Translations under genes and position numbers: made by a program
Assembly (NCBI RefSeq): GCF_055900595.2
Contig: NZ_CM148325.1
Length of the DNA stretch: 64,000 bases
Direction: 5' to 3' (one strand)
Shown here: positions 1 to 64,000 of the stretch, piece after piece
Numbering within the stretch: position 1 is the first letter of the stretch
Layout of the letters: every line of letters begins with the position of its first letter
Notes under the pieces: generated by a model
Told to the model about the DNA's origin: nothing
Databases searched by the model: none
What the model saw: the letters and a program-made list of their open reading frames with translations, nothing else

Positions 1-1
1 G

Positions 2-3000
2 GTTTACGTCAGTTGCCTGACGACGGCGAACAAACCTGCCAGCAGCATTACGCTGGATGTGGTTGATAACGCACAGTGGGCTGCCGGAAATAACGCGGCG
101 AAGCTGAAAAAAGGCGAAACGCTACAGGTTAAGGTAACGGTAAAAGATGCGCAGGGTAATCCGCTCACGGATATGCCATTTAAACTGAGTCGCGGAGACG
201 GTTATACCCGCACGGGCGAAAAACATATTGCCGGTAGTGGCGATGCGCTGGTGGCACCGGTGGTGATTAACAGTGGGCTGGCGGATGAAACGACGTTGAA
301 CGACACCGCGGGATTTTATACTGCCATGACCGGCAGCGACGGCAGCAAAATCCTCAATATTACCCGCCCGGATACTCACGGTACCAAAACGGCGCTGACG
401 GCGACGTTGTATTCCGATCCAACAAAAAAAGACAGCCTGGATACAATCTTTACTGTGGTCACCAGCCCGGATAGTAGCAAAGCGAAAATGTGGGGCCATA
501 TGCCGGAAACCTTAACGGCGGCAGATGGTACCGTTTTTAAACGCCCATTGCTGATAAAGGAACTGTCGAGTCAGACCGGGCGAACAGCAATATTCGAAGA
601 CAATGAAAACTGGGCGCTGTTTACTCAAACCCAGGCGAACTCAACCAGTAACGGCTGCGGCACTAGCTATGTTCCCACTCAGGCAGGGTTGTTGTCGTTG
701 TTTGATAATCACGCTGGCAATACCATCAAAACCGTCCAGGGCTGGCCGGTAGTAACGCGTTATTTATCCAGCACGCCCGACAACACTGGCATGGAACAGC
801 GTAACTACAAAGCGGTGGATCTCGGCAATGGCACCAGTGCCATGGTGTCAACGTCGACACTGGATCTACTGACCTGCCAAACCACGCCAGTCACCACGGT
901 GAGCCAGATTCTGCTGGAAGCGGCAGATCCTGCGGCTCTGATTTATGTTGACGATACACTGAGTGTGGTTAAAGCCAAAAAAGGCGAAGAGTCGGTAGTG
1001 CGCGTCACCACGAAAGATGCGCAAGGTAACCCGGTTGGCAATGCGGCGTTTATTCTGAAACGTGCCACCAGCATAAACCGGAGGTATACATCAGCGACAG
1101 CGAGTGTAGGTGCGCTGACTGTAACCGATGCCTGGGGAAATACGCGGAGTAATTTTCAGGCAACAACTGAAATGATCTATGGCGTGACGGGGGCTGACGG
1201 GTCGACAACCTTTACGCTGAAACAGGATAACAGTACCGGGTTAAGAACCGATCTCACGGCATCACTGGATGGCGTCAGCAGCGTTCAGGCGACCCTCCCG
1301 ATGGTCTTTACCGTGGTAACCAGTCCAGATTCTCCTAAAGCGAATTTTTGGGGACACATGCCTGAAACGGTAACGGCCGCTGATGGCATGACGTATAAGC
1401 GACCATTACTGTTTAAAGAACTTACCAATAACTATGCACGCTATAGCACTTTTGAGAATGGTGAAGATTGGGCAAGATTCAGTGTGGTTCAGTCAAATAA
1501 CACCGATATGGATGGATGCGGTGCAGAGTATATGCCGACACTGGATGGCCTGCAGTCCTTGTACAGTGCCAATAGTGGTAATGCGATGAGTACAGTGCAG
1601 GGATGGCCGGTAGCTAATAGTTATCTCACCAATACACCGAGTGATACGCAACCCAGTAACCGTTATTACAATGTGGTGCAACTGAATTCCGGCGCGGTTT
1701 CTCAAATCGTGACCACCGTGCTGGCATTACAAACTTGTCGCACAACGCCTGCGGTTATTGCCAGCCAGGTGTCTCTGGAGCCTGCGGACGCCACGCAATT
1801 CGTTAAGGTTGACGATACTCTGAGCGCCATTAAGGTGAAAAAAGGCGATGAGGTTGTTATTCGCGTCACGACCAAAGATGCGCAAGGAAACCCGGTGGGT
1901 AATACGCCGTTTACACTGAAGCGTAGCAGTTCTTTCAATCGCCAGAATGCATTAGTGACGATGCAGACGGTTTCGGTGACACCCGCAGCGGCCAGTACAG
2001 TTGATACCAATGCATCGGCCACCGTGTATGGCGTGACCGGGCCAGACGGAACCACCACGATGACACTCCGACAGGATGCGTCTACTGGACTCAAAACCGA
2101 CTTTTATGCTCTGTTGAACGATACCGGCGTGTCGTCGAACACCTTGCCAGTGATCTTCACCGTCGTCACCAGCCCGGATACACCGCTGGCGGCCAACTGG
2201 GGGCATATGGCGGAAACCTTTACCAGCAGCAAGGGCGTCACCTTCAAACGGCCTTTCCTCAAAGCTGAACTTTCTGGTGGTACGGCGGTAACGACCAATA
2301 ATGAAGTCTGGTCGCGCCTGACAGCAACGGAGAAAACGGATGCCAGCAAGGCGGGTTGTGATGAGAGTTATCAACCGCTGATGACTGACATGCAGGGGTT
2401 GTATGCGGATTACCCTAACAACCAGTTGGGCACGGTGCTCGGCTTGCCGACTTCCGCCGGGTATATGTGGGCCTACGACATGATGACGGTTTCTGGCAGC
2501 AGCTGGAGCAACCAGGCATATTCGCTCGTTAATGGTCAGACAGTTCAGGCATCGTCCAGTTATACGGCGGTAGTGATGTGCCTGGTGGAACCGCATACCG
2601 TTCCGGCGATGATAGAGATCACTTCAACAGCACAGGATGCGGCAAAAACGGTCAGCAATGGTGGTCGACCGAGCGCCGTAGCGAAGAAAGGTGAGACGAT
2701 TCCGCTGACGGTGACCGTACGTGATAGCACCGGGAATCCGGTACCCTACGCCGACTTTACCCTCACGCGTGGAACGACGCTGGATCGCTCGAAAGCAACC
2801 GTTAACTCGAGTGCGGACGATCTTACCGTGAAGTCATTGATACCCGCGAACAGCGACGCTGGGCTGACGGCAAATGGGGCAAAAGTGCTCAGAACAACGG
2901 GCAGTGATGGCACTGCCACCTTTGAAGTGAGCCAGAATGCCACGACAGGTCTGGCGACACCGATAACCGTCACGCTGGCGCGCGATACAACCAAAACCGC

Positions 3001-5131
3001 CACGCTGGATGTTATCTACACGGTGATAACCAGCCCGGACTCACCGAGCGCGAAATTCTGGGGACACATGCCGGACACCTTTACCAGTTCGGCAGGCGTC
3101 ACCTTCAGACGACCGCTCCTGAAAGCCGAAGCGACTTCAGGGTCATCGATTAGCACTAACGGTAATGGTGAAGTGTGGTCGTATATGAGCAACGTTCAAA
3201 ATTTAACATCGACAGATTGTCCGCTGGAGAATCAACCGCGCAGTAATGAATTGTTGGATTTGTATAATGATCATCCCAACGGCGCGATAATGACTGACCT
3301 GGGGCTGCCGATATATGCAGGCAAGTGGTGGGCTTATGATATGGTCATGCCGGATTTATATACGTGGCAGTATCAGACTGTCAGCCTGAGCGCAGGAGAT
3401 ATCGCGAAGAGCTCGGCAAACAACGCGCTGATGCTTTGCCTGGCGAAGCCGCATCCGGCAGGCGTCAGCGTAATGTTGACGTCATCCGCAATGGATAACG
3501 CCAGAACCCTCAGTAATGGCGGGCGACCCAGCGCGTCAGTGAAAAAAGGTAACCCACTGCCAATTGTGGTGACGGTCAAAGATCGTGATGGCAACCCGCT
3601 GGCGGGAGAGGCCGTGACGCTCAGGCGTGGTTCAGCGATGAGTCGTTCAGGAGCAGGAGTGGGCACGCCGGCAAATGCAATGACGTTGACAGAATTGACA
3701 CCTGTGTCGGCGGAGTTTTCTCTGGCCGCACACGATACGCAATGGCAAGGTTTCACCGGTAGTGATGGTACGGCCACTTTCAATGTTGAACAGCCTGAGA
3801 CCATCGGCCTGGCTATCTCGTTCACCGCTATACTGGCGCGAGATGTCGCAACTACCAGCGTCATTGATGCGATCTTTACCGTCGTCACCAGCCCGGATTC
3901 CGCAATGGCGACCTACTGGGGCCATATGCCGGATACGGTAACGGCGGAAAACGGCGTGGTCTTTGAACGGCCTAAATTGTTGAAAGAGCTGCCGTCGAGC
4001 GCCGGAGTCAGTCAGGTGACGGATAACAATGAAGTGTGGCCGTTGTTTAAGGCAACGCAAAGGGAAGATAGCAGCCTCAGTCCTTGTGAAGCGGCACGTC
4101 GGCCATTGAGCGATGATTTATTATCGCTCTACGCGCGCTATCCGGGGAACACGCTGACGACTCAAATCGGCTGGTCTACGAAGTATGCATGGTGGGCACT
4201 GGATAACAAGCAGGGGAATGCCCTGGTTGTCAGTCTGAATAATGGTTTTGAGTCGTCGACGGCGAGTACGGGGTATCAGGGATGTCTGGTCAATCCCCGC
4301 GCGACCGTCTCCAGCGTCACGCTGACATCGACGGCGATAGATGCCACTACGCAGGCGGCGAAGGTAAAAAAAGGTGAAGCCGCGCCCGTCGTTGTTACCG
4401 TAAAAGACAGCGCCGGGAAGCCGGTACCTAATGTCGCTTTCACCTTAAAACGTGGTGATGCCGTGCCGCGTAACAGCGGGGCGACGTTGTATGGTGATGT
4501 TGCGGCGATGGATGATATGACGGTACAACCTGCCAGCGGGACGGTGGTAACGCTGGCTGACAGTGGGAATACGATCGACGGTGTGACAGGGGCGGACGGT
4601 ACGGCAAGTTTTGCCGTTCGTCAGGATAATACGCCAGGATATAAAACGCCGTTGACGGTGACGCTGACGGATAACGCCACAATAACGGCGACGCTGGATA
4701 CGATTTTCACCGTGCCGACCAGCCCGAATGTCGCCACGGCGTATTTCTGGGGGCATATGGCGGATACCGCCACCGTAAGTGGCAAGACGTTACATCGCCC
4801 GCTATTGAAATCAGAGTTGCCGTCAGGGGCTACAGCGGCAGTAGCGCCAACGGTGAATAATGAAATCTGGGCGCTGGCACATGTGATCGATGCTCAAAAA
4901 TGGGATATTGCAAAGCAGTGCGGTGACTTTAGTAGAGCACCGAGCTATACCGATTTACAGTCATTGCATAGCGGTTTTAGCGCGCTGGGATGGCCATCAT
5001 CGATAAGCTTCCCCTATTTCTCTACCGATCGGGCCGGTTCGTTCTATTGTGGTATGGATGAAGGGGCGGGGACACAAAACTGCGGTATTCAGGCATCCAG
5101 TACCGCAGGGTTTGCGACTTGTTTCCAGTAG
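2..5131 (+). CDS. Giant repetitive Ig-like (BIG-domain) surface protein, RatA/RatB-like; 5' end lies outside the window
   Basis: Open frame continues to the window start (no in-frame stop upstream of the ORF-track Met at 59). Six tandem ~285-aa units each carry VKKGE..V.VT.KDAQGNP and FTVVTSPDSP..WGHMP.T motifs. Position beside xseA matches the rat/shd-type adhesin islet of enterobacteria (recalled). Confidence 0.6.
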   Translation, partial: VYVSCLTTANKPASSITLDVVDNAQWAAGNNAAKLKKGETLQVKVTVKDAQGNPLTDMPFKLSRGDGYTRTGEKHIAGSGDALVAPVVINSGLADETTLNDTAGFYTAMTGSDGSKILNITRPDTHGTKTALTATLYSDPTKKDSLDTIFTVVTSPDSSKAKMWGHMPETLTAADGTVFKRPLLIKELSSQTGRTAIFEDNENWALFTQTQANSTSNGCGTSYVPTQAGLLSLFDNHAGNTIKTVQGWPVVTRYLSSTPDNTGMEQRNYKAVDLGNGTSAMVSTSTLDLLTCQTTPVTTVSQILLEAADPAALIYVDDTLSVVKAKKGEESVVRVTTKDAQGNPVGNAAFILKRATSINRRYTSATASVGALTVTDAWGNTRSNFQATTEMIYGVTGADGSTTFTLKQDNSTGLRTDLTASLDGVSSVQATLPMVFTVVTSPDSPKANFWGHMPETVTAADGMTYKRPLLFKELTNNYARYSTFENGEDWARFSVVQSNNTDMDGCGAEYMPTLDGLQSLYSANSGNAMSTVQGWPVANSYLTNTPSDTQPSNRYYNVVQLNSGAVSQIVTTVLALQTCRTTPAVIASQVSLEPADATQFVKVDDTLSAIKVKKGDEVVIRVTTKDAQGNPVGNTPFTLKRSSSFNRQNALVTMQTVSVTPAAASTVDTNASATVYGVTGPDGTTTMTLRQDASTGLKTDFYALLNDTGVSSNTLPVIFTVVTSPDTPLAANWGHMAETFTSSKGVTFKRPFLKAELSGGTAVTTNNEVWSRLTATEKTDASKAGCDESYQPLMTDMQGLYADYPNNQLGTVLGLPTSAGYMWAYDMMTVSGSSWSNQAYSLVNGQTVQASSSYTAVVMCLVEPHTVPAMIEITSTAQDAAKTVSNGGRPSAVAKKGETIPLTVTVRDSTGNPVPYADFTLTRGTTLDRSKATVNSSADDLTVKSLIPANSDAGLTANGAKVLRTTGSDGTATFEVSQNATTGLATPITVTLARDTTKTATLDVIYTVITSPDSPSAKFWGHMPDTFTSSAGVTFRRPLLKAEATSGSSISTNGNGEVWSYMSNVQNLTSTDCPLENQPRSNELLDLYNDHPNGAIMTDLGLPIYAGKWWAYDMVMPDLYTWQYQTVSLSAGDIAKSSANNALMLCLAKPHPAGVSVMLTSSAMDNARTLSNGGRPSASVKKGNPLPIVVTVKDRDGNPLAGEAVTLRRGSAMSRSGAGVGTPANAMTLTELTPVSAEFSLAAHDTQWQGFTGSDGTATFNVEQPETIGLAISFTAILARDVATTSVIDAIFTVVTSPDSAMATYWGHMPDTVTAENGVVFERPKLLKELPSSAGVSQVTDNNEVWPLFKATQREDSSLSPCEAARRPLSDDLLSLYARYPGNTLTTQIGWSTKYAWWALDNKQGNALVVSLNNGFESSTASTGYQGCLVNPRATVSSVTLTSTAIDATTQAAKVKKGEAAPVVVTVKDSAGKPVPNVAFTLKRGDAVPRNSGATLYGDVAAMDDMTVQPASGTVVTLADSGNTIDGVTGADGTASFAVRQDNTPGYKTPLTVTLTDNATITATLDTIFTVPTSPNVATAYFWGHMADTATVSGKTLHRPLLKSELPSGATAAVAPTVNNEIWALAHVIDAQKWDIAKQCGDFSRAPSYTDLQSLHSGFSALGWPSSISFPYFSTDRAGSFYCGMDEGAGTQNCGIQASSTAGFATCFQ
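440..5000 (+). repeat. Six tandem ~855-bp coding repeats inside the RatA-like gene
   Basis: The accagcccgg / ccagtccagat core of the TSPDSP motif recurs at about 461, 1321, 2170, 3031, 3890 and 4721, giving a period of roughly 830-860 bp. Confidence 0.7.
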
Positions 5132-5178
5132 TCTTATCGGGTCTGTAAGCGGGGGAAAGTCTGGTACGCAATACGTCT

Positions 5179-6576
<1,398 letters not shown>

Positions 6577-6619
6577 TTATTCAGTCGATAGTAACCCGCC
6601 CTCCGGGGATAGCAAGCAT

Positions 6620-6670
6620 TTTTTGCAAAAAGGGGTAGATGCAATCGGTTACGCTCTGTATAATGCCGCG
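6620..6670 (+). promoter_or_regulatory. Putative guaBA promoter region (-10-like TATAAT at 6659-6664)
   Basis: TATAAT hexamer about 44 bp upstream of the conserved guaB start, within the xseA-guaB divergent intergenic region; -35 not confidently assigned. Confidence 0.35.
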
Positions 6671-6707
6671 GCAATATTTATTAACCACTCTGGTCGAGAT
6701 ATTGCCC

Positions 6708-8174
6708 ATGCTACGTATCGCTAAAGAAGCTCTGACGTTTGACGACGTTCTCCTCGTTCCTGCACATTCTACCGTTCTGCCGAATACCGCTGACCTCAGC
6801 ACCCAGCTGACAAAAACTATTCGTCTGAATATCCCTATGCTCTCCGCAGCAATGGATACCGTAACGGAAGCGCGCCTGGCTATCGCCCTGGCTCAGGAAG
6901 GCGGTATCGGCTTTATCCACAAAAACATGTCCATTGAACGCCAGGCTGAAGAAGTTCGCCGCGTGAAAAAACACGAATCTGGCGTGGTAACCGATCCGCA
7001 GACTGTTCTGCCAACCACGACGCTGCGCGAAGTGAAAGAGCTGACCGAGCGTAACGGTTTTGCAGGCTATCCGGTTGTGACCGAAGAAAACGAACTGGTC
7101 GGCATTATCACCGGTCGTGACGTGCGTTTTGTTACCGATCTGAACCAGCCGGTTAGCGTTTACATGACGCCGAAAGAGCGTCTGGTAACCGTGCGTGAAG
7201 GCGAAGCCCGTGAAGTGGTGCTGGCAAAAATGCACGAAAAACGCGTTGAAAAAGCGCTGGTGGTTGATGATGAATTCCACCTGATCGGCATGATCACTGT
7301 GAAGGACTTCCAGAAAGCGGAACGTAAACCGAACGCCTGTAAAGACGAACAAGGCCGTCTGCGTGTAGGTGCAGCGGTTGGCGCAGGTGCGGGTAACGAA
7401 GAGCGTGTTGATGCGCTGGTTGCCGCAGGCGTTGACGTTCTGCTGATCGACTCCTCTCACGGTCACTCTGAAGGCGTTCTGCAGCGTATCCGTGAAACTC
7501 GCGCTAAATATCCTGACCTGCAAATCATCGGCGGCAACGTGGCAACAGCTGCAGGTGCCCGCGCGCTGGCAGAAGCCGGTTGCAGTGCCGTTAAAGTGGG
7601 TATCGGCCCAGGTTCTATTTGTACTACCCGCATTGTTACTGGCGTCGGTGTACCGCAGATCACTGCCGTTGCTGACGCAGTAGAAGCCCTGGAAGGCACC
7701 GGGATTCCGGTTATCGCTGACGGTGGTATTCGTTTCTCTGGCGATATCGCGAAAGCTATCGCTGCTGGTGCAAGCGCGGTGATGGTAGGCTCCATGCTGG
7801 CAGGTACGGAAGAATCCCCGGGTGAAATCGAACTCTACCAGGGCCGTTCTTACAAGTCTTACCGTGGGATGGGCTCTCTGGGCGCGATGTCCAAAGGTTC
7901 TTCTGACCGTTACTTCCAGAGCGACAACGCTGCCGACAAACTGGTGCCGGAAGGTATCGAAGGTCGCGTAGCCTATAAAGGTCGCCTGAAAGAGATCATT
8001 CACCAGCAGATGGGCGGCCTGCGCTCCTGTATGGGCCTGACCGGCTGTGGTACTATCGACGAACTGCGTACTAAAGCGGAGTTTGTACGTATCAGCGGTG
8101 CGGGCATTCAGGAAAGCCACGTTCACGACGTGACCATTACTAAAGAGTCCCCGAACTACCGTCTGGGCTCCTGA
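6708..8174 (+). CDS. guaB: IMP dehydrogenase
   Basis: Conserved N-terminus [25 protein letters not shown] begins at the in-frame ATG at 6708 (ORF track extends to 6639); CBS and IMPDH catalytic regions present ([11 protein letters not shown]). Confidence 0.95.
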
Positions 8175-8181
8175 TTCTCTT

Positions 8182-8202
8182 CGCCCGACTTCATGTCGGG
8201 CG
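8182..8202 (+). other. Stem-loop in the guaB-guaA intergenic region
   Basis: Inverted repeat cgcccgac-ttcat-gtcgggcg followed by an AT-rich run; possible intra-operon attenuator or processing site. Confidence 0.3.
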
Positions 8203-8242
8203 ATTTATATTATCTGTTTCACTTGCCTCGGAATAAGCGTCA

Positions 8243-9820
8243 ATGACGGAAAACATTCATAAGCATCGCATCCTCATTCTGGACTTCGGTTCTCAGTACA
8301 CCCAACTGGTTGCGCGCCGCGTGCGTGAACTGGGTGTTTACTGCGAACTGTGGGCGTGGGATGTGACAGAAGCACAAATTCGTGACTTCAATCCAAGCGG
8401 CATTATTCTTTCCGGCGGCCCGGAAAGCACCACCGAAGAAAACAGCCCGCGTGCGCCGCAGTATGTCTTTGAAGCAGGCGTACCGGTATTCGGCGTTTGC
8501 TATGGTATGCAGACCATGGCAATGCAGTTGGGTGGTCATGTTGAAGCCTCTAACGAACGTGAATTTGGCTATGCGCAGGTTGAAGTCGTAAACGACAGCG
8601 CACTGGTTCGCGGTATCGAAGATGCGCTGACAGCAGACGGTAAACCTCTGCTCGATGTCTGGATGAGCCATGGCGATAAAGTTACCGCTATCCCGTCCGA
8701 CTTCATCACCGTAGCCAGCACCGAAAGCTGCCCGTTCGCCATCATGGCAAATGAAGAAAAACGCTTCTATGGCGTACAGTTCCACCCGGAAGTGACTCAT
8801 ACCCGCCAGGGGATGCGCATGCTGGAGCGTTTTGTGCGTGATATCTGCCAGTGTGAAGCCCTGTGGACGCCAGCGAAAATTATCGACGATGCAGTAGCCC
8901 GTATCCGCGAGCAGGTAGGCGACGATAAAGTGATCCTCGGCCTCTCTGGTGGCGTGGATTCCTCCGTGACTGCAATGCTGCTGCACCGCGCAATCGGCAA
9001 AAACCTGACTTGCGTATTCGTTGACAACGGCCTGCTGCGTCTCAACGAAGCAGAGCAGGTTCTGGATATGTTTGGCGATCACTTTGGTCTGAACATTGTT
9101 CACGTTCCGGCAGAAGATCGCTTCTTGTCAGCGCTGGCTGGTGAAAACGATCCGGAAGCAAAACGTAAAATCATCGGTCGCGTTTTCGTTGAAGTATTCG
9201 ATGAAGAAGCGCTGAAACTGGAAGATGTGAAGTGGCTGGCGCAGGGTACTATCTACCCTGATGTTATCGAATCTGCCGCGTCTGCAACCGGTAAAGCTCA
9301 CGTCATCAAATCTCACCATAACGTGGGCGGCCTGCCGAAAGAGATGAAGATGGGCCTGGTTGAACCGCTGAAAGAGCTGTTCAAAGACGAAGTGCGTAAA
9401 ATTGGTCTGGAGCTGGGCCTGCCGTACGACATGCTGTACCGTCACCCGTTCCCGGGACCAGGCCTTGGCGTTCGTGTGCTGGGCGAAGTGAAGAAAGAGT
9501 ACTGCGACCTGCTGCGCCGTGCTGATGCCATCTTCATTGAAGAACTGCGTAAAGCGGACCTGTACGACAAAGTTAGCCAGGCGTTTACCGTGTTCCTGCC
9601 GGTACGTTCTGTTGGCGTAATGGGCGATGGTCGTAAATACGACTGGGTTGTGTCTCTGCGTGCCGTCGAAACCATCGACTTTATGACCGCACACTGGGCG
9701 CATCTGCCGTACGATTTCCTTGGTCGCGTTTCCAACCGCATTATCAATGAAGTGAACGGTATTTCCCGCGTGGTGTATGACATCAGCGGCAAGCCACCGG
9801 CGACTATTGAGTGGGAATGA
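8243..9820 (+). CDS. guaA: GMP synthase (glutamine-hydrolysing)
   Basis: 525-aa [43 protein letters not shown] ... PPATIEWE; class I glutamine amidotransferase plus ATP-pyrophosphatase regions. Confidence 0.95.
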
Positions 9821-9822
9821 TT
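9809..9822. repeat. attL core (direct repeat GAGTGGGAATGATT overlapping the guaA stop codon)
   Basis: Exact 14-bp copy also at 44813-44826; the left copy supplies the last guaA codons and TGA stop. Confidence 0.55.
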
Positions 9823-9866
9823 CGTTAACGCTTTTCTGCGATTAACACCCATCGAAAATAATACTA

Positions 9867-9895
9867 ACCGCCTTGATTTACAGGCGGTTTTTTTA
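9867..9895 (+). terminator. Rho-independent terminator downstream of guaA (prophage-supplied)
   Basis: Hairpin accgcc-ttgatttac-aggcggt followed by a run of Ts. Confidence 0.6.
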
Positions 9896-9938
9896 TTTTC
9901 AGTCATTAATAACCATCAGTTACTATCTGTTGTTTTTA

Positions 9939-10026
9939 GCGGTAAATTTGACGGTATAAGAAATTTTTAGTCAGTGTTACACTCCATTTTACCGTCAGGT
10001 TTTAGCCAGCGGTGACGGTAAAATTT
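9939..10026. promoter_or_regulatory. Cluster of GACGGTA(A/T)A motifs: putative integrase arm-type binding sites
   Basis: gcggtaaa 9939-9946, gacggtata 9950-9958, inverted tttaccgtc 9988-9996, gacggtaaa 10014-10022, immediately upstream of int; the same motif occurs twice in the right arm (44730-44750). Confidence 0.4.
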
Positions 10027-10030
10027 CACA

Positions 10031-11245
10031 ATGGAGAGTGACCCGATGCTGACCGATACCAAACTGAAAAACCTCAAAGCGCGGGAAAAACTTTATAAAG
10101 TTGCAGACCGTGATGGGCTGTATGTAACCGTATCTCCCAAGGGATTGGTGACGTTTCGCTATGACTATCGAATCAATGGTCGTCGTGAAACGTTAACTAT
10201 TGGTCGCTATGGTGACGGTATTTCTCTGGCGCAGGCGCGCGAAAAATTAGTGGAAGCCAAAAAACGCGTAAATGCAGGAATATCGCCCGCTGGAGAGAAG
10301 CGTGACGGTAAAACAAAGCGAAAAGAAGAAAAGACACTCCACGATTTTACCGTCAGCTACATGAAACACACCCGGCTGGCGGACAGCACAAGGGCGATGA
10401 AGCAAAGCATTATCGACAGAGACATCACGCCAGTATGGGGGCGCAAGCTGCTGTCAGAGATAACCCCCTCTCTCCTACGTGAGTATTGCGACAAGATAAA
10501 AGCGCGTGGTGCGCCAGCGACGGCGATTCAGGTTCGCAATATCGTTAGTGCGGTATTTAAGTTCGCCGCGCTTCACGGCGACTATTACCCCAATCCTGCC
10601 GAAGAGGTTTTACCGGCTTCAATTGCGACATTCGAAGCGCGCGACAGGGCGCTCAAGCCAGAGGAGATAGGCTGGTTTTTCAATCAGCTTGAACAAACGG
10701 GTACATTACCCACCATCAAGCTGGCCATTAAATTGGTTTTATTAACGATGGTACGTAAAAGTGAACTGCTGAACGCTCCGTGGGGTGAGGTTAATTTTAA
10801 TGCCTGCCTTTGGACGATTGACGCCAGCCGGATGAAGGGATCACGGGATCATAATGTTTATCTGTCCCGGCAGGCACAGGACATTCTGATTGCCCTGAAA
10901 ATGTGCGCAGGAAGCAGTGATTGGGTTTTGCCTTCATGCAATCAGTCGTCGCATAAGACCATGTCGGCGGCGACCTTAAACCGGGTCATTAATCTTACGG
11001 TTAAGCAGGCGCAGGAACGGGGGATCAGGCTGGCGTCGTTTTCCGTTCACGATATGCGCCGAACGGCATCGACGTTATTGCATGAGGCGGGGTTTAATTC
11101 CGACTGGATAGAAAAATGCCTCGCGCACGAGGAAAGAAGCGTCAGAGCCGTTTATAACAAAGCGGAATACGCAGAGCAGCGCCGTGATATGTTGCAGCAG
11201 TGGGCGGATATGGTTGATGGGTGGATCAAGCAATACCGCCCGTAA
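10031..11245 (+). CDS. int: Tyrosine recombinase, P4-type phage integrase
   Basis: N-terminal arm-binding region DGLYVTVSPKGLVTFRYDYRINGRRETLTIGRYG and C-terminal catalytic HDMRRT ... AVYNKAEY (HxxR ... Y) typical of P4/CP4-57 integrases; true start may be the Met at about 10046. Confidence 0.9.
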   Translation: MESDPMLTDTKLKNLKAREKLYKVADRDGLYVTVSPKGLVTFRYDYRINGRRETLTIGRYGDGISLAQAREKLVEAKKRVNAGISPAGEKRDGKTKRKEEKTLHDFTVSYMKHTRLADSTRAMKQSIIDRDITPVWGRKLLSEITPSLLREYCDKIKARGAPATAIQVRNIVSAVFKFAALHGDYYPNPAEEVLPASIATFEARDRALKPEEIGWFFNQLEQTGTLPTIKLAIKLVLLTMVRKSELLNAPWGEVNFNACLWTIDASRMKGSRDHNVYLSRQAQDILIALKMCAGSSDWVLPSCNQSSHKTMSAATLNRVINLTVKQAQERGIRLASFSVHDMRRTASTLLHEAGFNSDWIEKCLAHEERSVRAVYNKAEYAEQRRDMLQQWADMVDGWIKQYRP

Positions 11246-11248
11246 GTA

Positions 11249-11503
11249 CTATGCGGGGATCTTGGTACCAGAGCGCTTTGGGACTTTGGCCAGATTTTTC
11301 TGTACCGCGTTATCAATATGGTGATGGTTATTTTCCTGCCGTGCTTTGAGCCAGCGTTCCACTTCCTCTTTGTCCCACGCGACGGCGCGCTTCGTTAGCG
11401 CAAAACGTTTGGGAAACAGGCCTTTTTGCTCCAACGCATAAATCGTACTTTCAGAGAGTGGCACCATCTGTAAAAGCACGTTTTTTCTAATGGCAATTTT
11501 CAT
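11249..11503 (-). CDS. alpA: AlpA/Vis-family excisionase-type transcriptional regulator
   Basis: Motif LSESTIYALEQKGLFPKRFALTKRAVAWDKEEVERWL matches the AlpA family; adjacent to int. Confidence 0.7.
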   Translation of the reverse strand: MKIAIRKNVLLQMVPLSESTIYALEQKGLFPKRFALTKRAVAWDKEEVERWLKARQENNHHHIDNAVQKNLAKVPKRSGTKIPA

Positions 11504-12314
11504 TGTTTATTCCTTTAATCCAAAGGCACTCAGTTCTGATAACAGATCCTTTTTTACCAGCAGCGGCAGATTGCTTTGTCTCTTTACGCCAGCCGGTTAG
11601 CAAATCGTTATACATTTCGGTGTCGTAGCCGCTGATAACCACGCTTCCTTGTAACCGGGTGACGGTCTCCAGTAAGCGCAGGTGGGCACCATCGTCCATT
11701 TCGTGGCGATAATATTTGTTAGTCAGATTACGGGTGCTATGAACATACGGCGGATCGACAAAATGCAGCGTGTCGGCGGCGTCATGATCCAGAATACACT
11801 GGATGGCATCGCGGTTTTCCACCAGAACCCCTTCAAAACGCTGACCAACGGCGGCCAGATTATCGGGCATACGGCTCCAGATGTGTTGGGCCGTTCCACT
11901 GGCGCGTTTAGTGTCCAGCCGAAAGCCGGTAGTGCCTTTAGTTGCCCCGGCAGAACCGAAGCCCATCGTGGCGCGAATCACTAAACGCCTTGCCTGTTCA
12001 ACAGAATTTTTCCCATAGCGATAGGCCGAAATAAACTCGGTGCGGGAATAGGGTGTCAGGCTGCAGGCTTCAACCAGTCTTTCGCGCAGTTGTGGGGTAC
12101 GAAGAACGGCGAACAGGTTAACGACGTCGCCATCCAGATCGTTGTAAACCTCGGCGTAGCTACGTGGTTTTCTGAGCAGTACGCTGGCTGCACCGCCGAA
12201 GGGTTCCACATAGCATCTGTGGGCCGGAAAGTGGCTAATGATCCACGGAGCTAGTCGCCACTTGCCGCCGTGGTAGCGGATTGCAGGGTGCTTAATCATC
12301 CAGTTTTTCTCCAC
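11487..12314 (-). CDS. DNA adenine (N6) methyltransferase, Dam family (copy 1)
   Basis: SAM-binding motif YVEPFGGAASVLL and catalytic DPPY (FVDPPYVHSTRN). Confidence 0.8.
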   Translation of the reverse strand: MEKNWMIKHPAIRYHGGKWRLAPWIISHFPAHRCYVEPFGGAASVLLRKPRSYAEVYNDLDGDVVNLFAVLRTPQLRERLVEACSLTPYSRTEFISAYRYGKNSVEQARRLVIRATMGFGSAGATKGTTGFRLDTKRASGTAQHIWSRMPDNLAAVGQRFEGVLVENRDAIQCILDHDAADTLHFVDPPYVHSTRNLTNKYYRHEMDDGAHLRLLETVTRLQGSVVISGYDTEMYNDLLTGWRKETKQSAAAGKKGSVIRTECLWIKGINNENCH

Positions 12315-12891
12315 GCCGTTCTACGTTCAGGTGTCGCCACTGCACCGCAATCCGTTTCATCACCGCATTCCCCTCTGGGATCACCTCCTGCGGCTCCTTC
12401 ATCAACATGACCCGCCCCCGAATAACGATCAGCGCTTGTTCCAGCAGGCCATAGTCCAGATAACAGAGATCGGGAATATCCAGTTGCCACACATAGCCAT
12501 TCCATGCTGAAAGTAGCACTTGCGCGGCGGCGCGTCCGCCGCTGGTTTCTGTGAGCGCGATTTTGGCAAGTGTATTGACGGCTGCGCCATATTCCTCTGG
12601 CGTGACGCGGAGTTTCTGCTGGCTGTTATCTTCTTTTGCCAGCGTTAATAATCCAATCGGGTGTAATACGCCCAGCTCTTCCATCTTTTCTTTCAATGTT
12701 GCAGCTGTATTCCATCCAATTCTGAATTTGCGCTGCAGGCGGCTGATACTGATAATGCCTTCCGCCTCGGCCAGTTCGACCGCTTTGGGATAGAGTTCAT
12801 TGAGCCGATATTCGTAATCAGCGAAGGGCGCACCGCTATTCTCTGGCAGGCCAGAGAGTGTTTGTGAATTATTTCCAGAGGATTTCATCAT
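12292..12891 (-). CDS. Hypothetical protein with FtsK-gamma-like winged helix
   Basis: Segment IISISRLQRKFRIGWNTAATLKEKMEELGVL resembles the FtsK gamma-domain consensus (S.S.lQR..rIGynRAarl.e.mE..G); remainder unrecognised. Confidence 0.45.
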   Translation of the reverse strand: MMKSSGNNSQTLSGLPENSGAPFADYEYRLNELYPKAVELAEAEGIISISRLQRKFRIGWNTAATLKEKMEELGVLHPIGLLTLAKEDNSQQKLRVTPEEYGAAVNTLAKIALTETSGGRAAAQVLLSAWNGYVWQLDIPDLCYLDYGLLEQALIVIRGRVMLMKEPQEVIPEGNAVMKRIAVQWRHLNVERRGEKLDD

Positions 12892-12901
12892 AATTTCCTT
12901 T

Positions 12902-15559
12902 TTAACGTTGAAAAACCCAACACTTCACCGTCGCCGGGCGGCGCGGTGCGGCTGGGTAACGGCGGTTAAATTCAGCGTTGATGCCGCTGTTAACCGTTCT
13001 GACTTCAATAAACTTGTGGGTACGGCTGGTTTTTAGCACTCGCTTCAAATCGCTGATCGGCGGGATCTGCTGGCGGCGCTCGGTAGCCAGTTGAATAAAG
13101 TGGTTAAGGTTAACGGCGATAAGCTGTTCATCGCGCGAGTGGTTGAGCTGTGGTTCGTCGTCGCCATCGAGGAAGTCGAAAATATCCCAGAACTCCTGCA
13201 CCAGAGGATGGTCGGCGCTGATGGCCTGTTGGCGCTCCAGACTGAGGCGGATAAACATTTCTCTGGTCGCCTGTAGCTGCTCTTCCGTGACCGGAATAAC
13301 CAGCGCCAGCGCGTCGAGCAGCGCCATAAGCTGGGCGTGGTTTTTAATGATGCGGATATGGCGAATATCTGGGTGGGAGTGAAGTTGCTGCTCGTATAGC
13401 GGGATCTGACGGTTAACGCACTCCAGCACGGCCTGTTCCGCCAGCGCTGCCTTCAGCATAAAGCCGGAAAGCTGTTCTACCGGCAGGCGTTCGAGCTGCT
13501 CGGCAGCGACCTTGGTCTGAGTATTCTGGCCGCTGCGGTCGGTGTACAGGTGAATAATACGTTCCAGCACCGGGTTAGAGGCGCTAACATCGGCGTTTTG
13601 CGCAATCACAATCGCGCCCCGGAACGGCGGTTCATAGGTCTCGTTGCCGCTGTTACGCAGACCGCGAGAACGCACCGACCGCCCGTTATAGGCGGTTTTC
13701 AGCTCTTCCCAATCAAAGCCACGCTGCTTTGCCCCCTCCTGATTACGGTCACCCTCGATCAGCACCACCGGCATATTTGCTACCTGCGCAAAGTTGCGCG
13801 CGCGGGCGGCCAGCGTTGATTTAGACGGATCGAAACCTTCATAGTCGCGTCGGCCCAACAGTTTCCAGAGGAACTCTATCAGCGTGGTTTTACCGCTGCC
13901 GGGTTCGCCAACGATTTCCAGAAATGGAAAGCTCTTGTGCTTGTCGCGGATCTGTTCGGCAAACATCGTCCCAAACCAGTACGCCAGCGCCACAAACCCC
14001 TTTGCGCCAAACGCCTGCCAGAGTAGCTGGGGCCACTGGCTGTCCATCTGTTTTAAATTGTCGTTCAGCGTCAGGCTGACCGACTGGTTCAGGCTTTTAA
14101 GGCTAAGTTTGCCCATGTCGAAGAAGTCTTCTTCGTTGAGTGTGTACAGCCGACCATCGCGAACGGCCAGATCGTTGAACACGTAAGCGCGGTATTCTTT
14201 GCTGTAGCCGATAAAATCAGTGGTCTGGACAGTTTTGATTTTGGGAAGCTGCTTGAGCAGCAACTTATCTAACTGCTGACTGGTGCCGGTGAAGATGCCG
14301 CCCTGCGCGATATGCAGCAGGCGCTTTTTGAATTCTGAGCCGCTGGAAAGTTGGGAGCCGGTGAAGGTGTTTTTTATCGGTGGAGTGTCGTCGGGGAAGT
14401 TAATGCGAAAGTAATACCAGCTTTCGTCGGTAATGGTGTTGGCCTGATAGTAGAGGGCGGTCGGGTAGCAGTTGGCTATCTCAACAACGGCGGCTGACTC
14501 CTGTAGCGCTTTATGTTTGGCTTCTTCTTCGTCCAGCTCCTCTTTGCCGTTATACATCACGTTATCAAAGGCACGCATATAACGGTCAATATCCAGCTTG
14601 AACCAGTACAGGCGGCTGTCGAACTCGAAGTGAAACTCTTTGCGTTCGGTACGCTCATGCATCAGTAATGCTTTGGCATTCGGATTGGGAGCGATCAACA
14701 GTGAACCGTAGTAACGATATTTTTTAATCAGATCCGGGTTTAGCCGATCGCGCTGGTGCAAATCGTTCCAGTCCAGCTTGGTGCGGGAATAGGGCGTTTG
14801 TGCGGCGGTGGAAAGCCAGCCGTCGTCGCGGCTGCGTTTTACCCAGCGGCGGGTGTAATTCATGCCCGCTTTGTCGTTATCCAGCGCCCAGACCAGTAAA
14901 GGACGCTTTTTATCCACGAACAGCGCGGCCAGTTGGCTTAACGCCTGCGCCGGATAGTTGTTACAGGTCATCAGGGAAACGGCGGCAATGCCGTGGTGGT
15001 GCAGGGCGATAGCGTCAAAAATGCCCTCAACCAGCCAGATCTCCTGCTGTTCTTCCAGCTTAAGCGTTGGCAATTGCCACCATAGCCCGCTGTAAGCGCC
15101 GTGAAAATTGGCTTTGCGATCGCCGAAACGCTGTGGGCGGTCAACGATCCGCTCCCACCACACGCCGTCAGCCAGCGGGAAACGCACAGTGGCCGAGCCG
15201 AGATCGCGCCGTGCGTCATAGTAGTTCTCTTGAGCGTAACAGTTACGGAGCAGCGAAAGGTCAAAGCCGCGCATCTCGCGCAGGTAGGCATCGGCGGCGG
15301 CCTGTGGGTTTTCCGGGGTTGGGGGATATCTGTCTGACCAGCTTTCAAATAGATCCGGGTACACCTCTTTGATATGGATTTCGGCATTGCATTTATTCAG
15401 GCGACCGCAGCGCAGTACCCACGGGCTGATGGCGTAGGTGTACAGCTCTTTTTTCTGGCAGTCCGGGCAGACGCCCTGCCGCAGCCAGTCGCCCTGTTCT
15501 TTAAAGGAAAAATCGGCTAGCAGTCGCCGCGTAATTTCCTGATGAAGTTGTGGTTGCAT
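12902..15559 (-). CDS. Replicative primase-helicase (P4 alpha / HP1 Rep-like)
   Basis: N-terminal zinc-binding motif CPDCQKK ... CGRLNKC, TOPRIM-like EGIFDAIALHHHG and LDNDKAG (DxD), and Walker A GEPGSGKTTL. Confidence 0.75.
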   Translation of the reverse strand: MQPQLHQEITRRLLADFSFKEQGDWLRQGVCPDCQKKELYTYAISPWVLRCGRLNKCNAEIHIKEVYPDLFESWSDRYPPTPENPQAAADAYLREMRGFDLSLLRNCYAQENYYDARRDLGSATVRFPLADGVWWERIVDRPQRFGDRKANFHGAYSGLWWQLPTLKLEEQQEIWLVEGIFDAIALHHHGIAAVSLMTCNNYPAQALSQLAALFVDKKRPLLVWALDNDKAGMNYTRRWVKRSRDDGWLSTAAQTPYSRTKLDWNDLHQRDRLNPDLIKKYRYYGSLLIAPNPNAKALLMHERTERKEFHFEFDSRLYWFKLDIDRYMRAFDNVMYNGKEELDEEEAKHKALQESAAVVEIANCYPTALYYQANTITDESWYYFRINFPDDTPPIKNTFTGSQLSSGSEFKKRLLHIAQGGIFTGTSQQLDKLLLKQLPKIKTVQTTDFIGYSKEYRAYVFNDLAVRDGRLYTLNEEDFFDMGKLSLKSLNQSVSLTLNDNLKQMDSQWPQLLWQAFGAKGFVALAYWFGTMFAEQIRDKHKSFPFLEIVGEPGSGKTTLIEFLWKLLGRRDYEGFDPSKSTLAARARNFAQVANMPVVLIEGDRNQEGAKQRGFDWEELKTAYNGRSVRSRGLRNSGNETYEPPFRGAIVIAQNADVSASNPVLERIIHLYTDRSGQNTQTKVAAEQLERLPVEQLSGFMLKAALAEQAVLECVNRQIPLYEQQLHSHPDIRHIRIIKNHAQLMALLDALALVIPVTEEQLQATREMFIRLSLERQQAISADHPLVQEFWDIFDFLDGDDEPQLNHSRDEQLIAVNLNHFIQLATERRQQIPPISDLKRVLKTSRTHKFIEVRTVNSGINAEFNRRYPAAPRRPATVKCWVFQR

Positions 15560-15647
15560 TGCCAGTACCTTTATTCAGGTAATACTTACCCGTCGCATAG
15601 ACACGTTGTTTATGCGTTGTGGTTGTGAGTCTTTTATTTACTGAGCG

Positions 15648-15896
15648 TTACGCGATTTTCTGCTTTTGCAGAAATTGCCCGCGTGTGGATAGCGGTATGT
15701 GTATCTTAGGATTCGGGCAACCGCTGGGTACTACCGTTCCCATCACGGTCTCCATCGCGATAAATGAAAACGAACAGTTAACGTTCTTGCACTGGTAATA
15801 GAGCTTACGTACCAGCGGTGACATATATTCGCTGCTGCGAATTATCGCCTTACCGTCGCAGTGTGGGCATTTCATCATGTCCGATCTCCTTACCAC
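15648..15896 (-). CDS. ogr: Ogr/Delta-family zinc-finger late transcription activator
   Basis: CPHCDGKA ... YYQCKNVNCSFSF matches the Ogr/Delta C-x2-C ... C-x4-C zinc finger. Confidence 0.8.
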   Translation of the reverse strand: MVRRSDMMKCPHCDGKAIIRSSEYMSPLVRKLYYQCKNVNCSFSFIAMETVMGTVVPSGCPNPKIHIPLSTRGQFLQKQKIA

Positions 15897-16201
15897 TTTT
15901 AACTAACTGAAACACTAACGCTTTTCGTTAACGGACTGACGAAATAGTGTGATGCCGTTCAAAAAAATGATTCTTGCCATGCTGGACATCGAACGGTTCT
16001 GCTCCAGCGCTAATGCTTACAGTTCCGCGATTTCAGCGGGGAGCAGACGCATTGCCACCGGTTTGTTCGACATCACCCCGCGGGGTGCTCGTGAGCGTAA
16101 GACGTTCTCATTTGTTTTCATGGTGGTATATTGTGGTTATTAACATTACACAATCTATAATTCCCTCAATTGAGTGAATTGTCAATGGTAATTATATCCA
16201 A
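15897..16201. promoter_or_regulatory. Divergent switch region between ogr and the HTH repressor-like gene
   Basis: 305-bp non-coding region with AT-rich tract acaatctataattccctcaattgagtgaattgt (inverted ACAAT ... ATTGT ends) just upstream of the HTH gene. Confidence 0.4.
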
Positions 16202-16540
16202 ATGAAAGAATTTGGCATCCGTTTGAAGGAAGAACGTATCCGACTTGGCCTTGATCAAGACGGCTTTGGACAACTTGGGGGCGTGAAGAAAAACGCACAA
16301 AGTAACTATGAGAATGGACTGCGCAAGCCGGACAGTGACTATCTTGCTGGCATAGCGGCAGCGGGAGTTGATGTTCTGTATGTTCTAACAGGCAACCGCA
16401 CGCCTGTGGCTACGTTGTCCAGTAAAGAGAGTGTGTTGGTGGAGAACTATCGTTCTGCTACGCCAGAACACCAGTCCACCCTTGACACGGTTAGCGCTGC
16501 GCTTGCGCAACCGGGAGTAGGGAAAGCAGCTAAGGGATAA
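16202..16540 (+). CDS. HTH XRE/Cro-C1-type regulator, probable prophage immunity repressor
   Basis: N-terminal HTH FGIRLKEERIRLGLDQDGFGQLGGVKKNAQSNYENGLRKP; divergent from the early/late regulators; GC content like the phage backbone. Confidence 0.65.
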   Translation: MKEFGIRLKEERIRLGLDQDGFGQLGGVKKNAQSNYENGLRKPDSDYLAGIAAAGVDVLYVLTGNRTPVATLSSKESVLVENYRSATPEHQSTLDTVSAALAQPGVGKAAKG

Positions 16541-16580
16541 CGAGTAGAATGAATTTGGTTATTGTCTGTATGGAGGCAAA

Positions 16581-17153
16581 ATGAAGTTGAATAATCTGGT
16601 TGCTCTTTACAGGAACATGACAGAGCAAAAATTGGATAGGGTTAAATTCCCATACAGACACAATAATTTACATTTTGATGTATTTTTCTTTATTGATGGA
16701 AAACCGTTTGAGCTTCTTTTCGGAGCATTAGGCGCTAATCTTTGCTTTCGTCTAAAAGTCGAGAAGGGATTCGTCATAAATCCTAATCTGGGAAGTGAGA
16801 CTTATAAAGAATTATGCAAGGCGCTAGGTTTGAAATATGACCCTGCCAATCCATTTAGAACAAGTAAGTTTTTTGAAGATTTTGATGGGAAAATCCCTAC
16901 ATCGGTTACTGTTAAGAATAAGGCAAAATATACTGATATTGCTGTGCATGTCAGGGATGTTGAAGAAGCAGACAGAATATATTTCTGTGGATGGAAAAAC
17001 AACAATGAAGAAAAGAGTCATGTTACTGAAGATAATTTAAAGAAAACGAAAGAGTTTTTAGGGTATCAGGCTTTTCTTGTTTGTAAGGAAAAGAATATTA
17101 GCAGTAGATGGACTGATTTAGAAAATAAAGCAAAAGATTTTTATTTACCATAG
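16581..17153 (+). CDS. Hypothetical protein (cassette gene 1), no recognisable motif
   Basis: 190-aa ORF with RBS ggagg upstream, AT-rich codon usage, 40 bp downstream of the HTH gene. Confidence 0.5.
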   Translation: MKLNNLVALYRNMTEQKLDRVKFPYRHNNLHFDVFFFIDGKPFELLFGALGANLCFRLKVEKGFVINPNLGSETYKELCKALGLKYDPANPFRTSKFFEDFDGKIPTSVTVKNKAKYTDIAVHVRDVEEADRIYFCGWKNNNEEKSHVTEDNLKKTKEFLGYQAFLVCKEKNISSRWTDLENKAKDFYLP

Positions 17154-17167
17154 GATTGTGAGGTTAT

Positions 17168-18316
17168 ATGTCTGATATTTCATTAGGGTGCGTGGTTGTT
17201 CATAGGTTGATAAAAGAGCAACATAAAGATTTCGATCACTCAAAACCATATAGTCGCCGTGATACGGTTCTTGACCGAAATAATGAAATCGTAATTAAAC
17301 TAGTGTCCAGTATAGCCGCATTGTATGGTAAAAAATCTAATAGCTCGCATTATGGTATATTTAATTTAGATGAAACACGCAGGGGGCCTTTTCCAGCGGA
17401 ATTTGATAAATATCGGAATGATACATCCAAGAAGTTAGACGATGAATTGTTTATAGGATTATCAAAAAATGTTATGCATCAGTTATATATTGAGGCAAAG
17501 GATCGACCTGCTGCATCAGGAGGATTACTTCTTTTTGCTGATTATATCAGTAAATCCGTGCGTTACTTTCTTATTGCAATGATTAAGCAAAAGGAAGGTA
17601 TAGTTATTAGTGATAAATTAGAGCCAAAGGAGTTAGAGCATCTTGATCTGGCAAAACTAAACCAGGCGGCACGAATAAACTATGATTTGTATGATAAATA
17701 TATTTCCGCTGATGAGAATGAAAGACAGGATGTTAATTATTTAAGTTTTGTTAGTCCCAGTTCTAACCAGACAACTTCAGGGTATTTCATTACTGCCTTA
17801 GGTTGTGATAAAGGTAATACATCAACTAAAGCTACGAGTAATTTAATTAATGAATCTTTTAACTTCTTCAGAAATCATCAAGAATTAAAGGATAATGCCC
17901 GTAAATTTAAAAATGAAATTATTGAGTATTTATTCGATTGTTCTGAAAATAACATTTCAGCTAAGCTCTCTGTTGTTAGTGAGATGGCGGCGAAGCATAT
18001 GGTTAATTTAGAAGATGACATTAAAGATAAATTGTCAGAAGAATTATATGCTCATTTGAATAGTGAAAGTATTCGTGTGCCTGTGGAATTTAGGGTAAGC
18101 AAATCAGTAGTTAAGAAAAACAGAAATATTAAATATACAAGTGATAATGTTAATTTTGAGTTTAAATCTAGTTTACTAGGCAATACTCTTGATAATGAGA
18201 TATGCTATAATAAGAAAACTGGACATTTAACTTTTACTCGGATTACTCCTGAGAAAAAAAGTGAAATAGCTCAATTGCTTGATGAGTTAATAAAAGAAAG
18301 AAATAGCGAAAAATAA
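17168..18316 (+). CDS. NdpA/YejK-like nucleoid-associated-protein family member (cassette gene 2)
   Basis: N-terminal VVVHRLIKEQH and SGGLLLFADYISKSVRYFLIAMIK align by eye with YejK IALHQLIKRDE and [24 protein letters not shown] (sequence recalled from memory); further colinear similarity towards the C-terminus. Confidence 0.5.
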   Translation: MSDISLGCVVVHRLIKEQHKDFDHSKPYSRRDTVLDRNNEIVIKLVSSIAALYGKKSNSSHYGIFNLDETRRGPFPAEFDKYRNDTSKKLDDELFIGLSKNVMHQLYIEAKDRPAASGGLLLFADYISKSVRYFLIAMIKQKEGIVISDKLEPKELEHLDLAKLNQAARINYDLYDKYISADENERQDVNYLSFVSPSSNQTTSGYFITALGCDKGNTSTKATSNLINESFNFFRNHQELKDNARKFKNEIIEYLFDCSENNISAKLSVVSEMAAKHMVNLEDDIKDKLSEELYAHLNSESIRVPVEFRVSKSVVKKNRNIKYTSDNVNFEFKSSLLGNTLDNEICYNKKTGHLTFTRITPEKKSEIAQLLDELIKERNSEK

Positions 18317-18318
18317 GG

Positions 18319-18957
18319 TTGCTTAATATGTCATGTTTTGAAACGGTTGTTGAGCTTTTCAGATATGTAGGGCGTCCTAAATTTGATGCTATTAATAATC
18401 GTTTTTCAGCAACTATTTCTTATGATGCTCATATATATGAACTCTTAGTTTCTTTGCAACCTCATACAGCGTGGGGAGAAATTGAAGAGATTGTCATTGA
18501 TGATGTGGATATAGATGTTGATGATAGCCTTCCCGCTAAAGGAACATCAATAACACTGACAATCTCTATATCAACTGGAGCTAGTGAGTCATTTTTTATC
18601 GATATTAAAGATCTAATTCAAAAGTCTCCGATGTTAAATAGAGGTATTTTAAGAAAGTCTTTTTACTTGGTTGAGGAAGATTTTTATTTTAATGAAGGAA
18701 TGGTTGAGGGATTAGCAAAAATACCAGAACTATCTGTTTTAAAGAATCTTTGTGATTTTATTTTATGTCTATCAAAAGTTGCACACTACAGCAATAGTAA
18801 AAGTGATGATGTATGCCATAAGTTAGTTTTCTTGAAAAATACTAATGCTAAGTCATTACCTTTAATTATTGAAACTAATGTTGATTATTCACTTCTTTTA
18901 ACAGGTATTAAGGATTTAAAAATCATCGAATCTTTTTCTGATGAAAAAAAGCTATAA
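18319..18957 (+). CDS. Hypothetical protein (cassette gene 3)
   Basis: 212-aa ORF starting 2 bp after gene 2; acidic stretch IDDVDIDVDD; no recognisable motif. Confidence 0.5.
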   Translation: MLNMSCFETVVELFRYVGRPKFDAINNRFSATISYDAHIYELLVSLQPHTAWGEIEEIVIDDVDIDVDDSLPAKGTSITLTISISTGASESFFIDIKDLIQKSPMLNRGILRKSFYLVEEDFYFNEGMVEGLAKIPELSVLKNLCDFILCLSKVAHYSNSKSDDVCHKLVFLKNTNAKSLPLIIETNVDYSLLLTGIKDLKIIESFSDEKKL

Positions 18958-19001
18958 CGGATGATAATTATTTTGAGCGAAAAGGGATTTTCATTAATAC
19001 G

Positions 19002-19583
19002 GTGGTCGATTTTCTTGAATCAATCGATGTAAAGAAACAGTTTCATTTTTTATTCTGTGAGTGGGATGAATTTCTAAAACTATACCATAATAACCTCGGT
19101 GTATATCTTAGTGGTTTTTCATTTCATAAAGTAAGAAAGGAAGTGGCAGAGGCAGAAGCTAATTTAGCTGAGCGTTTTTCAAAAATAATGTCAGACATGA
19201 TAGCTAAGCTTTTAGGTATTCCTGTTTCTTTGGTTGCTACTTTTGGCATGATAAAATTAAATACCCTGCCGGAAATGTTAGTGGTTTTTTTAGGTGTATT
19301 GCTCACGTCGATAATTATGTTTTTTATTGTAAGAAGTCAATACACACAGTTTAGGATGATTTGTGATGCTAAAGATATTATATTTTCCCCATTAGTGAAA
19401 AAATCTGTAGGTTATACAGAAGATTTGAAAAAATTAGTATGCAATGCAAAGGATAATTTAGACAAAAATCAGGTCATGTTAAATCGTTACCTTCTTTTCT
19501 TTCAATGCTTATGCTGGATTCCGACAGCCTTAGGTGGTGGAATGATCTTAATGGCTATTATGGTTCATTTAGGATTACTATAA
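19002..19583 (+). CDS. Predicted membrane protein with two hydrophobic helices (cassette gene 4), putative effector
   Basis: Hydrophobic segments LLGIPVSLVATFGMI ... LVVFLGVLLTSIIMFFIV and LLFFQCLCWIPTALGGGMILMAIMVHLGL; 3' end overlaps the convergent gpD stop by 6 nt. Confidence 0.5.
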   Translation: MVDFLESIDVKKQFHFLFCEWDEFLKLYHNNLGVYLSGFSFHKVRKEVAEAEANLAERFSKIMSDMIAKLLGIPVSLVATFGMIKLNTLPEMLVVFLGVLLTSIIMFFIVRSQYTQFRMICDAKDIIFSPLVKKSVGYTEDLKKLVCNAKDNLDKNQVMLNRYLLFFQCLCWIPTALGGGMILMAIMVHLGLL

Positions 19584-20678
19584 ACTTAATTCCATTTCTA
19601 ATGCGGTGACATAACCAGTACCGCCATCCAACGTATGCACGCACCGCGTAATCACCCACGCGGTGCCATCAATTTCCGCCTTAAACCCCTTCACCTGCAG
19701 CGGTAATTCCGGGAACAAATCGGGCCGTCCACGCGCAAGATTCAGGCTGAACGTTGCCGCGCCGCGCTGTAGCTGCTCCCACGCGCTTTTTGCCGCTCTG
19801 TAGGCGTTATTTTTGTTGGCATAGGTGTGGCGCAGCACCTTGATATTTCCCTCTTCGCCAACCATCACGTTATCAGCATTGAATGAGGCGTCTGACGGCG
19901 GAGATTCTGTTGGTTGCGTTTGTGGACGGTTTTTCCGTGTCTTGCGCTTCATGTCAGTGGACTGCTTTTTTGCCTGCCGTGTATCCAGCCAGTAGGCCGT
20001 CACACCGGTATACGCCTCCCTGTCCGCGATGCTGAACCGGTGGCTGTCGCCGTCCTCGCGGGTAATGGTTGCGACCGGCAGCGGTTTGCCGCTGGCACTT
20101 TTACCGGAACCTGTCGGCATTAGCAGCAGAGCATCATTTTTCACGCAGGCGATAGCGCCGTGCAGTTGCGCCAGCCGGGTCAGGAAGGAGGCATCGGATT
20201 CGTTAGTCTGGTCAACGTGCTCAATGGCGATCCCAGCCAGCTCGCCGCTGACGGTTGATTCCAGCTTATGACGCGCCGCCACGGTTTGCACAATCGCGCC
20301 CAGCGTCGCATCATGGTAGCTCTGTTCCCGTTTAACGTTCAGCGAATCGCGGAAATCGGCGCTGCGGGCGCGGAGGCTGAGTACGTCCGGTGCGCCGCTG
20401 TGCTCCAGTTCGTCCACTGTGAAGACATTCTGGTGCATCACGCCGTCACCCTTCCAGCCTAGAGAAACCGTTAGCTTTTCGCCCTTTGCCGGAAACGCCA
20501 GCAGGCCGTCGCTGTCGTCCAGTTCGAGCTGCAGTTCGTCGGCCTCAAAGCCCCGGTTGTCGGTGATACGCAGGCTGATTAAGCGGTTGTCCAGATTCCG
20601 CGTAATGTCCTTACCGTTCAGCACCACGCTGTACTCCGGCTGCGGCTGGGCGTTTAAGAGTGCGTTTAACATCGTCAT
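19578..20678 (-). CDS. D: Tail protein D (P2 gpD-like)
   Basis: 366-aa ORF at the end of the tail operon, upstream neighbours U and T in P2 order; N-terminus MTMLNALLNAQPQPEYSVVLNGKDITRNLDNRLISLRITDNRG. Confidence 0.8.
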   Translation of the reverse strand: MTMLNALLNAQPQPEYSVVLNGKDITRNLDNRLISLRITDNRGFEADELQLELDDSDGLLAFPAKGEKLTVSLGWKGDGVMHQNVFTVDELEHSGAPDVLSLRARSADFRDSLNVKREQSYHDATLGAIVQTVAARHKLESTVSGELAGIAIEHVDQTNESDASFLTRLAQLHGAIACVKNDALLLMPTGSGKSASGKPLPVATITREDGDSHRFSIADREAYTGVTAYWLDTRQAKKQSTDMKRKTRKNRPQTQPTESPPSDASFNADNVMVGEEGNIKVLRHTYANKNNAYRAAKSAWEQLQRGAATFSLNLARGRPDLFPELPLQVKGFKAEIDGTAWVITRCVHTLDGGTGYVTALEMELSL

Positions 20679-21103
20679 AGTCCGTCTACCATCGTGATGA
20701 TGTCGCCCAGCAAGCCACCCAGCTTCGGCGGATCGACACGTTTTAACGCCAGCGTAAACTCAATGCGCCGGGCCGCACCGTCGCGAAAAAAGACGCTCCG
20801 GGTGACGTTCAGACTCTCAATCACAAACCAGCCATGCAGCGATCCGGTGCCTTCAATCAGCGGCCAAGCCATCCCCTGATCGGCCATCTTTCGCAGGAAA
20901 AACAGGGTAAATCGCCCGCCGGTCAGTTCCGGCAACAGCACGCCGTTTAGCGTAATGGTTTCGTCACCCACGCCGATAAACTGGCTGGCCGGACGTAGCC
21001 CCACGCGGGAACTGGCAGGATGCCGCCACGCTACGGCGTGCTGCATATCCTGATAGGGCAGGGTTTTCAGGCTGAAGACGAACAGCCCCAGTACCATCAT
21101 CAT
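20675..21103 (-). CDS. U: Tail protein U (P2 gpU-like)
   Basis: Probable start MMMVLGLFVF at 21103, just after the T stop (ORF track extends to 21211); P2 gene order. Confidence 0.75.
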   Translation of the reverse strand: MMMVLGLFVFSLKTLPYQDMQHAVAWRHPASSRVGLRPASQFIGVGDETITLNGVLLPELTGGRFTLFFLRKMADQGMAWPLIEGTGSLHGWFVIESLNVTRSVFFRDGAARRIEFTLALKRVDPPKLGGLLGDIITMVDGL

Positions 21104-21113
21104 AAGAGCCTCC

Positions 21114-23963
21114 TTAATCAATATCGCGCAGGCTGCTGCGGGTTCTGGCGGCATTCTGCCTTTCGCGCTTGTCCAGTTCCTGCGCCACCAGTTTCGCCAG
21201 TTGTTGTTCATTCATGCCGGGAGCAGCGTGGATGTGAATAGTGACAGGCCCGCCGCTGGCTGCCGGTACAGAAAGGGATGCTGGCGCGAGCGGGGCGCGA
21301 TTATCCGGCAGGGCGGCGATAGGGGGCATGGCGACAGCGGCGGCGCTGAGCGTCAGCCCGGCACCGGCGGCGATTAACTGCTTCGAGAGTTGCCCTACGC
21401 TGGCCAGCGCCGTTTGCGTGTTGCCCTCAATCCCGACCGCCAGCCCGTCCACGGTATAGCGGCCCATTTCGGCGAACACCCGCGACGGTGAATGAATACC
21501 GAGCTTGTCCTTAAACCAGTTGGAAATATTGCTGCCCAGATCCAGCACGCCCTGTTTAATCGCTTCCCATTTGGCAAAGATCCCCTGTTTCAGCCCTTCC
21601 ATGATATTGCCGCCGATCTCGGTAAAGCGGGTGGACAGGTTACTGAAACTGTTCAGAACGTTATCCCAGACTGTGGTAAACACCGTGGACAGGTTCCAGT
21701 TGGTGAAAAAAGCATTGATGGCATTCAGGGCAGTGCTGACGGTGGTTTTAATTCCCTCCCAGATACCGGTGGCGGTAGTGGTAATGCCCGTCCAGATTTG
21801 CCCCAGAAATGCCACCACGCTGTTCCACGCCTCAGCGGTACTGGCTTTGATAGTATCCCAGTGCTGGTAAATCAGGCCGGGAAGCGTCCAGTTCAGCAGG
21901 ATATTCACCAGCCCGTTCCAGCAGCCGGAGAGAAACGTTTTAATCCCTTCCCAGACGGCGCTGGTTGTGGCTTTTACACTGTTCCACGCATCGCTGCATA
22001 CCTGCTTAAAACTATTCCAGAGCGCGGCGAACTTCGGCCCCAGCCAGTCCCAGTTACTCCAGATCCAGATGGCGGCACCGGCGATCAGCGCAATCACCGC
22101 CAGAATCGGGTTAGCCATCATTGCGCGGCCCAGCCAAATTACCGCTTTTCCCGCGCCTTTAAAGGCATTCGCCAGCAGCCCCAGCGCGCTGCCGCCCTTA
22201 ATACCGAGCACCGACAGGCTGAGTTTTAGCGCCGCCATCGGGCCGAGGATACCGGCCAGCGTCAGGGATATGCCTCCGAGCGCCACGGCGAACGCGCCGA
22301 TCGCCATGCCGATTTTCACCAGCGTGGCGGTTAATTGTGGGTTGGCCTTCATCCATGCGCCGATGGACTGTAAAACGCCGGTTATGCGTTGGGTAATACT
22401 GCGCAACGGGCTGTCAACTGATTCGAACATCTCAATACCGAGATCTTCCCACGCCGAGTCAAGATTCTGGAGATCACCCTTCATATTATCGGCCATCGTT
22501 TTGGCAACTTTGCCAGCGGTACCGAGGGAGGCTTTCACCTGTTCGGCATAGGCTTCAATACGCTGCGACGGATCGAGTGACGCCTGTTTGTCGAGCAGTT
22601 CCATCATCGCGGAAGAGGCTTCCACACCGAAAATATCCTTGATGTAGGACATTTTCTTCACGTTGCCGACGCCGCCGATCCCTTGCTTCTCAAACGCGGC
22701 GGAGATTTCTGCCAGTAGCTGCGGCATCTCTTTCATTTTTCCGGTGCTGTCCGCCACCGAGACTTTCAGGTCTTCCAGCGCGGCGGCGGCTTTTTTCGGC
22801 TGTGATGCCAGCCGCAACAGCGCCATACGTAAGGATGTACCTGCCTGCGCTCCCTGAATCCCCACGTTACCCAGCATCCCGACCATCGCTGACATGGTTT
22901 CAAAGTCCTGCCCCGCAGCCTGTGCAGCCGGGCCGACGTATTTCATGGTTTCACCCAGCATCTGCAGGTCGGTATTAGACGTAGTGAACGTGAAGGTGAG
23001 CGCGTCAGCCATGCGTTGCATCTGGTCTGCCGGGATTTTATAGGCGCTCTGAATATTGGAGGCGATATCGGAAACCTGAGCAAGCTGCGTGTCCATCCCC
23101 GCCGCTTTCGCCAGATCCAACATGTGCGGCATCGCCTTTTCGATTTTATCTGGCGTGTAGCCCGCCATTGCCAGAAAACCCTGCCCCTGCGCCACATCGT
23201 TGGCGGTAAAGCTGGTTGATGCGCCTAAATCTCGCGATTGCGTTCGCAGCCGTTTCAGTTCATCAGAGTTTTTATCGGTGCGTGTTAACGCCTGTACGCG
23301 CGACATGCCCACGTCGAAATCGTAGCCGGGCATCATTACCCGCGCGCTGCCGTAAAGCATACCCACGCCGGTGGCCGTCGTGGTTGCGCCGAATCCGGCC
23401 AGTTTGTTGCGGGCGTCCATTGCTCCTGCGTAGCTATTTTTTGCTGCGTTCATCCGCTGCTGCTGCCGGTTTAGCCGTTCCAGTCGCCTGCGCTGTTCCT
23501 CCATGCTACGGTTAGCACTCTCCAGTCGTTGCCGTAGTTCACTCTGGCGCTGGCTGAGATTACGGGTATCGATACCAGCGTTGCGCAGTACGGTGCGGCT
23601 ATGCTGCTGGGCCTGAGTAAGCTGACCATGCCGTTCTTTAAGTCGCCGCGCCTCCTGCTGAGCACGTTCAAACTCCCGACGCATCGCAGCCGTGGGCGCA
23701 GTGCTGCTTTGCATTGCCGTGGCCAGCGCCCGGACGCGATCCTGCGCGCTTTTAAGCTGATTGCCGGTGACGGCGACATCGCGCGCCAGCTTGCGGTAGC
23801 CATCGATTTGTCCGGCCTGTTTGTTCAGGTCTTTGACCTGCTGCTGCGCCGCTTTCAGTGCTCTGGCGGTGTCGCTGCTGCTTTGCGTGACGGCTTTTAG
23901 CGGACGGGTGATTTTATCTACGGCGCTGAGTAGTACCTGTAAACGAAGGTTTTGTGTGCTCAT
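21114..23963 (-). CDS. T: Tail tape measure protein (P2 gpT-like)
   Basis: 949-aa ORF, coiled-coil-rich N-terminal half and Gly/Ala-rich hydrophobic middle; start overlaps the E' stop. Confidence 0.85.
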   Translation of the reverse strand: MSTQNLRLQVLLSAVDKITRPLKAVTQSSSDTARALKAAQQQVKDLNKQAGQIDGYRKLARDVAVTGNQLKSAQDRVRALATAMQSSTAPTAAMRREFERAQQEARRLKERHGQLTQAQQHSRTVLRNAGIDTRNLSQRQSELRQRLESANRSMEEQRRRLERLNRQQQRMNAAKNSYAGAMDARNKLAGFGATTTATGVGMLYGSARVMMPGYDFDVGMSRVQALTRTDKNSDELKRLRTQSRDLGASTSFTANDVAQGQGFLAMAGYTPDKIEKAMPHMLDLAKAAGMDTQLAQVSDIASNIQSAYKIPADQMQRMADALTFTFTTSNTDLQMLGETMKYVGPAAQAAGQDFETMSAMVGMLGNVGIQGAQAGTSLRMALLRLASQPKKAAAALEDLKVSVADSTGKMKEMPQLLAEISAAFEKQGIGGVGNVKKMSYIKDIFGVEASSAMMELLDKQASLDPSQRIEAYAEQVKASLGTAGKVAKTMADNMKGDLQNLDSAWEDLGIEMFESVDSPLRSITQRITGVLQSIGAWMKANPQLTATLVKIGMAIGAFAVALGGISLTLAGILGPMAALKLSLSVLGIKGGSALGLLANAFKGAGKAVIWLGRAMMANPILAVIALIAGAAIWIWSNWDWLGPKFAALWNSFKQVCSDAWNSVKATTSAVWEGIKTFLSGCWNGLVNILLNWTLPGLIYQHWDTIKASTAEAWNSVVAFLGQIWTGITTTATGIWEGIKTTVSTALNAINAFFTNWNLSTVFTTVWDNVLNSFSNLSTRFTEIGGNIMEGLKQGIFAKWEAIKQGVLDLGSNISNWFKDKLGIHSPSRVFAEMGRYTVDGLAVGIEGNTQTALASVGQLSKQLIAAGAGLTLSAAAVAMPPIAALPDNRAPLAPASLSVPAASGGPVTIHIHAAPGMNEQQLAKLVAQELDKRERQNAARTRSSLRDID

Positions 23964-24381
23964 GATTCAACACCGCTGCGCTGGCGGGCCTGCTCCCGCC
24001 AGTAAAGGGTTTCGCCAAGGGTTAATGCGTCCATCGCGGATAGTGGCCAATGGAAGATGACGGCTATGTCGCCTTGAGCCTCCTCTATGCGTCCGGGGTA
24101 TCCGTTGCTTCCGGCGAGGTCTGCGGCAAAAAACCGACAAGCGCCGTACCGAAAGCCGTCAGGTCGATAAAATCCAGTTGCGCCACCTCATGCTTATTCA
24201 GCGGCGGTGCGGTGATGCGCGGTAGAACGCTGGTGAGTGCATCTACGTTAAGGCTTAACAGCTCCACCAGACTGACACCGCGCAGGTCGCCGCCCAGTGG
24301 TTTACGGATCTGGAACTCGACAAATTCGGTTTCGCCGCGTTTCAGGGGAGTATTCAGGGTAACGGTTTTACGTTCGCTCAT
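23960..24381 (-). CDS. E': E+E' tail chaperone produced by programmed -1 frameshift
   Basis: Hand translation of the -1 frame after the heptamer (minus strand, plus coordinates 24127-24133) gives an open extension of about 55 codons ending at a TGA overlapping the T start ATG. Confidence 0.55.
24085..24381 (-). CDS. E: Tail assembly chaperone E (P2 gpE-like)
   Basis: 98-aa ORF immediately upstream of T; ends ...LVGFLPQTSPEATDTPDA with a T TTT TTG slippery heptamer near its 3' end. Confidence 0.8.
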   Translation of the reverse strand: MSERKTVTLNTPLKRGETEFVEFQIRKPLGGDLRGVSLVELLSLNVDALTSVLPRITAPPLNKHEVAQLDFIDLTAFGTALVGFLPQTSPEATDTPDA

Positions 24382-24390
24382 GGTTCATCC

Positions 24391-24906
24391 TTACAGGCCA
24401 ATGGCGCGACGTGCGCCAGCCAGACGGTCTTTGCCGTCGATATTTTCAATAAAGTTCACGGTGTCGATTTCGACGATGGTTTCACCGTTGACGCTCTCTT
24501 TGTAATAGGTACAAAGGGTGCTGATTTTGGTCGCGGAGTTCTCGCCCTGCTTGTATTCGCCGCGATCCAGCTCTTTGTGGCGACCACGCACCACGATTTC
24601 CACCGCGTCGTACTCTTCGCTGTCTTCACGCTGGATAGCGCCGGAGAATCGCAGCATCACGCCGCTGATCTTCGTCCAGCCGATCTGCCGCAGCGCCAGC
24701 AGCTCATAGCCGCCGATTGACCATTCCACGCTGAGCGCCTCGTCATCCAGTCCCAGATCGACATGCGCCGCGCCGTTCATGCCGCCGCCGCGATAGGCTT
24801 CCAGCTTGCGCGTCAGCTTTGCCGGGGTGAAGGACTCCACCTGTGCCAGATAGATATCGCCCTCGTTAAACAGGTTGAGGTATTTCAGTTTGCTGGGTAG
24901 TGCCAT
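24391..24906 (-). CDS. FII: Major tail tube protein (P2 gpFII-like)
   Basis: 171-aa ORF between the sheath gene and E, P2 order. Confidence 0.8.
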   Translation of the reverse strand: MALPSKLKYLNLFNEGDIYLAQVESFTPAKLTRKLEAYRGGGMNGAAHVDLGLDDEALSVEWSIGGYELLALRQIGWTKISGVMLRFSGAIQREDSEEYDAVEIVVRGRHKELDRGEYKQGENSATKISTLCTYYKESVNGETIVEIDTVNFIENIDGKDRLAGARRAIGL

Positions 24907-24920
24907 GGTGCGTTCTCCTG

Positions 24921-26096
24921 TTACACAGTGGTGGCGATGGATTCAGCCAGATTGACCAGATAGCGGTCAGTGATGCGCTGGCGGAACATCAGGTTTTCCA
25001 GCGGCGGCACCGGGGTGTAGTCGTAGTCGATATACGCTTTACCCGCTTTCAGGATGTCCGGCGTGTTGGCGGCGGGATCGAACCATGCGGAGCCGTCGAC
25101 GATGTAGCCGTTGCCTTTCAGTTCGCGGAATTTGGCGTTCACGCCTTCGATAATGTCGCGGAACAGAGAAGCGTGTTGCGGTTTATCTATCGCCCAGAAG
25201 TGGGCGTCGGCGATGGTATCCGCCAGCACCTGCGCGGTGCGGGTGTAGTTCTCAAAGGCAAACAGCGGATCGGTGCTGCAGGTGCGCGATCCCCAGAAGC
25301 GATAGCCGGCGTTGCAAATCAGCGTGGTGACGTCGTGGCTGTTGAGGTAATCCGAATCGGTGGCGGTGGACTGCAGATCCCAGAATACGCTGCGGGAAAT
25401 GCCGGTCACGCCGTTGACGTCAACGTTGGACAGCGTTTTATGCCAGCCGGTTTCTTCATCAATTTTTGCACGCAGGCCCACGGCGCGGGCGGTGGCGTAT
25501 AGGGTACGTTCGGCGGCAGCCTGTGTATCAAAGCCGACAAAATCCGGCCAGATAATCATCGCCTCTCGCGCACCTAGCTGATCGCGATACAGCACCGCCT
25601 CTTCTTTGGTCTGCGCGCCGAACGCCGACAGATAGCTGAAGGCGCGAAGCTGTTGTGAAATGCTGACCAGTTCGGTGGCGATGGGCAGAGAATCCAGCCC
25701 TGGTACCGCCAGAATGCGCGGTTTTATTTTCAGTTTGGTTTGCGAGTCCAGTAGCGCCTTCATGCCGGTGTATTTCCCGGCTGGCGTGCTGCCGCCGATG
25801 ATATTGGCGGTGGTTTCGGCGGCGGAGTCACCTTCGGCTACGCGCACGGCGACCACCACCGGCTGCGTCTGGTCGGCGATGGCATCCAGAGAGTGTGCCA
25901 GCGTACCGCTATCACCGGCTTTACCCAGCGCAGATCGCACGTCGGTTAACAGTACTGGGGTATCAAGGGGAAAGGTTTTTTCATCGGCATCTGAACCGGT
26001 ACAGACAATGCCGATCACGGCAGTGGAAATGGTACGGATCGGGCGCACGCCTTCATTGATTTCAATAACGCGCGCGCCGTGGTGGTAGTCGGTTGC
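24921..26096 (-). CDS. FI: Tail sheath protein (P2 gpFI-like)
   Basis: Strong similarity to P2 FI as recalled (MATDYHHGARVIEINEG ... YIDYDYTPVPPLENL); start chosen at MATDYHH (ORF track extends to 26186). Confidence 0.85.
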   Translation of the reverse strand, partial: ATDYHHGARVIEINEGVRPIRTISTAVIGIVCTGSDADEKTFPLDTPVLLTDVRSALGKAGDSGTLAHSLDAIADQTQPVVVAVRVAEGDSAAETTANIIGGSTPAGKYTGMKALLDSQTKLKIKPRILAVPGLDSLPIATELVSISQQLRAFSYLSAFGAQTKEEAVLYRDQLGAREAMIIWPDFVGFDTQAAAERTLYATARAVGLRAKIDEETGWHKTLSNVDVNGVTGISRSVFWDLQSTATDSDYLNSHDVTTLICNAGYRFWGSRTCSTDPLFAFENYTRTAQVLADTIADAHFWAIDKPQHASLFRDIIEGVNAKFRELKGNGYIVDGSAWFDPAANTPDILKAGKAYIDYDYTPVPPLENLMFRQRITDRYLVNLAESIATTV

Positions 26097-26204
26097 CATG
26101 AGGCGAGCCTCCATCAGGTCAATAAATGACGATGGTGGCACAGAGCGAAAAGGGCGGTGACGGCTTCCACTTGTAACCACTGGCACTACAAGCAGAAGCG
26201 GTTT

Positions 26205-26963
26205 TTAATTCAGGATAATCAGTTCTGATGTGGTGCTGGCTGGCTTTCCACCTACGGTATAGCGAATCCCTACCGTTGAGAATGTCAGGCCGTGGAAGAT
26301 ATCGCGCATTTCCGGGATGTCGTTAACCGAGATAATCATCCGGCCCTGCATGGTGCGCGCCAGCTCTGCCATACGCTGGTACTGCTCAAGGCCAAATGGT
26401 ACGCCGTAGCCTTCGGTTTTCCAGTATGGTGGGTCGCAGTAGAACAGGGTATGCGGGCGGTCATAGCGGCGAATACAGTCGGCCCAGTCCAGATTTTCAA
26501 TGCAGACGCGCGCCAGCCGCAGATGGGCGGCGGATAAATCCTCTTCCATACGCAGCAGGTTCAGGCGCGGCGGTGAGGTGGTGGCGGTACCGAACGTGCG
26601 ACTTTCCACTTTGCCGCCGAATGCCAGCTTTTGCAGATAGTAGAAGCGCGCCGCGCGCTGGATATCGGTCAGCGTTTCTTCCGGGGTGATCTGGAGCCAG
26701 CGGTACATTTCGCGGCTGACCAGCGACCATTTAAACTGGCGGACAAACTCTTCTAAATGGTGCTGAAGTACGCGGTAGAGGTTGGTAACGTCACCGTTGA
26801 TATCGTTCAGCACCTCGGCCTGTGCGGGCTGTTTCATAAAGAACAACGCTGCCGCCCCGCAGAACGGTTCAACGTAGCAGCGGTGTTTGGGAAACAGTGG
26901 CAGAATGTGTTTTGCCAGCCTGCGCTTACCGCCGATCCACGGAATAACGGGTAACGTATTCAA
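26205..26963 (-). CDS. DNA adenine (N6) methyltransferase, Dam family (copy 2)
   Basis: YVEPFCGAAALFF and FYCDPPYW motifs; sits at the position of the P2 Z/fun accessory locus between tfa/G and FI. Confidence 0.8.
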   Translation of the reverse strand: MNTLPVIPWIGGKRRLAKHILPLFPKHRCYVEPFCGAAALFFMKQPAQAEVLNDINGDVTNLYRVLQHHLEEFVRQFKWSLVSREMYRWLQITPEETLTDIQRAARFYYLQKLAFGGKVESRTFGTATTSPPRLNLLRMEEDLSAAHLRLARVCIENLDWADCIRRYDRPHTLFYCDPPYWKTEGYGVPFGLEQYQRMAELARTMQGRMIISVNDIPEMRDIFHGLTFSTVGIRYTVGGKPASTTSELIILN

Positions 26964-27427
26964 ATTGTCAATTTTCCAGACCGACTGCTGACCAACGCAT
27001 ACAGCAGATTAGGAGACCAGCGCCAACTATCGCGCAGGTGCAGAAATTCGGCGCAGAACTCGCTGCAAAACAGGCGTTCCTGTTTACCCTGACTGAGTAA
27101 CACAAAACCCATGGCGCCCAGCCAGTCGTAACCTTTATCGTCGTGCTGACGAAAAAAGGTTTCCAGTGCCAGCGGATCGGCGTTGATCGGGAGTAAATCC
27201 CATTTCTCAATCGGCAGCGGCATTCGTTTGCTGCGCACGCCTTTATCCCGTACCGATGATGAGTAACAGATAAACAGGCCATCCGGCAGGCGTTCGACCA
27301 GTTCGCAGTGAGAGTAAGGGCCGCGCGTGACCTGTCGCGTCAACCAGTCGGAGAGCCGGGCAAGGCTGAAAAAGCGTTCAGCCCGGCCACGGTAGAACGC
27401 CATGTAAACCTGACTCATGGTTGCCAT
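26960..27427 (-). CDS. Hypothetical protein, possibly permuted-papain/NlpC-P60-like (His-Cys pairs); function unknown
   Basis: 155-aa ORF overlapping the Dam start by 4 nt; motifs SHCELVE and FCSEFCAEFLH; family assignment is only a guess. Confidence 0.35.
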   Translation of the reverse strand: MATMSQVYMAFYRGRAERFFSLARLSDWLTRQVTRGPYSHCELVERLPDGLFICYSSSVRDKGVRSKRMPLPIEKWDLLPINADPLALETFFRQHDDKGYDWLGAMGFVLLSQGKQERLFCSEFCAEFLHLRDSWRWSPNLLYALVSSRSGKLTI

Positions 27428-28122
27428 CCTGATGAGTAGTCGTAACCCATAACCGCCTGCACCTCCGTCAACGCTTCAACGGCGGCAATATGCTGCTGGG
27501 CAGCGGCGAACAGGCGCATATCGTGCGCCATTGTTTCGGTTTCAAACCGGGCGGCGATCTCGTTGGTTAGTTCAATCAGGTTGTGATTTTTGGTCTGCCA
27601 CATTAAGCCTGCCGGTATTTGTTTAGCCACGCCCATTTTGGTGAGCGAGAGCTGCTGGATGCGGCTGTTAGCGTCGCTGTGGAAATGGTGATTATCGATG
27701 ATGATGTAGTCAGCGGTGATTCGATCGCGATACTGCTTTATTTCTGCCACCTTTGCCTGTCGGGCTTTTTCGATATCGGGCTGCCAGCGTTTGCCGTCCC
27801 AACGGACAAAGGCGTTATCGGGCTTCAGCAGAGTGACGTTATCCGGCAATGGCCCCAGATGATGAAGCTGTACCTCACTGCCCGCATCGGTATCAAACGC
27901 GGTTTTACCGCGATGATCTTCTACCGCAAGCCATGTTTCTCCGTTGAATGTCAGGGCAAAGCCGCTCTGGCATTCGGGCGGTTCGATAGTGGTACAGCAT
28001 TCCGGTAAGCCGGTGTTGGGGGCGATATAGGCGTCGCTGACGCCGATAAATTCCTGAGTATCTGCCGCGTAGTTAAAGATGCGCAGGGTTTGCGGTTCGT
28101 CGGAAAATGCGAATGTGCTCAT
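27415..28122 (-). CDS. G: Tail fibre assembly protein (P2 gpG/Tfa-like)
   Basis: 235-aa ORF directly downstream of the tail fibre gene; composition typical of Tfa chaperones. Confidence 0.7.
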
Positions 28123-29780
28123 GCCAGCCTCACGATATAGTTGAAAGCGATATTTTTAACGGTGTTTTCGGTGTTCCCGGCGGCATTCACCGTAATAGTG
28201 TGGCTGTGGGAACCCAAGGCGATAGCGTGGTTATGCGCGCCGATAGTCAGCGAATGGGTATGAGCGCCGATGGCTACTGTGTGAGTATGGACACCGTCTG
28301 TACTGGTTCTGAATTTGTAGTTATCCCAGTCTGTGTCTGCAGACCCCTGATTATTACGGGTACTGTCGAAGTAACCGTGACGTCCACCGCTGGCTTCACC
28401 CCATCCGCTGTCGTGGTTGTGAGCACCGGCTGACGCTGTTGATTTTGTCCCGTAGTCAAACGCGCTGGTATTTTTAGTACCCAAATCGGTGGAACTGGCA
28501 GTTTTAGTGCCTAAATCTGTGTTAGTGGCGCTGGCTGTGTGACTATGAGATTTAACGCCATCCTGTTCCTGAGACAGTATCGAGCGTCCGCTGGCGGGTT
28601 TCCCCTTGATTGTCCAGCCGCGCATATCCGGGATTACCCCAGAGGGGTAAGCGATTGCCAGTTTAGGGTAGGCGGTTTTATTGAAGGACTGACCGACCAT
28701 CAGGGCGTAGCCGCTGGGGATTGCATCGGATGACCACGGTATCGGCGTGCCGACCGGACAGGTTTCCGCCGCCAGCGCTTTGTCTACTGCCGCTTTCACC
28801 GCCTTGGGCGTGGCGGCCAGTGTTTCGCTGGTGCTGTCGATGGCGCTACTAAGCTGGACAATCCCTTTACGCGCCGTGGTGGCATCCTGCGCGGTATATT
28901 TGCCATTAGCCATATCGTAGGCCGCTTTCACCGCCTTGGGCGTGGCGGCCAGTGTTTCGCTGGTGCTGTCGATGGCGCTACTAAGCTGGACAATCCCTTT
29001 ACGCGCCGTGGTGGCATCCTGAGCGGTATATTTGCCATTAGCCATATCGTAGGCCGCTTTCACCGCCTTGGGCGTGGCGGCCAGCGTTTCGCTGATACTG
29101 TCGATGGAGCTACTAAGCTGGACAATCCCTTTACGTGAGGTGGTGGCATCCAGTGCGGTATATTTTCCATTAGCCAGATCGTAGGCTGCTTTCACTGCTT
29201 TGGGCGTGGCGGCCAGTGTTTCGCTGATGCTGTTGGTCGCACTGCTTAATTGAGTAAAACCTTTGGCAGTTAACGTGGCGTCAGGATGGTTACGGGACTG
29301 CACGTGGCACGTCAGGCTTTCATCCACATACTGTCTTGTTGCCAGCACCACGGCAGGGTCGATTTTCAGCTCCACGTTTTCCGTATGGGAGACAATCAGC
29401 ACCATGCGGATAATCTGCGTGCGGCCCGAACCTTCGATTAACTGCGGCTTGTAGGTTGGCGGGCAGTTGCCGACGGCAATCAGCCGGTCGTGCTCGTCGT
29501 ACAGGCCAATTTCTCTGATCCACCATCCGCCTACATCCTCCGGTAGTACCTGTTCGGCAATAATCTGGTTGGGGTTGTTAGGGTCAATACTGAGCGTATT
29601 CAGCGGCGCACGTCGGCGTTCGTTGATTAACCGGGTTTGGCCAGTCTCCGGTGTTGGCAGGTTACCGTTTCCGTCGCCCACGGCCATTTGCGTCAGATGA
29701 AGAGGTGAACCCTGTGCGGTGGCGGTCGCCAGCGCGGATTCGCCGGTAGTGGTTAATAGCGTGAAATAGGTAGCGCTCAT
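28119..29780 (-). CDS. H: Tail fibre protein (P2 gpH-like)
   Basis: Conserved N-terminus [51 protein letters not shown]; variable C-terminal half with 44-aa tandem repeats and His-rich tip. Confidence 0.8.
28780..29290. repeat. About 3.8 tandem copies of a 132-bp (44-aa) repeat within tail fibre gene H
   Basis: atccctttac recurs at 28861, 28993 and 29125; protein repeat [44 protein letters not shown]. Confidence 0.8.
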
Positions 29781-30391
29781 GGGGCGATCCTTAGCGTATC
29801 AATCAGATGCAGCGCAGCCCCGCGGTAGTTACGGCCCACGCTGTATACATGTTCGGGAATAAAGGGATAAACGGTGAGCGTATCGCCGGTATAGTTCGTC
29901 GCGCTGAACCAGACGTATCCGTTGCTCTGCAGGCTGATCGCCAGTCCGATTAAGTGGCGTGAACAGGGTTTGGCATCATCGATCAGGCGCTCCAGCTCCA
30001 CATACATCTGCTCGGTGATGCCCTGTTCGCGCACGCCGACCTCCAGTGCGAAGGTGCCGGGAATACCTTCCGGGCGCAGTTGCCACCATTCGGTTACCCG
30101 GATAAGGAAACCGAGCGGTTCCACCGCACGTTGCAGTGCGCCGATGGTGCCTTTGTGCTGATGGATGTAGAAAGAGGCGGCAATCACCTGCCGCTTGGTA
30201 TCGACTGGCCAGTTTTCATCCCAGCGGTCAACGGAAAACGCCCATGCCAGATAAGGCAACAGCGCGGCGGGGCAGCTACCCGGTTGCCACAAGCTACGCA
30301 GCGGGACTGGCACTTGTTCAGTCAGGCTGCCGGTTTGTGCCAGATTCTGCTCCAGCGGGCTGGCATTGTTGGGGAGCAGGGAGCTATTCAT
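29777..30391 (-). CDS. I: Baseplate assembly protein I (P2 gpI-like)
   Basis: Start chosen at [15 protein letters not shown] immediately after the J stop (ORF track extends to 30460). Confidence 0.75.
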
Positions 30392-31295
30392 CGCTTCCCC
30401 CGATGGCAATTTTCCATCCGGTGCAGTAGCTGGCCTGCGTTTTGTTGATAATGACATCAACGGCAGGGGAGAGCAGTTCTACGCGCTGAACACCGGTGAC
30501 ATGCAGTGCGGCGTAAATCGCGCTGCGGCGAATATCACGCCCGATCCGATGCTGGTCATTAACGTAGCTTTTTAGCCGCTGCTCGGCGGCCTGCCGAATG
30601 GGTTCCTGCTCCGGGCCAGGATAGCAATAAAGTACGGCATCAATCTGATATGGGATCACTTCGGCGGACTGAATGGTTGGGCGATCACCTACCGGACGAA
30701 TATCAATATCGTTCAGGGCGGAATCGACTATCGCCAGCAGTTCTGCGCTGGCCAGCCCGTTGCCTTCGCGGGAGAGTACCGACACGGTGACGTAACAAGG
30801 ATAGGGGCTGATAGCGGAGACGTCTGCGATACGCCCGTCTGCGCTGCGGGCGTGATATTCGTAGGCGGCGGTCGGGCCTGCGACGGACAGACCTTCAAAC
30901 GCCTGCTGTGCGCGCATTCGTAAATCGCTGTCGGATTCATAAACCGGATCAACGGGCGGTATCGCCGTACTGTCTCCGGGCGAAATTTGCAGGCGAAAAA
31001 CCTTAAAGTTAGCGACCAGATTATCCAGATCGCGCCCGGCGGCATGGGCCAGCATATTAGCAACGGCGGCTTCATTGATGCGTACCCGCAGCGCCATCTC
31101 TAAGTAAGTATTTTCCTGCAACAGCTTGACGAAGGGTTCTGATTCATAGCCCAGTGTGCGGGTAACTTCTGCTTGCTGTTCGGCAGGATACAGGCTGATA
31201 AAGCGCTGCTTGCGGGCGGTTAGCAGGGTTTCAAAATCGACTGTTTCCACCACATCGGGGATCGGTAATTGGCTTAAATCGGTCAGTGCGCTCAT
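30384..31295 (-). CDS. J: Baseplate assembly protein J (P2 gpJ-like)
   Basis: DLSQLPIPDVVETVDFETLL resembles the P2 J N-terminus; ORF track start at 31331 probably too far upstream. Confidence 0.8.
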   Translation of the reverse strand: MSALTDLSQLPIPDVVETVDFETLLTARKQRFISLYPAEQQAEVTRTLGYESEPFVKLLQENTYLEMALRVRINEAAVANMLAHAAGRDLDNLVANFKVFRLQISPGDSTAIPPVDPVYESDSDLRMRAQQAFEGLSVAGPTAAYEYHARSADGRIADVSAISPYPCYVTVSVLSREGNGLASAELLAIVDSALNDIDIRPVGDRPTIQSAEVIPYQIDAVLYCYPGPEQEPIRQAAEQRLKSYVNDQHRIGRDIRRSAIYAALHVTGVQRVELLSPAVDVIINKTQASYCTGWKIAIGGSDE

Positions 31296-31642
31296 GGACG
31301 TCTCCTGTCGATTGGAATGGAGAATGTCCACGGCTGGCCGGGGATATCGGTACGTTCGGCTTCAATAGTGACGCTAAGATCGGCATTATCCGCAGCAAAG
31401 TCCACACCGATAATCTCGATGCGGGGTTCCCAGCGCGTCAGCGCCATGACCACTGCCGACATCACCCGTAGCCGGGTAGCGCCATCGTTGGGCTGGTCGA
31501 TCAGGTTGCCGATCAGTGAGCCATAATCGCGACGCATCACGCGCGTACCTACCGGCGTGGTCAAAATATCTTTTACGGATTGCTTAATGTGCAACTCGTC
31601 GCTTAACACTCTGCCGGTTTCAGCGTTCATACCGAGGTACAT
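31292..31642 (-). CDS. W: Baseplate protein W (gp25-like)
   Basis: 116-aa ORF in the P2 V-W-J-I order. Confidence 0.75.
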   Translation of the reverse strand: MYLGMNAETGRVLSDELHIKQSVKDILTTPVGTRVMRRDYGSLIGNLIDQPNDGATRLRVMSAVVMALTRWEPRIEIIGVDFAADNADLSVTIEAERTDIPGQPWTFSIPIDRRRP

Positions 31643-32241
31643 TACTGCGGCCCTCCGGTATTGCTACCCCCGCGCTCTACGCCTGTGTGCGTGTGGGTAT
31701 GAACGGTGACGCCGTTGGAGGTAAAACTGCCGCCGCTGTGGGTGTAAGCACCTTTAAGCGTGCCGCCTTTTTTAACCGACAGCGTGGCGGTTTCCAGATG
31801 CTGGGTGCAGACGACGAGCGGTGTATCCAGCGTGACGCGGGTGCTGGCTTCGACCAGTGCGGTCTTGATGCCGGTAGCTTTTAACGTGCTGGAGCGCGGA
31901 TCATATTCAATCACCGCACCATCGGGGTAAACGCTATGGTGAACCTGTTCATCCAGCAGCGGGGCGGGGTTGGCGTCAGAGTAAATGGCCGGAAGTGCCA
32001 CGGCGGTGGTTAACTCACCGCTTAAACAGAGCAGTAACACCTGTTCGCCTGTTGATGGCCGCCACCACGTCCGGGCATCACCGGCGCGTAGCGTCAGCCA
32101 CGGTATCCAGTTGGTGGTCAGTTCACCAGTGTGAATGCGTACTCGATCGCCCTTCACCTCTTCAACGGTGCCGGTACGGATCAGGTTTTCAATGCGCCGG
32201 TGCAGCTCGGCGAGGTTGGCTGGGTGGTTTGCGTCGCTCAT
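31642..32241 (-). CDS. V: Baseplate spike/assembly protein V
   Basis: 199-aa ORF preceding W in P2 order. Confidence 0.75.
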   Translation of the reverse strand: MSDANHPANLAELHRRIENLIRTGTVEEVKGDRVRIHTGELTTNWIPWLTLRAGDARTWWRPSTGEQVLLLCLSGELTTAVALPAIYSDANPAPLLDEQVHHSVYPDGAVIEYDPRSSTLKATGIKTALVEASTRVTLDTPLVVCTQHLETATLSVKKGGTLKGAYTHSGGSFTSNGVTVHTHTHTGVERGGSNTGGPQ

Positions 32242-32312
32242 GCCGGAATCATTGGGATTCGCGGGCGAAGAGGGAAGGGCTAAGGCTTGTAGGATAATGG
32301 GCTACAAGTAAA

Positions 32313-32332
32313 ACGCCCCTGAGTAGGGGCGT
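32313..32332 (-). terminator. Weak hairpin downstream of hicB
   Basis: acgcccct-gagt-aggggcgt stem-loop 16 bp after the hicB stop; poor U-run. Confidence 0.3.
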
Positions 32333-32347
32333 TGAACGAAAAAGAGC

Positions 32348-32683
32348 TTAACCGTGCGCAGCCTTCATCAGTGTATCGTTAATCCACTGGTTAACGCTTT
32401 TACCGGAGACTTCTGCCGCAACGTTAATGGCAGAGTGAATTTCAGGTGGAATACGCAGGCTGATTTTTCCGCTGGCCGGACGCAACGGCTCCCGGCCCCG
32501 TTCCTCGCAGTAAGCCAGATAGTCGTCTACCGCCTCTTCAAACGCTTTACGCAGATCGGCAACATTATCGGCATGAAAGCCAATGACATCCCGAATGCCT
32601 GCAACGTGACCAACAATGCATTGATCTTCATCGCTGTATTCAATTTTTGCGGCATAGCCTCTATATGTCATGGTATTCATCAT
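32348..32683 (-). CDS. hicB: HicB-family antitoxin
   Basis: N-terminal HicB-like region YRGYAAKIEYSDEDQCIVGHVAGIRDVIGFHADNVADLRKAFEEAVDDYL plus C-terminal ribbon-helix-helix ISLRIPPEIHSAINVAAEVSGKSVNQWI; overlaps hicA by 4 nt. Confidence 0.7.
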   Translation of the reverse strand: MMNTMTYRGYAAKIEYSDEDQCIVGHVAGIRDVIGFHADNVADLRKAFEEAVDDYLAYCEERGREPLRPASGKISLRIPPEIHSAINVAAEVSGKSVNQWINDTLMKAAHG

Positions 32684-32943
32684 GGTGTTACCCCTACAGC
32701 TTCAAGGAATGTTCTGGCATCGCGAACCTGATAGGCTTTCGCTTCTTTTTCCGGGTGTGGACGATGAAATGAAGCCACAACCTGATTAATTTCAAACCTG
32801 ACGCGGGAACCGTTTCCTTCCGTAGCAATAGCCCCCAAAGCAATAAATAAGGCTTCTATTTTTCGCCATTCCAGCGTGACAGGTGTTGGCGTAGAAAAAA
32901 CAGCTTGTAAGGTTTTTTTATGTTTGGCGCTTAACGTATTCAT
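32680..32943 (-). CDS. hicA: HicA-family mRNA interferase toxin
   Basis: GNGSRVRF ... HRPHPEKE pattern resembling the HicA G.H / RHP core; paired with HicB. Confidence 0.6.
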   Translation of the reverse strand: MNTLSAKHKKTLQAVFSTPTPVTLEWRKIEALFIALGAIATEGNGSRVRFEINQVVASFHRPHPEKEAKAYQVRDARTFLEAVGVTP

Positions 32944-32993
32944 ACAGGGTATTTTCCATAAGTTATTTTATTCTTCCGCCAAGATATAATGAT

Positions 32994-33017
32994 GATATCA
33001 TTTTTTGATATCATTTC
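32994..33017. promoter_or_regulatory. Direct repeat GATATCATTTT x2, putative hicAB operator
   Basis: gatatcatttt at 32994-33004 and gatatcatttc at 33007-33017 in the AT-rich region upstream of hicA, alongside a TATAAT-like element. Confidence 0.35.
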
Positions 33018-33462
33018 AAGTCAGGAAGTGAACGATTAGCGCCTCTATCTTTCGCACATCCTCCGCCGAAACCCCCAGCAACTGCCTTTGTGCGTAATCC
33101 ACCTCCAACCCGTAGCGATTTACCCGATCGCGCAGGCCATACTGATGAACGGCGGCCATATGTCGAACGCTGCTGAGAAACGAAATGGTTACACCCTGCC
33201 CATCGCCTTTTCCTTTCATATAGCGTGCGGTACGCAGCTTACGGAACATCTGGCGGCGGATCTTTCCTTTTTTACTGCGTAGCTGGGGCTTACGGGGGGC
33301 GAACGATGAGCCGTCCGGGTTTTTCTGCGCGGCTATCCGCTGGCTTTGTGACTGGCGCAGGCTGCGGGCGATTTCCCGCGCCAGTTGGGTTCGGCTTGCC
33401 GGGGAGAGCTTTACGAGCAGGCCATCGGCCCAGCGGTGGAGTTGTTGCAGGTCTTCGCTCAT
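33016..33462 (-). CDS. S: Tail completion protein S
   Basis: 148-aa ORF in P2 R-S order. Confidence 0.75.
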   Translation of the reverse strand: MSEDLQQLHRWADGLLVKLSPASRTQLAREIARSLRQSQSQRIAAQKNPDGSSFAPRKPQLRSKKGKIRRQMFRKLRTARYMKGKGDGQGVTISFLSSVRHMAAVHQYGLRDRVNRYGLEVDYAQRQLLGVSAEDVRKIEALIVHFLT

Positions 33463-33920
33463 CAGGTGCTCACAATCGTTTCACCGCGACAGGCGATTTC
33501 CCAGCCGTTGTAACCGCTTTCTGGCTGCTGGTCGTTACAGTGCTTTGCTTCCAGACCACCGTCGCGCTGGCGAACAATGACGCGCTCGGTCAGCGCCAGT
33601 TTGATGCTGATATCGTAGCTTTGATGGTCGATGGCTTCGGCCTCAAACTGAAACGCCTGCTCGCGCAGGTCGCTATTGGCGAAGGCTTCCTGCTGGTGAA
33701 GCGACATCCAGCCGACCAGTAGCACCATCAGCGTATCGGGATCGGCGGCGTAGTCGGTGATCAACAGTTCCAGCGTGTACTGGTATTCAAAACTGGTGCT
33801 GCGCCCTGCGGTGGCGACGATCCGGCCCTTATTGATAAAGATCCGCAGCGCGTCCGGGTTCTGCTGTAGATGCGGGACGCTGGCGGCCAGCAGTTCACGG
33901 ATGAGCTGCGCTTTGTGCAT
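33462..33920 (-). CDS. R: Tail completion protein R
   Basis: 152-aa ORF following the lysis cassette, P2 order. Confidence 0.75.
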   Translation of the reverse strand: MHKAQLIRELLAASVPHLQQNPDALRIFINKGRIVATAGRSTSFEYQYTLELLITDYAADPDTLMVLLVGWMSLHQQEAFANSDLREQAFQFEAEAIDHQSYDISIKLALTERVIVRQRDGGLEAKHCNDQQPESGYNGWEIACRGETIVST

Positions 33921-34170
33921 CGATACGCTCCTGACAGCTAATCGTCATATCCACCTGCGCAGCGCACTGGTGCCACGCGTTTTCAGTGTCCAGCAGTGCG
34001 CGGCTTAAATCTTCATTACTCTGCGGTTGCAGCGCCGGAAGCTGGCAGGGCCTCAGTTTCGGGCAATTGACGGTAAGCCGCACTGCCGGTAATGGTGGTG
34101 TGCTGGTGCAGGCGGATAATATCAGCGGGCAAAGCAGTATCAGCCCATTCACGAAGCTGTTGATTTTCAC
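33895..34170 (-). CDS. lysC: LysC/Rz1-like outer-membrane lipoprotein spanin, partly embedded in lysB
   Basis: Signal peptide plus lipobox LILSAC and a Pro-rich mature region; alternate frame overlapping the 3' part of lysB. Confidence 0.55.
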   Translation of the reverse strand: MKINSFVNGLILLCPLILSACTSTPPLPAVRLTVNCPKLRPCQLPALQPQSNEDLSRALLDTENAWHQCAAQVDMTISCQERIDAQSAAHP

Positions 34171-34465
34171 GTTTCAGTTTCTCCAGTTGCTGATTGCGCT
34201 GCCGTAGCTGGTCATGGGCGGCGGCGGTTTGCTGTTGCAGCGTCAGGTATGCCTGCTGGTCGGCGTCGGCCTGTTGCTGGAGTTCGTCCAGTTCCCGCAC
34301 TTTTGTCATCAGGGATTCGGTCAGGCTGGCAATCTGAGTGTCGGCCAGCCTGATGTGCTGCTGCTGTTCAATAAGCTGTTCCTGCTGCGTCATACGCTGC
34401 CAGTTAGTCCAGAGCAGCATCACACCGAGCAACAGCAGCGGCGCGGCTTTCATCCAGCCCATCAT
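34016..34465 (-). CDS. lysB: LysB/Rz-like inner-membrane spanin
   Basis: N-terminal TM segment AAPLLLLGVMLLW followed by a Gln-rich coiled coil. Confidence 0.6.
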   Translation of the reverse strand: MMGWMKAAPLLLLGVMLLWTNWQRMTQQEQLIEQQQHIRLADTQIASLTESLMTKVRELDELQQQADADQQAYLTLQQQTAAAHDQLRQRNQQLEKLKRENQQLREWADTALPADIIRLHQHTTITGSAAYRQLPETEALPASGAATAE

Positions 34466-35052
34466 GCTGCCGCCTTACTGAATTTTTCGAAGGCGACCGC
34501 CAGCTTAGTATCGTACTGGTTGCGTTTGTACTGTGGCCCGTTGTAGCGGCGGGCGAACTCTGGCCAGTTCTGTACCTTCATCGCGTCGTGGATCTTCGAA
34601 TTGGCCTCAACAAAGCGCACGAAGGTATCAAGCTGCATCTGCTCGCTGTCGTTCATCTGTTTTTCAAAGTCGGCAGCAGAGGTGTAGCCCAGCGTTTTCC
34701 AGTGAAAGCCCATAATCTGGAACAGTCCCCAGCTTGCGCTCTCAATGGCGGCGGCGCTGTGGATCTGTTTCGCCAGATTCAGACGGTAGTGCTCACGGCT
34801 TCCGCCCTGATAGCCGCCTGCGCTCTTGTTCACCAGATCCGGGTAATTCTGCGCCAGCCGGTCGGCGTCCAGTCCGTGGCTTTTTAACTGGCGGTACATG
34901 ACGTGGCGTTCAAACAGAATAGCTGGGCGGCCATCGGGCAAGAAGCCGTGAGATCGGGCTTCAACCTCCTGCACTGCCTGTAATGTCGCCAGCGGGATGC
35001 CCAGATACAGCGCGGCGGCCTGCTGCTGATCATGAGTGAGTGTACGAGTCAT
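34462..35052 (-). CDS. Endolysin (probable N-acetylmuramidase, DUF3380-like)
   Basis: 196-aa ORF in the lysis cassette with ESASWGLFQIMGFHW motif; family assignment from memory. Confidence 0.6.
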   Translation of the reverse strand: MTRTLTHDQQQAAALYLGIPLATLQAVQEVEARSHGFLPDGRPAILFERHVMYRQLKSHGLDADRLAQNYPDLVNKSAGGYQGGSREHYRLNLAKQIHSAAAIESASWGLFQIMGFHWKTLGYTSAADFEKQMNDSEQMQLDTFVRFVEANSKIHDAMKVQNWPEFARRYNGPQYKRNQYDTKLAVAFEKFSKAAA

Positions 35053-35344
35053 GGCGTGGCTCCTTCGGGTGGTGACGTAAGGGTTTAATCAGGCTGGCGA
35101 CGTTGCCGCGTGCGGCAGTCAGGCAAATCAGCAGCACGATGTTGATGGCGGTTTCGGCGATAAACACGTAGCGGTACAGGCTGAAACAAATCAGTACCGC
35201 CACTGATGCGGTGCAGCACATCAGCAGCCACGCCAGCCAGCTATACAGCGGGCGATAGGTAGTACCGTGAACGCGGCGATAGAGGAACAGACGGATGGTA
35301 ATCAGCAGGCAAATAATGGCGTTAAGGCTCAGGATTAGTTTCAT
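35030..35344 (-). CDS. Small membrane protein, holin/antiholin-like
   Basis: 104 aa with three hydrophobic segments; sits between holin and endolysin. Confidence 0.45.
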   Translation of the reverse strand: MKLILSLNAIICLLITIRLFLYRRVHGTTYRPLYSWLAWLLMCCTASVAVLICFSLYRYVFIAETAINIVLLICLTAARGNVASLIKPLRHHPKEPRHDSYTHS

Positions 35345-35730
35345 TTGCGTCCCCTTAAAAAGTCGAGCAGTTGACCGGGGTTATCCAGTTGTCGGATGGC
35401 CCATAGCAGCGCCTTGACGGTAAGCGCCGATGAGAGCAGCGCCCCGATACCGGGGGAGACTTTTTCCGTCAGATGTTGCGGCAGATATCCGGCGACCAGT
35501 GCAGTGAACAGGTCGGCGGTCAGCAGGCCGATCACAAACGCCACGCAGAAGAAAATGATGCGCAGGAACAGGCCGATCTCTTTTTGCGAAATCACCAGCA
35601 GCAGCGCGCCACACAATGCGCCGAGCACCACCGGAGCCTGTAGCGTCGGGAACAGCGTGGCAATGGAGAATGCGCTTACGGAAGCGGCGACGACGGTGCC
35701 GGTTACGGGTTCGTTCATAGTCAGTCCCAC
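35341..35730 (-). CDS. Holin (P2 gpY-like)
   Basis: 129-aa protein with multiple hydrophobic helices and a charged C-terminus, located after X. Confidence 0.55.
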   Translation of the reverse strand: MGLTMNEPVTGTVVAASVSAFSIATLFPTLQAPVVLGALCGALLLVISQKEIGLFLRIIFFCVAFVIGLLTADLFTALVAGYLPQHLTEKVSPGIGALLSSALTVKALLWAIRQLDNPGQLLDFLRGRK

Positions 35731-35924
35731 AGGTTGATTCGTTGACGTTCGGCGGCGGGAGCCTGTTCAGGTACGTTCACCGCCGTACCGTGCGGCAGGC
35801 GCAGCGGCAGTTCGCATAGGCGCGGGTTGTCGCGGTAAAGCCGTTCGACAATCCCGGCAGTGCGCCCGAAGGTGCGCCAGCAGAGCTGGTCGAGCGTTTC
35901 GTTTTGCAGGCTATAGACAATCAT
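35721..35924 (-). CDS. X: Tail protein X (LysM-like)
   Basis: 67-aa ORF, same size and position as P2 gpX (MIVYSLQNETLDQLCWRTFGRTAG). Confidence 0.7.
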   Translation of the reverse strand: MIVYSLQNETLDQLCWRTFGRTAGIVERLYRDNPRLCELPLRLPHGTAVNVPEQAPAAERQRINLWD

Positions 35925-36038
35925 GGTGTTTCCCGCGCGGCGTCAGGTGATGCGGGGATGGTGGCACAGGGGCGGGAAGTGAAGGGAAGGCTTCCGCTTG
36001 TAACTGAGGACAGTACAAGCGGAAGCGATTGGCGAGGG

Positions 36039-36359
36039 CTATGCCTCGTCGCTGTCGGTATTGATGATTTTCAGTTCAGCGGACTTCTGGAGCTGGATCA
36101 GCGCCGGGATCAGAAGCGCGGTAGCCGACAGGCCGTGCCCTAACTGGCACAGGCTTTCAGCGGAGAATTCCAGCACGTTGCTGTCGGCAAAGGAGACGAA
36201 GGTTTTACCCAGAAAATGCAGGCCGTGACATAGCCCGGCATAGCACTCTTCGCTGCTGTTGGCCAGTTGCAGAGTATCGTCGGCGTTCAGGTGTGAAATA
36301 TCCAGCTTGCGGATCGCGTCCGCCAGTTCAGAGGACAGAATATTGGTTTCAGGCACCAT
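36039..36359 (-). CDS. Hypothetical acidic protein (accessory)
   Basis: 106-aa ORF between L and X, where P2 has no gene. Confidence 0.4.
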   Translation of the reverse strand: MVPETNILSSELADAIRKLDISHLNADDTLQLANSSEECYAGLCHGLHFLGKTFVSFADSNVLEFSAESLCQLGHGLSATALLIPALIQLQKSAELKIINTDSDEA

Positions 36360-36520
36360 GGCGCACCTCCAGCGGTTTGCAGGAGACGAACACCAGCGGG
36401 AAACCCGCCAGCAGGCCGCGAGCCTCTGTCTCTGTTGTCGCCAGTACGGATACCAGACGCAGTGGCTGGATCTCGCGCAGCAGGCGGTTGGAACGGGCGT
36501 TCAGGAAGGTGTAGAGCTTA
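36353..36520 (-). CDS. Small hypothetical protein (about 55 aa), not in ORF track
   Basis: Hand translation of the minus strand gives MPKLYTFLNARSNRLLREIQPLRLVSVLATTETEARGLLAGFPLVFVSCKPLEVRHGA between two flanking small genes. Confidence 0.3.
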
Positions 36521-36757
36521 GGCATGGTTCACCTCCTCTACCGGGGTGCTACGTGGGGGATTGAACGACTGAGCGATAACGCTCAGTGCCTGCTTACCTT
36601 CGGGATGCGCAAGACGGTAGTAAGTTAACAGGACTTGCTCCTGTGGGCTGAGATCGTCCCACGTGAGAGTTGTGTTACTATTAGCGGTAGCCATAGCATT
36701 ACCTCGATTAATGTTGTGGTTAGATGCCTTGGCAGTGTTCGCGCACTGTCGGGGCAT
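36518..36757 (-). CDS. Small hypothetical protein (accessory)
   Basis: 79-aa ORF; likely start at MATANSNTTLTWDDLSPQEQ. Confidence 0.35.
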   Translation of the reverse strand: MPRQCANTAKASNHNINRGNAMATANSNTTLTWDDLSPQEQVLLTYYRLAHPEGKQALSVIAQSFNPPRSTPVEEVNHA

Positions 36758-36836
36758 TGTTATTTATGTCATGTGATAGTAATGTGTCATCACACAGTAC
36801 TACATTAACCTGAGTGTGATTTAGGTGTCAATACAC

Positions 36837-37004
36837 ATGAATGAAAGAAGAGGAAATCCTCCGTTTCAGTTTCGACTCGATCCTGAACTGAGAAACGCGA
36901 TGGAAGAAGCTAAAAAGCAAGATGGTGATGAATCACTGGCTGCGTGGATTAAGCGAATTATCAGAAAAGAGCTTCAGTCACGGGGTATAGAACCAAAAGA
37001 TTAG
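36837..37004 (+). CDS. Ribbon-helix-helix (CopG/Arc-like) small DNA-binding protein, not in ORF track
   Basis: Hand translation MNERRGNPPFQFRLDPELRNAMEEAKKQDGDESLAAWIKRIIRKELQSRGIEPKD; beta-strand FRLDPEL followed by two helices is typical of RHH. Confidence 0.4.
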   Translation: MNERRGNPPFQFRLDPELRNAMEEAKKQDGDESLAAWIKRIIRKELQSRGIEPKD

Positions 37005-37050
37005 CAGATAGGTATATACTTTGAATAAAGAGTATTAGAGGTAAAAAATA

Positions 37051-37239
37051 ATGGCGAAGAATAGCAGTCCTGCCAGCCGATACGGTATCAAGGTCGTAAA
37101 AAGAGACAGTATGAGCGGGCAGTTTGTACCCGTCGAAATGAAGCTGGACGGCCCGGAAGGTGAGCGTGTGATTAAAAAGTCGGCAGAGCGTATTTATGCC
37201 AGACACAACAAAGTCATTAAGGCGCTGGCTAACCGATGA
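37051..37239 (+). CDS. Putative antitoxin partner of the Doc-family toxin
   Basis: 62-aa ORF whose stop overlaps the Doc start by 4 nt. Confidence 0.4.
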   Translation: MAKNSSPASRYGIKVVKRDSMSGQFVPVEMKLDGPEGERVIKKSAERIYARHNKVIKALANR

Positions 37240-37613
37240 TTGATGCACATTTGGTGATTGGAATTCACGACTTTATTCTTGCTCATGAGCCGGGATTGGT
37301 TGGTTATCAGGATGCTGGCCGGGTCGAGGCAACACTGGCACGGGTGGATAACCGTATTCTGTATGAGCAGATGAATGATATTTTCCAGATCGCCGCATCT
37401 TATGCGGTTGCCATCGCCAGAGGGCACGTTTTTGCTGATGCCAACAAGCGAACGGCACTGGTGACGGCGTTGACATACCTTGATATGCAGGGTGTGAACC
37501 TCAAGCGAACACAAAAGCTGGAAGATATTATGGTGGATGTGGCTGAGGGAACGCTAAATCTGGATGATTTAGCCGATATTTTCTATACCCTTAGTGATGT
37601 AAATGCTTCCTGA
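37236..37613 (+). CDS. doc: Doc/Fic-family toxin
   Basis: Contains the Fic/Doc signature HVFADANKRTALV (HxFx(D/N)(A/G)NKR). Confidence 0.75.
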   Translation: MIDAHLVIGIHDFILAHEPGLVGYQDAGRVEATLARVDNRILYEQMNDIFQIAASYAVAIARGHVFADANKRTALVTALTYLDMQGVNLKRTQKLEDIMVDVAEGTLNLDDLADIFYTLSDVNAS

Positions 37614-37645
37614 CGTTACAGCCCGACAGATCGGGCTGTTTTTAA

Positions 37646-37882
37646 TTATGCCGCCTCAATACCCGCGTTGGTTAACATATAGTGGCCCCAGTGGTTTTTT
37701 TTCAGGTAACCGGCCAGTTCCATCTGCGTCACAATAAATTCAGCGTTAACCATTTCTATACCTGCGTAGTCGGCCAGATCGCGCAGCGGCCATGTGCTGC
37801 GAACGCCGACGCTAACTATGGTGTCTCTGATGCGGCGAGCGGTATCGGTCATTGGGCGGGTTCTGGCTGCCTGAATAGTCAT
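37646..37882 (-). CDS. Small putative winged-helix DNA-binding protein (PapI/FaeA-like?)
   Basis: 78 aa; C-terminal DLADYAGIEMVNAEFIVTQMELAGYLKK...GHYMLT loosely resembles PapI/FaeA-type winged-helix regulators; weak call. Confidence 0.3.
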   Translation of the reverse strand: MTIQAARTRPMTDTARRIRDTIVSVGVRSTWPLRDLADYAGIEMVNAEFIVTQMELAGYLKKNHWGHYMLTNAGIEAA

Positions 37883-37998
37883 GGTATTTTCCCCTGTAGA
37901 TTCTTTCTGTTAGGTCAGACACTAACTCTGGTGGGGAAGGGGCATCCAGCGTTCAGATGAGGCGATACGGTGATGCGCATCGCATATCCGTACTCTTT

Positions 37999-38598
37999 TT
38001 ATACCAGAACAAACGTACTGCGCGGCTTGCCCAGAATATCCCGCACGGCGAAGCGGGCATCGCGCGCCAGATCGTCGGCGGTGCTTTCCTTCTGTTCCGC
38101 CAGTTTGCTGCCGTGGGCGGTGGCATCAAAGTTACGGTAGCGTTCCAGCAGGTTTGCGTGCGTCAGGCTGTACACCGCGTAGCGGTAGCGGTGCAGGTTA
38201 ACGCTTTCGCCGTCCAGCCGTTCGGTAGTAGTTTCCACAATGCCGGTTGTGCCACGGCTTTCCTGCTCCAGCCGCCATTCCCGCAGGTCGTCGTTCACGC
38301 TGGCCAGCGCAATCAGCAGCGCCTCGCGCAGCCGTTCGTTGGTGATGGTGCTGTCCAGCCGTTGGGTTGCACGCAGATGTTGCGTATCGATATTGGGAAA
38401 GAAAGGGTGGTTGCTGATAACCAGCCCCGGCAGACTGGCGGCGGGGGCAACCTGAATAAAGCTCATTATATTCTCCCTGTTCGGCGGTGGACGGCGGGCG
38501 TTGCAGTGGTAAAACCACGCGCGGCCAGCCGTGCCGCCGGTCGTGAGGGTCTCACTCGGTAGGCTGACTGTTGCGAATTTGTCGCTCCAGTTGCTCAA
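37999..38598 (-). CDS. L: Capsid completion protein L
   Basis: P2 order after M; true start may be the internal Met at about 38466 (MSFIQVAPAASLPG). Confidence 0.7.
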   Translation of the reverse strand: MSNWSDKFATVSLPSETLTTGGTAGRAWFYHCNARRPPPNRENIMSFIQVAPAASLPGLVISNHPFFPNIDTQHLRATQRLDSTITNERLREALLIALASVNDDLREWRLEQESRGTTGIVETTTERLDGESVNLHRYRYAVYSLTHANLLERYRNFDATAHGSKLAEQKESTADDLARDARFAVRDILGKPRSTFVLV

Positions 38599-39205
38599 TC
38601 AGCTTTTTCACGCCGACGTTCTCATCCAGTTGTAGCGCGCGCTGGAACTGCGCCAGCGCCTCCTGCGGCTGGCTTTCGCTGTGTGCCAGCCCCAATGCCT
38701 TGTGCAGGCGAGCGCGAACCTGATCCGGCATGTCCTGATCGGCTAACAGCCCGGCAAAGGCCAGCAGGCTGTCCAGCGCCGCAAAGGTACCGGCGGTAAG
38801 CTGTTTCAGGGTGGTGTCGGCGACCTCTTCAGCCACCATGCAGGCGGTCTGCCGCTGGTACTGATCCGGCGTTACCCAGCCGTGTTTCAGGGCGTGTTCC
38901 GCCATGGGGTAGGCAGCGGGAAAGTCGCCGGTATCCAGCGTCCAGAGCAGCACCGTCATAAACACATCGTCCTGCTGTTGGCTGTCGGCAGCCAGAACGC
39001 CGCTTACCCATGGCTGGTAATCGGGCAGCAGTTCACCCTTAACCTCGATTTTGCGTTCAATGGACTGGATCGCTTTCAGGCGGCGTTTATCGGTTGCCAG
39101 CTTTGCCAGCATCAGTTCATAGCCGCTGGCGTAGGTCTGATTTTCCTGTTGATTTGCGGCCTGCGCCTGATAGCGCAGCAGGTGGCGGCGGGCAGGCGTC
39201 ATCAT
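38552..39205 (-). CDS. M: Terminase small (endonuclease) subunit M
   Basis: 217-aa ORF between N and L in P2 order. Confidence 0.75.
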   Translation of the reverse strand: MMTPARRHLLRYQAQAANQQENQTYASGYELMLAKLATDKRRLKAIQSIERKIEVKGELLPDYQPWVSGVLAADSQQQDDVFMTVLLWTLDTGDFPAAYPMAEHALKHGWVTPDQYQRQTACMVAEEVADTTLKQLTAGTFAALDSLLAFAGLLADQDMPDQVRARLHKALGLAHSESQPQEALAQFQRALQLDENVGVKKLIEQLERQIRNSQPTE

Positions 39206-40221
39206 GCGTCTTTATCCTCAAACTTGATGTTTTCAAACAGGCAACCGCAGCCGAAGTCTTCCACCACAAAGGCATCGTTGGAAGACTCGAAGTTCTCTAC
39301 CCGGTCACGTTTGGGGTTATCAATAATGGCGCGGCGGCGGGTGCCTTTCTGGACATAGATAGACAGGTTACTGAAGGCGGTGACCAGAATGGTGTTGTGC
39401 GGGAAACCCGGCACGCGCACGGCAGGGCGACTGCCGATGGTTTTCTGGCTGACCAGAATCTGCCCCGCCAGTTTTTCGCTGTTCTCATTGTGCTGGTTGA
39501 GGATCGGGAAGTATTTGTCGTGCAGGACGCCACGGCCACAAATGGCGACCAGATCTGCGCCGTCGACATGCCATTCGTCAATCAGGTTTTCTTCGCCGTC
39601 ATTGACCATGGCGTCCAGATTCTCATAGTCGCCGCCTTTGCCAATGATGATTTTGCCGGAACCTTCCACACCTTCGTTCATGACGCGTTCCGGGGCGTGA
39701 TCGCGATACTGCTGCAGCCAGCCTTTGTTAACGTCCTGCAGAAGGGGGTAACGCTGGAAGTCGGTCTGGGCTGCAACGAGGATACCGTTGAAGCCAATCA
39801 GGATGCGGTCTAATCCCTGTCGCCGGGTGATGCTGTCGCGCACGCGGATCTGAAAATCTGGGTGGGCGGCCCATGCGTCCAGTTTGGCGTATTTCAGCGC
39901 GGTATCGTAGTTGGTTTTTTCGCAGCGGTAGCGGTTAGTCGTCATTGACGTGGGGTCGACGGGTTCACGTTCACGCTGACTGGTATCGGTACGACTGGCC
40001 GTGGGGCGATCAATGCCGATACCGACTTTTTCACCTTCCTGATCCACCACTTCATGGACGTTGATTTCGGTCAGGAATTCTACGGACGCCTGAATTTTGG
40101 TTTCCAGCGTCTGCTGTACGGAAGGTTCTACCGTGAATTCGACGGCGGCGCTCTGGACACCGGACAGCCCGGCGACGGTTTCAACGTAAGCGTTGTATTT
40201 TAAGCGGGTTTCGTTACGCAT
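39202..40221 (-). CDS. N: Major capsid protein N
   Basis: Extensive similarity to P2 gpN as recalled (MRNETRLKYNAY ... PAVRVPGFP ... NLSIY ... DRVENFES). Confidence 0.9.
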   Translation of the reverse strand: MRNETRLKYNAYVETVAGLSGVQSAAVEFTVEPSVQQTLETKIQASVEFLTEINVHEVVDQEGEKVGIGIDRPTASRTDTSQREREPVDPTSMTTNRYRCEKTNYDTALKYAKLDAWAAHPDFQIRVRDSITRRQGLDRILIGFNGILVAAQTDFQRYPLLQDVNKGWLQQYRDHAPERVMNEGVEGSGKIIIGKGGDYENLDAMVNDGEENLIDEWHVDGADLVAICGRGVLHDKYFPILNQHNENSEKLAGQILVSQKTIGSRPAVRVPGFPHNTILVTAFSNLSIYVQKGTRRRAIIDNPKRDRVENFESSNDAFVVEDFGCGCLFENIKFEDKDA

Positions 40222-40231
40222 CGGGGGTTCC

Positions 40232-41059
40232 TTAACAGTCGGTTTTCAGGTCGGTGTTGCCACCGGTGGCAGGCTGGCGCGGCGGTGTGGCCGGTTGTTT
40301 TGCAAGCTGAGTTTTCAGCGTGGAATAATCGGTCTGTAGCTGCTGATGCTGCGTTTGCAGCTCAGACAGCTCAGCGCGAATTTGGTCGACCTGTTCGCTA
40401 CAGAACGTCGCTACTTCCTCCACCGCCAGATGCACGTCGTCCCGTTGCTGGTCGTCGTGGTTCTGCTTTTTACTTAACAGCGCCTTGATGCGGGTAAACA
40501 GAGATTCGCCGCTGCTTTCCTCCACTTCTTCAAACTCCAGTTCAATCTCTTCTGCCACGCTGAAAATGTTCTCCGGCGAGCGTTTACGCGCCGCCAGCGG
40601 GTTGCTTTGCGCGCTGGCGCAGAAGGAGAGCATTTCGGTGCCGAGGCTGGCCGGATCGTCGGTGACCGCCAGCCCGACCAGATAGGCTTTGCCCGTGTCG
40701 GCAAATTTCGGATTGACTTCCACCGAGGTATAAACCTTCTGCCCTTTGCGGTTCATTTCGACCAGCGAATCCGTTGGGGCCAGACGCGCCAGCAGCGCCA
40801 GTTTGCCTTTCAGGGGACCGTCTTCGGCGATCTCTTCTTTCTTCACCATCGCCACGTCGCCGTAGCGCTGGAACGGGCCGTCCGGCAGGATGCCTTTCAG
40901 GTGCTCCAGATTAATGCGCGCGCCGTACACTTTTGGGCTGTATGTATCGGCCATTTGCTCGATCCACTGGCGTTCAATCGTGCGCTTGTCGCAGGTTGCG
41001 CCTTCTACGGCGATACGCACCCATTTAGAGAGCAGTTTTTTCTTTGGCTTTTTGTCCAT
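40232..41059 (-). CDS. O: Capsid scaffolding protein O
   Basis: 275-aa ORF divergent from the terminase gene, acidic C-terminal region; P2 order. Confidence 0.8.
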   Translation of the reverse strand: MDKKPKKKLLSKWVRIAVEGATCDKRTIERQWIEQMADTYSPKVYGARINLEHLKGILPDGPFQRYGDVAMVKKEEIAEDGPLKGKLALLARLAPTDSLVEMNRKGQKVYTSVEVNPKFADTGKAYLVGLAVTDDPASLGTEMLSFCASAQSNPLAARKRSPENIFSVAEEIELEFEEVEESSGESLFTRIKALLSKKQNHDDQQRDDVHLAVEEVATFCSEQVDQIRAELSELQTQHQQLQTDYSTLKTQLAKQPATPPRQPATGGNTDLKTDC

Positions 41060-41214
41060 AACGTTCAGTCCCGGCGTTGGCTAAATAAGCGAATGGTCGG
41101 GTAGTCCTCCGCTATCAGGCAACGGGCTTCGCTTGTAATCATCCGGGTTACAAGCGGCATTGCTACGCGCAGACAGCGGCTTGTTTACGCTGACGGCAGA
41201 AACGAGAGGACGTT

Positions 41215-42999
41215 ATGCCGCCAGACATCGAAAAACATCTGCTTGCCCTTCAGGACGAAGATCCACGCCGTAAAGCCCGCTATCTGTACTGGCAGGGTTT
41301 TCGCATTGCGCGGATCGCTGAACTATTGGGGGTGAAAGTTACCACGCTGCATAGCTGGAAGCGGCGCGATGGCTGGGACGAATCCGCCCCGCTGGAGCGG
41401 GTGACGGCGGTGACCGAAGCGCGGCTGATCCAGCTCACGGTGAAGGAAAATAAGGAGGGAAAGGATTTTAAGGAGATCGACCTGCTCTGGCGGCAGATGG
41501 AGCGCGGGGCAAGGGTTGAACGCTATCAGCAGGGGGGCAATGAGGTCGACCTGAACCCTGCTCTTGCGAAGCGTAACGCCGGGCCGCGCAGACAGCCGGA
41601 AACCAACCATATCAGCGAGGAGCAGGCGGAGAAGCTGAAACAGTTATTTCTGGACGGACTGTATCCGCACCAGAAACACTGGTACCGCGCCGGGCTGGAA
41701 CACCGTATCCGCGATATCAACAAGTCGCGCCAGATTGGGGCGACGATGTTCTTCGGGCGGGAAGGATTTATGGATGCGGTGGAGAGCGGGCGCAACCAGA
41801 TCTTTCTCTCGGCCTCCAAAGCGCAGGCGCACCAGTTCCGCCAGTACATTGTCGATTTTGCTCGTGAGGCGGATGTTGAGCTGAAGGGCGAAGTCATTCA
41901 CTTGCCGCATAATGATAGCCGGATGTATTTTCTCGGCACCAATGCCCGCACCGCCCAGACCTATCATGGCAACCTGTATCTGGATGAATACTTCTGGATA
42001 CACCGCTTTTTGGAACTGCGCCGTAACGCGGCGGGGATGGCCAGCCAGAAACGCTGGCGGCAGACCTACTTTTCCACACCGTCCAGCATTACCCACGAAG
42101 CCTATAAGTTCTGGACAGGGCAACTGTTCAACAAGGGCAGGCCGAAGAGCGAACAGATTCGACTGGATATCAGCCATCGGGCGCTGGCGGCGGGGCGTCT
42201 GTGTGAAGACGGCCAGTGGCGGCAAATCGTCACCGTTGAGGATGCCATCAATCAGGGTTATGACCTGTTCGACCTTGAGCAACTCAGGCTGGAGAACTCG
42301 CCGGAAGAGTTCGCCAACCTGTTTATGTGCCAGTTTATCGACGATACCGCATCGGTATTCCCACTAAGCATGTTGCAGGGTTGCATGGTCGATAGCTGGG
42401 AAGTCTGGGACGACTACAAGCCGTTTGCCCTGCGTCCGCTCGGCGAACGCTCGGTGTGGGTGGGGTACGATCCCGCATTAAGCGGTGACAGCGCCGGGTG
42501 CGTGATGGTCGCGCCGCCGGTCATTGAGGGCGGCAAGTTTCGGGTAATTGAAAAGCACCAGTGGCACGGGATGGACTTCGCGGCGCAGGCGGAAAATATC
42601 CGCAAAATTACCGAGCGCTATAACGTGACTTACATCGGTATTGACGTGACCGGCATCGGCCACGGCGTGCATCAACTGGTGAAACAGTTCTTCCCGGCAG
42701 TGCAGGCATTCTCTTATTCCCCAGAAGTGAAACAGCGTCTGGTGCTGAAAACGCTGGACGTTGTCCGTAAACGCCGACTGGAGTTTGACGCCGGATGGAC
42801 GGATCTGGCGCAGGCGTTTATGGCAATTCGCAAAACCCTGACTCCGTCCGGGCGTCAGGTGACCTTCGAGGCCAGCCGTTCGGAAGAAGTCTCCCACGCG
42901 GATCTGGCATGGGCGTGTATGCACGCCATTATCAATGAACCACTGGAAAGCTCCGGCGGCGCGAACAGCGGGCGGGGCTTAATTAAGGTGTACGGATGA
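41215..42999 (+). CDS. P: Terminase large (ATPase) subunit P
   Basis: 594-aa ORF with the terminase ATPase region (RQIGATMFFGREGF ... FLSASKAQA); divergent from O as in P2. Confidence 0.9.
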   Translation: MPPDIEKHLLALQDEDPRRKARYLYWQGFRIARIAELLGVKVTTLHSWKRRDGWDESAPLERVTAVTEARLIQLTVKENKEGKDFKEIDLLWRQMERGARVERYQQGGNEVDLNPALAKRNAGPRRQPETNHISEEQAEKLKQLFLDGLYPHQKHWYRAGLEHRIRDINKSRQIGATMFFGREGFMDAVESGRNQIFLSASKAQAHQFRQYIVDFAREADVELKGEVIHLPHNDSRMYFLGTNARTAQTYHGNLYLDEYFWIHRFLELRRNAAGMASQKRWRQTYFSTPSSITHEAYKFWTGQLFNKGRPKSEQIRLDISHRALAAGRLCEDGQWRQIVTVEDAINQGYDLFDLEQLRLENSPEEFANLFMCQFIDDTASVFPLSMLQGCMVDSWEVWDDYKPFALRPLGERSVWVGYDPALSGDSAGCVMVAPPVIEGGKFRVIEKHQWHGMDFAAQAENIRKITERYNVTYIGIDVTGIGHGVHQLVKQFFPAVQAFSYSPEVKQRLVLKTLDVVRKRRLEFDAGWTDLAQAFMAIRKTLTPSGRQVTFEASRSEEVSHADLAWACMHAIINEPLESSGGANSGRGLIKVYG

Positions 43000-43976
43000 A
43001 TAACTCAATGGCTTTCACCTTCGGTGAACCTGAAGCCCTGCTGGACAGGCGGGAAATACTGAACTATCTGGAGTGCGTGGACTTTGGCAAATGGTATGCG
43101 CCGCCGGTGGATTTTAATTCGCTGGCGCTGTCGTTCCGCGCTTCGGCGCATCATACCAGCCCGATCTGCGTGAAGCGCAACGTGCTGGTTGGTACCTTCA
43201 TACCTCATCCGTTGTTGACCCGGCAGGCGTTCAGCCGCCTTGCGCTGGACTATCTGGTATTCGGCAATGCCTATCTGGAGCGGCAGGATAACCGGCTGGG
43301 CCAGCCGTTAACGCTGGTGCCTGCGCTGGCGAAGTATGTCCGGCGCGGCAAGGCGCTGGACAGCTATTTCTTTGTTCAGCCCGGTAAAGTGGATCATGAG
43401 TTTGCGTCGGGCAGTATCGGCCACCTGCTGGAGCCGGATATCAATCAGGAAATCTACGGCCTGTCGGAATACCTCTCTGCGCTGAACGCGGCATGGCTGG
43501 ATAACTCCGCCACGCTGTTTCGCCGTCGTTACTACAAGAACGGCAGTCATGCCGGTTTCATCCTCTACCTGAGCGACCCGGCCCACAACGAGGCGGATAT
43601 TGGGGCGTTACAGGAAGCGCTAGCGAACAGCCGTGGCCCCGGCAACTTCCGCAATCTGCTGATGTATCTGCCGAACGGCAAGCCAGACAGCGTAAAGGTT
43701 ATCCCGATTGGCGAGGTGGCGGCGAAAGATAACTTCTCCGATATCAAGAGTGTCAGCCGTGACGACCAGTTAGCTGCGCACCGGGTACCACCTGCGCTCA
43801 TGGGCGTGGTACCGAGTAACGCCGGTGGCTTTGGTGATGCCATCAAAGCGGCGAAGGTATTCAACTGCAATGAGATCGAGCCGCTACAGGAACGGTTCAA
43901 GGAGCTGAACGACTGGCTGGGGCTGGAGGTTATTCGCTTCAAAAAGTACCGCCTTGCCGACGACGATTCAGAGTAA
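42996..43976 (+). CDS. Q: Portal protein Q
   Basis: 326-aa ORF overlapping the P stop by 4 nt; P2 P-Q operon arrangement. Confidence 0.85.
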   Translation: MNNSMAFTFGEPEALLDRREILNYLECVDFGKWYAPPVDFNSLALSFRASAHHTSPICVKRNVLVGTFIPHPLLTRQAFSRLALDYLVFGNAYLERQDNRLGQPLTLVPALAKYVRRGKALDSYFFVQPGKVDHEFASGSIGHLLEPDINQEIYGLSEYLSALNAAWLDNSATLFRRRYYKNGSHAGFILYLSDPAHNEADIGALQEALANSRGPGNFRNLLMYLPNGKPDSVKVIPIGEVAAKDNFSDIKSVSRDDQLAAHRVPPALMGVVPSNAGGFGDAIKAAKVFNCNEIEPLQERFKELNDWLGLEVIRFKKYRLADDDSE

Positions 43977-44011
43977 CCCCACCAACGACCAGCTCACTAT
44001 CAGAGCCACCA

Positions 44012-44035
44012 TGCGCCATTCAGCCCGCTTCCTGC
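44012..44035 (+). terminator. Rho-independent terminator after Q
   Basis: agcccgc-ttcct-gcgggct hairpin followed by TTTTT. Confidence 0.5.
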
Positions 44036-44295
44036 GGGCTTTTTTACGCCTTCTCACCGCCAGAATCCCCGGTCAGCACCGCCAGCGCGCGGTTGTGACC
44101 CCGCCACGCCTGCGCAGTAAATAGATCGCTTTTTTTGCACTGGTGCGTAAGCGTCGGAGCGGGCCATAACGGGAGGGCGTGGTCGGGTTGCAGTTGCAGC
44201 AGAATCATGCGGATTTATACGCCCTGTGTATGCGCCAGAGACGATCGGGAGGGCAATGCCACGATCCTTTCGGTATTTTTGGATCGCCTGTCGGG

Positions 44296-44580
44296 AAAAG
44301 GTAACCTCAGTAATTAGCAGTAAAAATAATGCTTATTCTATTGTTTATAAAAGAGAAATTTGGTTACCCCTAAAAGGTAATCTGAGGTAACCCAAAAGGT
44401 AACCTGTTTTATATTTTCATATAAATCATGATGTTACAAATTAGAAGACATCACTATTATAAAAGGTAACCTGATTACGCTTTGGTTACCAAAAGATTAC
44501 CTTTCTCTGTTTTTGAAAAATCCTTTTTATTCATTAAGTTATTTTGATTTTTCGTTGCAGGTTACTAAGGTTACCTTTTT
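44296..44580. repeat. Iteron-like array of about 9 copies of AAAAGGTAACC (both orientations)
   Basis: Copies at about 44296, 44362, 44373, 44385, 44395, 44461, 44484, 44491 and 44569, in an AT-rich non-coding region between the cos-proximal end and attR. Confidence 0.5.
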
Positions 44581-44728
44581 CCGAAGTCCCCACGGACTTT
44601 GGTATATATAGATAGGTTAAAAAGTAGCCGTTATGTTTGCCAGCTATTTACTTCCCATTCTTCCACTGGCCAGCATGTTAATATGCCCGGTAATGATAAC
44701 TAGTTGCCATTGGGTTACTTTCTTCTGT

Positions 44729-44755
44729 GGACGGTAAAACTGACGGTAAATTGGG
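44729..44755. promoter_or_regulatory. Tandem GACGGTAAA motifs: putative integrase arm-type sites (right arm)
   Basis: gacggtaaa at 44730-44738 and 44742-44750, the same motif as beside int at the left end. Confidence 0.4.
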
Positions 44756-44812
44756 TTGTGGGTCTCGATTTAGATTAGTAAAATCAAGTGATTAAGTCGA
44801 CTGTAGATAATC

Positions 44813-44826
44813 GAGTGGGAATGATT
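44813..44826. repeat. attR core (direct repeat GAGTGGGAATGATT)
   Basis: Exact copy of 9809-9822; followed by what looks like the displaced native guaA terminator. Confidence 0.55.
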
Positions 44827-44852
44827 TGATCCCTGCACTATGAATTAGCAAA

Positions 44853-44879
44853 ACCCTCTGTTACTACAGAGGGTTTTTT
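44853..44879. terminator. Bidirectional rho-independent terminator (displaced native guaA terminator, also serving yfgI)
   Basis: accctctg-ttactac-agagggt hairpin with flanking T/A runs, between attR and the 3' end of yfgI. Confidence 0.5.
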
Positions 44880-44917
44880 ATACTCACGAATCATAGGATT
44901 GAAGTTACTGACATCGC

Positions 44918-45457
44918 TTAGTTAAACCAGCTGTCCGATTTGTTTTCTTCTGCTTTGCCCACGCTTTTCATCAGATCGCGACCGCCTTCAGTCATATTCC
45001 TGTTTGCGTCAGCTTCAGATTGCACCACATCGGTTTGCGCAGCTTTGTGCTTCAGTTCCTGATCGATAAATTCGTTTTCTCGCTTAACGCGGGCTTCTTC
45101 TTTCGCCAGCGCCAGTTTTTGTTTCTGAATCTCTAAGCTGCGTAGCTCATCTTCATAACTTTGATCGCGTTTCTTGTCCGCAGTGGCTTCGGCGTCCAGT
45201 TTATCCTGACGAGCTTTCTTATTCGCCGCTGCCGTTGCCGCTCTTTTATTAGCCGCGGCCTGGGCGTTTGCGCGACGTTGCTTCTCTTGCTGGATTTCCC
45301 TGTTGCGCTCCGCGACCCATTCGTCATGCTGCCTTTGCTCTTCGTTTTTACCTTGCTGTTCCGCTTCTGCGACAGCAGAGAGTTGATCCTGCAATGATGA
45401 GGCGATAGCCGGATAGCTTAAGGAGGCTAAGATGGCGCAAAGAAAAACTTTCTTCAT
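44918..45457 (-). CDS. yfgI: YfgI-like secreted coiled-coil protein
   Basis: 179-aa ORF with signal peptide MKKVFLCAILASLSYPAIA and a Lys/Ala/Glu/Gln-rich body; position matches K-12 yfgI (recalled). Confidence 0.75.
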   Translation of the reverse strand: MKKVFLCAILASLSYPAIASSLQDQLSAVAEAEQQGKNEEQRQHDEWVAERNREIQQEKQRRANAQAAANKRAATAAANKKARQDKLDAEATADKKRDQSYEDELRSLEIQKQKLALAKEEARVKRENEFIDQELKHKAAQTDVVQSEADANRNMTEGGRDLMKSVGKAEENKSDSWFN

Positions 45458-45472
45458 GACTCCTCCTGATTA

Positions 45473-45991
45473 TTAGCTCTTTTCAGGACATTTGGTATTT
45501 GGCTGAATACGCGTTTCGTTATACGTCGTGGTAATAACAACGGCTAAACCTGTCGTAAACTGGCACTCTTTACCCACCTGGGTGGAGGTATACACTTTGG
45601 TGCCTTCCTTATACGTTAGAGAAACACCTTCCACTAAGGTTTTATCATTCACCATAGAACCTGCTGCCGCGCCAACAGCTCCGCCGCCAACTGCACCTGC
45701 CGTCGTTCCGGAATTGCTGCCAGACCCCACGTTGTGGCCGATAACACCGCCAGCGACTGCACCAATAAGCGCGCCGAAGGCTTGTGCGTTTCGTTTATTT
45801 TGGGAGTTGTCTACGGCAACTTTTGCGGGAAGAATGGAAATAATATTAACGGTTTTAGTTTCTTGTTTGGTATTCAGTTGATCGGTTTGATAAACATCGG
45901 CGGCATGATCATCAGCATTTGACTGGCATCCTGCCAGAGTGAATGACGCTAACATTGCCACAGGCAGAAGACATTTTTTAAATTTCATCAC
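45473..45991 (-). CDS. yfgH: Glycine-zipper outer-membrane lipoprotein YfgH-like
   Basis: Lipobox LAGC and glycine-zipper region GALIGAVAGGVIGHNVGSG ... GAVGGGAVGAAAG. Confidence 0.75.
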   Translation of the reverse strand: MMKFKKCLLPVAMLASFTLAGCQSNADDHAADVYQTDQLNTKQETKTVNIISILPAKVAVDNSQNKRNAQAFGALIGAVAGGVIGHNVGSGSNSGTTAGAVGGGAVGAAAGSMVNDKTLVEGVSLTYKEGTKVYTSTQVGKECQFTTGLAVVITTTYNETRIQPNTKCPEKS

Positions 45992-46301
45992 TATTCCTTG
46001 TTATACACATTACGAAAAATAAGACATTTAAGATCATCAAAAGAGGAAAGTAAATGTATTGCGTATAAAGGAATAGATTAAATTTATTAAAATTCATGTG
46101 GAAAATAATTTATAAAAATACATCATTAAAACATATGTATTAATTTTATATTTATTTCGCAGCCAAACAGGATAAACATCAGTCAGGACAAAGACGTAAA
46201 ATTTAAGATGAAAGAATATCTGCCGCTTTGATAATCTCAAAGAGCAACTGCATCCGACAGCGAGGTGCCGTTATGTTCAGTGAAGGTGGAGAAGGTAACC
46301 G

Positions 46302-46493
46302 CTAACGTTGTACCGGTGATTCGACGGAGAGTGTGGATTGTTGAGCTTCTTTTTTGCTCTGATGGTGCTGCCAGGCACCGACGGACGAGTAGATAAAGCG
46401 GCCAAAGAAGAAGATAAAGCTGATGAGCAGTACGATACGGGTCATGCGACTGTTAAATCGGTGTCGTTTTCGCATACTGGTTGCCTGACTCAC
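46302..46493 (-). CDS. yfgG: Small membrane protein YfgG-like
   Basis: 63-aa ORF with one TM helix (IVLLISFIFFFGRFIY), at the K-12 yfgG position. Confidence 0.55.
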   Translation of the reverse strand: MSQATSMRKRHRFNSRMTRIVLLISFIFFFGRFIYSSVGAWQHHQSKKEAQQSTLSVESPVQR

Positions 46494-46844
46494 AAAAGGT
46501 TCCTTGAAGTATGTCCCACATCGTGGACGGTACTTACATTAAGGCACACCAGGACAAAATGGTCAATTCTTCATTATGTAAAAAAGCGTCAGTGGATACA
46601 TATTTTAATGTTATGGAAGTTAATTTAATTATTTACAGTGATGATGTAATAATGATGAATTAACATGATAAACGTAATAATTCATTAATCAGGGTTATTT
46701 TGTTTGATATATATCAATTGGAACTTTCATATGACACTTAGAATCAATGCTCTCTATAGTGATGAATAATCATCATTCGAAGTCAGGTGGGATGCCTGTC
46801 TGAATACACCTCCTTCAGGATGTGGGGGATTCTGCTGAGCATCT

Positions 46845-49088
46845 ATGAAACTGAATGCAACTTATATAAAAATACGTGATAAATGGTGGGGGCTTCCGCT
46901 GTTCCTGCCTTCTTTCATCTTGCCCGTTTTCGCCCATATTAATACTTTCGCGCATATTTCTTCCGGTGAGGTTTTTCTCTTTTACCTGCCTTTGGCACTG
47001 ATGATCAGCATGATGATGTTTTTCAGCTGGGCGGCATTGCCAGGTATCGCTTTAGGGATTTTTGTTCGCAAATATGCAGAGCTGGGTATTTACGAAACGC
47101 TCTCATTAACAGCTAATTTTATTATCATTATCATTCTCTGTTGGGGCGGTTACAGGGTCTTTACTCCCCGGCGTAACAACGTTTCACATGGTGATACCCG
47201 TTTAATTGCCCAGCGTATATTCTGGCAGATTGTATTTCCTGCAACGCTGTTTCTAATACTTTTCCAATTTGCTGCGTTTGTTGGATTACTGGCGAGCAGA
47301 GAAAATCTGGTCGGCGTCATGCCCTTTAACCTCGGGACCTTAATCAATTATCAGGCCTTGCTGGTAGGTAATCTGATTGGTGTCCCGCTGTGCTATTTCA
47401 TCATTCGGGTGGTGCGAAATCCGTTTTATTTACGTAGCTATTATTCGCAATTAAAACAGCAGGTTGATGCCAAAGTTACCAAAAAAGAGTTCGCGCTCTG
47501 GCTACTGGCATTAGGTGCGTTGTTGCTGCTGTTGTGCATGCCGTTAAATGAAAAAAGCACAATTTTTAGCACCAATTATACCTTGTCATTATTGCTGCCC
47601 CTGATGATGTGGGGAGCGATGCGCTATGGTTATAAGCTGATTTCGCTGCTCTGGGCGGTCGTGCTGATGATCAGCATCCACAGCTATCAAAATTACATTC
47701 CCATTTATCCTGGCTATACCACGCAGCTGACCATAACCTCCTCCAGTTATCTGGTATTCTCTTTTATTGTCAATTATATGGCTGTACTGGCAACCCGTCA
47801 GCGAGCGGTAGTCAGACGCATTCAGCGGCTTGCGTATGTGGACCCGGTGGTTCATTTGCCAAATGTTCGCGCCCTGAATCGCGCGTTGCGTGATGCCCCC
47901 TGGTCTGCGCTTTGTTATTTACGCATCCCCGGCATGGAAATGCTGGTTAAGAACTATGGCATCATGCTACGGATTCAATACAAGCAAAAACTTTCTCACT
48001 GGCTGTCACCATTGCTGGAACCGGGTGAAGATGTTTATCAGCTTTCGGGTAACGATCTCGCGCTGCGACTGAATACAGAAGCGCACCAGGAGCGCATTAC
48101 CGCACTGGATAGCCATCTCAAGCAATTTCGTTTCTTTTGGGATGGAATGCCGATGCAACCGCAGATTGGCGTCAGTTACTGCTATGTGCGCTCGCCAGTG
48201 AATCATATCTACTTACTGCTGGGAGAGCTAAATACGGTCGCCGAACTTTCCATCGTGACCAACGCCCCGGAAAATATGCAGCGTCGCGGGGCAATGTATT
48301 TGCAACGCGAATTGAAAGATAAAGTCGCGATGATGAATCGGCTACAGCAGGCGCTGGAACACAACCATTTTTTCCTGATGGCCCAGCCGATTAACGGTAT
48401 GCGTGGTGATGTCTACCATGAGATCCTTCTGCGCATGAAAGGTGATAATGATGAACTGATCAGCCCCGACAGCTTCTTGCCGGTCGCGCACGAATTTGGT
48501 TTATCGTCGAGTATCGACATGTGGGTCATTGAGCATACGCTGCAATTTATGGCTGAAAACAGAGCGAAGATGCCCGCTCACCGTTTTGCGATTAATCTGT
48601 CGCCAACCTCGGTATGTCAGGCTCGTTTTCCCGTTGAAGTCAGTCAACTGCTGGCTAAATATCAAATTGAAGCGTGGCAACTTATTTTTGAAGTCACCGA
48701 AAGTAATGCTCTGACCAATGTTAAGCAGGCGCAAATCACCTTGCAGCATCTTCAGGAATTAGGCTGCCAGATTGCGATTGATGATTTCGGCACCGGCTAC
48801 GCCAGCTATGCGCGGCTTAAAAATGTGAATGCCGATCTCCTTAAAATTGACGGCAGTTTTATCCGCAATATTGTGTCAAATAGTCTGGATTACCAGATAG
48901 TGGCGTCGATTTGTCACCTGGCGCGAATGAAGAAAATGCTGGTAGTGGCAGAGTACGTTCAAAACGAAGAGATCCGCGAGGCGGTGCTTTCTTTAGGGAT
49001 AGATTATATGCAGGGTTATCTTATTGGTAAGCCGCAACCGTTAATTGATACGCTGAATGAAATCGAACCCATTCGCGAAAGTGCCTGA
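46845..49088 (+). CDS. pdeF: Cyclic-di-GMP phosphodiesterase PdeF (YfgF): membrane MASE1 domain, degenerate GGDEF, EAL
   Basis: 747 aa; N-terminal multi-TM region and C-terminal EAL domain (... QIAIDDFGTGYASYARLK ...). Confidence 0.9.
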   Translation: MKLNATYIKIRDKWWGLPLFLPSFILPVFAHINTFAHISSGEVFLFYLPLALMISMMMFFSWAALPGIALGIFVRKYAELGIYETLSLTANFIIIIILCWGGYRVFTPRRNNVSHGDTRLIAQRIFWQIVFPATLFLILFQFAAFVGLLASRENLVGVMPFNLGTLINYQALLVGNLIGVPLCYFIIRVVRNPFYLRSYYSQLKQQVDAKVTKKEFALWLLALGALLLLLCMPLNEKSTIFSTNYTLSLLLPLMMWGAMRYGYKLISLLWAVVLMISIHSYQNYIPIYPGYTTQLTITSSSYLVFSFIVNYMAVLATRQRAVVRRIQRLAYVDPVVHLPNVRALNRALRDAPWSALCYLRIPGMEMLVKNYGIMLRIQYKQKLSHWLSPLLEPGEDVYQLSGNDLALRLNTEAHQERITALDSHLKQFRFFWDGMPMQPQIGVSYCYVRSPVNHIYLLLGELNTVAELSIVTNAPENMQRRGAMYLQRELKDKVAMMNRLQQALEHNHFFLMAQPINGMRGDVYHEILLRMKGDNDELISPDSFLPVAHEFGLSSSIDMWVIEHTLQFMAENRAKMPAHRFAINLSPTSVCQARFPVEVSQLLAKYQIEAWQLIFEVTESNALTNVKQAQITLQHLQELGCQIAIDDFGTGYASYARLKNVNADLLKIDGSFIRNIVSNSLDYQIVASICHLARMKKMLVVAEYVQNEEIREAVLSLGIDYMQGYLIGKPQPLIDTLNEIEPIRESA

Positions 49089-49095
49089 ACAGCGA

Positions 49096-49118
49096 GGGCC
49101 GACATTTCTTGTCGGCCC
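49096..49118. terminator. Bidirectional terminator between convergent pdeF and ppx
   Basis: gggccgaca-tttct-tgtcggccc hairpin. Confidence 0.5.
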
Positions 49119-49126
49119 GCAAAGCA

Positions 49127-52739
<3,613 letters not shown>

Positions 52740-52910
52740 TACCACTTTTACTCCGTTTTATTCACGGGACACTGCCTGGATATTATGGCGAGCAATATTG
52801 GCAGATGTCCAACTATGCCAGAAAAGGGGGAAAAAAACTGCTGGAGCTTGCGATTTACAGGTGAATTGAAAAACGCCAGCGGCAGAGCTGGCGCTTTAAC
52901 TACGGGGGCA

Positions 52911-53548
52911 TTACTCGTCGGCAGCGTAGCCCTGCGGCGGCAGACGTTGACCATCCAGCCACGCGGCGTTTTCGTGCATTTTCAGACGACCATCGGCAAA
53001 CCAGCTAATCACCAGTGGATAAATAGCGTGTTCCTGGGTTTGCACGCGGGCGGTGATGTCATCCTCCGTATCACCAGCAAATACCGGGACTTTCGCCTGT
53101 AAAATAACCGGGCCACCGTCCAGTTCATCGGTGACGAAATGCACCGATGTACCGTGCTCTTCATCGCCATTTTCCAGCGCCTGACGATGGGTGTGTAATC
53201 CGGGATATTTCGGCAGCAGAGAAGGGTGAATGTTCAGCAAACGCCCGGCATAGTGGGAGACAAACGCCGGGCTGAGAATGCGCATAAAACCAGCCAGCAC
53301 GACCACATCGGGTGCGTACATGTCGATTTCATGAATCAACTCCCGGTCATAGGCTTCACGACTGTCAAACGCGCCGGCGATGAGCGTATGCGTTGCAATA
53401 CCCGCCTGGCGGGCGCGTTCAAGGCCGAACGCGTCGGCCTTATTGCTGAAAACTGCCCGTACGGTGCCTTTAATTTTATTGGTTTTGCAGGCGTCAATAA
53501 TTGCCTGCAAATTACTTCCGTTGCCGGAAATAAGCACCACAATATTCA

Positions 53549-53549
<1 letters not shown>
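52911..53549 (-). CDS. purN: Phosphoribosylglycinamide formyltransferase 1
   Basis: 212 aa, MNIVVLISGNGSNLQAIIDAC; overlaps the purM stop. Confidence 0.95.
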
Positions 53550-54604
<1,055 letters not shown>

Positions 54605-54650
54605 TTACTTGCGGTAGAAAAATAAAATTCGGCGCAATTCTAACAGGGAA

Positions 54651-54666
54651 AGCAAACGTTTGCGAG
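54651..54666. promoter_or_regulatory. PurR operator (PUR box) upstream of purMN
   Basis: Near-palindrome aagcaaacgtttgcga matches the PurR box consensus ACGCAAACGTTTTCNT. Confidence 0.6.
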
Positions 54667-54910
54667 ACTGCTTTACACAACCTTTTTGCACTTCATTTTC
54701 CCAAGCGCGCGGCGAAAGAATAGCTGCACTGTGGCAAAGAAGAGTTTTTGGATGGAATAATATTCTTTCATAACCACATGAATATAAAGTAACTTTATCT
54801 AAAACCGTTATCATTTTGACTCAAATCAACGAAAATAATATTGCCGCCTTGAAGAAAGGAGGTATAATCCGTCGATTTTTTTTGTGGCTGCCCCTCAAAG
54901 GAGAAAGAGT

Positions 54911-55537
54911 ATGAAGATCGTGGAAGTCAAACACCCACTCGTCAAACACAAGCTGGGACTGATGCGTGAGCAAGATATCAGCACCAAGCGCTTTCGCGAA
55001 CTCGCTTCCGAAGTGGGTAGCCTGCTGACTTACGAAGCGACCGCCGACCTCGAAACGGAAAAAGTAACTATCGAAGGCTGGAACGGCCCGGTAGAAATCG
55101 ACCAGATCAAAGGTAAGAAAATTACCGTTGTGCCAATTCTGCGTGCGGGTCTGGGGATGATGGACGGTGTGCTGGAAAACGTTCCGAGCGCGCGCATTAG
55201 CGTCGTCGGTATGTACCGTAATGAAGAAACGCTGGAGCCGGTACCGTACTTCCAGAAACTGGTTTCTAACATCGATGAGCGTATGGCGCTGATCGTTGAC
55301 CCAATGCTGGCAACCGGTGGTTCCGTTATCGCGACCATCGACCTGCTGAAAAAAGCGGGCTGCAGCAGCATCAAAGTTCTGGTGCTGGTAGCTGCGCCAG
55401 AAGGTATCGCAGCGCTGGAAAAAGCGCACCCGGACGTCGAACTGTATACTGCATCGATTGACCAGGGACTGAACGAGCACGGATACATTATTCCGGGCCT
55501 CGGCGATGCCGGTGACAAAATCTTTGGTACGAAATAA
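54911..55537 (+). CDS. upp: Uracil phosphoribosyltransferase
   Basis: [25 protein letters not shown] ...; 208 aa from the ATG at 54911. Confidence 0.95.
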
Positions 55538-55552
55538 AGAATAAAAATAATT

Positions 55553-55582
55553 AAAGCCGACTTTAAGAGTCGGCTTTTTTTT
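55553..55582 (+). terminator. Stem-loop/terminator between upp and uraA
   Basis: aaagccgac-tttaaga-gtcggcttt followed by TTTTT. Confidence 0.5.
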
Positions 55583-55622
55583 GAGTAAAGCGCCTATAAC
55601 ACATAATACAGAGGATAATACT

Positions 55623-56912
55623 ATGACGCGCCGTGCTATCGGGGTGAGTGAAAGACCGCCACTTTTACAGACAATCCCGCTTAGTTTGCAACATTTGTTC
55701 GCCATGTTTGGTGCAACCGTCTTGGTGCCCGTCTTATTTCATATTAACCCGGCGACTGTACTGTTATTTAACGGTATAGGAACGCTGCTGTATCTCTTCA
55801 TCTGTAAAGGGAAAATCCCGGCTTATCTTGGTTCCAGCTTTGCCTTTATTTCACCGGTATTGTTACTGTTGCCGTTAGGGTATGAAGTCGCGCTGGGCGG
55901 CTTTATTATGTGCGGCGTGCTGTTCTGCCTGGTTTCTTTTATCGTGAAGAAAGCGGGGACCGGCTGGCTGGACGTGCTGTTTCCACCTGCGGCAATGGGC
56001 GCAATCGTTGCCGTCATCGGTCTGGAGTTGGCGGGCGTAGCTGCCGGTATGGCAGGTTTACTCCCGGCTGAAGGGCAAACGCCAGACTCCAAAACCATCA
56101 TCATCTCCATTACCACGCTGGCAGTCACGGTTTTAGGTTCCGTGCTGTTTCGTGGTTTCCTGGCAATTATCCCGATTTTAATTGGCGTGCTGGTGGGCTA
56201 CGCGCTCTCTTTCGCAATGGGAATTGTCGATACCACGCCGATTATTAATGCTCACTGGTTTGCGCTGCCAACTCTCTATACGCCGCGCTTCGAGTGGTTT
56301 GCCATTCTGACTATTCTGCCAGCGGCGTTAGTGGTTATTGCCGAACACGTAGGGCACCTGGTAGTAACGGCTAATATCGTCAAAAAAGATCTGCTGCGCG
56401 ATCCAGGTCTGCACCGTTCGATGTTTGCTAACGGCTTGTCGACCGTGATCTCCGGCTTCTTTGGCTCCACGCCAAACACCACCTACGGGGAAAACATTGG
56501 CGTGATGGCGATCACCCGTGTTTACAGTACCTGGGTTATCGGCGGGGCGGCGATTTTCGCTATCCTGCTTTCCTGCGTCGGTAAACTGGCTGCTGCTATC
56601 CAGATGATCCCATTGCCGGTGATGGGCGGCGTTTCGCTGCTGCTTTATGGTGTTATCGGTGCTTCCGGTATTCGTGTTTTGATCGAATCGAAAGTGGATT
56701 ACAACAAAGCACAGAACCTGATCCTGACTTCCGTGATTTTGATCATCGGTGTCAGTGGCGCGAAGGTAAACATCGGCGCGGCGGAGCTGAAAGGTATGGC
56801 GCTGGCGACCATCGTCGGTATCGGCTTAAGTTTGATCTTCAAACTGATTAGTGTGCTGCGACCTGAAGAAGTGGTGCTGGACGCAGAAGACGCGGATATA
56901 ACAGACAAATAA
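55623..56912 (+). CDS. uraA: Uracil:H+ symporter
   Basis: [36 protein letters not shown]; NCS2-family multi-TM permease; start chosen at the conserved Met. Confidence 0.95.
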
Positions 56913-56918
56913 TGTACC

Positions 56919-56941
56919 GACCGGGCAGTGTTGCTGCCCGG
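56919..56941 (+). terminator. Terminator after uraA
   Basis: accgggcag-tgttg-ctgcccggt hairpin. Confidence 0.45.
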
Positions 56942-57006
56942 TTCAAACATCATGGGATTCTGTGGTAAACTTCTCGCGATTTTGTGAAATCCTGGTTGAG
57001 GTATCT

Positions 57007-57708
57007 CTGAACACACCGGCACAGCTCTCTTTGCCACTTTATCTTCCTGACGACGAAACCTTTGCAAGTTTCTGGCCGGGGGATAACTCCTCTTTACTGG
57101 CCGCGCTGCAAAACGTGCTGCGTCAGGAACATAGCGGTTACATCTATCTCTGGGCACGCGAAGGCGCGGGGCGCAGCCATCTGCTGCACGCGGCTTGCGC
57201 GGAATTGTCGCAGCGTGGCGATGCGGTGGGCTATGTCCCGCTGGATAAACGCACCTGGTTTGTTCCGGAAGTGCTCGACGGTATGGAGCATTTGTCGCTG
57301 GTCTGTATCGACAACATTGAGTGTATTGCAGGCGATGAGTTGTGGGAGATGGCGATTTTCGATCTCTACAATCGAATTCTGGAATCGGGTAAAACACGGT
57401 TGTTAATCACCGGCGATCGTCCACCGCGGCAGTTGAATCTGGGATTACCGGATCTCGCGTCGCGACTCGACTGGGGGCAGATCTACAAATTGCAGCCTCT
57501 TTCTGATGAAGATAAGTTGCAGGCGCTACAGTTACGCGCGCGTTTGCGTGGTTTTGAACTGCCGGAAGATGTGGGGCGTTTCTTGCTGAAGCGGCTCGAC
57601 AGAGAGATGCGCACGTTATTTATGACGTTGGATCAGTTGGATCGTGCGTCGATTACCGCGCAACGTAAGCTGACCATTCCGTTTGTGAAAGAAATTCTGA
57701 AACTGTAG
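57007..57708 (+). CDS. hda: DnaA-inactivating (RIDA) protein Hda
   Basis: [27 protein letters not shown] ... with AAA+ region [15 protein letters not shown]; start assigned to the CTG at 57007 per the reported E. coli non-canonical start (recalled); ORF track begins at GTG 56962. Confidence 0.8.
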
Positions 57709-57740
57709 ACAAGACGTTTATTGTCGGATATGCACCCATA

Positions 57741-57773
57741 GTATTCGTCGGCCGGATAAGACGCGGCAAGCGT
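57741..57773. repeat. REP (repetitive extragenic palindromic) element
   Basis: gccggataagacgcggcaagcgtcgcatccggc matches the E. coli REP consensus GCCGGATAAG ... GCATCCGGC. Confidence 0.6.
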
Positions 57774-57813
57774 CGCATCCGGCAATGTGCTTCAACTAGC
57801 GATGGAGCACTTA

Positions 57814-58173
57814 TTAACCCACGATTTCCAGCACCTGCTCCGGTGGACGACCAATTCGCGCTTTGCCATTCGCGACCACAATCGGGCGCTCCATTAGCTT
57901 CGGATTATCCACCATTGCCTGAATCAGCGCCTCTTCGCTAAGCGAACTGTCAGCCAGGTTCAGTTCTTTATAAAGATCCTCTTTCTGGCGCATCAATTCA
58001 CGAGCGCTATTCATTCCCAGCATTTTCAGCAAATCGCGCAGCGTTGCCGCATCGGCGGGTGTCTCAAGGTAGAGCACCACTTCTGGCTCCACGCCGTTTT
58101 CTTTCAGCAGGTTCAGCGTTTCCCGGCTCTTTGAACAGCGTGGGTTATGGTAGATTTTTACCTGTTTGGTCAT
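57814..58173 (-). CDS. yfgD: ArsC/Spx-family thiol oxidoreductase (YfgD)
   Basis: 119 aa, MTKQVKIYHNPRCSKSRETLNLLKENGVEPEVV (ArsC-family CxxS motif). Confidence 0.85.
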   Translation of the reverse strand: MTKQVKIYHNPRCSKSRETLNLLKENGVEPEVVLYLETPADAATLRDLLKMLGMNSARELMRQKEDLYKELNLADSSLSEEALIQAMVDNPKLMERPIVVANGKARIGRPPEQVLEIVG

Positions 58174-58193
58174 TGTTCTTCCTTTAATGCGAA

Positions 58194-59657
58194 TTACATC
58201 TTGGTATAAGGCTTAAAGCGTTCTTGCAGCTGGCGCAACTGGTCGATGCGCGCATCGTAACGCGCTTGTTGCAGGCTGCCTAATTTCACCTGAGAACTGG
58301 CGCTACTCAACAAGGAAATGGCCTGATCGAGTCGCCCGGCGAGCGCATAACCTTCTGCTCGCGCAGCCAGTTCCTGATCGCGGTTATTTAGTGCGGCTTC
58401 CGCCTGTGCCAGTAAATCCCAGCCGTTGCTGTCATCTTTATTGTTAAAAGTGTAGCGATTCAGAATATTGGCCGCTTCCTGTGGTTGCCCCCCTTGCAGA
58501 TAAGCGTTCGCCAGGTTGAGCTGCAACACCGGATTGGTGCGCAAATCGCGGGCATTTTTCAGGCGATTGATAGCGTCATTGGCTTTGTTTTGCCCAAGAT
58601 CGATATCGGTAGCCAGATCGAGATACCATGCGTTGCCAGGTTCTGCCGCCAGTAACGGTTGCAGCGTTTTACGCGCTTCGTCGTATTTATTGGCTTCCAT
58701 CGCCTGTAAAGCACGACCATATTGCGCCGCTCGTTGCTGACGAACGTTTCCTTTCGCCCATTCATCCAGCAAATCACTGGTGAGCTGATTACGTCCGGAA
58801 TTATACATCCCCAGTGTGCGCGCTTTCGCCAGATAGAAATCCTCCGACGACTGCACCACCATCGGGCGCATCTGATTAGCACGGTTGCGGGCATCTGCCA
58901 GACGACTTTCCGGCAACGGGTGAGTCAATAAAATTTCCGGCGGACGCGAGGAGTAACGCGCCTGATCGAGCAATTTTTCGAGGAAGGTTGGCATCGCCTG
59001 CGGATCGAATCCTGAGCGTTGCAGCACCTGAATACCAATGCGGTCCGCTTCCTGTTCATTTTGCTGGGTGAAACTGATCATACCCTGGCGCGTTCCCGCC
59101 AGCGTACCGGTTAGCGCCGCCATCCCTGCTTGTGGACTGGCCATCGCCAGTAAAATAGAACCTAACGCCCCGACCCAGGTCAGTGGTGCGCTGCGCTGCT
59201 GATCTTCCATCGCTCGCGCCAGGTGACGTTGGGTGACGTGGGAGATTTCGTGCGCCATAACTGAAGCCAGTTGACTTTCGTTATCGGAATAACGGAACAG
59301 GGCAGAGTGCAGCACCACGTTGCCGCCAAAGAAAGCAAAGGCGTTAATTTCGTCGTTGTTGATCAGAAAGAAATGAAACGGTGTCTTAACCGAATTGGCA
59401 TGCGAAACCAGACGCATCCCCAGCGAATTAATATATTGCGTTAACAGCGGGTCATTAATTAACGGCGCGCTGCCGCGTAGCTGGCGGACATAATAGTCGC
59501 CCATCTGCATTTCCTGGCCAATGGAAAGCGTGCTTCCTGCGGAGGTTCCCATATCCGGCAAGGTGTCTGCGCTGTCGGCAAACGCCGGGGCTACCTGACC
59601 AATGGTCATAGCAGCAATGAGGGTTGCAACCAGGTTTTTTTTCAACTGCCTGAACAT
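58194..59657 (-). CDS. bepA: Beta-barrel assembly-enhancing protease (M48 peptidase with TPR repeats)
   Basis: Signal peptide, zinc-metalloprotease [10 protein letters not shown] motif, C-terminal TPR-like repeats. Confidence 0.9.
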
Positions 59658-59869
59658 AACCTCTATCCTGTATTTCTGAAGATAGTCATTTGACCGATAC
59701 TGTGAAATATCGTTCCCACCGCGCCGCCTTTGAGTGTAACGGCGAAGATTAGCCCACTCAAATGACTTTTCAGTTTCCTGAATCCGTCATAAAAAGCGAA
59801 GTCTTTTTTGTGACATTTCGATACAATCGCGGATCGCAATCCCGCTCTTGAGGTTCAGGGAAGGTCTTT

Positions 59870-60931
59870 ATGCTCGAAATGTTGATGCAATGGTATCGCC
59901 GCCGTTTTAGCGACCCGGAAGCGATTGCCTTGCTGGTTATTTTAGTTGCCGGATTTGGCATTATTTTTTTCTTTAGTGGCCTGCTTGCTCCGCTGTTGGT
60001 GGCTATTGTGCTGGCCTATTTGCTGGAATGGCCAACCGTGCGCCTGCAATCTATTGGCTGCTCCCGCCGCTGGGCGACGTCGATTGTATTGGTGGTTTTC
60101 GTCGGTATATTGCTATTGATGGCGTTCGTGGTACTGCCTATCGCCTGGCAGCAGGGCATCTACTTAATTCGCGATATGCCGGGGATGCTCAATAAGCTTT
60201 CTGACTTTGCCGCCACGTTGCCGCGCCGCTATCCGGCGTTAATGGATGCGGGCATTATTGATGCAATGGCCGAAAATATGCGCAGTCGGATGCTGACCAT
60301 GGGCGATTCGGTGGTGAAAATTTCCCTCGCCTCGCTGGTCGGTTTGCTGACCATTGCCGTCTATCTGGTGCTGGTACCATTGATGGTCTTCTTCCTGCTG
60401 AAAGACAAAGAGCAGATGCTGAACGCCGTTCGTCGGGTGCTGCCACGTAACCGTGGACTGGCAGGACAGGTATGGAAGGAGATGAATCAACAAATCACCA
60501 ACTATATCCGCGGCAAAGTGCTGGAGATGATCGTGGTGGGGATCGCCACCTGGCTGGGATTCTTACTCTTCGGGCTGAACTATTCGCTGCTGCTGGCGGT
60601 GCTGGTCGGCTTCTCGGTACTTATTCCGTACATTGGTGCATTTGTGGTGACCATTCCGGTGGTTGGCGTGGCGCTATTCCAGTTTGGTGCTGGCACGGAA
60701 TTCTGGAGCTGCTTCGCGGTGTATCTGATCATTCAGGCGCTGGACGGCAACCTGTTAGTACCTGTGTTGTTCTCCGAAGCGGTTAACCTGCATCCGCTGG
60801 TCATTATTTTATCAGTAGTGATCTTCGGTGGTTTGTGGGGATTCTGGGGCGTATTCTTCGCCATTCCATTGGCGACGCTGATCAAAGCCGTGATTCACGC
60901 CTGGCCCGATGGTCAAATCGCGCAAGACTAA
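59870..60931 (+). CDS. perM: AI-2E-family membrane transporter PerM (YfgO)
   Basis: 353-aa polytopic membrane protein; K-12 neighbourhood bepA/focB (recalled). Confidence 0.85.
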   Translation: MLEMLMQWYRRRFSDPEAIALLVILVAGFGIIFFFSGLLAPLLVAIVLAYLLEWPTVRLQSIGCSRRWATSIVLVVFVGILLLMAFVVLPIAWQQGIYLIRDMPGMLNKLSDFAATLPRRYPALMDAGIIDAMAENMRSRMLTMGDSVVKISLASLVGLLTIAVYLVLVPLMVFFLLKDKEQMLNAVRRVLPRNRGLAGQVWKEMNQQITNYIRGKVLEMIVVGIATWLGFLLFGLNYSLLLAVLVGFSVLIPYIGAFVVTIPVVGVALFQFGAGTEFWSCFAVYLIIQALDGNLLVPVLFSEAVNLHPLVIILSVVIFGGLWGFWGVFFAIPLATLIKAVIHAWPDGQIAQD

Positions 60932-60967
60932 TCTTCAGCCCGACGAACTGTTTCGCCGGGCTGATTT

Positions 60968-61816
60968 TTAGGGTTCCTGACGTAAATAAATAGCCCGATA
61001 ACAAATACTCACCAGCACTGCACCGCCGATAATATTACCCAGCATCACCGGGAGCAGATTGGCGGTAATAAAATGGCTGACCGTCAGTGCCTGAAAATTG
61101 TCTGCGCTACTGTGCGCCAGTTGCCAGAAGGAGGTAGGGGCGAAATGGCGAATGGCAATGGCGAACGGAATCACAAACAAATTGGCGATACAGTGCTCAA
61201 AGCCACTGGCGACAAACAGGGTGATGGGCAAAATCATGGCGACGATTTTGTCGCATAATGAACGTCCGCAATAACTCATCCACAGCGCCAGACAAACCAT
61301 CAGATTGCACATAATGCCGAGGCTGACAGATTCAGTAAATGTATGATGCATTTTGCCCTCGGCGCAGTGTAAAACCGCGACTCCCCACATCGCGTTTTCA
61401 CTCATCACCAGCCCGGAAAACCAGATTAACAAACTGAAACAGGCAATACCTGCCAGATTACCGCAGGCCACCAGAAGTGCATTAATCAGCCATGTTCGCA
61501 AGCTAATAACGCCCCGACTTTTTGCCATCACCGTCATTACCGACGAGGTGAACAGGCTGGTGCCGCAAACCGCCAGCAAAATAAAGCCGAGTGTAAAGCA
61601 AAGGCCACCCACCAGATGGGTTAATGCCTGTGAAGACGGGGCATCGGCGATAACGGTAAGGTAAAAAGTAAATCCGATCGCCATAAACACGCCTGCGGAC
61701 ATCGCCATTAAAAAGACCGACACTTTGCTGCGGACAATTTTATGGGCGGCAATCCGTTCAGCGATTGCCGCTTTTCTGGCGCTCAACTGCAAGTCGAAAG
61801 AGAGTTTGTTTCTCAT
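60968..61816 (-). CDS. focB: Formate channel FocB (FNT family)
   Basis: 282-aa polytopic membrane protein, immediately downstream of hyfR as in the hyf operon. Confidence 0.85.
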   Translation of the reverse strand: MRNKLSFDLQLSARKAAIAERIAAHKIVRSKVSVFLMAMSAGVFMAIGFTFYLTVIADAPSSQALTHLVGGLCFTLGFILLAVCGTSLFTSSVMTVMAKSRGVISLRTWLINALLVACGNLAGIACFSLLIWFSGLVMSENAMWGVAVLHCAEGKMHHTFTESVSLGIMCNLMVCLALWMSYCGRSLCDKIVAMILPITLFVASGFEHCIANLFVIPFAIAIRHFAPTSFWQLAHSSADNFQALTVSHFITANLLPVMLGNIIGGAVLVSICYRAIYLRQEP

Positions 61817-61837
61817 GCATACTCCTGCAAAAACAGA

Positions 61838-63853
61838 TTACAACACCTCGCGAACCGAGATCCCCAGCCGCTGCATTCGTGATAGCAGCGTGGTGCGCTT
61901 CATCCCTAATCGCGTCGCCGCGCCACGGGGCCCGGCAACAATGCCATTGGTTTCTCGCAATACCTGAACAATGCGCTGACGTTCTTCTTCGTCATTCTCT
62001 GGCGTCGTCGGGTGCAGTAACTGCGCCATTGAACTGCGAAGCGCCGAATTTTCATTTAACGTCGGCAGTAAACGGCTTTGGCGGACATTAAGATGTAAAT
62101 TCAGACTGTTACCGCGAGTCAGTAATACCGCTCGCTCAATCACGTTTTCCAGCTCGCGCACGTTGCCCGGCCAGTCCCACGACATCAACTGGCGTAGCGC
62201 TTCTGTTGGAATGGCATCAATTGTGCGATTCATATGGCGCGCCATTTTTTGTGTAAAATGTTTTGCTAAAAGAGGGATATCTTCCGGACGGTCGCGTAGC
62301 GGCGGCAATTCCAGTGGAAAGACGTTAAGTCGATAAAAGAGATCGCTGCGAAACTGGCGATCTTCTACCATTTGCCACAAATCACGGTTGGTGGCGGCAA
62401 TGACTCTGACATTCACCGGGATCGTTCTACTCCCACCGAGACGCTCAATTTCCCGCTCCTGTAATACGCGTAGCAGTTTGGGCTGAAGTTCTAACGGCAG
62501 ATCGCCAATTTCATCGAGAAATAACGTGCCGCCATCGGCAATTTCAAAACGACCACGATGAGTGTTAATCGCGCCAGTAAATGCCCCTTTGTCGTGACCG
62601 AATAACTCACTTTCCAGAAGACTGGCGGGGATAGCGGCGCAGTTGATTTTGACCAGCGGCTTGTCGCGTCGCGGGCTCAGTTGATGGATCGCCCTGGCGA
62701 TCACCTCTTTGCCGGTTCCGGTTTCACCACAAATCAACACCGTACTGTCGCTCTTCGCCACAATATCTACCTGCTGGAGTAAATCTTCCATTGCCTGGCT
62801 TTGGTAGATAATGTCACCGACGCCCAGATTCGAAAGGAGCTGCTCGCTAAGCTGGTGATTTTCTTGCTGTAAGCTTTCCTGCAAATCGGTCATGCTACGC
62901 CAGGCATCGGCATTGCCAACGGCAATAGCGATGCGATCGGCAATATGTTGTAGTAGCTGGCAGTTTTCCTCACTAAAGAGAGTGGGAGAGGTATGCGCCA
63001 GCAACAATGCACCCGGTGTATGGTTGCCAAAGGTGAGCGGTATAAGGAGCGCAGATTCGCAGCCGTTAGATGCAAGTAAGTGTAATAACGGGTCGCGTTG
63101 CCAGAGAAACAGATCGTCTGCACGGTGCGTCAAGGTCGGTTGTCGGGTTTGTAGCGTTTGTGTCAGCAATACACTTTCGCCAGGCATACAGCGTGGCAGA
63201 CACGCACAATGTGAGGCAGAAAGATCGCTGCACCACAGGCTGAACTTCTCGTTCTTTCGATGATCGCCCAGTACCATACTGACTGAAGCCAGACCGAAAA
63301 AATGATGGATCTCACGAGCGACGTCAGCGATCAGATCGTCGAGATCAAGATGTGACAACACTGCATTAGTGATATCCACCAGTACCCGATGATGATCGCG
63401 ATCTTTCTCCAGCAAACGCAGCGCCACCTGCTGTTCTTCATCATTGAGCCATGATTGCAGAACCGGAGTGATTATGTGTGCCAGCCAGTTAAACAGTGTG
63501 CAATCCAGGGGAGTAAAACGACTGCCGTGGGTGCGAATAAAGCGTAGCTCCGCCATTCCACTACTGCCGAGAAGGACGGCGTGGCGCGAATAATCGACCA
63601 TCTCGCCCTGATACTCTGTTGTTGCCGTCACATCGCTGCCATCATCATGGTAGCGGTAATAGAAGTTGCTTTTGAGAACATGCAGTTCAATAAGTTGTAC
63701 CGGGCTGAACGGCGGCGGCAGCGGGATGAAGGCGCGTAATAAAGACGCCTTGCCGTGTTTCTGCGCTAACCGCTCCGCGAGCATTCCGTTTACCGCTTCA
63801 ATTGTTATTCCTTGTGGCGGGGCAAACATCGCCTCGTCTGACATAGCCATCAA
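61838..63853 (-). CDS. hyfR: Sigma-54-dependent transcriptional activator HyfR
   Basis: 671 aa; AAA+ sigma-54 interaction domain (VLICGETGTGKEV, ESELFGH), GAF-like N-terminus, C-terminal HTH. Confidence 0.9.
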   Translation of the reverse strand: MMAMSDEAMFAPPQGITIEAVNGMLAERLAQKHGKASLLRAFIPLPPPFSPVQLIELHVLKSNFYYRYHDDGSDVTATTEYQGEMVDYSRHAVLLGSSGMAELRFIRTHGSRFTPLDCTLFNWLAHIITPVLQSWLNDEEQQVALRLLEKDRDHHRVLVDITNAVLSHLDLDDLIADVAREIHHFFGLASVSMVLGDHRKNEKFSLWCSDLSASHCACLPRCMPGESVLLTQTLQTRQPTLTHRADDLFLWQRDPLLHLLASNGCESALLIPLTFGNHTPGALLLAHTSPTLFSEENCQLLQHIADRIAIAVGNADAWRSMTDLQESLQQENHQLSEQLLSNLGVGDIIYQSQAMEDLLQQVDIVAKSDSTVLICGETGTGKEVIARAIHQLSPRRDKPLVKINCAAIPASLLESELFGHDKGAFTGAINTHRGRFEIADGGTLFLDEIGDLPLELQPKLLRVLQEREIERLGGSRTIPVNVRVIAATNRDLWQMVEDRQFRSDLFYRLNVFPLELPPLRDRPEDIPLLAKHFTQKMARHMNRTIDAIPTEALRQLMSWDWPGNVRELENVIERAVLLTRGNSLNLHLNVRQSRLLPTLNENSALRSSMAQLLHPTTPENDEEERQRIVQVLRETNGIVAGPRGAATRLGMKRTTLLSRMQRLGISVREVL

Positions 63854-63879
63854 CAGTCCTTATTAATGAGAAATCCTTC

Positions 63880-64000
63880 TCACGCAATTTTTCTGGCCAT
63901 CAGATAGATGGCCGGTTCCTGCACAATTTCATCCAACAGATGAATGAATTGAATGCTACGCGCCTGCCACACAGACGTCGCGTCATCTGCCAGTGGCGCG
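63880..64000 (-). CDS. hyfJ: 3' end of an upstream hyf-operon gene (probably hyfJ), truncated by the window
   Basis: Minus-strand open frame from the window edge ending at the stop at 63880-63882 (... QEPAIYLMARKIA); assignment by position only. Confidence 0.35.
   Translation of the reverse strand, partial: APLADDATSVWQARSIQFIHLLDEIVQEPAIYLMARKIA

What the first reader, a model, noticed from the sequence alone, without database searches (positions are those of the whole stretch)
12292..12891. FtsK-gamma-like winged-helix protein embedded between the methylase and the primase-helicase
The 199-aa ORF contains a segment matching the FtsK gamma DNA-recognition domain as I recall it, but lacks any translocase motor. 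A stand-alone gamma-like domain in a phage early operon could recognise KOPS-like motifs or interfere with host FtsK/XerCD, which is relevant to prophage stability.
Basis: inference. Interest (0 to 1): 0.4.

Follow-up and report, generated by a model that had tools for sequence, protein, structure and literature searches.

The report
Motor-less FtsK-gamma/DUF7673 prophage accessory protein
A P2-family prophage next to guaA encodes a small early protein in which a wing-less copy of the DNA- and XerD-binding "gamma" domain of the FtsK chromosome pump is fused to a mobile-element domain of unknown function (DUF7673); public databases wrongly name it "DNA translocase FtsK", and its role is untested.

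Summary
ORF 12292-12891 (-) encodes 199 aa. Residues 31-78 match Pfam FtsK_gamma (47.2 bits, cut-off 30.6), and there is no translocase motor.

- Residues 103-186 are DUF7673 (PF24720), and this is the conserved core. Close relatives of the prophage carry a 123-125 aa DUF7673 protein without gamma. An exhaustive search of 1.84 billion representative proteins found the gamma+DUF7673 fusion only in this E. coli cluster.
- The element is not P4-like. It is a complete ~35 kb P2-family prophage in the guaA 3' end, with a phiCTX/RSY1-type primase-helicase.

Phage RSY1 lacks the gene, and distant homologues sit in ICE-like contexts, so it is an accessory gene rather than a core replication gene.

The gamma module has three helices and no wing. 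It keeps all six E. coli FtsK residues that contact XerD, but Thr replaces R1297 and the KOPS-reading R1300. The window has no dif-like site and no KOPS excess. DUF7673 folds confidently as an all-alpha domain with no structural analogue.

Best reading: an early accessory protein whose gamma module tethers DUF7673 to DNA (confidence 0.42). The rival, XerD binding, stands at about 0.22. I class it as a new domain architecture of catalogued parts, of moderate interest.

The parts
12292..12891 (-). Gene for the 199-aa two-domain protein (gamma-type HTH + DUF7673)
   Evidence: ORF list; Pfam hits to both domains; identical protein on more than 600 E. coli contigs in the same context; full-length AF2 model with mean pLDDT 87.7.
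12894..12899 (-). Ribosome-binding site AAGGAA, 5 nt upstream of the ATG. The primase stop codon TAA is at 12902-12904.
   Evidence: Read directly from the sequence.
12829..12891 (-). N-terminal tail, aa 1-21, predicted disordered
   Evidence: AF2 pLDDT 55-59 and no secondary structure.
12658..12828 (-). FtsK-gamma-type three-helix HTH, aa 22-78 (Pfam match aa 31-78), without the beta-hairpin wing. Motif QRKFRIGWNTAAT corresponds to FtsK 1288-1300, QRQFRIGYNRAAR.
   Evidence: Pfam PF09397, 47.2 bits, profile positions 4-51 of 63; PDB alignments; AF2 helices 22-44, 49-56 and 60-72 at pLDDT 91-96, with no strands; residue table.
12601..12657 (-). Linker helix, aa 79-97. From about aa 82 it is homologous to the N-terminal helix of the short DUF7673 proteins, so this is the fusion junction.
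   Evidence: Protein comparison with GMF054 and P0003; AF2 helix 79-94 at pLDDT 60-78; DNA junction alignment.
12322..12600 (-). DUF7673 domain, aa 98-190: an all-alpha bundle with the conserved motif TSGGRAAAQVLLSAWNG...VIRGR...EP
   Evidence: Pfam PF24720, 60.5 bits; phrog_6694, E 2e-35; AF2 pLDDT 94.4; dN/dS about 0.07 against L038.
12902..15559 (-). Upstream gene: Zn-ribbon/Toprim/P-loop primase-helicase of the phiCTX/RSY1 type
   Evidence: Pfam Toprim_2; phrog_1139 matched over the full length; 58% identity to the Ralstonia phage RSY1 primase.
11487..12314 (-). Downstream gene: Dam-like D12 N6-adenine methyltransferase. The likely ATG is at 12299, overlapping the ORF end by 8 nt.
   Evidence: Pfam MethyltransfD12; PADLOC MTase_II, E 1e-57; gene calls in L031.
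11249..11503 (-). AlpA-type excisionase/regulator, the last gene of the leftward unit
   Evidence: Pfam Phage_AlpA, E 7e-13.
15648..15896 (-). Ogr/Delta zinc-finger late activator, at the head of the same leftward unit
   Evidence: Pfam Ogr_Delta, E 1e-19; promoter-like sites on the minus strand at 16218-16157.
10031..11245 (+). Prophage tyrosine integrase
   Evidence: Pfam Arm-DNA-bind_3, Phage_int_M and Phage_integrase.
9809..9822 (.). attL core GAGTGGGAATGATT, spanning the guaA stop codon
   Evidence: Exact 14-bp repeat shared with 44813-44826.
44813..44826 (.). attR core. The prophage spans about 9.8-44.8 kb.
   Evidence: structural genes lie between the two cores.

Best explanation
The ORF is a real, expressed-looking gene of a ~35 kb P2-family prophage integrated in the 3' end of guaA. 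It is the third gene of a leftward early unit: ogr, primase-helicase, this gene, Dam-like methylase, alpA.

The protein has two modules. The conserved, selected core is the C-terminal DUF7673 domain. This is an all-alpha domain confined to mobile elements (prophages with this primase type, and ICE-like regions). It has no obvious catalytic motif and no structural analogue, so I read it as a binding or adaptor domain. The N-terminal module is a recently acquired FtsK-gamma-type helix-turn-helix that has lost the wing.

Most likely mechanism (inferred, not shown): the gamma module is a targeting device that tethers the DUF7673 core to DNA, with low or non-KOPS specificity. The protein would act early after induction or infection, as a dispensable establishment or host-takeover factor rather than as part of the replication machinery. 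In many other family members a C-terminal DnaJ/Anti-TRAP-like zinc finger sits in the equivalent add-on position.

Shown: domain identities, architecture, context, dispensability across relatives, the mosaic origin of the gamma module, and the residue pattern. Inferred: DNA tethering, early expression, and the accessory role.
For: - Both domains score above the Pfam cut-offs.
- The gene is tightly packed with its neighbours. Minus-strand promoter-like sites lie at 16218-16157, and the scan found no terminator-like site on that strand between the primase gene and alpA.
- Short DUF7673 orthologues without gamma occupy the same slot in prophages whose primases are very closely related (E. coli GMF054, Salmonella, IMG/VR loci).
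- All four combinations of gamma present/absent and methylase present/absent occur.
- dS is 0.037 in the gamma part and 0.32 in the DUF7673 part between two gamma-bearing lineages. dN/dS of the DUF7673 part is about 0.07.
- The exhaustive search found about 300 DUF7673 cluster representatives, and none except this cluster carries gamma.
- Of 21 IMG/VR loci with DUF7673, 15 carry the same primase family within 6 kb. RSY1, which has the same primase type, goes straight from primase to excisionase. Distant homologues sit beside T4SS genes and AlpA, beside SSB/TopoIII/ParA, beside integrases, and near TacAT toxin-antitoxin genes.
- Eighteen of 100 family members carry a DnaJ-type zinc finger instead.
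- Gamma-type HTHs recur in at least seven other PHROG families, and in a phage small terminase where DNA binding is the proposed role (PMC8190038).
Against: - No experiment or DNA target supports DNA binding.
- The gamma module lacks the wing. It has Thr at 1297, which is R or K in 13 of 14 other gamma domains, and Thr at 1300. Its net charge is slightly negative.
- Isolated single gamma domains bind KOPS poorly, and three are needed per site (PMC3384302).
- The pattern of lost DNA-side basic residues with all XerD contacts kept fits the XerD rival better.
Confidence: 0.42

Rival explanations
1. XerD-directed factor. The gamma module binds host XerD rather than DNA. It would either activate XerCD-dif recombination without FtsK, giving topologically complex products, or compete with FtsK gamma. 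Either way it would disturb chromosome dimer resolution and segregation as a host-takeover function, with DUF7673 acting as an oligomerisation or effector part, as the dimerisation domain of XafT does.
For: - All six FtsK residues that contact XerD (Q1288, R1289, R1292, I1293, G1294, N1296; Table 1 of PMC5052618) are identical here (Q53, R54, R57, I58, G59, N61).
- R1292 and N1296 vary in other gamma domains: R in 5 of 14 and N in 2 of 14.
- The 9-residue peptide RQFRIGYNR activates recombination when tethered to XerC (PMC5052618). Here it reads RKFRIGWNT, and the R1297 that differs was an inert control in that study.
- Isolated gamma activates XerCD-dif in vitro (PMC3130261).
- The DNA-reading features are the ones that have been lost: the wing, R1297 and R1300.
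- An MGE-encoded XerD activator has a precedent in XafT of TLC-phi (PMC9226527).
Against: - The same residues form the family's core HTH motif and also contact DNA (PMC5052618), so their conservation may reflect ancestry from a proteobacterial FtsK.
- Overall identity to E. coli gamma is only 41%.
- The prophage has its own integrase and no dif-like site.
- Close relatives do without gamma.
- FtsK-XerD activation shows species specificity (PMC5052618).
Confidence: 0.22
2. Replication accessory of the primase-helicase, acting as an origin-binding or loading/copy-control partner. The gamma HTH would recognise the phage origin.
For: The gene lies immediately downstream of the primase with a 10-nt gap. 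DUF7673 lies within 6 kb of the same primase family in 15 of 21 viral loci. Another homologue follows a DUF3631 gene.
Against: - RSY1 has this primase type and no DUF7673.
- In other prophages 1-3 kb of unrelated genes separate the two, or DUF7673 lies upstream of the primase.
- In three sampled ICE-like or island loci the listed Pfam annotations show no adjacent primase, or only an unrelated DnaG-type one about 6.7 kb away.
- The DNA-binding module is absent from most members of the family.
Confidence: 0.15
3. Counter-defence or anti-restriction factor. DUF7673 would neutralise a host defence protein early, working alongside the adjacent orphan methylase. Gamma would be an add-on that localises it to incoming DNA.
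For: - Early position next to an orphan Dam-like methylase.
- The family is confined to MGEs. One case (L004/L005) lies beside ssb and topoisomerase III, which resembles a conjugative leading region (my reading, not tested).
- Presence/absence varies among close relatives.
- The domain is small and mildly acidic (pI about 5.1-5.4) with no evident catalytic motif.
Against: There is no match to any known anti-defence family. PADLOC holds defence proteins only, so its silence is uninformative. There is no fold analogue. The case is purely contextual.
Confidence: 0.13
4. Transcriptional regulator of the lysis-lysogeny or early-late switch, acting through the HTH.
For: An HTH protein in an early operon near ogr and alpA.
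Against: Relatives lack the HTH. Dedicated regulators are already present (Ogr, AlpA, and a Cro/CI-type HTH at 16202). The gamma family is not known as a regulator family.
Confidence: 0.05

Closest known systems
FtsK gamma subdomain (E. coli FtsK 1261-1329; PDB 2J5P, 2VE8/2VE9, 5DCF)
   Same: Helices H1-H3 align without gaps at 41% identity. The QR.FRIG.N.AA motif, all six XerD-contact residues, and E1303/E1306 are kept.
   Different: There is no alpha/beta motor and no wing hairpin. R1297 and R1300 are Thr. The domain is fused N-terminally to DUF7673 and is phage-borne. No KOPS enrichment was found.
XafT, the Xer activation factor of the Vibrio cholerae satellite phage TLC-phi (PMC6744903, PMC9226527)
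   Same: It is an MGE-encoded small protein with no motor, which combines an XerD-interacting part with a second (dimerisation) domain. This is the functional model for the XerD rival.
   Different: It is not homologous to this protein: Pfam reports only FtsK_gamma and DUF7673 here. TLC-phi integrates at dif through XerCD, whereas this prophage has its own integrase, an att site in guaA, and no dif-like site.
Phage FtsK_gamma proteins: the small terminase of Bacillus phages Sam46/Sam112, and separate gamma ORFs in phages (PMC8190038); PHROG families 13700, 22882, 4212, 6576, 36563, 6152 and 29917
   Same: A gamma-type HTH is recruited as a module into phage proteins. The literature states that the role of phage gamma genes is unknown.
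   Different: The fusion partners differ (Terminase_2 or unknown regions), and the Sam46/Sam112 domain covers 60 residues (aa 11-70), against 48 matched here. A gamma+DUF7673 architecture was not found elsewhere.
Short DUF7673 proteins (PF24720, phrog_6694), e.g. WP_089558834 of E. coli GMF054, and Salmonella 123-aa proteins
   Same: They are orthologous over aa ~92-199 at 81-85% identity, and occupy the same slot between primase and alpA.
   Different: They lack the 80-aa gamma module. More distant members carry instead a C-terminal 2x CxxCxGxG zinc finger, or tandem DUF7673 domains.
P4 satellite / P4-like elements
   Same: An integrase, an AlpA-type regulator, a Toprim primase-helicase and an Ogr/Delta-type zinc finger are clustered together.
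   Different: A full P2-type structural module is present (portal, TerL, TerS, scaffold, capsid, sheath, tube, tape measure, gpD). The primase is of the phiCTX/RSY1 type.

Membership tests
FtsK_gamma domain family (PF09397) | Profile match above Pfam's gathering score | tested here: met
   47.2 bits against 30.6, E 1.8e-12, aa 31-78. FtsK gamma chains are the top PDB hits.
FtsK_gamma domain family (PF09397) | Three-helix HTH core with the H2-H3 motif QR.F.IGYNRAA | tested here: met
   The motif here is QRKFRIGWNTAA. AF2 gives helices 22-44, 49-56 and 60-72 at pLDDT 91-96.
FtsK_gamma domain family (PF09397) | C-terminal beta-hairpin wing (profile positions about 52-63; G.v.P...G..REVL) | tested here: not met
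   The HMM alignment stops at profile position 51 of 63. The sequence is about 6 residues shorter here and lacks the conserved RE. AF2 shows no strands, and the chain runs into a low-confidence helix 79-94.
FtsK/SpoIIIE DNA translocase (the name NCBI gives this protein) | Alpha/beta RecA-like motor with Walker A/B motifs, and an N-terminal membrane/linker region | tested here: not met
   The protein has 199 aa. The only match to the 1355-position FtsK model is at positions 1284-1337, scoring 23.5 bits against a cut-off of 1566. There is no P-loop family hit.
KOPS-reading gamma (E. coli/Pseudomonas type) | Recognition-helix residues R1300, E1303 and E1306 (the KOPS-blind triple, PMC2680272), plus the wing | tested here: not met
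   The equivalents are T65, E68 and E71. R1297 is also Thr, and the wing is absent. KOPS count in the window is 7 against 5.9 expected, on mixed strands.
XerD-activating gamma | XerD-contact residues Q1288, R1289, R1292, I1293, G1294 and N1296 (PMC5052618, Table 1) | tested here: met
   All six are identical at the sequence level.
XerD-activating gamma | Physical binding to XerD and activation of XerCD-dif recombination | not testable with these tools
DUF7673 (PF24720) | Profile match above the gathering score over the whole 85-position model | tested here: met
   60.5 bits against 27, profile positions 2-85 of 85. phrog_6694, E 2e-35. The AF2 all-alpha model has pLDDT 94.4.
P4-like satellite | No structural genes of its own, relying on a helper phage; sid/psu/delta-type capsid-redirection genes | tested here: not met
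   A complete P2-type head, packaging and tail gene set lies between the att cores. I did not search for sid or psu.
IMEX (integrative element exploiting Xer) | A dif-like attachment site and no integrase of its own | tested here: not met
   No site lies within 3 mismatches of dif. The best arm-wise match is 7 of 22 arm positions off. The element has its own tyrosine integrase and a guaA att core.

The most novel reading that the evidence does not exclude
This would be a temperate-phage-encoded, motor-less mimic of FtsK gamma that has shed its DNA-reading parts (the wing, R1297 and R1300) but kept the whole XerD-activation surface. It would bind host XerD, either to trigger FtsK-independent XerCD-dif recombination or to block FtsK's access. 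That would uncouple chromosome dimer resolution from cell division during induction. It would be the first Xer modulator on a mobile element that is homologous to gamma itself, and it would be fused to an uncharacterised MGE domain (DUF7673) that may oligomerise it.
Probability: 0.2. Interest if true: 0.75.

Novelty: new variant of a known kind. Interest (0 to 1): 0.4.

Why it matters
- Annotation: hundreds of E. coli assemblies label this protein "DNA translocase FtsK". It is a 199-aa prophage accessory protein and should be renamed.
- A natural experiment on an unknown domain: closely related prophages carry DUF7673 with or without a gamma module, and with or without a neighbouring methylase. 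Isogenic comparisons are therefore straightforward.
- A testable link to XerCD: the gamma module keeps every XerD contact while losing DNA-reading features. This makes it cheap to test whether phages tamper with XerCD/FtsK using a copy of the host's own activation domain. A positive result would extend the XafT paradigm beyond IMEXs.
- If the tests are negative, this is one more case of a mobile HTH module being reused in a phage protein.

Tried and rejected
- PADLOC gave no hit for the protein.
- A search with the N-terminal 95 aa in the word-indexed database returned only a fragment of the same protein. blastn of the gamma DNA against 5,426 complete E. coli genomes found no match, so no donor was identified.
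- tblastn against cultured phages returned only gamma-only hits in Listeria phage records.
- The dif search (<=3 mismatches, then arm-wise) and the KOPS count were both negative. I therefore rejected a Xer-site role for the prophage itself.
- I looked for a separate gamma ORF in the same slot of related loci, as a possible fusion precursor. None was found in L001-L029.
- The search for related loci with the 100-sequence alignment failed because no stretch was conserved enough. It worked with a 16-sequence alignment.
- MAFFT misplaced free gamma fragments onto DUF7673 columns. For the full-length model I used rows that join a gamma fragment to an unrelated DUF7673 homologue. The inter-domain geometry in that model (pTM 0.61) should therefore not be trusted.
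- A naive ungapped comparison suggested a different primase in L038. BLASTP showed 94% identity, and the apparent difference came from a truncated gene call.
- The structural papers on gamma-KOPS (Lowe 2008, Sivanathan 2006) are not held. The KOPS contact residues therefore rest on the KOPS-blind mutant paper only.
- The P4-like satellite reading was rejected.
Full report
**1. The observation**

The ORF at 12292-12891 on the minus strand encodes 199 aa. It starts 10 nt after the stop codon of the upstream primase-helicase gene and has an AAGGAA ribosome-binding site. In identical public loci, the gene callers place the methylase ATG 8 nt before its stop codon.

Pfam reports two families, both above their curated cut-offs:
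- FtsK_gamma (PF09397): aa 31-78, 47.2 bits against 30.6, E 1.8e-12.
- DUF7673 (PF24720): aa 103-186, 60.5 bits against 27.

FtsK gamma chains are the best PDB sequence matches (2J5P, 2VE8, 5DCF). The NCBIfam FtsK model is touched only at positions 1284-1337 of 1355, so there is no motor.

**2. The element**

The neighbourhood is not a P4-like satellite. The gene order is:
- guaB and guaA
- a tyrosine integrase (+)
- on the minus strand: alpA, a Dam-like D12 methylase, this gene, a Zn-ribbon/Toprim/P-loop primase-helicase, and ogr
- on the plus strand: a cargo block
- the P2-type genes gpD, gpU, tape measure, gpE, tube, sheath, and later terminase small subunit, capsid, scaffold, terminase large subunit and portal

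A 14-bp direct repeat, GAGTGGGAATGATT, spans the guaA stop codon at 9809 and recurs at 44813. This delimits a prophage of about 35 kb.

The primase belongs to the type found in Ralstonia phage RSY1 (Peduoviridae) and in Pseudomonas and Citexvirus records, at 53-58% identity over its full length. Consensus promoter-like sites face leftwards at 16218-16157, and the scan found no terminator-like site on the minus strand between the primase gene and alpA. This fits a single early unit, but it is only a consensus scan.

**3. Which part is conserved**

The exact protein is in NCBI under the name "DNA translocase FtsK". It is encoded on more than 600 E. coli contigs, and the context is the same in every locus read.

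Every other homologue is DUF7673 only:
- 123-125 aa proteins, 81-85% identical over aa ~92-199, in Salmonella and E. coli prophages.
- About 300 cluster representatives in an exhaustive phmmer scan of 1.84 billion proteins. None of them carries gamma.

Among prophages with very closely related primases, all four combinations occur:

| Example | gamma | methylase |
|---|---|---|
| this window | yes | yes |
| L038-L040 | yes | no |
| L007, L008 | no | yes |
| E. coli GMF054 | no | no |

BLASTP gives 94% primase identity between the window and L038.

Between the window and L038, the gamma part differs at 4 of 237 nt (dS 0.037). The DUF7673 part differs at 25 of 318 nt (dS 0.32, dN/dS about 0.07). 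The gamma module is therefore a recently shared mosaic piece, and DUF7673 is under strong purifying selection. On the left, the junction lies at the primase stop codon. On the right, it lies within the N-terminal helix of DUF7673.

**4. Is it a replication protein?**

DUF7673 lies within 6 kb of the same primase family in 15 of 21 IMG/VR loci. Three observations argue against a core replication role:
- RSY1 runs directly from primase to excisionase, with no DUF7673.
- In other prophages the two genes are separated by unrelated genes such as a coiled-coil protein and a CsrA-like protein (the latter recognised by eye, not by a profile search), or they occur in the reverse order.
- More distant homologues sit in ICE-like or island contexts: after a VirB4/TrbL/VirB8/TrbI cluster and before alpA; after ssb and topoisomerase III and near parA; next to integrases; near TacA/GNAT toxin-antitoxin pairs; and after a DUF3631 gene.

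I therefore read it as an accessory gene of mobile-element early or establishment regions.

**5. Structure**

Eighteen of 100 members carry a C-terminal DnaJ/Anti-TRAP-like 2x CxxCxGxG zinc finger. A few are tandem DUF7673 proteins.

In the full-length model (pLDDT 87.7), the gamma part consists of three helices (22-44, 49-56, 60-72; pLDDT 91-96). There are no strands. A low-confidence helix (79-94) leads into DUF7673. The alignment behind that model used artificial gamma+DUF7673 rows, so the domain arrangement is not informative.

**6. Reading the gamma residues**

Numbered against E. coli FtsK (ORF residue n corresponds to FtsK n+1235):
- The XerD-contact residues listed in Table 1 of PMC5052618 are Q1288, R1289, R1292, I1293, G1294 and N1296. 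All six are identical here.
- The peptide RQFRIGYNR, which that paper shows to be sufficient for activation when tethered to XerC, reads RKFRIGWNT here.
- The KOPS-blind triple R1300/E1303/E1306 (PMC2680272) reads T/E/E here.
- R1297 is also Thr.

I compared 14 other gamma domains retrieved by the searches:
- 1288, 1289 and 1294 are nearly invariant.
- 1292 is R in 5 of 14.
- 1296 is N in 2 of 14.
- 1297 is R or K in 13 of 14.

The module thus keeps the variable XerD-contact positions in the E. coli state, while losing a normally basic residue and a KOPS-reading residue of the recognition helix, together with the wing.

Two cautions apply. The contact residues also touch DNA (PMC5052618). The sample is small and taxonomically distant, so ancestry from a proteobacterial FtsK could explain the pattern. 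Overall identity to E. coli gamma is 41%.

The window has no dif-like site. KOPS motifs number 7 against 5.9 expected and lie on both strands.

**7. Mechanism**

The most probable reading (0.42) is a dispensable early protein in which the gamma HTH tethers the DUF7673 core to DNA with low specificity. This follows the way gamma-type HTHs are reused in other phage proteins (PMC8190038).

The main rival (0.22) is that gamma targets XerD. Isolated gamma activates XerCD-dif in vitro and yields tangled products (PMC3130261). A phage-encoded XerD activator with a second domain has a precedent in XafT (PMC9226527).

A primase accessory role (0.15), counter-defence (0.13) and transcriptional regulation (0.05) are the remaining options. 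None can be settled without experiments; the decisive ones are listed separately.

**8. Novelty and score**

Both domains are catalogued, and phage gamma ORFs have been noted before as being of unknown role (PMC8190038). New here are the unique gamma+DUF7673 architecture, its mosaic origin, the residue pattern, and the correction of the annotation. I class it as a new variant of a known kind, with interest 0.4.

Noticed in passing
window 18319-19583 (+): The 418-aa hypothetical gene that follows the nucleoid-associated-like gene in E. coli GMF054 is split here into ORFs of 212 and 193 aa. The cause is a single-base indel near 18945-18951, and the DNA is otherwise 99.7% identical. It is either a pseudogene or a sequencing error.
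   Followed up: partly
window 16202-19583 (+): A cargo block lies between ogr and P2 gpD. It comprises a Cro/CI-type HTH (weak RmrA/CapH-like match), DUF6037, an NA37 nucleoid-associated-like protein (phrog_3767) and a hypothetical gene. It diverges from the early unit at promoter-like sites 16105-16218. Its position suggests a lysogeny-expressed moron or defence hotspot, but PADLOC gave no system hit.
   Followed up: partly
window 12292-12891; public records of the same protein: NCBI names the 199-aa protein 'DNA translocase FtsK' (MULTISPECIES, Escherichia). This rests only on the 48-residue gamma match and is a misannotation that has spread across hundreds of assemblies.
   Followed up: yes
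window 11487-12314 (-); L007, L008, L038-L040, L001: The Dam-like orphan methylase is present in some closely related prophages and absent from others, independently of the gamma module. Protein P0011 is a deletion fusion of DUF7673 to the C-terminal half of the methylase.
   Followed up: partly
proteins P0125, P0168, P0181, P0157, P0148 (metagenomic): These are small stand-alone proteins made only of two or three tandem FtsK_gamma domains, with no motor. They are natural counterparts of the engineered covalent 3-gamma protein that binds KOPS tightly (PMC3384302). Their function is unknown.
   Followed up: no
DUF7673 family (P0016, P0017, P0022, P0035, P0042 and others): About a fifth to a third of DUF7673 proteins end in a DnaJ/Anti-TRAP-like 2x CxxCxGxG zinc finger. 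P0037 and P0056 are tandem DUF7673 proteins. P0080 and P0089 carry long unrelated N-terminal regions.
   Followed up: partly
window 9809-9822 and 44813-44826: The 14-bp att core GAGTGGGAATGATT overlaps the guaA stop codon. Integration regenerates the guaA 3' end, and the prophage spans about 35 kb.
   Followed up: yes
L023 5419-5637 and L025 5279-5497: By eye, a CsrA-like 72-aa ORF (MLILTRRVGETL...) sits in the early operon between the primase and DUF7673 of related environmental prophages. No profile search was run on it. It would be a possible phage-borne post-transcriptional regulator.
   Followed up: no

Follow-up and report, generated by a model that had tools for sequence, protein, structure and literature searches.

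Defence systems which combine a YejK-like nucleoid protein with a membrane effector were described in 2025-26. One of them, DS-1, protects E. coli (PMC13092281; DefensePredictor, Science 2026). Type II PANGU consists of Pag2A, a nucleoid-associated protein (NAP), and of Pag2B, an effector uniting a DNA-mimic domain with a transmembrane (TM) portion (Li et al., April 2026, bioRxiv 10.64898/2026.04.06.716658). For its validated example an origin from E. coli is reported; both genes are needed, and abortive infection ensues when the phage degrades the host chromosome. Upon infection Pag2A leaves the nucleoid and binds the DNA-mimic domain of Pag2B with a KD of 19 nM, and T4 escapes via denA mutations (same preprint). 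Here, we analysed an AT-rich block within a DNA stretch of 64,000 nucleotides, hereafter referred to as the window, which a first-pass annotation had proposed to encode an undescribed four-gene abortive-infection system. The block is prophage cargo made up of a lone DUF6037 gene and a predicted two-gene anti-phage system, and comprises three genes in two unrelated modules. Nor is the system undescribed, since a validated and named family with its own NCBIfam models (NF053868, NF053869) exists; judged by sequence comparison, the pair in the window appears to be a divergent new member of this class. What stands is the proposed core, a YejK-like DNA-associated sensor plus a membrane effector, whose published relatives are abortive-infection defence systems (DS-1, PMC13092281; type II PANGU, bioRxiv 10.64898/2026.04.06.716658). 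The best explanation, to which we assign a probability of roughly 0.75, is a cargo slot filled with a DUF6037 module and a NAP-sensor defence pair of type II PANGU architecture, distantly akin to DS-1, the copy present here being most likely inactive or strongly attenuated by a frameshift.

The features of the locus are compiled in Table 1. The five plus-strand ORFs from which the four-gene proposal had been derived, 16202-16540 (HTH), 16581-17153, 17168-18316, 18319-18957 and 19002-19583, are present and tightly packed, the HTH gene being separated from the first cargo ORF by 40 bp devoid of any terminator-like site. Likewise confirmed is the AT-richness, with a GC content of 0.29-0.37 over 16500-19500 compared to 0.52-0.63 on both flanks. 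The cargo bounds are based on the closely related L725 prophage, whose homology to the window ends at ~16513 and restarts at ~19610-19625. A repeat finder revealed no repeats flanking the cargo, and Rfam gave no match over 15400-20000. According to a consensus scan, plus-strand promoter-like sites are absent from 16133-17866. With no terminator separating it from the HTH gene, the cargo probably depends on the repressor promoter and on read-through for its transcription, as far as consensus scans alone can indicate.

Table 1. Features of the prophage switch region, the cargo block and its borders (window coordinates).
Feature	Coordinates	Strand	Basis or remark
Arc-like protein gene, 52 aa	15918..16073	-	divergent from HTH gene; phiE202 "Arc-like repressor" in same position
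Switch region	16105..16189		consensus scan and repeat finder; pattern matches only
XRE-type HTH protein, 112 aa	16202..16540	+	phrog_8 and phrog_4 regulator/repressor matches
Variable cargo region	16514..19615		~3.1 kb, GC ~0.32; bounded by the 3' ends of the HTH gene and gpD
DUF6037 protein, 190 aa	16581..17153	+	Pfam PF19503, 2e-31, model positions 1-192 of 200
NA37/YejK-family nucleoid-associated protein, 382 aa; Pag2A-like / DS-1A-like sensor	17168..18316	+	Pfam PF04245
Partner N-terminal half, 209 aa; acidic alpha/beta domain, Pag2B-like / DS-1B-like	18328..18957	+	ends two codons past the frameshift
Poly-A tract, A7 here, A8 in intact alleles, then G	18944..18951	+	alignment to GMF054
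Partner C-terminal half; conserved YLSGFSFHK helix, then transmembrane helices	18951..19583	+	mechanical ORF starts at GTG 19002
Tail gene D (backbone)	19578..20678	-	converges on cargo; 6-nt overlap with cargo end

The prophage, which adjoins guaA, belongs to the P2 family; in its organisation, however, it resembles the Burkholderia phage phiE202 (Tigrvirus, family Peduoviridae) and not P2. The notion that the cargo occupies a position where P2 has no gene was not confirmed; the backbone follows phiE202, whose slot between the HTH gene and gpD also holds cargo. There, gp22 (a membrane protein) and gp23 lie between the HTH gene gp21 and gpD within the same backbone arrangement, although these cargo genes differ from those of the window. 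The HTH gene itself is part of the backbone and, except for its last 9 codons, lies outside the exchanged segment: its product, probably the immunity repressor, has a counterpart with 99% identity over 104 aa in the L725 prophage, where the cargo is a different one, and homologues are present in phiE202-like phages. The L725 and CEC15 (E. coli) prophages, the flanks of which are 97% identical, harbour in this slot an NA37 protein together with a RelA/SpoT-like protein. Hence, the view of the block as accessory cargo of a variable prophage hotspot, co-oriented with a repressor-like HTH gene, holds. Upstream of the HTH gene, the switch region contains a plus-strand promoter-like site (16105-16132, TTCTCA-16-TATATT with TG) as well as minus-strand promoter-like sites, all detected by consensus scan, and an imperfect palindrome at 16150-16189 which could be a candidate operator. 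The 52-aa Arc-like protein is probably the lytic-side regulator of this switch; its gene in the window suffers from a premature stop replacing E19 (compared with the GMF054 translation; one stop in tblastn).

The second cargo gene had been noted as NdpA/YejK-like, and its product indeed covers the Pfam NA37 family (PF04245) over the full length (6e-45, model positions 1-322 of 325) and matches phrog_3767 (4e-63). Its score against the NCBIfam YejK model (108 bits) lies below the cut-off, as does that against DS1_1 (NF053868; 80.8 bits, 9e-23, cut-off 330), and BLASTP aligns it to DS-1A with 26% identity over 214 aa (8e-9). The stop codon of this gene at 18316 and the ATG of its partner at 18328 leave a gap of 11 bp, well within the distance of <40 bp which marks adjacency in type II PANGU.

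The following two ORFs, 18319-18957 and 19002-19583, had been regarded as separate genes. They are, in fact, the halves of a single 418-aa gene: E. coli GMF054, with 99.4% identical DNA, possesses one uninterrupted ORF, from whose A8 run the window lacks one A, and both PHROG 5023 (412 aa) and all ~400-aa homologues span the two halves. The GTG start at 19002 is not preceded by a well-placed Shine-Dalgarno sequence. Genes 1 and 3 had been described as free of recognisable motifs; gene 1, however, encodes a Pfam DUF6037 protein, and "gene 3" corresponds to the acidic N-terminal domain of the partner. This half has a pI of 4.6-4.8 and a net charge of -11 to -15 (4.8 and -11 for the fragment in the window). 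In each of 66 family members the N-terminal domain is acidic (median pI 4.76), the C-terminal one being basic and hydrophobic. In an AF2 model of the intact protein, residues 1-210 adopt an alpha/beta fold, and in analogy to Pag2B we consider this domain a putative DNA mimic. The hydrophobic helices ascribed to the last ORF are borne out: in the numbering of the intact partner, hydrophobic segments extend over roughly 291-309, 311-339 and 394-418, and one of the three is strong. A Pfam search of the intact partner gave no match, and Foldseek against AFDB50 retrieved uncharacterised homologues only. Clustered at 50% identity, the family comprises 991 representatives, which with few exceptions measure ~400 aa and are encoded throughout by a single ORF. 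Against DS1_2 (NF053869; 6e-20, cut-off 315) the intact partner reaches 71.6 bits and the C-terminal fragment 48.5, and hhalign relates the partner to DS-1B with 96.2% probability over 260 columns. As ten other representatives of the partner family attain 70-104 bits as well, the DS1_2 model covers a narrow clade only.

The split is caused by the loss of one nucleotide from the tract at 18944-18950 (A8 to A7), located between the two domains of the partner. A sequencing error was considered and rejected, since the exact split products recur on 355 and 377 contigs. An unsplit partner of 418 aa is encoded on 178 E. coli contigs and is also present in Morganella and Salmonella houtenae. At least six disruptive alleles of the partner gene exist, among them such encoding proteins of 249, 294+128 and 217 aa, and A7 has become fixed in one lineage. 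As this deletion uncouples the putative NAP-binding domain from the membrane domain and is fixed, the effector copy of the window is probably inactive or attenuated, and this copy may hence not be protective.

Conversely, the A7 allele could give some full-length protein. In such a scenario, -1 ribosomal frameshifting or transcriptional slippage would yield a little complete effector besides an excess of free acidic N-terminal domain, tract length acting as a tunable or phase-variable switch. A_AAA_AAG is the heptamer of dnaX and IS911. It lies exactly in phase for a -1 shift after the deletion (18945-18951), the conceptual shift product being identical to the intact protein P0185. Yet, any loss of one nucleotide from GAA-AAA-AAA-G creates this heptamer automatically, so that the phase match does not constitute independent evidence; moreover, an upstream Shine-Dalgarno-like stimulator is absent and the downstream hairpin is weak (-6.9 kcal/mol). 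Tract lengths of A6, A7, A8 and A9 in different isolates would suit a switch, but the A9 contigs begin close to the tract and may thus be assembly artefacts. A7 is found on more contigs than A8, which may reflect one heavily sampled clone. The unbroken C-terminal reading frame of the A7 lineage and the position of the break at the domain boundary also speak for residual function, whereas the other disruptive alleles, which fit simple decay, and the family-wide organisation as one ORF speak against it. On balance we regard a living A7 allele as unlikely. The same doubt applies to its extension, according to which the run of A residues between the two domains is a contingency switch that lets a lysogen population fine-tune an abortive-infection effector, which is costly, or subject it to phase variation; A8 may then provide the fused effector, A7 the DNA-mimic domain on its own along with traces of the complete protein, and in A6 and A9 an internal ATG may come into frame with the membrane domain.

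For intact copies, the role in defence is predicted from the published relatives. By analogy, the NAP would sit on the chromosome of the lysogen and be released once a lytic phage degrades the host DNA; binding to the acidic, DNA-mimicking domain of its partner would then allow the membrane domain to arrest the cell, resulting in abortive infection. One might instead envisage all four ORFs, perhaps together with the HTH gene, as one novel four-component abortive-infection system, in favour of which tight packing, co-orientation and a common low GC content can be adduced. PADLOC-DB 2023 models gave no match to the cargo proteins either, but this release is older than DS-1 and PANGU. This idea is very improbable, given that ORFs 3 and 4 together make up a single gene, that the HTH gene belongs to the backbone and recurs in a prophage with other cargo, and that the design of NAP plus membrane protein is already published and modelled in NCBIfam. 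It is further contradicted by distribution: in all 21 other loci NA37 and partner are adjacent, arranged in identical order and unaccompanied by DUF6037, and DUF6037 is found beside NA37 or the partner in 0 of 24 other loci. As the first-pass annotation had suggested checking, homologous pairs are indeed found repeatedly at accessory positions of prophages, flanked by varying genes; these positions include lambdoid Q/lysis moron sites, a P4-like element and the HTH-to-gpD slot of GC-rich P2-like phages. That the pair is almost always prophage-borne at the examined loci could also indicate that it serves the prophage itself, e.g. by superinfection exclusion at the membrane or by organising the prophage genome, instead of sensing host damage. 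Some partner homologues are named "phage-related membrane protein" in UniProt, and the activation of Pag2B is not understood (bioRxiv 10.64898/2026.04.06.716658). The classical moron positions, transcription against the flanking late genes, variation between close prophages and the protection conferred by validated relatives cloned without any prophage nevertheless render such a self-serving function improbable, and we favour the NAP-sensor defence pair.

On account of these counts, DUF6037 is separate from the NA37 system and is an independent single-gene prophage moron. A 169-aa gene upstream of NA37 at another locus (L019) proved unrelated to it (hhalign probability 0.03%). DefensePredictor scores DUF6037 as defensive, which is a prediction, and in some records the protein is labelled "RloE", a name presumably linked to restriction-linked ORFs of Campylobacter. 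Our literature searches found no paper on DUF6037 and, for rloE, unrelated matches only. A role of DUF6037 as a novel defence protein acting alone, having a fold without solved relative, is conceivable at a low probability, and the gene is still a testable candidate.

These results place a divergent NAP-sensor defence subfamily in prophage moron hotspots of P2-family, lambdoid and P4-like elements. As one and the same prophage slot contains either a membrane-effector or a RelA/SpoT-like-effector version, it offers a natural case in which effectors are exchanged while the kind of sensor stays the same. What abortive-infection effectors cost and how they are regulated may become clearer from the repeated disruption of the membrane effector, of which the break fixed in one lineage lies exactly at the junction of sensor-binding and membrane domain. 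In annotations of the A7 lineage, the two "hypothetical proteins" are to be treated as a single gene with a frameshift.

Compared with the described systems, the pair resembles type II PANGU most closely in architecture, by which, and not by sequence, it was matched: a YejK/NA37-like protein is directly followed, in a bicistronic arrangement, by an effector with an acidic N-terminal domain and C-terminal TM helices. The latter reside on the effector polypeptide in intact P0185 but in a separate reading frame in the window, where the effector is split and an extra DUF6037 gene lies upstream; carriage by prophages is not mentioned for type II PANGU (bioRxiv 10.64898/2026.04.06.716658). With DS-1 (WP_000355468.1 and WP_000150292.1) the pair shares the order, NA37 before partner, and similar sizes (391 + 404 aa versus 382 + 418 aa here). 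Both proteins are detectably, albeit remotely, homologous, so that profile and pairwise comparisons suggest the subfamily to be remote kin of DS-1A and DS-1B. In contrast, identity to either DS-1 protein is only ~25%, the scores amount to about one quarter of the equivalog cut-offs, and the N-terminal zinc ribbon of DS-1A is absent from the NA37 protein of the window. Type I PANGU, in which the NAP Pag1A is paired with the GRel toxSAS Pag1B, is not found in the window; its counterpart, assigned by architecture only, is the L725/CEC15 pair with the same sensor logic and another effector. In the L725 RelA/SpoT-like protein an acidic C-terminal domain is not evident (pI 6.5), and tblastn detects no similarity between the L725 NA37 protein and that of the window. 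In Pfam, PHROGs and PADLOC the cargo proteins showed no match to RexA or RexB of lambda. Like the cI-rexA-rexB operon, the cargo is nonetheless prophage-encoded directly downstream of a repressor gene and follows the scheme of a cytoplasmic sensor plus membrane effector in abortive infection; unlike in RexAB, the sensor is a nucleoid protein, and sensor-binding and membrane functions are combined on one polypeptide.

The four-gene cassette of the first-pass annotation does not stand as such: its ORFs "3" and "4" constitute one gene, as a single 418-aa ORF is present at this position in E. coli GMF054. Among 5,426 complete E. coli genomes, no other contains DNA matching the block (99.4% identity in GMF054). 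Alignment with GMF054 reveals that one A is absent from a homopolymer, which reads GATG-A8-GCT in that genome and A7 in the window. The N-terminal half of PHROG 5023 (412 aa) matches ORF "3" and its C-terminal half ORF "4". Close homologues of the intact protein, referred to here as the partner, all comprise 401 to 419 aa, and a profile search returned 991 representatives (50% identity), nearly throughout of about 400 aa.

In other respects the proposed layout was borne out. ORF calling recovers all five plus-strand ORFs, the GC content amounts to 0.29-0.37 over 16500-19500 compared to 0.52-0.63 in the flanks, and the intergenic gaps are as small as 40, 14 and 11 bp. As had been proposed, the gap separating gene 1 from the HTH gene contains no terminator-like site. 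No plus-strand promoter-like site was found within 16133-17866. An Rfam search of the region gave no family match, and flanking repeats sought around the block were not found. Upstream of the HTH gene, an imperfect palindrome, a candidate operator, overlaps promoter-like hexamers of both strands. Compared to GMF054 and E. coli L725, the adjacent Arc-like gene carries an early stop (AEIAEL*, E19 to stop), which could impair the lytic switch of the otherwise intact prophage.

Features of the window referred to in the text
Feature	Position	Strand	Remark
Host guaBA-xseA	5100-9900
Methylase-like ORF	11592-12287	-	close to integrase end; 32% identical to the adenine methylase
Arc-like gene	15918-16073	-	52 aa; divergent from HTH gene
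Palindrome	16150-16189		25 nt, imperfect; intergenic between Arc-like and HTH genes
HTH gene	16202-16540	+	repressor-like
Gene 1 (DUF6037)	16581-17153	+
Gene 2 (NA37)	17168-18316	+
ORF "3"	18319-18957	+	partner, N-terminal half
A7 tract	18944-18950
A_AAA_AAG	18945-18951
ORF "4"	19002-19583	+	partner, C-terminal half
DNA adenine methylase gene	26208-26963	-	in prophage
V-S interval	32241-33019
Putative antitoxin and Doc (death-on-curing) toxin	37051-37610	+	among late genes; 100% identical in GMF054
Prophage end	~43976-46800

Gene 1, previously thought to lack recognisable motifs, matches Pfam DUF6037 (2e-31), while the assignment of gene 2 as NdpA/YejK-like holds along its full length (Pfam NA37/YejK, 6e-45). 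The intact partner has no match in Pfam. Both members of this pair hit NCBIfam anti-phage profiles far under the equivalog cut-offs, namely gene 2 DS1_1 ("nucleoid-associated anti-phage protein", 9e-23) and the partner DS1_2 ("anti-phage protein", 6e-20, profile positions 31-277 of 337). An AF2 model of the partner (pLDDT 82) consists of an alpha/beta N-domain followed by a long helical C-domain. The N-domain, with a pI of 4.6-4.8 and a net charge between -11 and -15, is acidic in 66 of 66 members of the family; the C-domain is basic and contains three hydrophobic segments.

The deletion falls at residue 209 of 418, i.e. at the boundary between these two domains. A read error as the cause of the split is ruled out, since exactly the same 209-aa and 193-aa products are encoded on 355 and 377 contigs, respectively; the intact form is found on 178 E. 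coli, 42 Morganella and 10 Salmonella houtenae contigs. The deletion also leaves A_AAA_AAG in phase, and a conceptual -1 shift at this heptamer yields a product identical to the intact allele. This match, however, follows automatically from the sequence of the tract, and no convincing frameshift stimulators were found. The effector of the window copy is broken. Its N-fragment would represent a free, predicted NAP-binding domain; the only start available to the C-fragment is a GTG at 19002 that lacks a well-placed Shine-Dalgarno sequence. Most likely, defence is lost or strongly attenuated in the A7 allele.

The tract varies between isolates, with A6 (two loci), A7 (window), A8 (GMF054), A9 (two loci) and one interrupted form; in A6 and A9 the C-terminal half comes in frame with the ATG directly 5' of the tract. 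Further disruptive partner alleles comprise a frameshift in a T-run (249-aa product), a break giving 294-aa and 128-aa products, and a truncation to 217 aa. Apart from those truncated by contig ends, the NA37 and DUF6037 cluster members that were listed are of full length. The NA37 gene of a homologous pair is split into two ORFs in a Serratia marcescens prophage (L003 6866-7999) and likewise in one IMG/VR contig (L010 4868-6008), so that both members of the system occur broken in nature.

In each of the other partner-encoding loci (17 from IMG/VR and four further contigs) an NA37 homologue lies immediately upstream of the partner homologue, while DUF6037 is absent from all of them. Conversely, neither NA37 nor partner occurs within 5-6 kb of DUF6037 homologues in any of 24 loci, where DUF6037 is a lone gene at typical moron positions (e.g. 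antiterminator-holin interval, among tail genes). The cassette hence consists of two modules, a DUF6037 singleton and the NA37/partner pair.

The pair occupies the slot between HTH gene and gpD in the window prophage and in GC-rich P2-like phages (L018, L019), the interval between Q antiterminator and lysis genes in lambdoid prophages (L006, L009, L013, L014, L017, L022), and a P4-like element (L005). The window prophage adjoins guaA, and its structural genes are all intact relative to GMF054. In order, it encodes integrase, AlpA-like HTH, DUF7673, a toprim protein of 885 aa, Ogr and the Arc-like protein on the minus strand; the HTH gene and cargo follow on the plus strand, and the late genes, beginning with D, U and T, come next on the minus strand. 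Burkholderia phage phiE202 (genus Tigrvirus) shows the same layout, its gp21 HTH being homologous to the HTH gene and followed by cargo gp22-gp23 ahead of gpD. E. coli L725 and CEC15 harbour the same prophage (flank identity 97%), with a 362-aa NA37 protein and a 333-aa RelA/SpoT-like protein (PADLOC PDC-S33, 1e-13) in the slot (L725: L002 6470-8556); similarity of this NA37 protein to that of the window is not detectable. Homology to the L725/CEC15 prophage is lost within the last nine HTH codons and regained at the 3' end of D, which assigns the HTH gene to the backbone and identifies the slot as a true exchange hotspot.

Past the portal gene, GMF054 encodes two DUF262 proteins (L050 33890-37119) without counterpart in the window, and this prophage end seems to be a further site of variable cargo, in addition to the HTH-gpD slot. 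A 151-aa hypothetical gene in the V-S interval of GMF054 (L050 21326-21781) has no tblastn match in the window and is another small cargo difference. Across guaBA-xseA, the host shares 90-95% identity with 5,407 complete E. coli genomes, and only 8 reach 99% or more, placing the host in a divergent Escherichia lineage.

DS-1, which DefensePredictor work has validated in E. coli, comprises two genes: that for DS-1A, the 391-aa NA37 protein WP_000355468.1, precedes that for DS-1B, WP_000150292.1 (404 aa) (PMC13092281). DS-1B aligns with the partner profile (hhalign probability 96%, 260 columns, 25% identity) and DS-1A with the window NA37 protein (26% identity, 214 aa), confirming remote homology. 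DS-1A possesses an N-terminal zinc ribbon which the window NA37 protein lacks. In the PANGU systems, defined in an April 2026 preprint, a YejK-like NAP coats the nucleoid. Degradation of the chromosome by phage nucleases frees this NAP, whose target then becomes an acidic "DNA-mimicking" domain in the effector (KD 19 nM for Pag2A and the Pag2B domain); both genes are needed, the phenotype is abortive infection, and denA mutations are an escape route for T4 (10.64898/2026.04.06.716658). The type I effector is a GRel toxSAS, while the type II effector, Pag2B, combines an N-terminal DNA-mimic with a C-terminal transmembrane domain (10.64898/2026.04.06.716658). The slot pair of L725 and CEC15 has the type I architecture. 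With its acidic N-domain and its basic C-domain containing hydrophobic segments the partner fits the description of Pag2B, and we therefore assign the NA37/partner pair to the type II architecture. By analogy to these relatives, the pair would act through the same mechanism. The earlier guess at a defence system was a good one as to function, while "undescribed" no longer applies: the NA37/partner pair belongs to a known class as a divergent member carried by a prophage, and is situated beside an uncharacterised DUF6037 moron.

What the first reader, a model, noticed from the sequence alone, without database searches (positions are those of the whole stretch)
19570..19590. Convergent overlap of the cassette 3' end with tail gene D and no intervening terminator
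Cassette gene 4 (plus strand) and gpD (minus strand) overlap by 6 nt at their stop codons. Lysogenic transcription of the cassette would run antisense into the tail operon, and late transcription would run antisense into the cassette, a possible mutual-interference switch.
Basis: seen in the sequence. Interest (0 to 1): 0.3.

Follow-up and report, generated by a model that had tools for sequence, protein, structure and literature searches.

The report
Defence cassette abutting phage tail gene
The 6-base stop-codon overlap is real and conserved, but it is best read as the fixed end of a swappable anti-phage cassette (NA37 sensor plus membrane effector, here frameshifted) in a P2-like E. coli prophage, not as a demonstrated genetic switch.

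Summary
Observation confirmed. The plus-strand ORF ends with TAA at 19581-19583. Tail gene D (minus strand) ends with TAG at 19580-19578. They share 6 nt (CTATAA), and there is no intrinsic terminator at the junction.

The plus-strand gene is the last gene of an AT-rich (about 30% GC) cassette: HTH regulator, DUF6037, NA37 nucleoid-associated protein, and a 418-aa membrane protein. The last two match the architecture of the recently described type II PANGU abortive-infection system. In this window the last gene is broken by a 1-nt deletion in an A-tract (18944-18950).

The site is a variable hotspot between a putative repressor gene and D in a P2-like prophage next to guaA. Four cassette types occur there, all antiparallel to D, ending -6, -4, +2 and +25 nt from D's stop. 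None has a hairpin. The 6-nt overlap persists in a relative with 83.5% nucleotide identity. D's last ~15 codons are AT-rich and follow cassette type, so the junction lies inside the exchanged module.

A mutual-interference switch is possible but untested. I favour temporal separation of the two transcription units plus Rho-type termination of untranslated read-through. Modest interest.

The parts
19578..19583 (.). 6-nt convergent overlap CTATAA. It holds the TAA stop of the cassette's last gene (+) and the TAG stop of gpD (-).
18328..19583 (+). Last cassette gene, a Pag2B-like membrane effector. It has an acidic N-terminal half and C-terminal TM helices (aa 291-339 and 389-418 of the intact 418-aa protein). 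It is frameshifted in this window into ORFs 18328-18957 and 19002-19583.
18944..18950 (+). A7 tract (A8 in intact alleles), the site of the 1-nt deletion that breaks the gene.
17168..18316 (+). NA37 / YejK-like nucleoid-associated protein gene (Pag2A-like sensor).
   Evidence: PF04245, E=5e-45; phrog_3767; always paired with gene-4 homologues
16581..17153 (+). DUF6037 gene, function unknown. It is absent from NA37-effector pairs found in other mobile elements.
16202..16540 (+). XRE-type HTH gene that leads the cassette. It is the putative prophage repressor. Its C-terminal half is conserved in all four cassette types.
19578..20678 (-). gpD (tail/baseplate hub), the last gene of the late tail operon.
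19578..19626 (-). Last ~15 codons of D. They are AT-rich (GC 0.36 against 0.56 for the preceding 300 nt of D) and vary with cassette type. This is the right-hand recombination boundary of the exchangeable module.
19584..19733 (+). C-rich, G-poor stretch of the RNA that would continue past the cassette's stop (C/G 2.1 then 1.8). It is a candidate Rho-loading region (inference).
19641..19666 (.). GC-rich 9-bp hairpin inside D, with an imperfect U tail on the + strand. It is the only terminator-like candidate near the junction and is not conserved in L017.
20675..26099 (-). Remainder of the late tail operon: U, T (tape measure), E, FII (tube), FI (sheath).
26171..26191 (.). Dyad TTGTA-N11-TACAA upstream of FI, a putative Ogr-dependent late promoter element. 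Three further exact copies lie at 32287, 35998 and 41133.
15915..16121 (-). Arc-like ribbon-helix-helix gene, first gene of the early operon. This window has a premature TAA at 16017-16019.
15648..15878 (-). Ogr/Delta zinc-finger late activator gene.

Best explanation
The overlap is the built-in right-hand end of an exchangeable accessory (anti-phage) cassette. The cassette occupies a hotspot between the putative repressor gene and tail gene D of a P2-like, RSY1/phiCTX-style prophage integrated beside guaA.

Cassettes are swapped by homologous recombination, with one breakpoint in the 3' end of the HTH gene and the other about 45 nt inside D. D's last ~15 codons and the cassette's stop therefore travel together as one compact unit. 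No room was ever left for a terminator.

The two converging units are used at different times. The cassette is expressed in the lysogen. The FI-to-D operon is expressed only after Ogr activation. Head-on conflict is therefore normally limited.

RNA that runs past the shared stop codons is untranslated at once. It is most likely curtailed by Rho: a C-rich, G-poor tract lies on the + strand, and the antisense-cassette RNA has C>G throughout.

Any damping of the cassette by late-operon read-through would be a by-product, not a dedicated switch.

Shown: the overlap, its conservation, the hotspot, the recombination boundary, and the absence of hairpins. Inferred: expression timing, the repressor role of the HTH protein, and Rho involvement.
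For: - Overlap and gene identities.
- Same flanks with a different cassette in E. coli L725 and CEC15.
- Four cassette types, all antiparallel to D and all led by an HTH gene, with junction spacings of -6, -4, +2 and +25 nt.
- No hairpin in any of these junctions.
- The high-identity breakpoint between the window and L725 lies inside D at about 19626.
- D's last 45 nt have GC 0.27-0.36 in type II cassette carriers against 0.56-0.59 for the preceding 300 nt of D.
- The D body follows the backbone: 96-97% aa identity to L725 and L008, which carry other cassettes, but 81.5% to L017, which carries the same cassette. The D tail follows the cassette.
- The 6-nt overlap is retained across 83.5% nucleotide identity.
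- Other convergent junctions of this phage group are equally tight: int/alpA with a 3-nt gap and RSY1 xis/int with a 26-nt overlap.
- Late-promoter dyads.
- C/G composition of the read-through RNAs.
Against: - No transcript data exist, so timing, read-through and Rho action are all inferred.
- Every cassette type keeps a terminator-less junction. In contrast, the P2-like phage Cartapus fits a clean bidirectional terminator into a 26-nt convergent gap. This contrast could mean that read-through is selected for here.
- The minus strand has no terminator-like site for the whole 3.4 kb between D and the Arc-like gene. Late read-through could therefore be extensive if Rho does not act.
- The HTH gene's role as immunity repressor is assigned from position and family only.
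Confidence: 0.55

Rival explanations
1. Functional antisense interference of the excludon type. After induction, Ogr-driven transcription of the FI-to-D operon reads through D's stop into the antisense strand of the cassette, and possibly on through the repressor gene into Arc-ogr. This would shut off the prophage's own abortive-infection system and repressor during its lytic cycle. In the lysogen, cassette read-through would add antisense RNA against D.
For: - No intrinsic terminator on the minus strand across the whole cassette.
- The terminator-less junction is kept in all four cassette types and across 16% nucleotide divergence.
- A related phage shows that a terminator fits in 26 nt when one is wanted.
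- The cassette is an Abi-type system said to sense genome damage. A phage might need to silence such a system during its own replication.
- Ogr lies on the same strand downstream.
Against: - Junction sequence conservation is not above background.
- Tight convergent junctions are general in this phage group.
- Untranslated antisense RNA with C>G is a good Rho substrate.
- Carriers tolerate inactivating frameshifts in the last cassette gene.
- There are no expression data.
Confidence: 0.2
2. Cryptic termination signals embedded in the coding sequences give defined 3' ends, so there is little read-through in either direction. The GC-rich hairpin at 19641-19666 would act as a weak intrinsic terminator or pause site for cassette transcripts, or as the stem-loop needed for collision-driven bidirectional termination.
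For: - The hairpin has dG about -16 kcal/mol and is followed by CAUCAAUUU. The 141-nt segment that contains it folds with z = -2.1.
- Collision-driven termination at convergent genes requires a stem-loop.
Against: - The U-tract is poor.
- The hairpin is lost in L017, which keeps the same overlap.
- There is no counterpart for the minus-strand (late) transcript.
- Collision-driven termination needs both units to be active at once.
Confidence: 0.15
3. Artefact: the overlap comes from a mis-called ORF or a sequencing or assembly error, and the two real genes do not overlap.
For: The overlapping ORF in this window is only the 3' fragment of a frameshifted gene. The homopolymer indel could itself be a sequencing error.
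Against: - The same stop positions occur in five independent sequences, including intact 418-codon alleles and a diverged lineage.
- The gene family has full-length homologues ending at the same C-terminal TM helix.
- D alignments reach its last residue.
Confidence: 0.03

Closest known systems
Prophage defence hotspots (Rousset et al. 2022, PMC9122126): the P2 gpA-gpQ (old/tin) locus, and the hotspot between cI and int of K139-like P2-related Vibrio phages
   Same: A small (2-3.4 kb) locus with high cassette turnover between two conserved phage genes. It sits next to or downstream of the repressor gene and is filled with defence-type genes.
   Different: The anchors differ: here they are the HTH repressor-like gene and tail gene D. 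The phage lineage differs too: it has RSY1/phiCTX-like early genes, and its D is only about 55% identical to sequenced phages. The boundary lies inside the coding end of an essential tail gene, which produces overlapping stops.
Type II PANGU (Pag2A NAP sensor plus Pag2B TM effector; bioRxiv 10.64898/2026.04.06.716658)
   Same: An NA37/YejK-like gene is followed 11 nt later by a gene for a protein with an acidic N-terminal domain and C-terminal TM helices. The L725 variant, NA37 plus RelA_SpoT, matches type I.
   Different: Homology to the tested PANGU-Ecu proteins could not be checked because no sequences are held. An extra DUF6037 gene and an HTH gene precede the pair. The effector is frameshifted in this window.
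Bidirectional intrinsic terminators between convergent phage units, for example Escherichia phage Cartapus ogr / cI-int-moron operon
   Same: A late tail/ogr unit converges on a lysogenic operon that carries accessory genes, with a very short junction (26 nt).
   Different: Cartapus has a canonical hairpin, AACCTGC-tacg-GCAGGTT, flanked by A and T runs (z = -3.3). The window junction has no gap and no hairpin.
Excludons, and transcriptional interference between convergent promoters (phage 186 pR/pL and P2 Pe/Pc; cited from my own knowledge and via one search's references to Callen 2004 and Shearwin 2005)
   Same: Oppositely oriented units whose transcripts would overlap. In principle one unit can repress the other.
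   Different: In those systems interference has been demonstrated and involves promoters or long mapped antisense RNAs. Here only the 3' ends meet, and no transcript data exist.
Collision-driven bidirectional termination at convergent E. coli genes (Ju et al. 2019; bioRxiv 10.1101/2022.10.23.513370)
   Same: A convergent pair that lacks a canonical intrinsic or Rho terminator.
   Different: That mechanism needs simultaneous expression of both genes and a stem-loop element. Neither condition is evident here.

Membership tests
Convergently overlapping gene pair | Two real protein-coding genes on opposite strands share 3'-terminal nucleotides | tested here: met
   The 6-nt overlap is at 19578-19583. 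Both genes have homologues that extend to their last residues. In this window the + gene is a frameshifted pseudogene.
Intrinsic (Rho-independent) bidirectional terminator | A GC-rich hairpin flanked by an A-run and a T-run at or between the two stop codons | tested here: not met
   A positive control in Cartapus was detected.
Rho-dependent terminator | An untranslated, C-rich, G-poor, weakly structured RNA of about 80 nt or more downstream of the stop | tested here: met
   The + RNA has C34/G16 in its first 100 nt. The antisense-cassette RNA has C/G 1.5 overall. This is composition only.
Rho-dependent terminator | 3' ends that disappear when Rho is inhibited (bicyclomycin) | not testable with these tools
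   Needs Term-seq or RNA-seq with and without bicyclomycin.
Excludon / mutual transcriptional interference | Overlapping antisense transcripts from the two units, with reciprocal expression | not testable with these tools
   Only gene geometry and promoter motifs are available.
Prophage defence hotspot (as defined by Rousset 2022) | A 1-5 kb locus between two conserved phage genes with turnover of unrelated cassettes | tested here: met
   Four cassette types lie between the HTH gene's 3' end and D: DUF6037+NA37+TM, NA37+RelA_SpoT, WYL+ThsB_TIR+caspase, and WYL+DUF3644.
Type II PANGU | A YejK-like NAP (NA37) gene in a two-gene operon, with less than 40 bp between the genes | tested here: met
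   PF04245, E=5e-45. The gap to the next gene is 11 nt. The pair is conserved in five other mobile-element contexts.
Type II PANGU | An effector with an acidic N-terminal (DNA-mimic) domain and a C-terminal TM domain | tested here: met
   Net charge is -10 over aa 1-100, and hydrophobic helices lie at 291-339 and 389-418 of the intact allele. This matches the description. The DNA-mimic fold was not modelled.
Type II PANGU | An intact effector gene and demonstrated anti-phage activity | tested here: not met
   The effector is frameshifted in this window. Activity is not testable. Sequence identity to the validated system could not be checked.
P2-like (Peduoviridae) prophage | FI, FII, E, T, U, D tail genes, Ogr/Delta, and divergent capsid/terminase genes with late-promoter dyads | tested here: met

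The most novel reading that the evidence does not exclude
The terminator-less, overlapping junction is a selected self-silencing device. On induction, Ogr-activated transcription from the FI promoter reads through D's stop and runs antisense across the whole defence cassette and the repressor gene, into Arc-ogr. This would switch off the prophage's own abortive-infection system and its repressor, and would reinforce ogr expression. The design would be shared by every cassette that enters this hotspot.
Probability: 0.15. Interest if true: 0.55.

Novelty: new member of a known kind. Interest (0 to 1): 0.25.

Why it matters
If the junction is only a compact module boundary, its value is descriptive. 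It marks a previously uncharted defence hotspot (repressor gene to tail gene D) in a rare E. coli/Edwardsiella P2-like lineage. It also shows that exchanged cassettes can carry the last codons of an essential tail gene.

If late read-through does silence the cassette, it would show how a prophage avoids triggering its own abortive-infection cargo during induction. That question is open for many prophage-borne defence systems.

Tried and rejected
- **Megablast of 15500-20800 against sequenced phages:** no match. The lineage is known only from prophages.
- **PADLOC:** no model hits DUF6037, NA37 or gene 4. A full-text search for DUF6037 returned no papers.
- **Classical P2 late-promoter motif TGT-N12-ACA:** 7 hits against 11.9 expected, so not enriched. 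I replaced it with the dyad actually present, TTGTA-N11-TACAA.
- **Rfam over 15000-21500:** nothing.
- **Special conservation of the junction:** rejected. The 24-nt identical run between the window and L017 is matched or exceeded by nine other runs in the 3.1-kb alignment.
- **Genome contigs, viral contigs and metagenome-contig scans:** these added copies of known cassette types only, with no new types and no empty site. L007 has D truncated by an IS element, so it is uninformative.
- **Simple terminator scan as a control:** it missed hairpins at two host convergent junctions. I checked those by folding instead.
- **PANGU preprint:** no sequences or supplements are held, so direct homology to the validated proteins could not be tested.
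- **Literature on read-through from P2 D into ogr:** not retrievable. No claim in this report relies on it.

Full report
**1. The observation**

The window sequence reads ...GGA TTA CTA TAA ACT TAA TTC CAT... at 19570-19593.

- The plus-strand ORF 19002-19583 ends with TAA at 19581-19583.
- The minus-strand ORF 19578-20678 ends with TAG, the reverse complement of 19578-19580.
- The two share the hexamer CTATAA, which reads Leu-stop in both directions.
- The minus-strand gene is gpD (Pfam Phage_GPD, E=3.5e-23). Alignments to several hundred sequenced Peduoviridae D proteins reach its last residue, so its stop is the native one.

No intrinsic terminator is present.

- The consensus scan found none at the junction and none on the minus strand across the whole cassette (6 sites found in 15000-21500 against 6.6 expected).
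- Folding of the junction on either strand is no better than shuffled sequence (z = -0.35 and +0.65).
- Rfam finds nothing.
- A relaxed scan of my own found only one notable element, a GC-rich hairpin at 19641-19666 inside D. Its U tail on the plus strand is imperfect.

**2. What the two genes are**

The surroundings are a P2-like prophage integrated next to guaA. No tRNA gene was found in the window.

- On the minus strand lie FI, FII, E, T, U and D.
- Left of the cassette, also on the minus strand, lie an Arc-like gene, ogr, a toprim primase, DUF7673, dam and alpA. The integrase gene faces them.

The cassette spans 16202-19583 on the plus strand. Its composition is foreign: GC is about 0.30, against about 0.58 in the phage. 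It encodes:

- an XRE-type HTH protein (16202-16540);
- DUF6037 (16581-17153);
- an NA37/YejK-like nucleoid-associated protein (17168-18316);
- a last gene that in E. coli GMF054 (98.7% identical locus) is a single 418-codon gene.

In the window this last gene is broken. Apart from three substitutions, the only difference from GMF054 is a one-base deletion in an A-tract (A8 to A7, 18944-18950). The ORF that overlaps D is therefore the 3' fragment of a pseudogene, unless the deletion is a homopolymer sequencing error. A second E. coli allele (P0005/L020, 47 database members) carries an independent one-base deletion in a T-tract.

The intact protein has an acidic N-terminal half and C-terminal transmembrane helices that run to the last residue. 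Its few homologues always follow an NA37 gene. They occur in a P4-like element, a Serratia island and a lambdoid prophage.

This matches the architecture of type II PANGU, an abortive-infection system described in a 2026 preprint. In that system a nucleoid-associated sensor activates a membrane effector that has an acidic DNA-mimic domain. Direct homology to the tested proteins could not be checked.

**3. The site is a hotspot and the junction is part of the module**

E. coli L725 and CEC15 have the same flanks but a different cassette: HTH, NA37 and a RelA/SpoT enzyme, which is the type I PANGU layout. Its stop overlaps D's stop by 4 nt, as TTAA.

Two further cassette types occur at the same site:

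- An IMG/VR contig with a 97%-identical D carries HTH, WYL, ThsB-TIR and a caspase. It ends 25 nt from D's stop.
- Edwardsiella ictaluri carries HTH, WYL and DUF3644. It ends 2 nt from D's stop.

All four cassettes are antiparallel to D and all begin with an HTH gene that has a conserved C-terminal half. None has a hairpin at the D junction.

The high-identity breakpoint between the window and L725 lies inside D, at about 19626. The last 45 nt of D have GC 0.27-0.36 in carriers of the type II cassette, against 0.56-0.59 for the preceding 300 nt of D.

The body of D follows the phage backbone. It is 96-97% identical in amino acids to L725 and L008, which carry other cassettes, but only 81.5% identical to L017, which carries the same cassette. 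The D tail (...GYxTxLEMELSL) follows the cassette instead. D's last ~15 codons therefore move with the cassette.

The 6-nt overlap is present in five independent sequences. One is L017, which is only 83.5% identical in nucleotides across both the cassette and D. There the hexamer is the perfect palindrome TTATAA.

The junction itself is not unusually conserved. Its 24-nt identical run is matched or exceeded by nine other runs in the 3.1-kb alignment.

**4. Transcription logic (largely inferred)**

Four exact copies of the dyad TTGTA-N11-TACAA lie in the intergenic gaps upstream of FI (26171-26191), of two other structural gene blocks, and in the capsid/terminase divergent region. Only 1.46 copies are expected by chance. 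They resemble Ogr-type late promoter elements. On that reading, FI-to-D is a late operon that ends at D's stop.

The HTH gene faces the Arc-like-ogr-primase operon across an 80-nt region rich in promoter-like hexamers. This is the position of the leftward genes ORF37-38 in the related Ralstonia phage RSY1, which I take to include its repressor (that record annotates both only as hypothetical proteins). The cassette is therefore probably co-transcribed with a repressor in the lysogen.

Several observations bear on what happens past the shared stops.

- RNA continuing past them is untranslated.
- On the plus strand the first 100 nt are C34/G16. The antisense-cassette RNA has C/G 1.5 overall. These are compositions that favour Rho.
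- The AT-rich cassette is also enriched in promoter-like sites, many of them antisense (25 found against 12 expected).
- Tight, hairpin-free convergence is not special to this junction. int and alpA are 3 nt apart, and RSY1 xis and int overlap by 26 nt.
- In contrast, two host convergent junctions in the window and the Cartapus ogr/moron-operon junction do carry stable hairpins. The Cartapus one is a textbook bidirectional terminator in a 26-nt gap.

**5. Interpretation**

The best-supported reading (about 0.55) has four parts.

- The overlap is a compact module boundary inherited with the cassette.
- The two units are separated in time.
- Read-through is trimmed by Rho.
- Any interference is incidental.

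An excludon-like function remains possible (about 0.2). In that model, late read-through would silence the prophage's own abortive-infection cargo and its repressor. The uniformly terminator-less junctions make this attractive, but nothing here tests it.

A cryptic terminator role for the 19641-19666 hairpin is less likely (about 0.15), because L017 lacks the hairpin. An artefact is excluded by the comparative data.

In this particular genome the cassette effector is frameshifted and the Arc-like gene has a nonsense codon at 16017-16019, which is intact in four relatives. The element may therefore be decaying.

**6. Comparison and novelty**

Defence hotspots in P2-like phages are known. They include the gpA-gpQ locus and a cI-int locus in K139-like phages. 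NA37-based defences are also known, as are convergent overlaps and collision- or Rho-based termination.

This is a new instance of those kinds. It is a hotspot with different anchors, in a rare lineage found in 3 of 5,426 complete E. coli genomes. Its one distinctive detail is that the module boundary lies inside an essential tail gene. Interest is modest.

Noticed in passing
window 18944-18950; L020 about 6719: The Pag2B-like effector gene is inactivated by single-base homopolymer deletions at two different tracts in otherwise near-identical E. coli alleles: A8 to A7 here, and a T-tract in the P0005/L020 allele, which has 47 database members. This could be recurrent loss, phase variation or sequencing error.
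   Followed up: partly
window 15915-16121 (-), stop at 16017-16019: The Arc-like first gene of the early (ogr-primase) operon has a premature TAA (C to A at 16019). The gene is intact in GMF054, L725, the IMG/VR contig and Edwardsiella. The prophage may be locked in lysogeny or decaying.
   Followed up: partly
window 26171-26191, 32287-32307, 35998-36018, 41133-41153: Four exact copies of the dyad TTGTA-N11-TACAA (1.46 expected), each in an intergenic gap of the structural region. They are likely Ogr-dependent late promoters with one more spacer base than the P2 consensus TGT-N12-ACA.
   Followed up: partly
window 11245/11249; L030 11223-11438 / 11413-12648: int (+) and the alpA-like excisionase gene (-) converge with a 3-nt gap and no hairpin. 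In Ralstonia phage RSY1 the equivalent xis and int genes overlap by 26 nt.
   Followed up: partly
L008 11130-13336; L003 11041-13354; L002 3703-6156: Other cassettes in the same hotspot are HTH + TM-WYL + ThsB-type TIR + caspase (Peptidase_C14), HTH + TM-WYL + DUF3644, and HTH + NA37 + RelA/SpoT (type I PANGU-like). The TIR-caspase set resembles recently reported TIR/caspase defences; that comparison is from memory and was not tested.
   Followed up: partly
window 16122-16201: The HTH/Arc intergenic region has promoter-like hexamers on both strands that would fire face to face. It also has an operator-like inverted repeat, ATTGTG-N13-CACAAT (16130-16154), conserved in the E. coli-type relatives. 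This is a candidate lysis-lysogeny switch.
   Followed up: no
L013 6252-8643; L014 6866-9221; L016 1745-4103: The NA37 + TM-effector pair also sits in a P4-like/D5-primase element, in a Serratia marcescens island (where NA37 is split into two ORFs), and in a lambdoid prophage between holin and antiterminator Q. In the lambdoid case it is again convergent, with only a 13-nt hairpin-free gap.
   Followed up: partly
window 16581-17153: The DUF6037 gene lies between the HTH and NA37 genes. It has no PADLOC or PHROG match and no literature. It is absent from NA37-effector pairs elsewhere, so it may be an independent accessory gene.
   Followed up: no
window 16600-19580, minus strand: The AT-rich cassette holds an excess of sigma-70-like sites (25 in 15000-21500 against 12 expected), most of them antisense. 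This is as expected for horizontally acquired AT-rich DNA and is a possible source of antisense RNA independent of D read-through.
   Followed up: no

What the first reader, a model, noticed from the sequence alone, without database searches (positions are those of the whole stretch)
23960..24381. Conserved programmed -1 frameshift (E/E') at a T TTT TTG slippery heptamer
Near the 3' end of gene E the minus strand reads GGT TTT TTG. My hand translation of the -1 frame from this site gives an open extension of about 55 codons that terminates at a TGA overlapping the ATG of tape-measure gene T, the architecture of the P2 E/E' and lambda G/GT chaperone pair.
Basis: partly seen in the sequence, partly recalled or inferred. 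Interest (0 to 1): 0.35.

Follow-up and report, generated by a model that had tools for sequence, protein, structure and literature searches.

The report
P2-type tail chaperone E/E' frameshift
This is the well-known programmed -1 ribosomal frameshift that lets P2-like phages make two tail-assembly chaperones (E and the longer E+E') from one gene start; it is really there, clearly under selection, and entirely ordinary.

Summary
On the minus strand, gene E (24381..24085, 98 aa) reads GGT TTT TTG at codons 83-85. The heptamer T TTT TTG is at 24133..24127. The -1 frame from G24127 is open for 55 codons and stops at TGA 23962..23960, which overlaps the ATG of tape-measure gene T (23963).

The pattern alone could be chance: the window has 19 TTTTTTG against 17 expected, and about 5-13% of off-frame positions stay open for 55 codons. 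The context settles it.
- The 140-aa fusion matches Pfam Phage_TAC_7 in the E part and Phage_P2_GpE in the -1 part.
- E lies between tube gene FII and T in a P2-order tail operon.
- In 49 of 50 related loci, with E identity down to 28%, the E' homology sits in the -1 frame.
- The heptamer bases are fixed beyond what the amino acids require.
- Substitutions in the extension are synonymous only in the -1 frame.
- The -1 frame has no start codon that could express the E' domain separately.
- There is no downstream RNA structure, as in P2.

This is the known P2 E/E+E' (lambda G/GT-type) chaperone frameshift in an uncharacterised Escherichia prophage. Novelty is nil and interest is low.

In passing: relative GMF054 has seven Ts, which fuses E and E' in frame, and a neighbouring cargo gene is split at an A7 tract.

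The parts
24085..24381 (-). Gene E: tail assembly chaperone made by standard decoding (98 aa, 10.6 kDa), with TAG stop at 24087..24085
   Evidence: ORF, translation. Pfam PF10109 Phage_TAC_7 covers residues 6-85, E=1.6e-10. PHROG 103 'tail protein', E=3e-31. 47% identity to L-413C gpE. Mass.
24127..24133 (-). Slippery heptamer T TTT TTG, in X XXY YYZ phase of the E frame (codons G83-F84-L85 span 24135..24127)
   Evidence: Sequence. The same heptamer sits at the same aligned codons in 38 of 39 close and IMG/VR loci and in 7 of 10 additional, more distant phages. In 46 distinct DNA sequences the third base of codon 83 is T in 45/45 although the amino acid varies (G/S/N/I), F84 is TTT in 45/45, and L85 is TTG in 41/43.
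23960..24127 (-). E' extension: the -1 frame read after the slip. 55 sense codons (AADLAG...RSGVES) plus TGA at 23962..23960.
   Evidence: Translation. Pfam PF06528 Phage_P2_GpE covers fusion residues 105-139, E=2.1e-14. PHROGs 6416 and 1756. Third-position bias and synonymous excess appear only in the -1 frame. No ATG/GTG/TTG in this frame between 24187 and 24034.
23960..24381 (-). E+E' trans-frame fusion product (85 + 55 = 140 aa, 15.3 kDa), junction ...VGFL|AADLAG...
   Evidence: Built. tblastn against phages finds 410 records, 336 covering at least 80% of the query; every listed row with that coverage is joined from two pieces. AlphaFold2 model has pLDDT 93.4 and pTM 0.84. Mass.
24391..24906 (-). 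Tail tube gene FII, immediately upstream. Its stop lies 9 nt before the E start.
   Evidence: PF04985 Phage_tube, E=2.8e-54. Sequence.
21114..23963 (-). Tape-measure gene T (949 aa). Its ATG (23963..23961) overlaps the E' stop as ATGA.
   Evidence: PF10145 PhageMin_Tail, E=2.3e-46. The E' stop overlaps or abuts the T start in nearly all related loci.

Best explanation
This is the E/E+E' tail-assembly-chaperone pair of a P2-like (Peduoviridae-type) prophage, expressed by programmed -1 ribosomal frameshifting.

Most ribosomes read E to its TAG and make the 98-aa chaperone. A minority pause with tRNA-Phe on UUU in the P site and tRNA-Leu on UUG in the A site. Both tRNAs slip one base back onto U UUU UU. 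Decoding resumes at GCC and continues for 55 codons, giving the 140-aa E+E'. No downstream RNA structure is needed.

By analogy with lambda G/GT, the shared E part would bind the tape-measure protein T, and the E' domain would recruit the tube protein FII so that the tube polymerises around T. The fixed slip frequency sets the E to E+E' ratio.

Shown here: the anatomy, the homology of both parts, purifying selection in the -1 frame, nucleotide-level constraint on the heptamer, and the lack of an independent start. Inferred from the literature: the tRNA re-pairing mechanism, the ratio, and the binding partners.
For: - Anatomy is exact.
- Both Pfam families are hit above their cut-offs, PF10109 in frame 0 and PF06528 in frame -1. 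PHROG tail families agree.
- Gene order is sheath, tube, E, T, U, D, as in the P2 FETUD operon.
- In 49 of 50 loci the E' homology lies in the frame one base behind E. The exception is GMF054, which has one extra T.
- T TTT TTG is conserved at the same codons down to 36% E identity. Synonymous alternatives are never used at the heptamer, while other conserved Leu, Gly, Pro and Arg columns vary freely.
- In the part read only as E', 30 of 43 variable columns fall on third positions of the -1 frame. Synonymous versus non-synonymous counts against the window are 19:6 and 17:7 in the -1 frame, but 0:24 and 2:22 if the same DNA is read in frame 0.
- The -1 frame has no ATG/GTG/TTG upstream of the conserved DIAVIFHW motif.
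- The 107 nt from the heptamer onward fold no better than shuffled sequence, z=+0.51. P2 and Burkholderia P2-like phages also lack a hairpin there (PMC3091744).
- Literature: P2 shifts -1 at TTTTTTG to give E (91 aa) and E+E' (142 aa) (PMC3091744). Efficiency in P2-like phages is 2-3 times that of lambda, whose G:GT ratio is about 30:1; the lambda G/GT mechanism is described in the same review (PMC5009743).
Against: - There is no direct evidence of the fusion protein or of a frameshift rate for this prophage.
- The heptamer and the open frame are individually unremarkable.
- The roles of the E and E' domains are taken by analogy from lambda, not from P2-specific or local data.
- Whether this prophage is still inducible was not assessed.
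Confidence: 0.95

Rival explanations
1. The fusion arises from transcriptional slippage. RNA polymerase adds one extra U while copying the T6 tract, so a fraction of mRNAs carry U7 and encode E+E' in a single frame, with junction GFF|AAD rather than GFL|AAD.
For: The site is a homopolymer. Relatives exist with seven Ts: L010 and Vibrio phage 1F53_PE003 have T TTT TTT, and GMF054 has TTTTTTTG at the DNA level. This shows that tract length can change and that a 7-T message encodes a full-length fusion.
Against: - Six bases is short for efficient polymerase slippage. From my own knowledge, known bacterial cases use runs of about 8-9 or more A/T.
- The tract is held in the exact X XXY YYZ codon phase, and the seventh base G is conserved in 41 of 43 sequences. 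Ribosomal re-pairing explains both; polymerase slippage explains neither.
- Mannheimia relatives replace the tract with G GGA AAG, which is a ribosomal slip site and not a homopolymer.
- The P2 event is described in the literature as a translational frameshift (PMC3091744; PMC5009743).
Confidence: 0.03
2. E' is a separate small gene translated from its own start, as automated annotation implies: a 42-aa 'GpE family phage tail protein' CDS in E. coli L725. No frameshift is involved.
For: RefSeq annotation of the 97%-identical prophage in L725 lists two separate CDS, 'phage tail assembly protein' and 'GpE family phage tail protein'. Several phage records do the same.
Against: - In L725 the annotated GpE start (L001 3863) lies one base before the TAG stop of E (3864-3866), so the start codon is ATA; the corresponding window codon at 24088 is also ATA.
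- The -1 frame has no ATG/GTG/TTG from 24187 to 24034. The first ATG lies after the conserved DIAVIFHW motif and would give only 24 residues.
- A separate gene would not explain the nucleotide-level fixation of the heptamer, or the -1 frame being open across the slip site in every relative.
- Curated records annotate the joined product: L-413C as E+E' and Burkholderia phage Momento as a tape measure chaperone.
Confidence: 0.015
3. The arrangement is a decayed, frameshift-mutated single gene in a defective prophage, or a chance open frame with no function.
For: Heptamers and open off-frames of this length occur by chance. Another gene of the same prophage is broken at a homopolymer, the A7 tract at 18944-18950.
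Against: The same two-frame arrangement is found in 49 of 50 loci from Escherichia, Yersinia, Klebsiella-type, Erwinia, Burkholderia, Ralstonia, Pseudomonas, Mannheimia and Vibrio phages. The -1 frame shows purifying selection. The only in-frame version is the single outlier GMF054.
Confidence: 0.005

Closest known systems
Bacteriophage P2 gpE / gpE+E' (FETUD tail operon; Christie et al. 2002, cited through PMC3091744 and PMC5009743), also annotated in Yersinia phage L-413C
   Same: - Position between FII and T.
- The same Pfam families in the same two frames.
- The identical heptamer T TTT TTG at the homologous codons.
- -1 direction.
- Similar product sizes: 98 and 140 aa here, 91 and 142 aa in P2.
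- The extension ends on the start of T.
- No downstream hairpin.
   Different: Only moderate sequence identity to the L-413C proteins (47% in E, 41% in E'). The frame-0 tail after the slip site is longer, 13 codons against 6. The overlap with T is 4 nt (ATGA) rather than 8 nt. None of these differences affects the mechanism.
Phage lambda G/GT tail assembly chaperones, and the frameshift conserved across long-tailed dsDNA phages (Xu, Hendrix & Duda 2004; Levin et al. 1993)
   Same: Two overlapping reading frames between the major tail (tube) gene and the tape-measure gene. A -1 slip near the end of the first frame gives a minor fusion product in a fixed ratio. The presumed division of labour is that the shared part binds the tape measure and the extension binds the tube subunit (PMC5009743).
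   Different: - The heptamer differs; from my own knowledge, lambda uses G GGA AAG.
- No lambda-type chaperone family was hit in Pfam at E <= 0.01.
- This is a contractile-tail phage.
- The reported efficiency in P2-like phages is 2-3 times higher than in lambda.
E/E+E' of Burkholderia P2-like phages KS5, KS14, KL3 (PMC3091744), and the related Momento and PhiBP82.2
   Same: The TTTTTTG site is conserved and the frameshift is predicted by the same comparative logic. There is no hairpin within 60 nt downstream.
   Different: Different host clade. About 43-46% identity to the window E.

Membership tests
P2-type E/E+E' tail assembly chaperone pair with -1 programmed frameshift (Peduoviridae) | Gene located between the tail tube gene (FII) and the tape-measure gene (T) of a contractile-tail operon | tested here: met
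   Order on the minus strand is sheath, tube (PF04985), E, T (PF10145), U (PF06995), D (PF05954).
P2-type E/E+E' tail assembly chaperone pair with -1 programmed frameshift (Peduoviridae) | The frame-0 product is homologous to gpE | tested here: met
   PF10109 at 41.3 bits against a cut-off of 25. 47% identity over 85 aa to L-413C gpE, E=6e-25.
P2-type E/E+E' tail assembly chaperone pair with -1 programmed frameshift (Peduoviridae) | The -1 frame extension is homologous to the E' part (Phage_P2_GpE) | tested here: met
   PF06528 at 53.2 bits against a cut-off of 23, on fusion residues 105-139. tblastn of the extension against L-413C gives 41% identity, E=2.6e-10, in the frame one behind E.
P2-type E/E+E' tail assembly chaperone pair with -1 programmed frameshift (Peduoviridae) | Slippery heptamer T TTT TTG in X XXY YYZ phase near the 3' end of E, at the homologous codons | tested here: met
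   The heptamer is at 24133..24127. It aligns with the L-413C site and with those of 45 other distinct sequences. P2 uses TTTTTTG (PMC3091744).
P2-type E/E+E' tail assembly chaperone pair with -1 programmed frameshift (Peduoviridae) | The extension has no start of its own and ends at or over the start of T | tested here: met
   No ATG/GTG/TTG in the -1 frame from 24187 to 24034. The TGA overlaps the ATG of T. The overlap is conserved in relatives.
P2-type E/E+E' tail assembly chaperone pair with -1 programmed frameshift (Peduoviridae) | Both E and E+E' are actually made, in a set ratio, and both are needed for tail assembly | not testable with these tools
   Needs protein detection and genetics. 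The only indirect evidence is purifying selection on the -1 frame.
Lambda G/GT-type chaperones (sequence family) | Sequence or fold homology to the lambda/HK97 G-type chaperone | tested here: inconclusive
dnaX / IS-type -1 frameshift sites with a stimulatory 3' RNA structure | A stable hairpin or pseudoknot 5-9 nt downstream of the heptamer | tested here: not met
   The MFE of the 107 nt from the heptamer onward is -27.4 kcal/mol, against -29.3 +/- 3.7 for shuffles (z=+0.51); 133 of 200 shuffles fold at least as well.
Programmed transcriptional slippage sites | A long homopolymeric A/T run, about 8-9 or more (threshold from my own knowledge) | tested here: not met
   The run is T6 followed by a conserved G.

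The most novel reading that the evidence does not exclude
The most novel reading left open concerns coupling to T.

The E' stop always sits on the start codon of T: ATGA here, and an overlap of 1-11 nt in nearly all relatives. The conserved C-terminal R-S-G codons (AGCGGNG) provide only a weak Shine-Dalgarno-like sequence. So part of tape-measure translation could come from termination-reinitiation by the ribosomes that frameshifted. The slip rate would then set how much T is made relative to E+E', as well as the E to E+E' ratio.

A second minor possibility is that tract-length variants such as the T7 allele of GMF054 are real and viable, which would mean that a P2-like phage can live on E+E' alone.
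Probability: 0.07. Interest if true: 0.35.

Novelty: already known. Interest (0 to 1): 0.06.

Why it matters
Its value is mainly for annotation. Automated pipelines split this locus into a 'phage tail assembly protein' and a 42-aa 'GpE family' CDS that starts at ATA (L725). In GMF054, where a seventh T is present, they call a single fused CDS. Recognising the frameshift gives the correct 140-aa product.

The comparative data also give a clean example of nucleotide-level constraint on a slip site: T in 45/45, TTT in 45/45 and TTG in 41/43 sequences, while the neighbouring amino acid varies. Biologically it adds nothing to what is known from P2 and lambda.

Tried and rejected
- **Downstream stimulatory RNA structure.** The 107 nt from the heptamer onward fold no better than shuffled sequence. 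Rfam at gathering thresholds finds nothing anywhere in the window.
- **NCBIfam.** No model hits E or the fusion.
- **PDB by sequence.** No relative found.
- **Close phage relatives at the DNA level.** None found in INPHARED; only the tube gene aligns, at about 69%. Comparisons therefore used 37 IMG/VR loci retrieved with the tube protein, three E. coli prophages and 10 phages found by tblastn.
- **Primary P2 paper.** Christie et al. 2002 is not held in the library. P2 facts are cited through PMC3091744 and PMC5009743.
- **Independent initiation of E'.** Rejected, because there is no canonical start.
- **Chance.** Rejected on conservation, not on the pattern itself.
- **tRNA scan of the window.** No tRNA genes found.
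Full report
**1. Observation**

Tail genes lie on the minus strand in this order:

| Gene | Coordinates | Evidence |
|---|---|---|
| Sheath | 26186..24921 as the maximal ORF; the annotated homologue in E. coli L725 spans 1,179 bases | Sheath Pfam domains |
| Tube FII | 24906..24391 | PF04985 |
| E | 24381..24085, 98 aa | PF10109 |
| Tape measure T | 23963..21114, 949 aa | PF10145 |
| U | 21211..20675 | PF06995 |
| D | 20678..19578 | PF05954 |

- Codons 83-85 of E read GGT TTT TTG at 24135..24127. The heptamer T TTT TTG (24133..24127) is therefore in X XXY YYZ phase.
- Exact translation of the -1 frame from G24127 gives 55 sense codons: AADLAGSNGYPGRIEEAQGDIAVIFHWPLSAMDALTLGETLYWREQARQRSGVES.
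- The frame then stops at TGA 23962..23960, which overlaps the ATG of T (ATGA).
The finding's coordinates, 23960..24381, are exactly the E+E' span.

**2. Is it more than chance?**

The pattern alone is not.
- TTTTTTG occurs 19 times in the window against 17.35 expected.
- Among 84 in-frame X XXY YYZ heptamers in six-frame ORFs, 8 have -1 extensions reaching at least 20 codons past the stop.
- 4.9% of off-frame positions in these tail genes have at least 55 open codons ahead. Base composition predicts 13%.

The case therefore rests on homology and comparative evidence.

**3. Homology of both frames**

- The predicted 140-aa fusion (...VGFL|AADLAG...) matches Pfam Phage_TAC_7 on residues 6-85. 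It matches Phage_P2_GpE on residues 105-139, inside the -1 part. Both are above the curated cut-offs.
- PHROG tail families agree.
- tblastn of the fusion against 50,697 phage records finds 410 records, and 336 cover at least 80% of the query. Every listed row with that coverage is joined from two pieces.
- The record of Yersinia phage L-413C, a Peduovirus, annotates E+E' as similar to P2 gpE with a -1 frameshift. Its E is 47% identical and its E' is 41% identical to the window's.

**4. Comparative test**

Loci compared: 37 IMG/VR loci retrieved with the tube protein, three E. coli prophages and 10 diverse phages.

- The E' homology lies in the frame one base behind E in every locus except E. 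coli GMF054.
- T TTT TTG sits at the same aligned codons in 38 of 39 of the closer set; L010 has T TTT TTT.
- It is also present in Erwinia ENT90, two Ralstonia phages, two Burkholderia phages, a Pseudomonas phage and E. coli P88.
- The variants are themselves slippery: G GGA AAG in a Mannheimia phage, and T TTT TTC and T TTT TTT in Vibrio phages.
- Extensions are 54-59 codons, 70 in P88.

*Codon usage in 46 distinct sequences.*
- The amino acid at position 83 varies (G, S, N, I), yet the third base of its codon is T in 45/45.
- F84 is TTT in 45/45.
- L85 is TTG in 41/43.
- Other conserved Leu columns are mostly CTG with free synonymous variation.
- This is constraint on the nucleotides themselves, as expected for a slip site.

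*Substitution pattern among eight close relatives.*
- In the stretch read only as E', 30 of 43 variable columns fall on the third position of the -1 frame.
- Synonymous versus non-synonymous codon differences from the window are 19:6 (GMF054) and 17:7 (L005) in the -1 frame.
- The same DNA read in frame 0 gives 0:24 and 2:22.

**5. Alternatives**

*A separate E' gene.*
- RefSeq annotates a 42-aa 'GpE family' CDS in the 97%-identical L725 prophage.
- Its start (L001 3863) lies one base before the TAG stop of E (3864-3866), so the start codon is ATA; the corresponding window codon at 24088 is also ATA.
- The -1 frame has no ATG/GTG/TTG from 24187 to 24034. The first ATG lies after the conserved DIAVIFHW motif.

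*Transcriptional slippage.* It cannot be excluded from sequence alone, but four points argue against it:
- The tract is short (T6).
- Codon phase and the seventh base G are conserved.
- Mannheimia phages substitute G GGA AAG, which is not a homopolymer.
- The literature describes the P2 event as translational (PMC3091744; PMC5009743).

The two mechanisms predict different junction residues, Leu for ribosomal slippage and Phe for a U7 transcript, so mass spectrometry would decide.

*A decayed gene.* This is ruled out by the breadth of conservation.

**6. Mechanism**

*Shown here.* Anatomy, homology, selection, lack of an own start, and absence of a downstream structure. The 107 nt from the heptamer onward have an MFE of -27.4 kcal/mol against -29.3 +/- 3.7 for shuffles, z=+0.51. 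P2 and Burkholderia P2-like phages also lack a hairpin.

*Inferred.*
- Tandem re-pairing of P-site tRNA-Phe (UUU to UUU) and A-site tRNA-Leu (UUG to UUU), with decoding resuming at GCC.
- A slip rate of several per cent. The review PMC5009743 gives a lambda G:GT ratio of about 30:1 and a rate 2-3 times higher in P2-like phages.
- A division of labour like lambda G/GT: the shared part binds the tape measure, and the extension recruits the tube subunit.

*Structure.*
- An AlphaFold2 model of the fusion, built from a 22-sequence alignment, is confident (pLDDT 93.4, pTM 0.84): a beta hairpin followed by helices, with E' contributing three helices.
- Foldseek against the PDB finds nothing.
- BFVD matches include proteins named tape measure chaperone.
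- I treat the fold link to lambda-type chaperones as suggestive only.

**7. Context**

- The flanking chromosome (guaB-xseA-guaA) is 100% identical to a handful of genomes labelled E. coli and 90-95% identical to 5,407 others. The host is therefore a divergent Escherichia lineage.
- The prophage tail region occurs in only 3 of 5,426 complete E. coli genomes.
- No close phage relative exists in INPHARED at the DNA level.

**8. Verdict**

This is the textbook P2 E/E+E' frameshift in an uncharacterised prophage: already known in kind, with the same protein families and the same heptamer. Its only practical value is correcting automated annotation.

**9. Seen in passing**

- **GMF054 tract lengths.** GMF054 has TTTTTTTG, which fuses E and E' in one frame. 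It also has A8 where the window has A7 in a neighbouring cargo gene. Both may be homopolymer sequencing errors or real alleles.
- **Split cargo gene.** The cargo gene at 18319..19583 is one 418-aa ORF in GMF054 and in two Logan (public sequencing-run assembly) contigs. In the window it is split exactly at an in-frame A AAA AAG. A -1 slip there would restore the wild-type junction DEKK|AITDD.
- **Variable cargo island.** The low-GC island at 16-20 kb (DUF6037, an NA37 nucleoid-associated protein and this unknown membrane-like protein) differs between related prophages.

Noticed in passing
L003 2070..2492 (E. coli GMF054, NZ_CM183924.1), homologous to window 24381..23960: GMF054, the 93%-identical prophage, has TTTTTTTG (seven Ts) instead of six. 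E and E' are therefore fused in one frame (140 aa, junction GFF|AAD) and annotated as a single 'GpE family' CDS. This is either a homopolymer sequencing error or a natural allele that makes only E+E' and no E.
   Followed up: partly
window 18319..19583 (+), A7 tract at 18944..18950: Two adjacent ORFs (212 and 193 aa, no Pfam or PADLOC hit) are a single 418-aa gene in GMF054 (A8 tract), in Logan contig L051 (AAGAGA) and in L052 (AAAAAGG), and in about 406-aa homologues down to 27% identity. The window lacks one base, and the break falls on an in-frame A AAA AAG three codons before the stop. A -1 slip there would restore exactly the wild-type junction DEKK|AITDD. It could be a pseudogene, a sequencing error, or a leaky 'corrected' frameshift.
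   Followed up: partly
window 16000..20000 (+ strand genes 16581..19583): A low-GC (36-38%) cargo island lies next to tail gene D. It encodes DUF6037, an NA37-type nucleoid-associated protein and the split unknown gene. It is present in GMF054 and in Logan contig L051, next to an Ogr/Delta gene. In L725 and CEC15 it is replaced by a cargo that includes a 'GTP pyrophosphokinase'. It has no PADLOC hits and may be an accessory or defence hotspot.
   Followed up: partly
L001 3863..3991 (E. coli L725), equivalent to window 24088..23960: RefSeq annotates the E' region as an independent 42-aa 'GpE family phage tail protein'. Its start lies one base before the TAG stop of E, so the start codon is ATA. 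This is an artefact of not modelling the frameshift.
   Followed up: yes
window 23963..23990 (minus strand) and the homologous positions in L001-L050: The E' stop overlaps or abuts the start codon of T in nearly all relatives, by 1-11 nt. The conserved C-terminal R-S-G codons of E' (AGCGGNG) form a weak Shine-Dalgarno-like element 9-13 nt upstream of T. This raises the possibility that T translation is coupled to the frameshifted ribosomes.
   Followed up: partly
window 26205..27427 (-): A D12-class DNA adenine methyltransferase (252 aa; best PADLOC match a Type II MTase model, E=1.6e-114) and an unknown 155-aa ORF are inserted between the tail-fibre assembly gene (DUF4376, 27415..28122) and the sheath gene. 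From my own knowledge, this is where P2 carries its Z/fun accessory locus.
   Followed up: no
window 5179..9000 (guaB-xseA-guaA): The host backbone is 100% identical to only a few genomes labelled E. coli and 90-95% identical to 5,407 others. The window therefore comes from a divergent Escherichia lineage rather than typical E. coli.
   Followed up: no
L044 (Mannheimia phage 535AP1), L050 and L045 (Vibrio phages): Within the same E/E' family the slip site is sometimes swapped. It is G GGA AAG (the lambda-type heptamer, from my own knowledge) in Mannheimia, and T TTT TTC or T TTT TTT in Vibrio phages. The site has been replaced while the two-frame architecture was kept.
   Followed up: partly
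P0005 (249 aa; named in NCBI as an E. coli hypothetical protein, also held by ENA; 47 member sequences): Another copy of the cargo gene is intact at the A tract. Its C-terminal residues (QFHFYSVSGMNF) fit the loss of one T in the tract corresponding to window ~19045 (protein level only; its DNA was not examined). This is a second homopolymer break in the same gene.
   Followed up: no
window 44000..48000: A second lower-GC zone (42-46%) lies inside or at the edge of the prophage, around ORFs 44918..45991 (-) and 46845..49088 (+, 747 aa). It was not examined.
   Followed up: no

Follow-up and report, generated by a model that had tools for sequence, protein, structure and literature searches.

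In the record of phage P2, the gene fun(Z) lies between the fibre-assembly gene G and the sheath gene FI, directly ahead of the pF activator site. Its product of 528 aa is encoded on the strand opposite to the late genes, past the V-operon terminator. A slot that is equivalent in position is present in the window analysed here, i.e. the whole stretch of 64,000 nucleotides from contig NZ_CM148325.1 (assembly GCF_055900595.2), where it is occupied by two overlapping genes on the late-gene strand: a gene for a protein of 155 aa, referred to as X throughout, and a gene for a Dam-family methylase.

Enzymes of the circularly permuted NlpC/P60 group are acyltransferases or phospholipases, and one of them, YiiX, was crystallised with a fatty acid; the lipid acyltransferases and phospholipases that are related to X include LRAT/PLAAT, LnsA and Tox-Act1 (PMC7387801, PMC12994826). 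The YaeF/YiiX-like enzymes (E. coli YiiX, 2if6; Bacillus cereus BcPPNE, 3kw0; Pfam PF05708, Peptidase_C92) show about 15% sequence identity to X, which has no PF05708 match itself and differs from them in that it is encoded by phages and goes with genes for fibre chaperones. The LRAT/PLAAT proteins (H-RAS-like suppressor), the picornavirus 2A H-box/NC proteins, Staphylococcus aureus LnsA, and TseH of the T6SS with Tox-Act1 are distant structural relatives only, and unlike the T6SS effectors X has neither a secretion signal nor a T6SS context. The family to which X itself belongs is PHROG 1128, with SuMu gp51, Pasteurella Pm86 ORF70, Ralstonia RP12 ORF176 and Alteromonas V22 ORF28 among its members. 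X shares with SuMu, Pm86 and V22 the position after a fibre chaperone gene, whereas a Dam gene directly after X, as in the window, is rare and sets this copy apart from most others.

Among these phages, the fibre module of V22, which is described as strictly lytic, has been studied experimentally. Its gp27 is a proven DUF4376 chaperone, the fibre protein gp26 made in E. coli with gp27 as its sole partner forms a functional fibre that is free of chaperone, and GFP-gp26 produced with gp27 alone binds the host (PMC7289586). With regard to the second gene, orphan Dam methylases are known from Pseudomonas phage B3, VP882, Burkholderia phage phiE125 (gp27) and BcepMu-like phages. The Dam of the window shares with them the D12 domain, the DPPY motif, 65-72% identity and the lack of a nuclease partner, but it is located in a P2-like G-FI slot, with its start overlapping the end of X, and not behind a Com-type regulator.

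The locus

The window carries a locus of a P2-like prophage of E. coli hosts, and the chromosome flanking the prophage is 100% identical to E. coli. On the minus strand the genes follow each other in the order baseplate J/I, tail fibre, a chaperone gene of 235 codons, X, Dam, sheath, tube, E and tape measure, which is a tail module of the P2 type. The features that matter here are the following.

28119-29780, minus strand: tail fibre gene at the position of P2 H, 553 aa, with a 44-aa repeat (x3.4); its homologue in the prophage of E. coli L725 is a 'phage tail protein' in RefSeq
27415-28122, minus strand: gene for the tail-fibre assembly chaperone at the position of P2 G, 235 aa, with a C-terminal DUF4376
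26960-27427, minus strand: gene X, 155 aa when counted from the first ATG, for a predicted Cys/His enzyme of the permuted NlpC/P60 group (YiiX-like) that stands alone
26205-26963, minus strand: orphan Dam-family (D12 class) N6-adenine DNA methyltransferase gene, 252 aa, TTG start, DPPY motif
26170-26192, minus strand: perfect dyad CTTGTA-N11-TACAAG directly past the Dam stop, which probably serves as activator site for the late promoter of the F operon
24921-26099, minus strand: tail sheath gene (FI), probable ATG at 26099, longest open reading frame from a GTG at 26186; PHROG 23 (tail sheath), 2.8e-131

The two reading frames on which the original prediction was built, and their overlap of 4 nt (TTGA), are confirmed. 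In its 155-aa form, X also overlaps the upstream chaperone gene, by 13 nt. An in-frame ATG at 27418, Met4, would give a product of 152 aa whose start overlaps the stop codon of the chaperone gene as ATGA. This is probably the likelier start of X, as RefSeq starts the homologue in the L725 prophage (97% identical) at Met4, and as ATGA is the commonest junction in the family (81 of 152 junctions, 82 of which are 4-nt overlaps). In the same L725 prophage, the homologue of the sheath protein is annotated at 392 aa. Among 5,426 complete genomes of E. coli, three contain the four-gene stretch, at 97% identity, and there RefSeq labels the genes 'phage tail protein', 'DUF4376 domain-containing protein', 'hypothetical protein' and 'DNA adenine methylase'.

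Since both proteins match family profiles, X that of PHROG 1128 (E=1e-53 over residues 1-150, as a full-length member) and Dam those of Pfam PF02086 (7.1e-29) and, over its full length, PADLOC MTase_II (PDLC03253, 1.6e-114), the two open reading frames are, as read from these matches, true genes and not chance open reading frames. The chaperone protein matches PHROG 1807 (6.8e-84), PHROG 105 (tail fiber assembly, 1e-43) and, in residues 120-224, Pfam DUF4376 (1.5e-12), with a weak match to Caudo_TAP. It shows no BLAST similarity to P2 G, and when the region was compared with the phage collection by megablast, the sheath gene alone was matched, at about 73%.

The slot had been likened to the position of fun(Z) in P2. 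The position stands, as the centre of the dyad lies 82 nt upstream of the sheath ATG at 26099 and the annotated pF activator site of P2 lies 83 nt before the start of FI. The likeness goes no further: the gene at the G position is of the DUF4376 type, the strand is opposite to that of fun(Z), and X is unrelated to Fun(Z), homology to which was rejected after a BLASTP comparison gave no similarity (E=6.2). The analogy with fun(Z) is therefore positional only. X and Dam share their strand with the late tail genes, X, Dam and the chaperone gene have a G+C content of 54-56% that matches their neighbours, and neither a sigma-70-like promoter nor a terminator was found between the chaperone gene, X and Dam. 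Judging from this arrangement, and from the pF-like dyad behind the Dam stop, both genes appear to form the last part of the late operon V-W-J-I-H-chaperone, with X probably expressed late.

The fold and family of X

The 155-aa protein had been suspected of a papain-like fold, and this suspicion was borne out by structure prediction, fold searches and profile comparison. The AF2 model of X (pLDDT 83, pTM 0.80) has a papain-like alpha+beta fold that resembles solved permuted NlpC/P60 members. The relatives retrieved by fold search, which include the T6SS effector TseH (7.5), Aichivirus 2A (7.1), the MARTX RID acyltransferase (6.1) and PLAAT4 (5.9), belong or are related to the circularly permuted NlpC/P60 or papain-like group, while the structural neighbours in AFDB and BFVD are uncharacterised proteins only, those in BFVD being viral. 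In an alignment of X with its homologues 17 residues are invariant, among them His40 and Cys121, which are both kept in 33 of 33 homologues, the His preceding the Cys. The family profile of X furthermore matches the sequence of 3kw0 (E=4.4e-4), pairing YSHcE with FSHTG and FCSEF with ICSEF. Because of the fold match, the invariant His and Cys and the profile match to 3kw0, X is, as modelled, a permuted NlpC/P60 enzyme of the YaeF/YiiX-like kind with a predicted His40/Cys121 catalytic dyad. The invariant E42, S56, S58 and D61 are candidates for the third residue of a putative triad.

A Pfam search with X gave no match even at E<=10, PF05708 included, which places X in a separate family inside the permuted NlpC/P60 superfamily; V22 ORF28, a distant member of the X family, does show a weak match to PF05708 (i-E 0.0011). 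Nothing was found for X in NCBIfam, in PADLOC or in a single-sequence search of the PDB, so X was placed by PHROGs, the family profile and structure prediction only. No signal peptide was seen on inspection of the sequence, and I regard X as a small cytoplasmic enzyme.

The family is large. At E<=1e-3 its profile matches 4,028 cluster representatives (50% identity), and nearly all of the best 150 of these 4,028 matches are stand-alone proteins of 135-190 aa; the gene has been kept intact in thousands of lineages. PHROG 1128 is named 'enoyl-CoA hydratase/carnithine racemase-like' and filed under 'moron, auxiliary metabolic gene and host takeover'. An identity as enoyl-CoA hydratase or crotonase was considered and rejected for X, as there is no Pfam ECH match and the fold search leads to papain-like proteins, not to crotonases. 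The enoyl-CoA hydratase name of PHROG 1128, and of many database entries, is a misannotation.

X and the tail-fibre chaperone gene

In order to see what X travels with, I compared 164 loci: 80 from species-level genomes and 80 from IMG/VR, all with relatives of X, and four annotated phage records. In 153 of the 164, a same-strand open reading frame, mostly of 155-275 aa, stops no more than about 20 nt away from where X starts, and an iterative profile search relates 143 of these 153 upstream genes to the chaperone gene of the window. Among the 114 upstream chaperones that were scanned, 71 have DUF4376 and 16 have Caudo_TAP; in three loci X directly follows the fibre gene itself. The order chaperone-then-X recurs in the Mu-like phage SuMu, Pasteurella Pm86, Moraxella Mcat2, the Salmonella STM4198 tail island, Acidovorax AP1 and Pseudomonas pAN. 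It is also seen in the lytic Alteromonas myovirus V22, where ORF28, which matches PHROG 1128 (1.3e-19) and the X family (hhalign probability 96%), lies directly after gp27. This survey of X loci thus shows X going with the fibre chaperone gene and not with the methylase, with which a link had been anticipated.

The two genes also appear to be inherited together. In the enterobacterial group, the identity of X follows that of the DUF4376-containing C-terminal half of the chaperone (Spearman rho 0.72), as against 0.09 for its mosaic N-terminal half, and in the 5,426 E. coli genomes X-like DNA is present in 201 and the chaperone C-half in 209, with one copy each. These observations suggest that X is part of the tail-fibre/chaperone module and that it is translationally coupled to the chaperone gene. 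The original prediction had named a conserved tail or fibre chaperone component, unrelated to the methylase, as what would overturn it, and in terms of gene order this largely holds, as X accompanies the gene for the fibre chaperone in a conserved manner. A structural or chaperone role is not part of this claim; X has no Pfam match to Caudo_TAP or DUF4376 and its fold differs too, so that it is not a chaperone by sequence or fold.

The companion nevertheless seems to be accessory. Fibre function in V22 is obtained with gp26 and gp27 only, and phage A5 seems to have the fibre module of V22 but no homologue of ORF28, as gp28 is missing from the table of shared proteins (PMC10579305). One E. coli island carries a frameshifted copy of X, and in the Ralstonia jumbo phage RP12 it stands alone, away from fibre genes. 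On these grounds I consider X dispensable for fibre function and not an essential chaperone. The association with DUF4376 fibre chaperones is very consistent and apparently unremarked, which is a modest novelty of this study: two papers on the V22/A5 fibre module do not discuss a link between X and the chaperone (PMC7289586, PMC10579305). The paper on the virion proteomics of SuMu does not mention gp51.

The Dam methylase

The 252-aa protein had been called a Dam methylase from its letters, and this identification is sound. In addition to the Pfam and PADLOC matches given above, it aligns with E. coli Dam (2g1p, 2.7e-14), and its translation shows the SAM-binding motif EPFCGAAA and the catalytic motif CDPPYW. 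The NCBIfam model TIGR00571 ('dam') gives 105.6 bits against a curated cutoff of 114.85. Going by the Pfam, PADLOC and 2g1p matches and the motifs, the protein is a Dam-family N6-adenine methylase of the ordinary orphan phage type. The closest annotated relatives, at the 65-72% identity mentioned above, are found in the BcepMu-like phages PhiKM and KP12, in B3, in VP882 and in phiE125; they are orphans as well, carried in unrelated contexts by temperate phages, transposable ones among them. No nuclease partner gene was found beside Dam, its neighbours being the sheath gene and X. A restriction-modification or defence pair was rejected for this reason, together with the lack of a PADLOC match for X and the independent assortment of X and Dam described below. 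The Dam gene is a separate and widely mobile orphan, a routine phage cargo.

Discussion

The idea that X and Dam form one two-gene unit, with a methylase that protects against, regulates or cooperates with a papain-like effector, could draw on their 4-nt overlap and on the frequent proximity of methylases to X in other genomes. Of 134 informative loci, 61 have a same-strand gene for an N6-adenine methylase downstream of X (25 Dam-type, 36 COG3392-type), typically within about 350 nt, and in three P2-like loci a methylase is located between X and the sheath gene. However, it is two unrelated methylase families that fill this position, often behind a small Com-like open reading frame (16 of the 46 loci in which the gap is at least 150 nt), which recalls the mom position of Mu-like phages; such loci are mostly from Pasteurellaceae, Neisseriaceae and Moraxella, and in SuMu the arrangement is found at the right end of the Mu-like genome. 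In 12 P2-like loci the sheath gene directly follows X, and the L174 locus has the order chaperone, Dam, sheath, without X. Among the 80 closest Dam relatives in IMG/VR (66-100% identity) only five have X upstream, while 13 have the chaperone gene without X and 62 have neither, and the BcepMu-like phages with the closest annotated Dam relatives carry neither X nor a chaperone gene nearby. The same picture emerges from the 5,426 E. coli genomes, with a Dam of this type in 542, X in 201, and both, adjacent to each other, in only three; nor does X match anything in PADLOC. The modification-plus-effector unit of the original prediction thus finds no support in these distributions and is, in my judgement, disfavoured and very improbable. 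Because of the loci with X directly before the sheath gene, L174, the five in 80 Dam relatives and the three co-carrying E. coli genomes, X and Dam are, as far as gene distribution tells, independent passengers of the G-FI cargo slot. Their recurrent proximity is best explained, although this attribution is an argument, by both genes lodging at the end of the fibre or late operon and by the mom position at the right end of Mu-like phages.

For X on its own, three further roles can be weighed. If it were a fibre-maturation peptidase, which processes the tail fibre or releases or cleaves a DUF4376 chaperone 'cap' from the fibre tip at assembly, this would account for its near-universal adjacency and coupling to fibre chaperone genes, with a preference for DUF4376, and for its co-inheritance with the chaperone C-half; a predicted papain-like Cys/His site would suit such a peptidase, and DUF4376 chaperones have been proposed to be transient fibre caps (PMC10579305). 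One protein of 328 aa in AFDB (rank 28), which bears the name 'Phage tail fiber assembly', holds an X domain and may be a fusion, but it is a single case that could be a frameshift error, and in a search for fusions the extra segments of two longer X relatives (P0057, 232 aa; P0154, 254 aa) were not chaperone-like. Further points against a peptidase are the chaperone-free V22 fibre made by gp26 and gp27 alone (PMC7289586), the module of A5 that appears to do without X (PMC10579305), the position of X in RP12 away from any fibre gene, and the nearest solved relatives, which point to lipid or acyl chemistry over proteolysis (PMC7387801, PMC12994826). When the C-terminal half of the chaperone, with DUF4376, was joined to X by a 20-aa linker and modelled by AF2 (paired alignment of 30 sequences), both domains were confident (pLDDT 87) but their packing was not (pTM 0.51), which lends no support to a fixed complex of the two without disproving one. 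A peptidase role is rather unlikely on this evidence.

A host-directed moron effector with a role like that of Fun(Z), be it lysogenic conversion, superinfection exclusion or a toxin-like activity, which would modify envelope lipids or LPS and for instance mask a receptor, is suggested by the location of X in the fun(Z) slot, by the 'moron' category in PHROGs, and by a hexapeptide acyltransferase gene that follows the Salmonella homologue of X. Receptor-modifying genes often adjoin fibre genes. The structural relatives, TseH of the T6SS and lipid-targeting acyltransferases (PMC12994826), would agree with such an effector as well. However, X overlaps the chaperone gene on the late strand, has the G+C content of its neighbours, no promoter or terminator of its own, no PADLOC match and, by inspection, no signal peptide, and it is present in the strictly lytic V22 (PMC7289586) and in the jumbo phage RP12; its occurrence in a lytic phage and the missing promoter in particular oppose a role in lysogenic conversion, and I hold the effector to be quite improbable. 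Even less can be said for X as a late helper in lysis or egress, which attacks an envelope lipid or lipoprotein link once holin and endolysin have acted. X is apparently a late gene and lipids are the targets of its relatives (PMC7387801), the order in Acidovorax AP1 is chaperone, X, holin, lysozyme, and in Pseudomonas pAN X lies two genes before the lysis protein. Yet lysis genes adjoin X in few loci only. The next tail gene after X is the sheath gene in the window (with Dam in between) and in other P2-like loci, in Mu-like loci it is at the right end, and the endolysin-like open reading frame of the window (34462-35052) is several kb away from X, which makes this role extremely unlikely.

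The explanation that I consider reasonably probable, taken as a whole, is that the slot holds two independent passengers, X being a permuted NlpC/P60 enzyme of the fibre/chaperone module, likely with acyl chemistry, and Dam a separate mobile orphan. X would then be made late, in step with the fibre and the chaperone, as the gene overlaps suggest. By analogy with solved relatives, Cys121 would form an acyl-thioester intermediate, after which X may hydrolyse an acyl or amide group, or transfer it, with a lipid, a peptide or a lipidated molecule of the envelope as substrate. The same analogy makes lipids and lipidated envelope molecules the most likely substrates, given that the solved relatives are lipid acyltransferases and phospholipases and that YiiX was found with a fatty acid. 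The methylase would presumably act on phage DNA late in infection. A more far-reaching proposal, which I offer tentatively and regard as somewhat unlikely, is that X is a so far unrecognised third component of host-recognition modules next to the fibre and the DUF4376 chaperone: a dedicated late permuted-papain enzyme that acts either on fibre or chaperone (cap release, acylation) or on a lipid-anchored receptor of the infected cell (LPS/LOS), and that would be kept in phages as far apart as P2-like and Mu-like prophages and lytic marine myoviruses.

Cassettes of fibre and chaperone get swapped to re-target phages and tailocins, and a conserved enzymatic companion could affect the maturation of the fibre, the state of the receptor or the release of progeny. 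The family of X is very large, unstudied and misnamed, and its members nearly always lie directly after fibre chaperone genes and overlap them, in P2-like, Mu-like, siphoviral and lytic marine myoviral phages. The annotation 'enoyl-CoA hydratase' should accordingly be changed to permuted NlpC/P60 (YiiX-like). As a minor observation, the repeat in the tail fibre protein of the window corresponds to a 132-nt tandem repeat in its gene, at 28789-29233.

Chaperone genes beside X and the location of X in tail-gene islands

The enterobacterial tail-fibre assembly (chaperone) genes that adjoin X, the ORF predicted to encode a permuted NlpC/P60 (YiiX-like) enzyme, were compared between the window (27415-28122) and the genes upstream of X in loci L004 to L114. 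The C-terminal half with DUF4376 is conserved and common to all of them, and the N-terminal halves belong to several unrelated types. This combination implies that a recombination breakpoint lies within the chaperone gene and that X is on the side of the conserved half.

Most of the inspected copies of X from E. coli and Salmonella reside in a tail-gene island with the order D, V, W, J, I, fibre, chaperone, X.

Tail-gene islands with X
E. coli, WWCOL-236 (L169) and A37 (L170): near rluF-yjbD
Salmonella, L004: STM4196-4204 region

The E. coli island is neighboured by genes for a nucleotidyltransferase and a slipin, the Salmonella island by one for a hexapeptide acyltransferase; in E. coli WWCOL-236, X carries a frameshift. 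A Salmonella enterica protein of 328 amino acids in AFDB, A0A3S4HXI3, is named 'Phage tail fiber assembly' and contains an X-like domain (50% identity over 123 aligned columns). This protein may be a fusion of chaperone and X, or else an artefact produced by a frameshift where the two genes meet at the ATGA.

Methylase genes downstream of X

In the Mu-like phage SuMu (L001, 5618-6619) and in 36 other loci, many of them from Pasteurellaceae, Neisseriaceae and Moraxella, X is followed at its 3' side by a COG3392-type N6-adenine methylase gene, an arrangement at the same site as com-mom of Mu. Among the 46 loci in which X and a methylase of either type are separated by 150 nt or more, 16 have a small Com-like ORF of CxxC type between the two genes.

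Downstream of the window's own methylase gene, Dam, two features bear on the start of the sheath gene.

26170-26192, minus strand: perfect dyad CTTGTA-N11-TACAAG, directly 3' of the Dam stop codon
24921-26186: longest ORF of the sheath gene, start GTG 26186

The centre of the dyad lies 82 nt upstream of the sheath ATG at 26099, a position that agrees with the 83 nt between the FI start of P2 and the annotated activator site of pF, the P2 late promoter of the FI (sheath) operon. I found no terminator of the upstream operon in the window, whereas P2 does have one. A start at GTG 26186 would let the sheath ORF overrun the pF-like dyad, and the sheath protein of the 97% identical E. coli prophage L725 is annotated with 392 amino acids, corresponding to the ATG. 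The ATG at 26099 is the more plausible start.

Other features of the prophage

32348-32943, minus strand: pair of small ORFs (87 and 111 amino acids, 4-nt overlap) with PHROG matches
28789-29233: 132-nt tandem repeat inside the tail fibre gene (28119-29780), 3.4 copies, 94% identity

The ORF pair, flanked by baseplate gene V and a tail-completion gene, matches PHROG 8887 'toxin' (1.7e-32) and PHROG 9151 'HicB-like antitoxin' (8e-48), and in the L725 prophage an 'abortive phage resistance protein' occupies the equivalent slot. This slot is a second cargo hotspot of the prophage. The tandem repeat encodes a unit of 44 amino acids, and the C-terminus of the same tail fibre carries HxH repeats.
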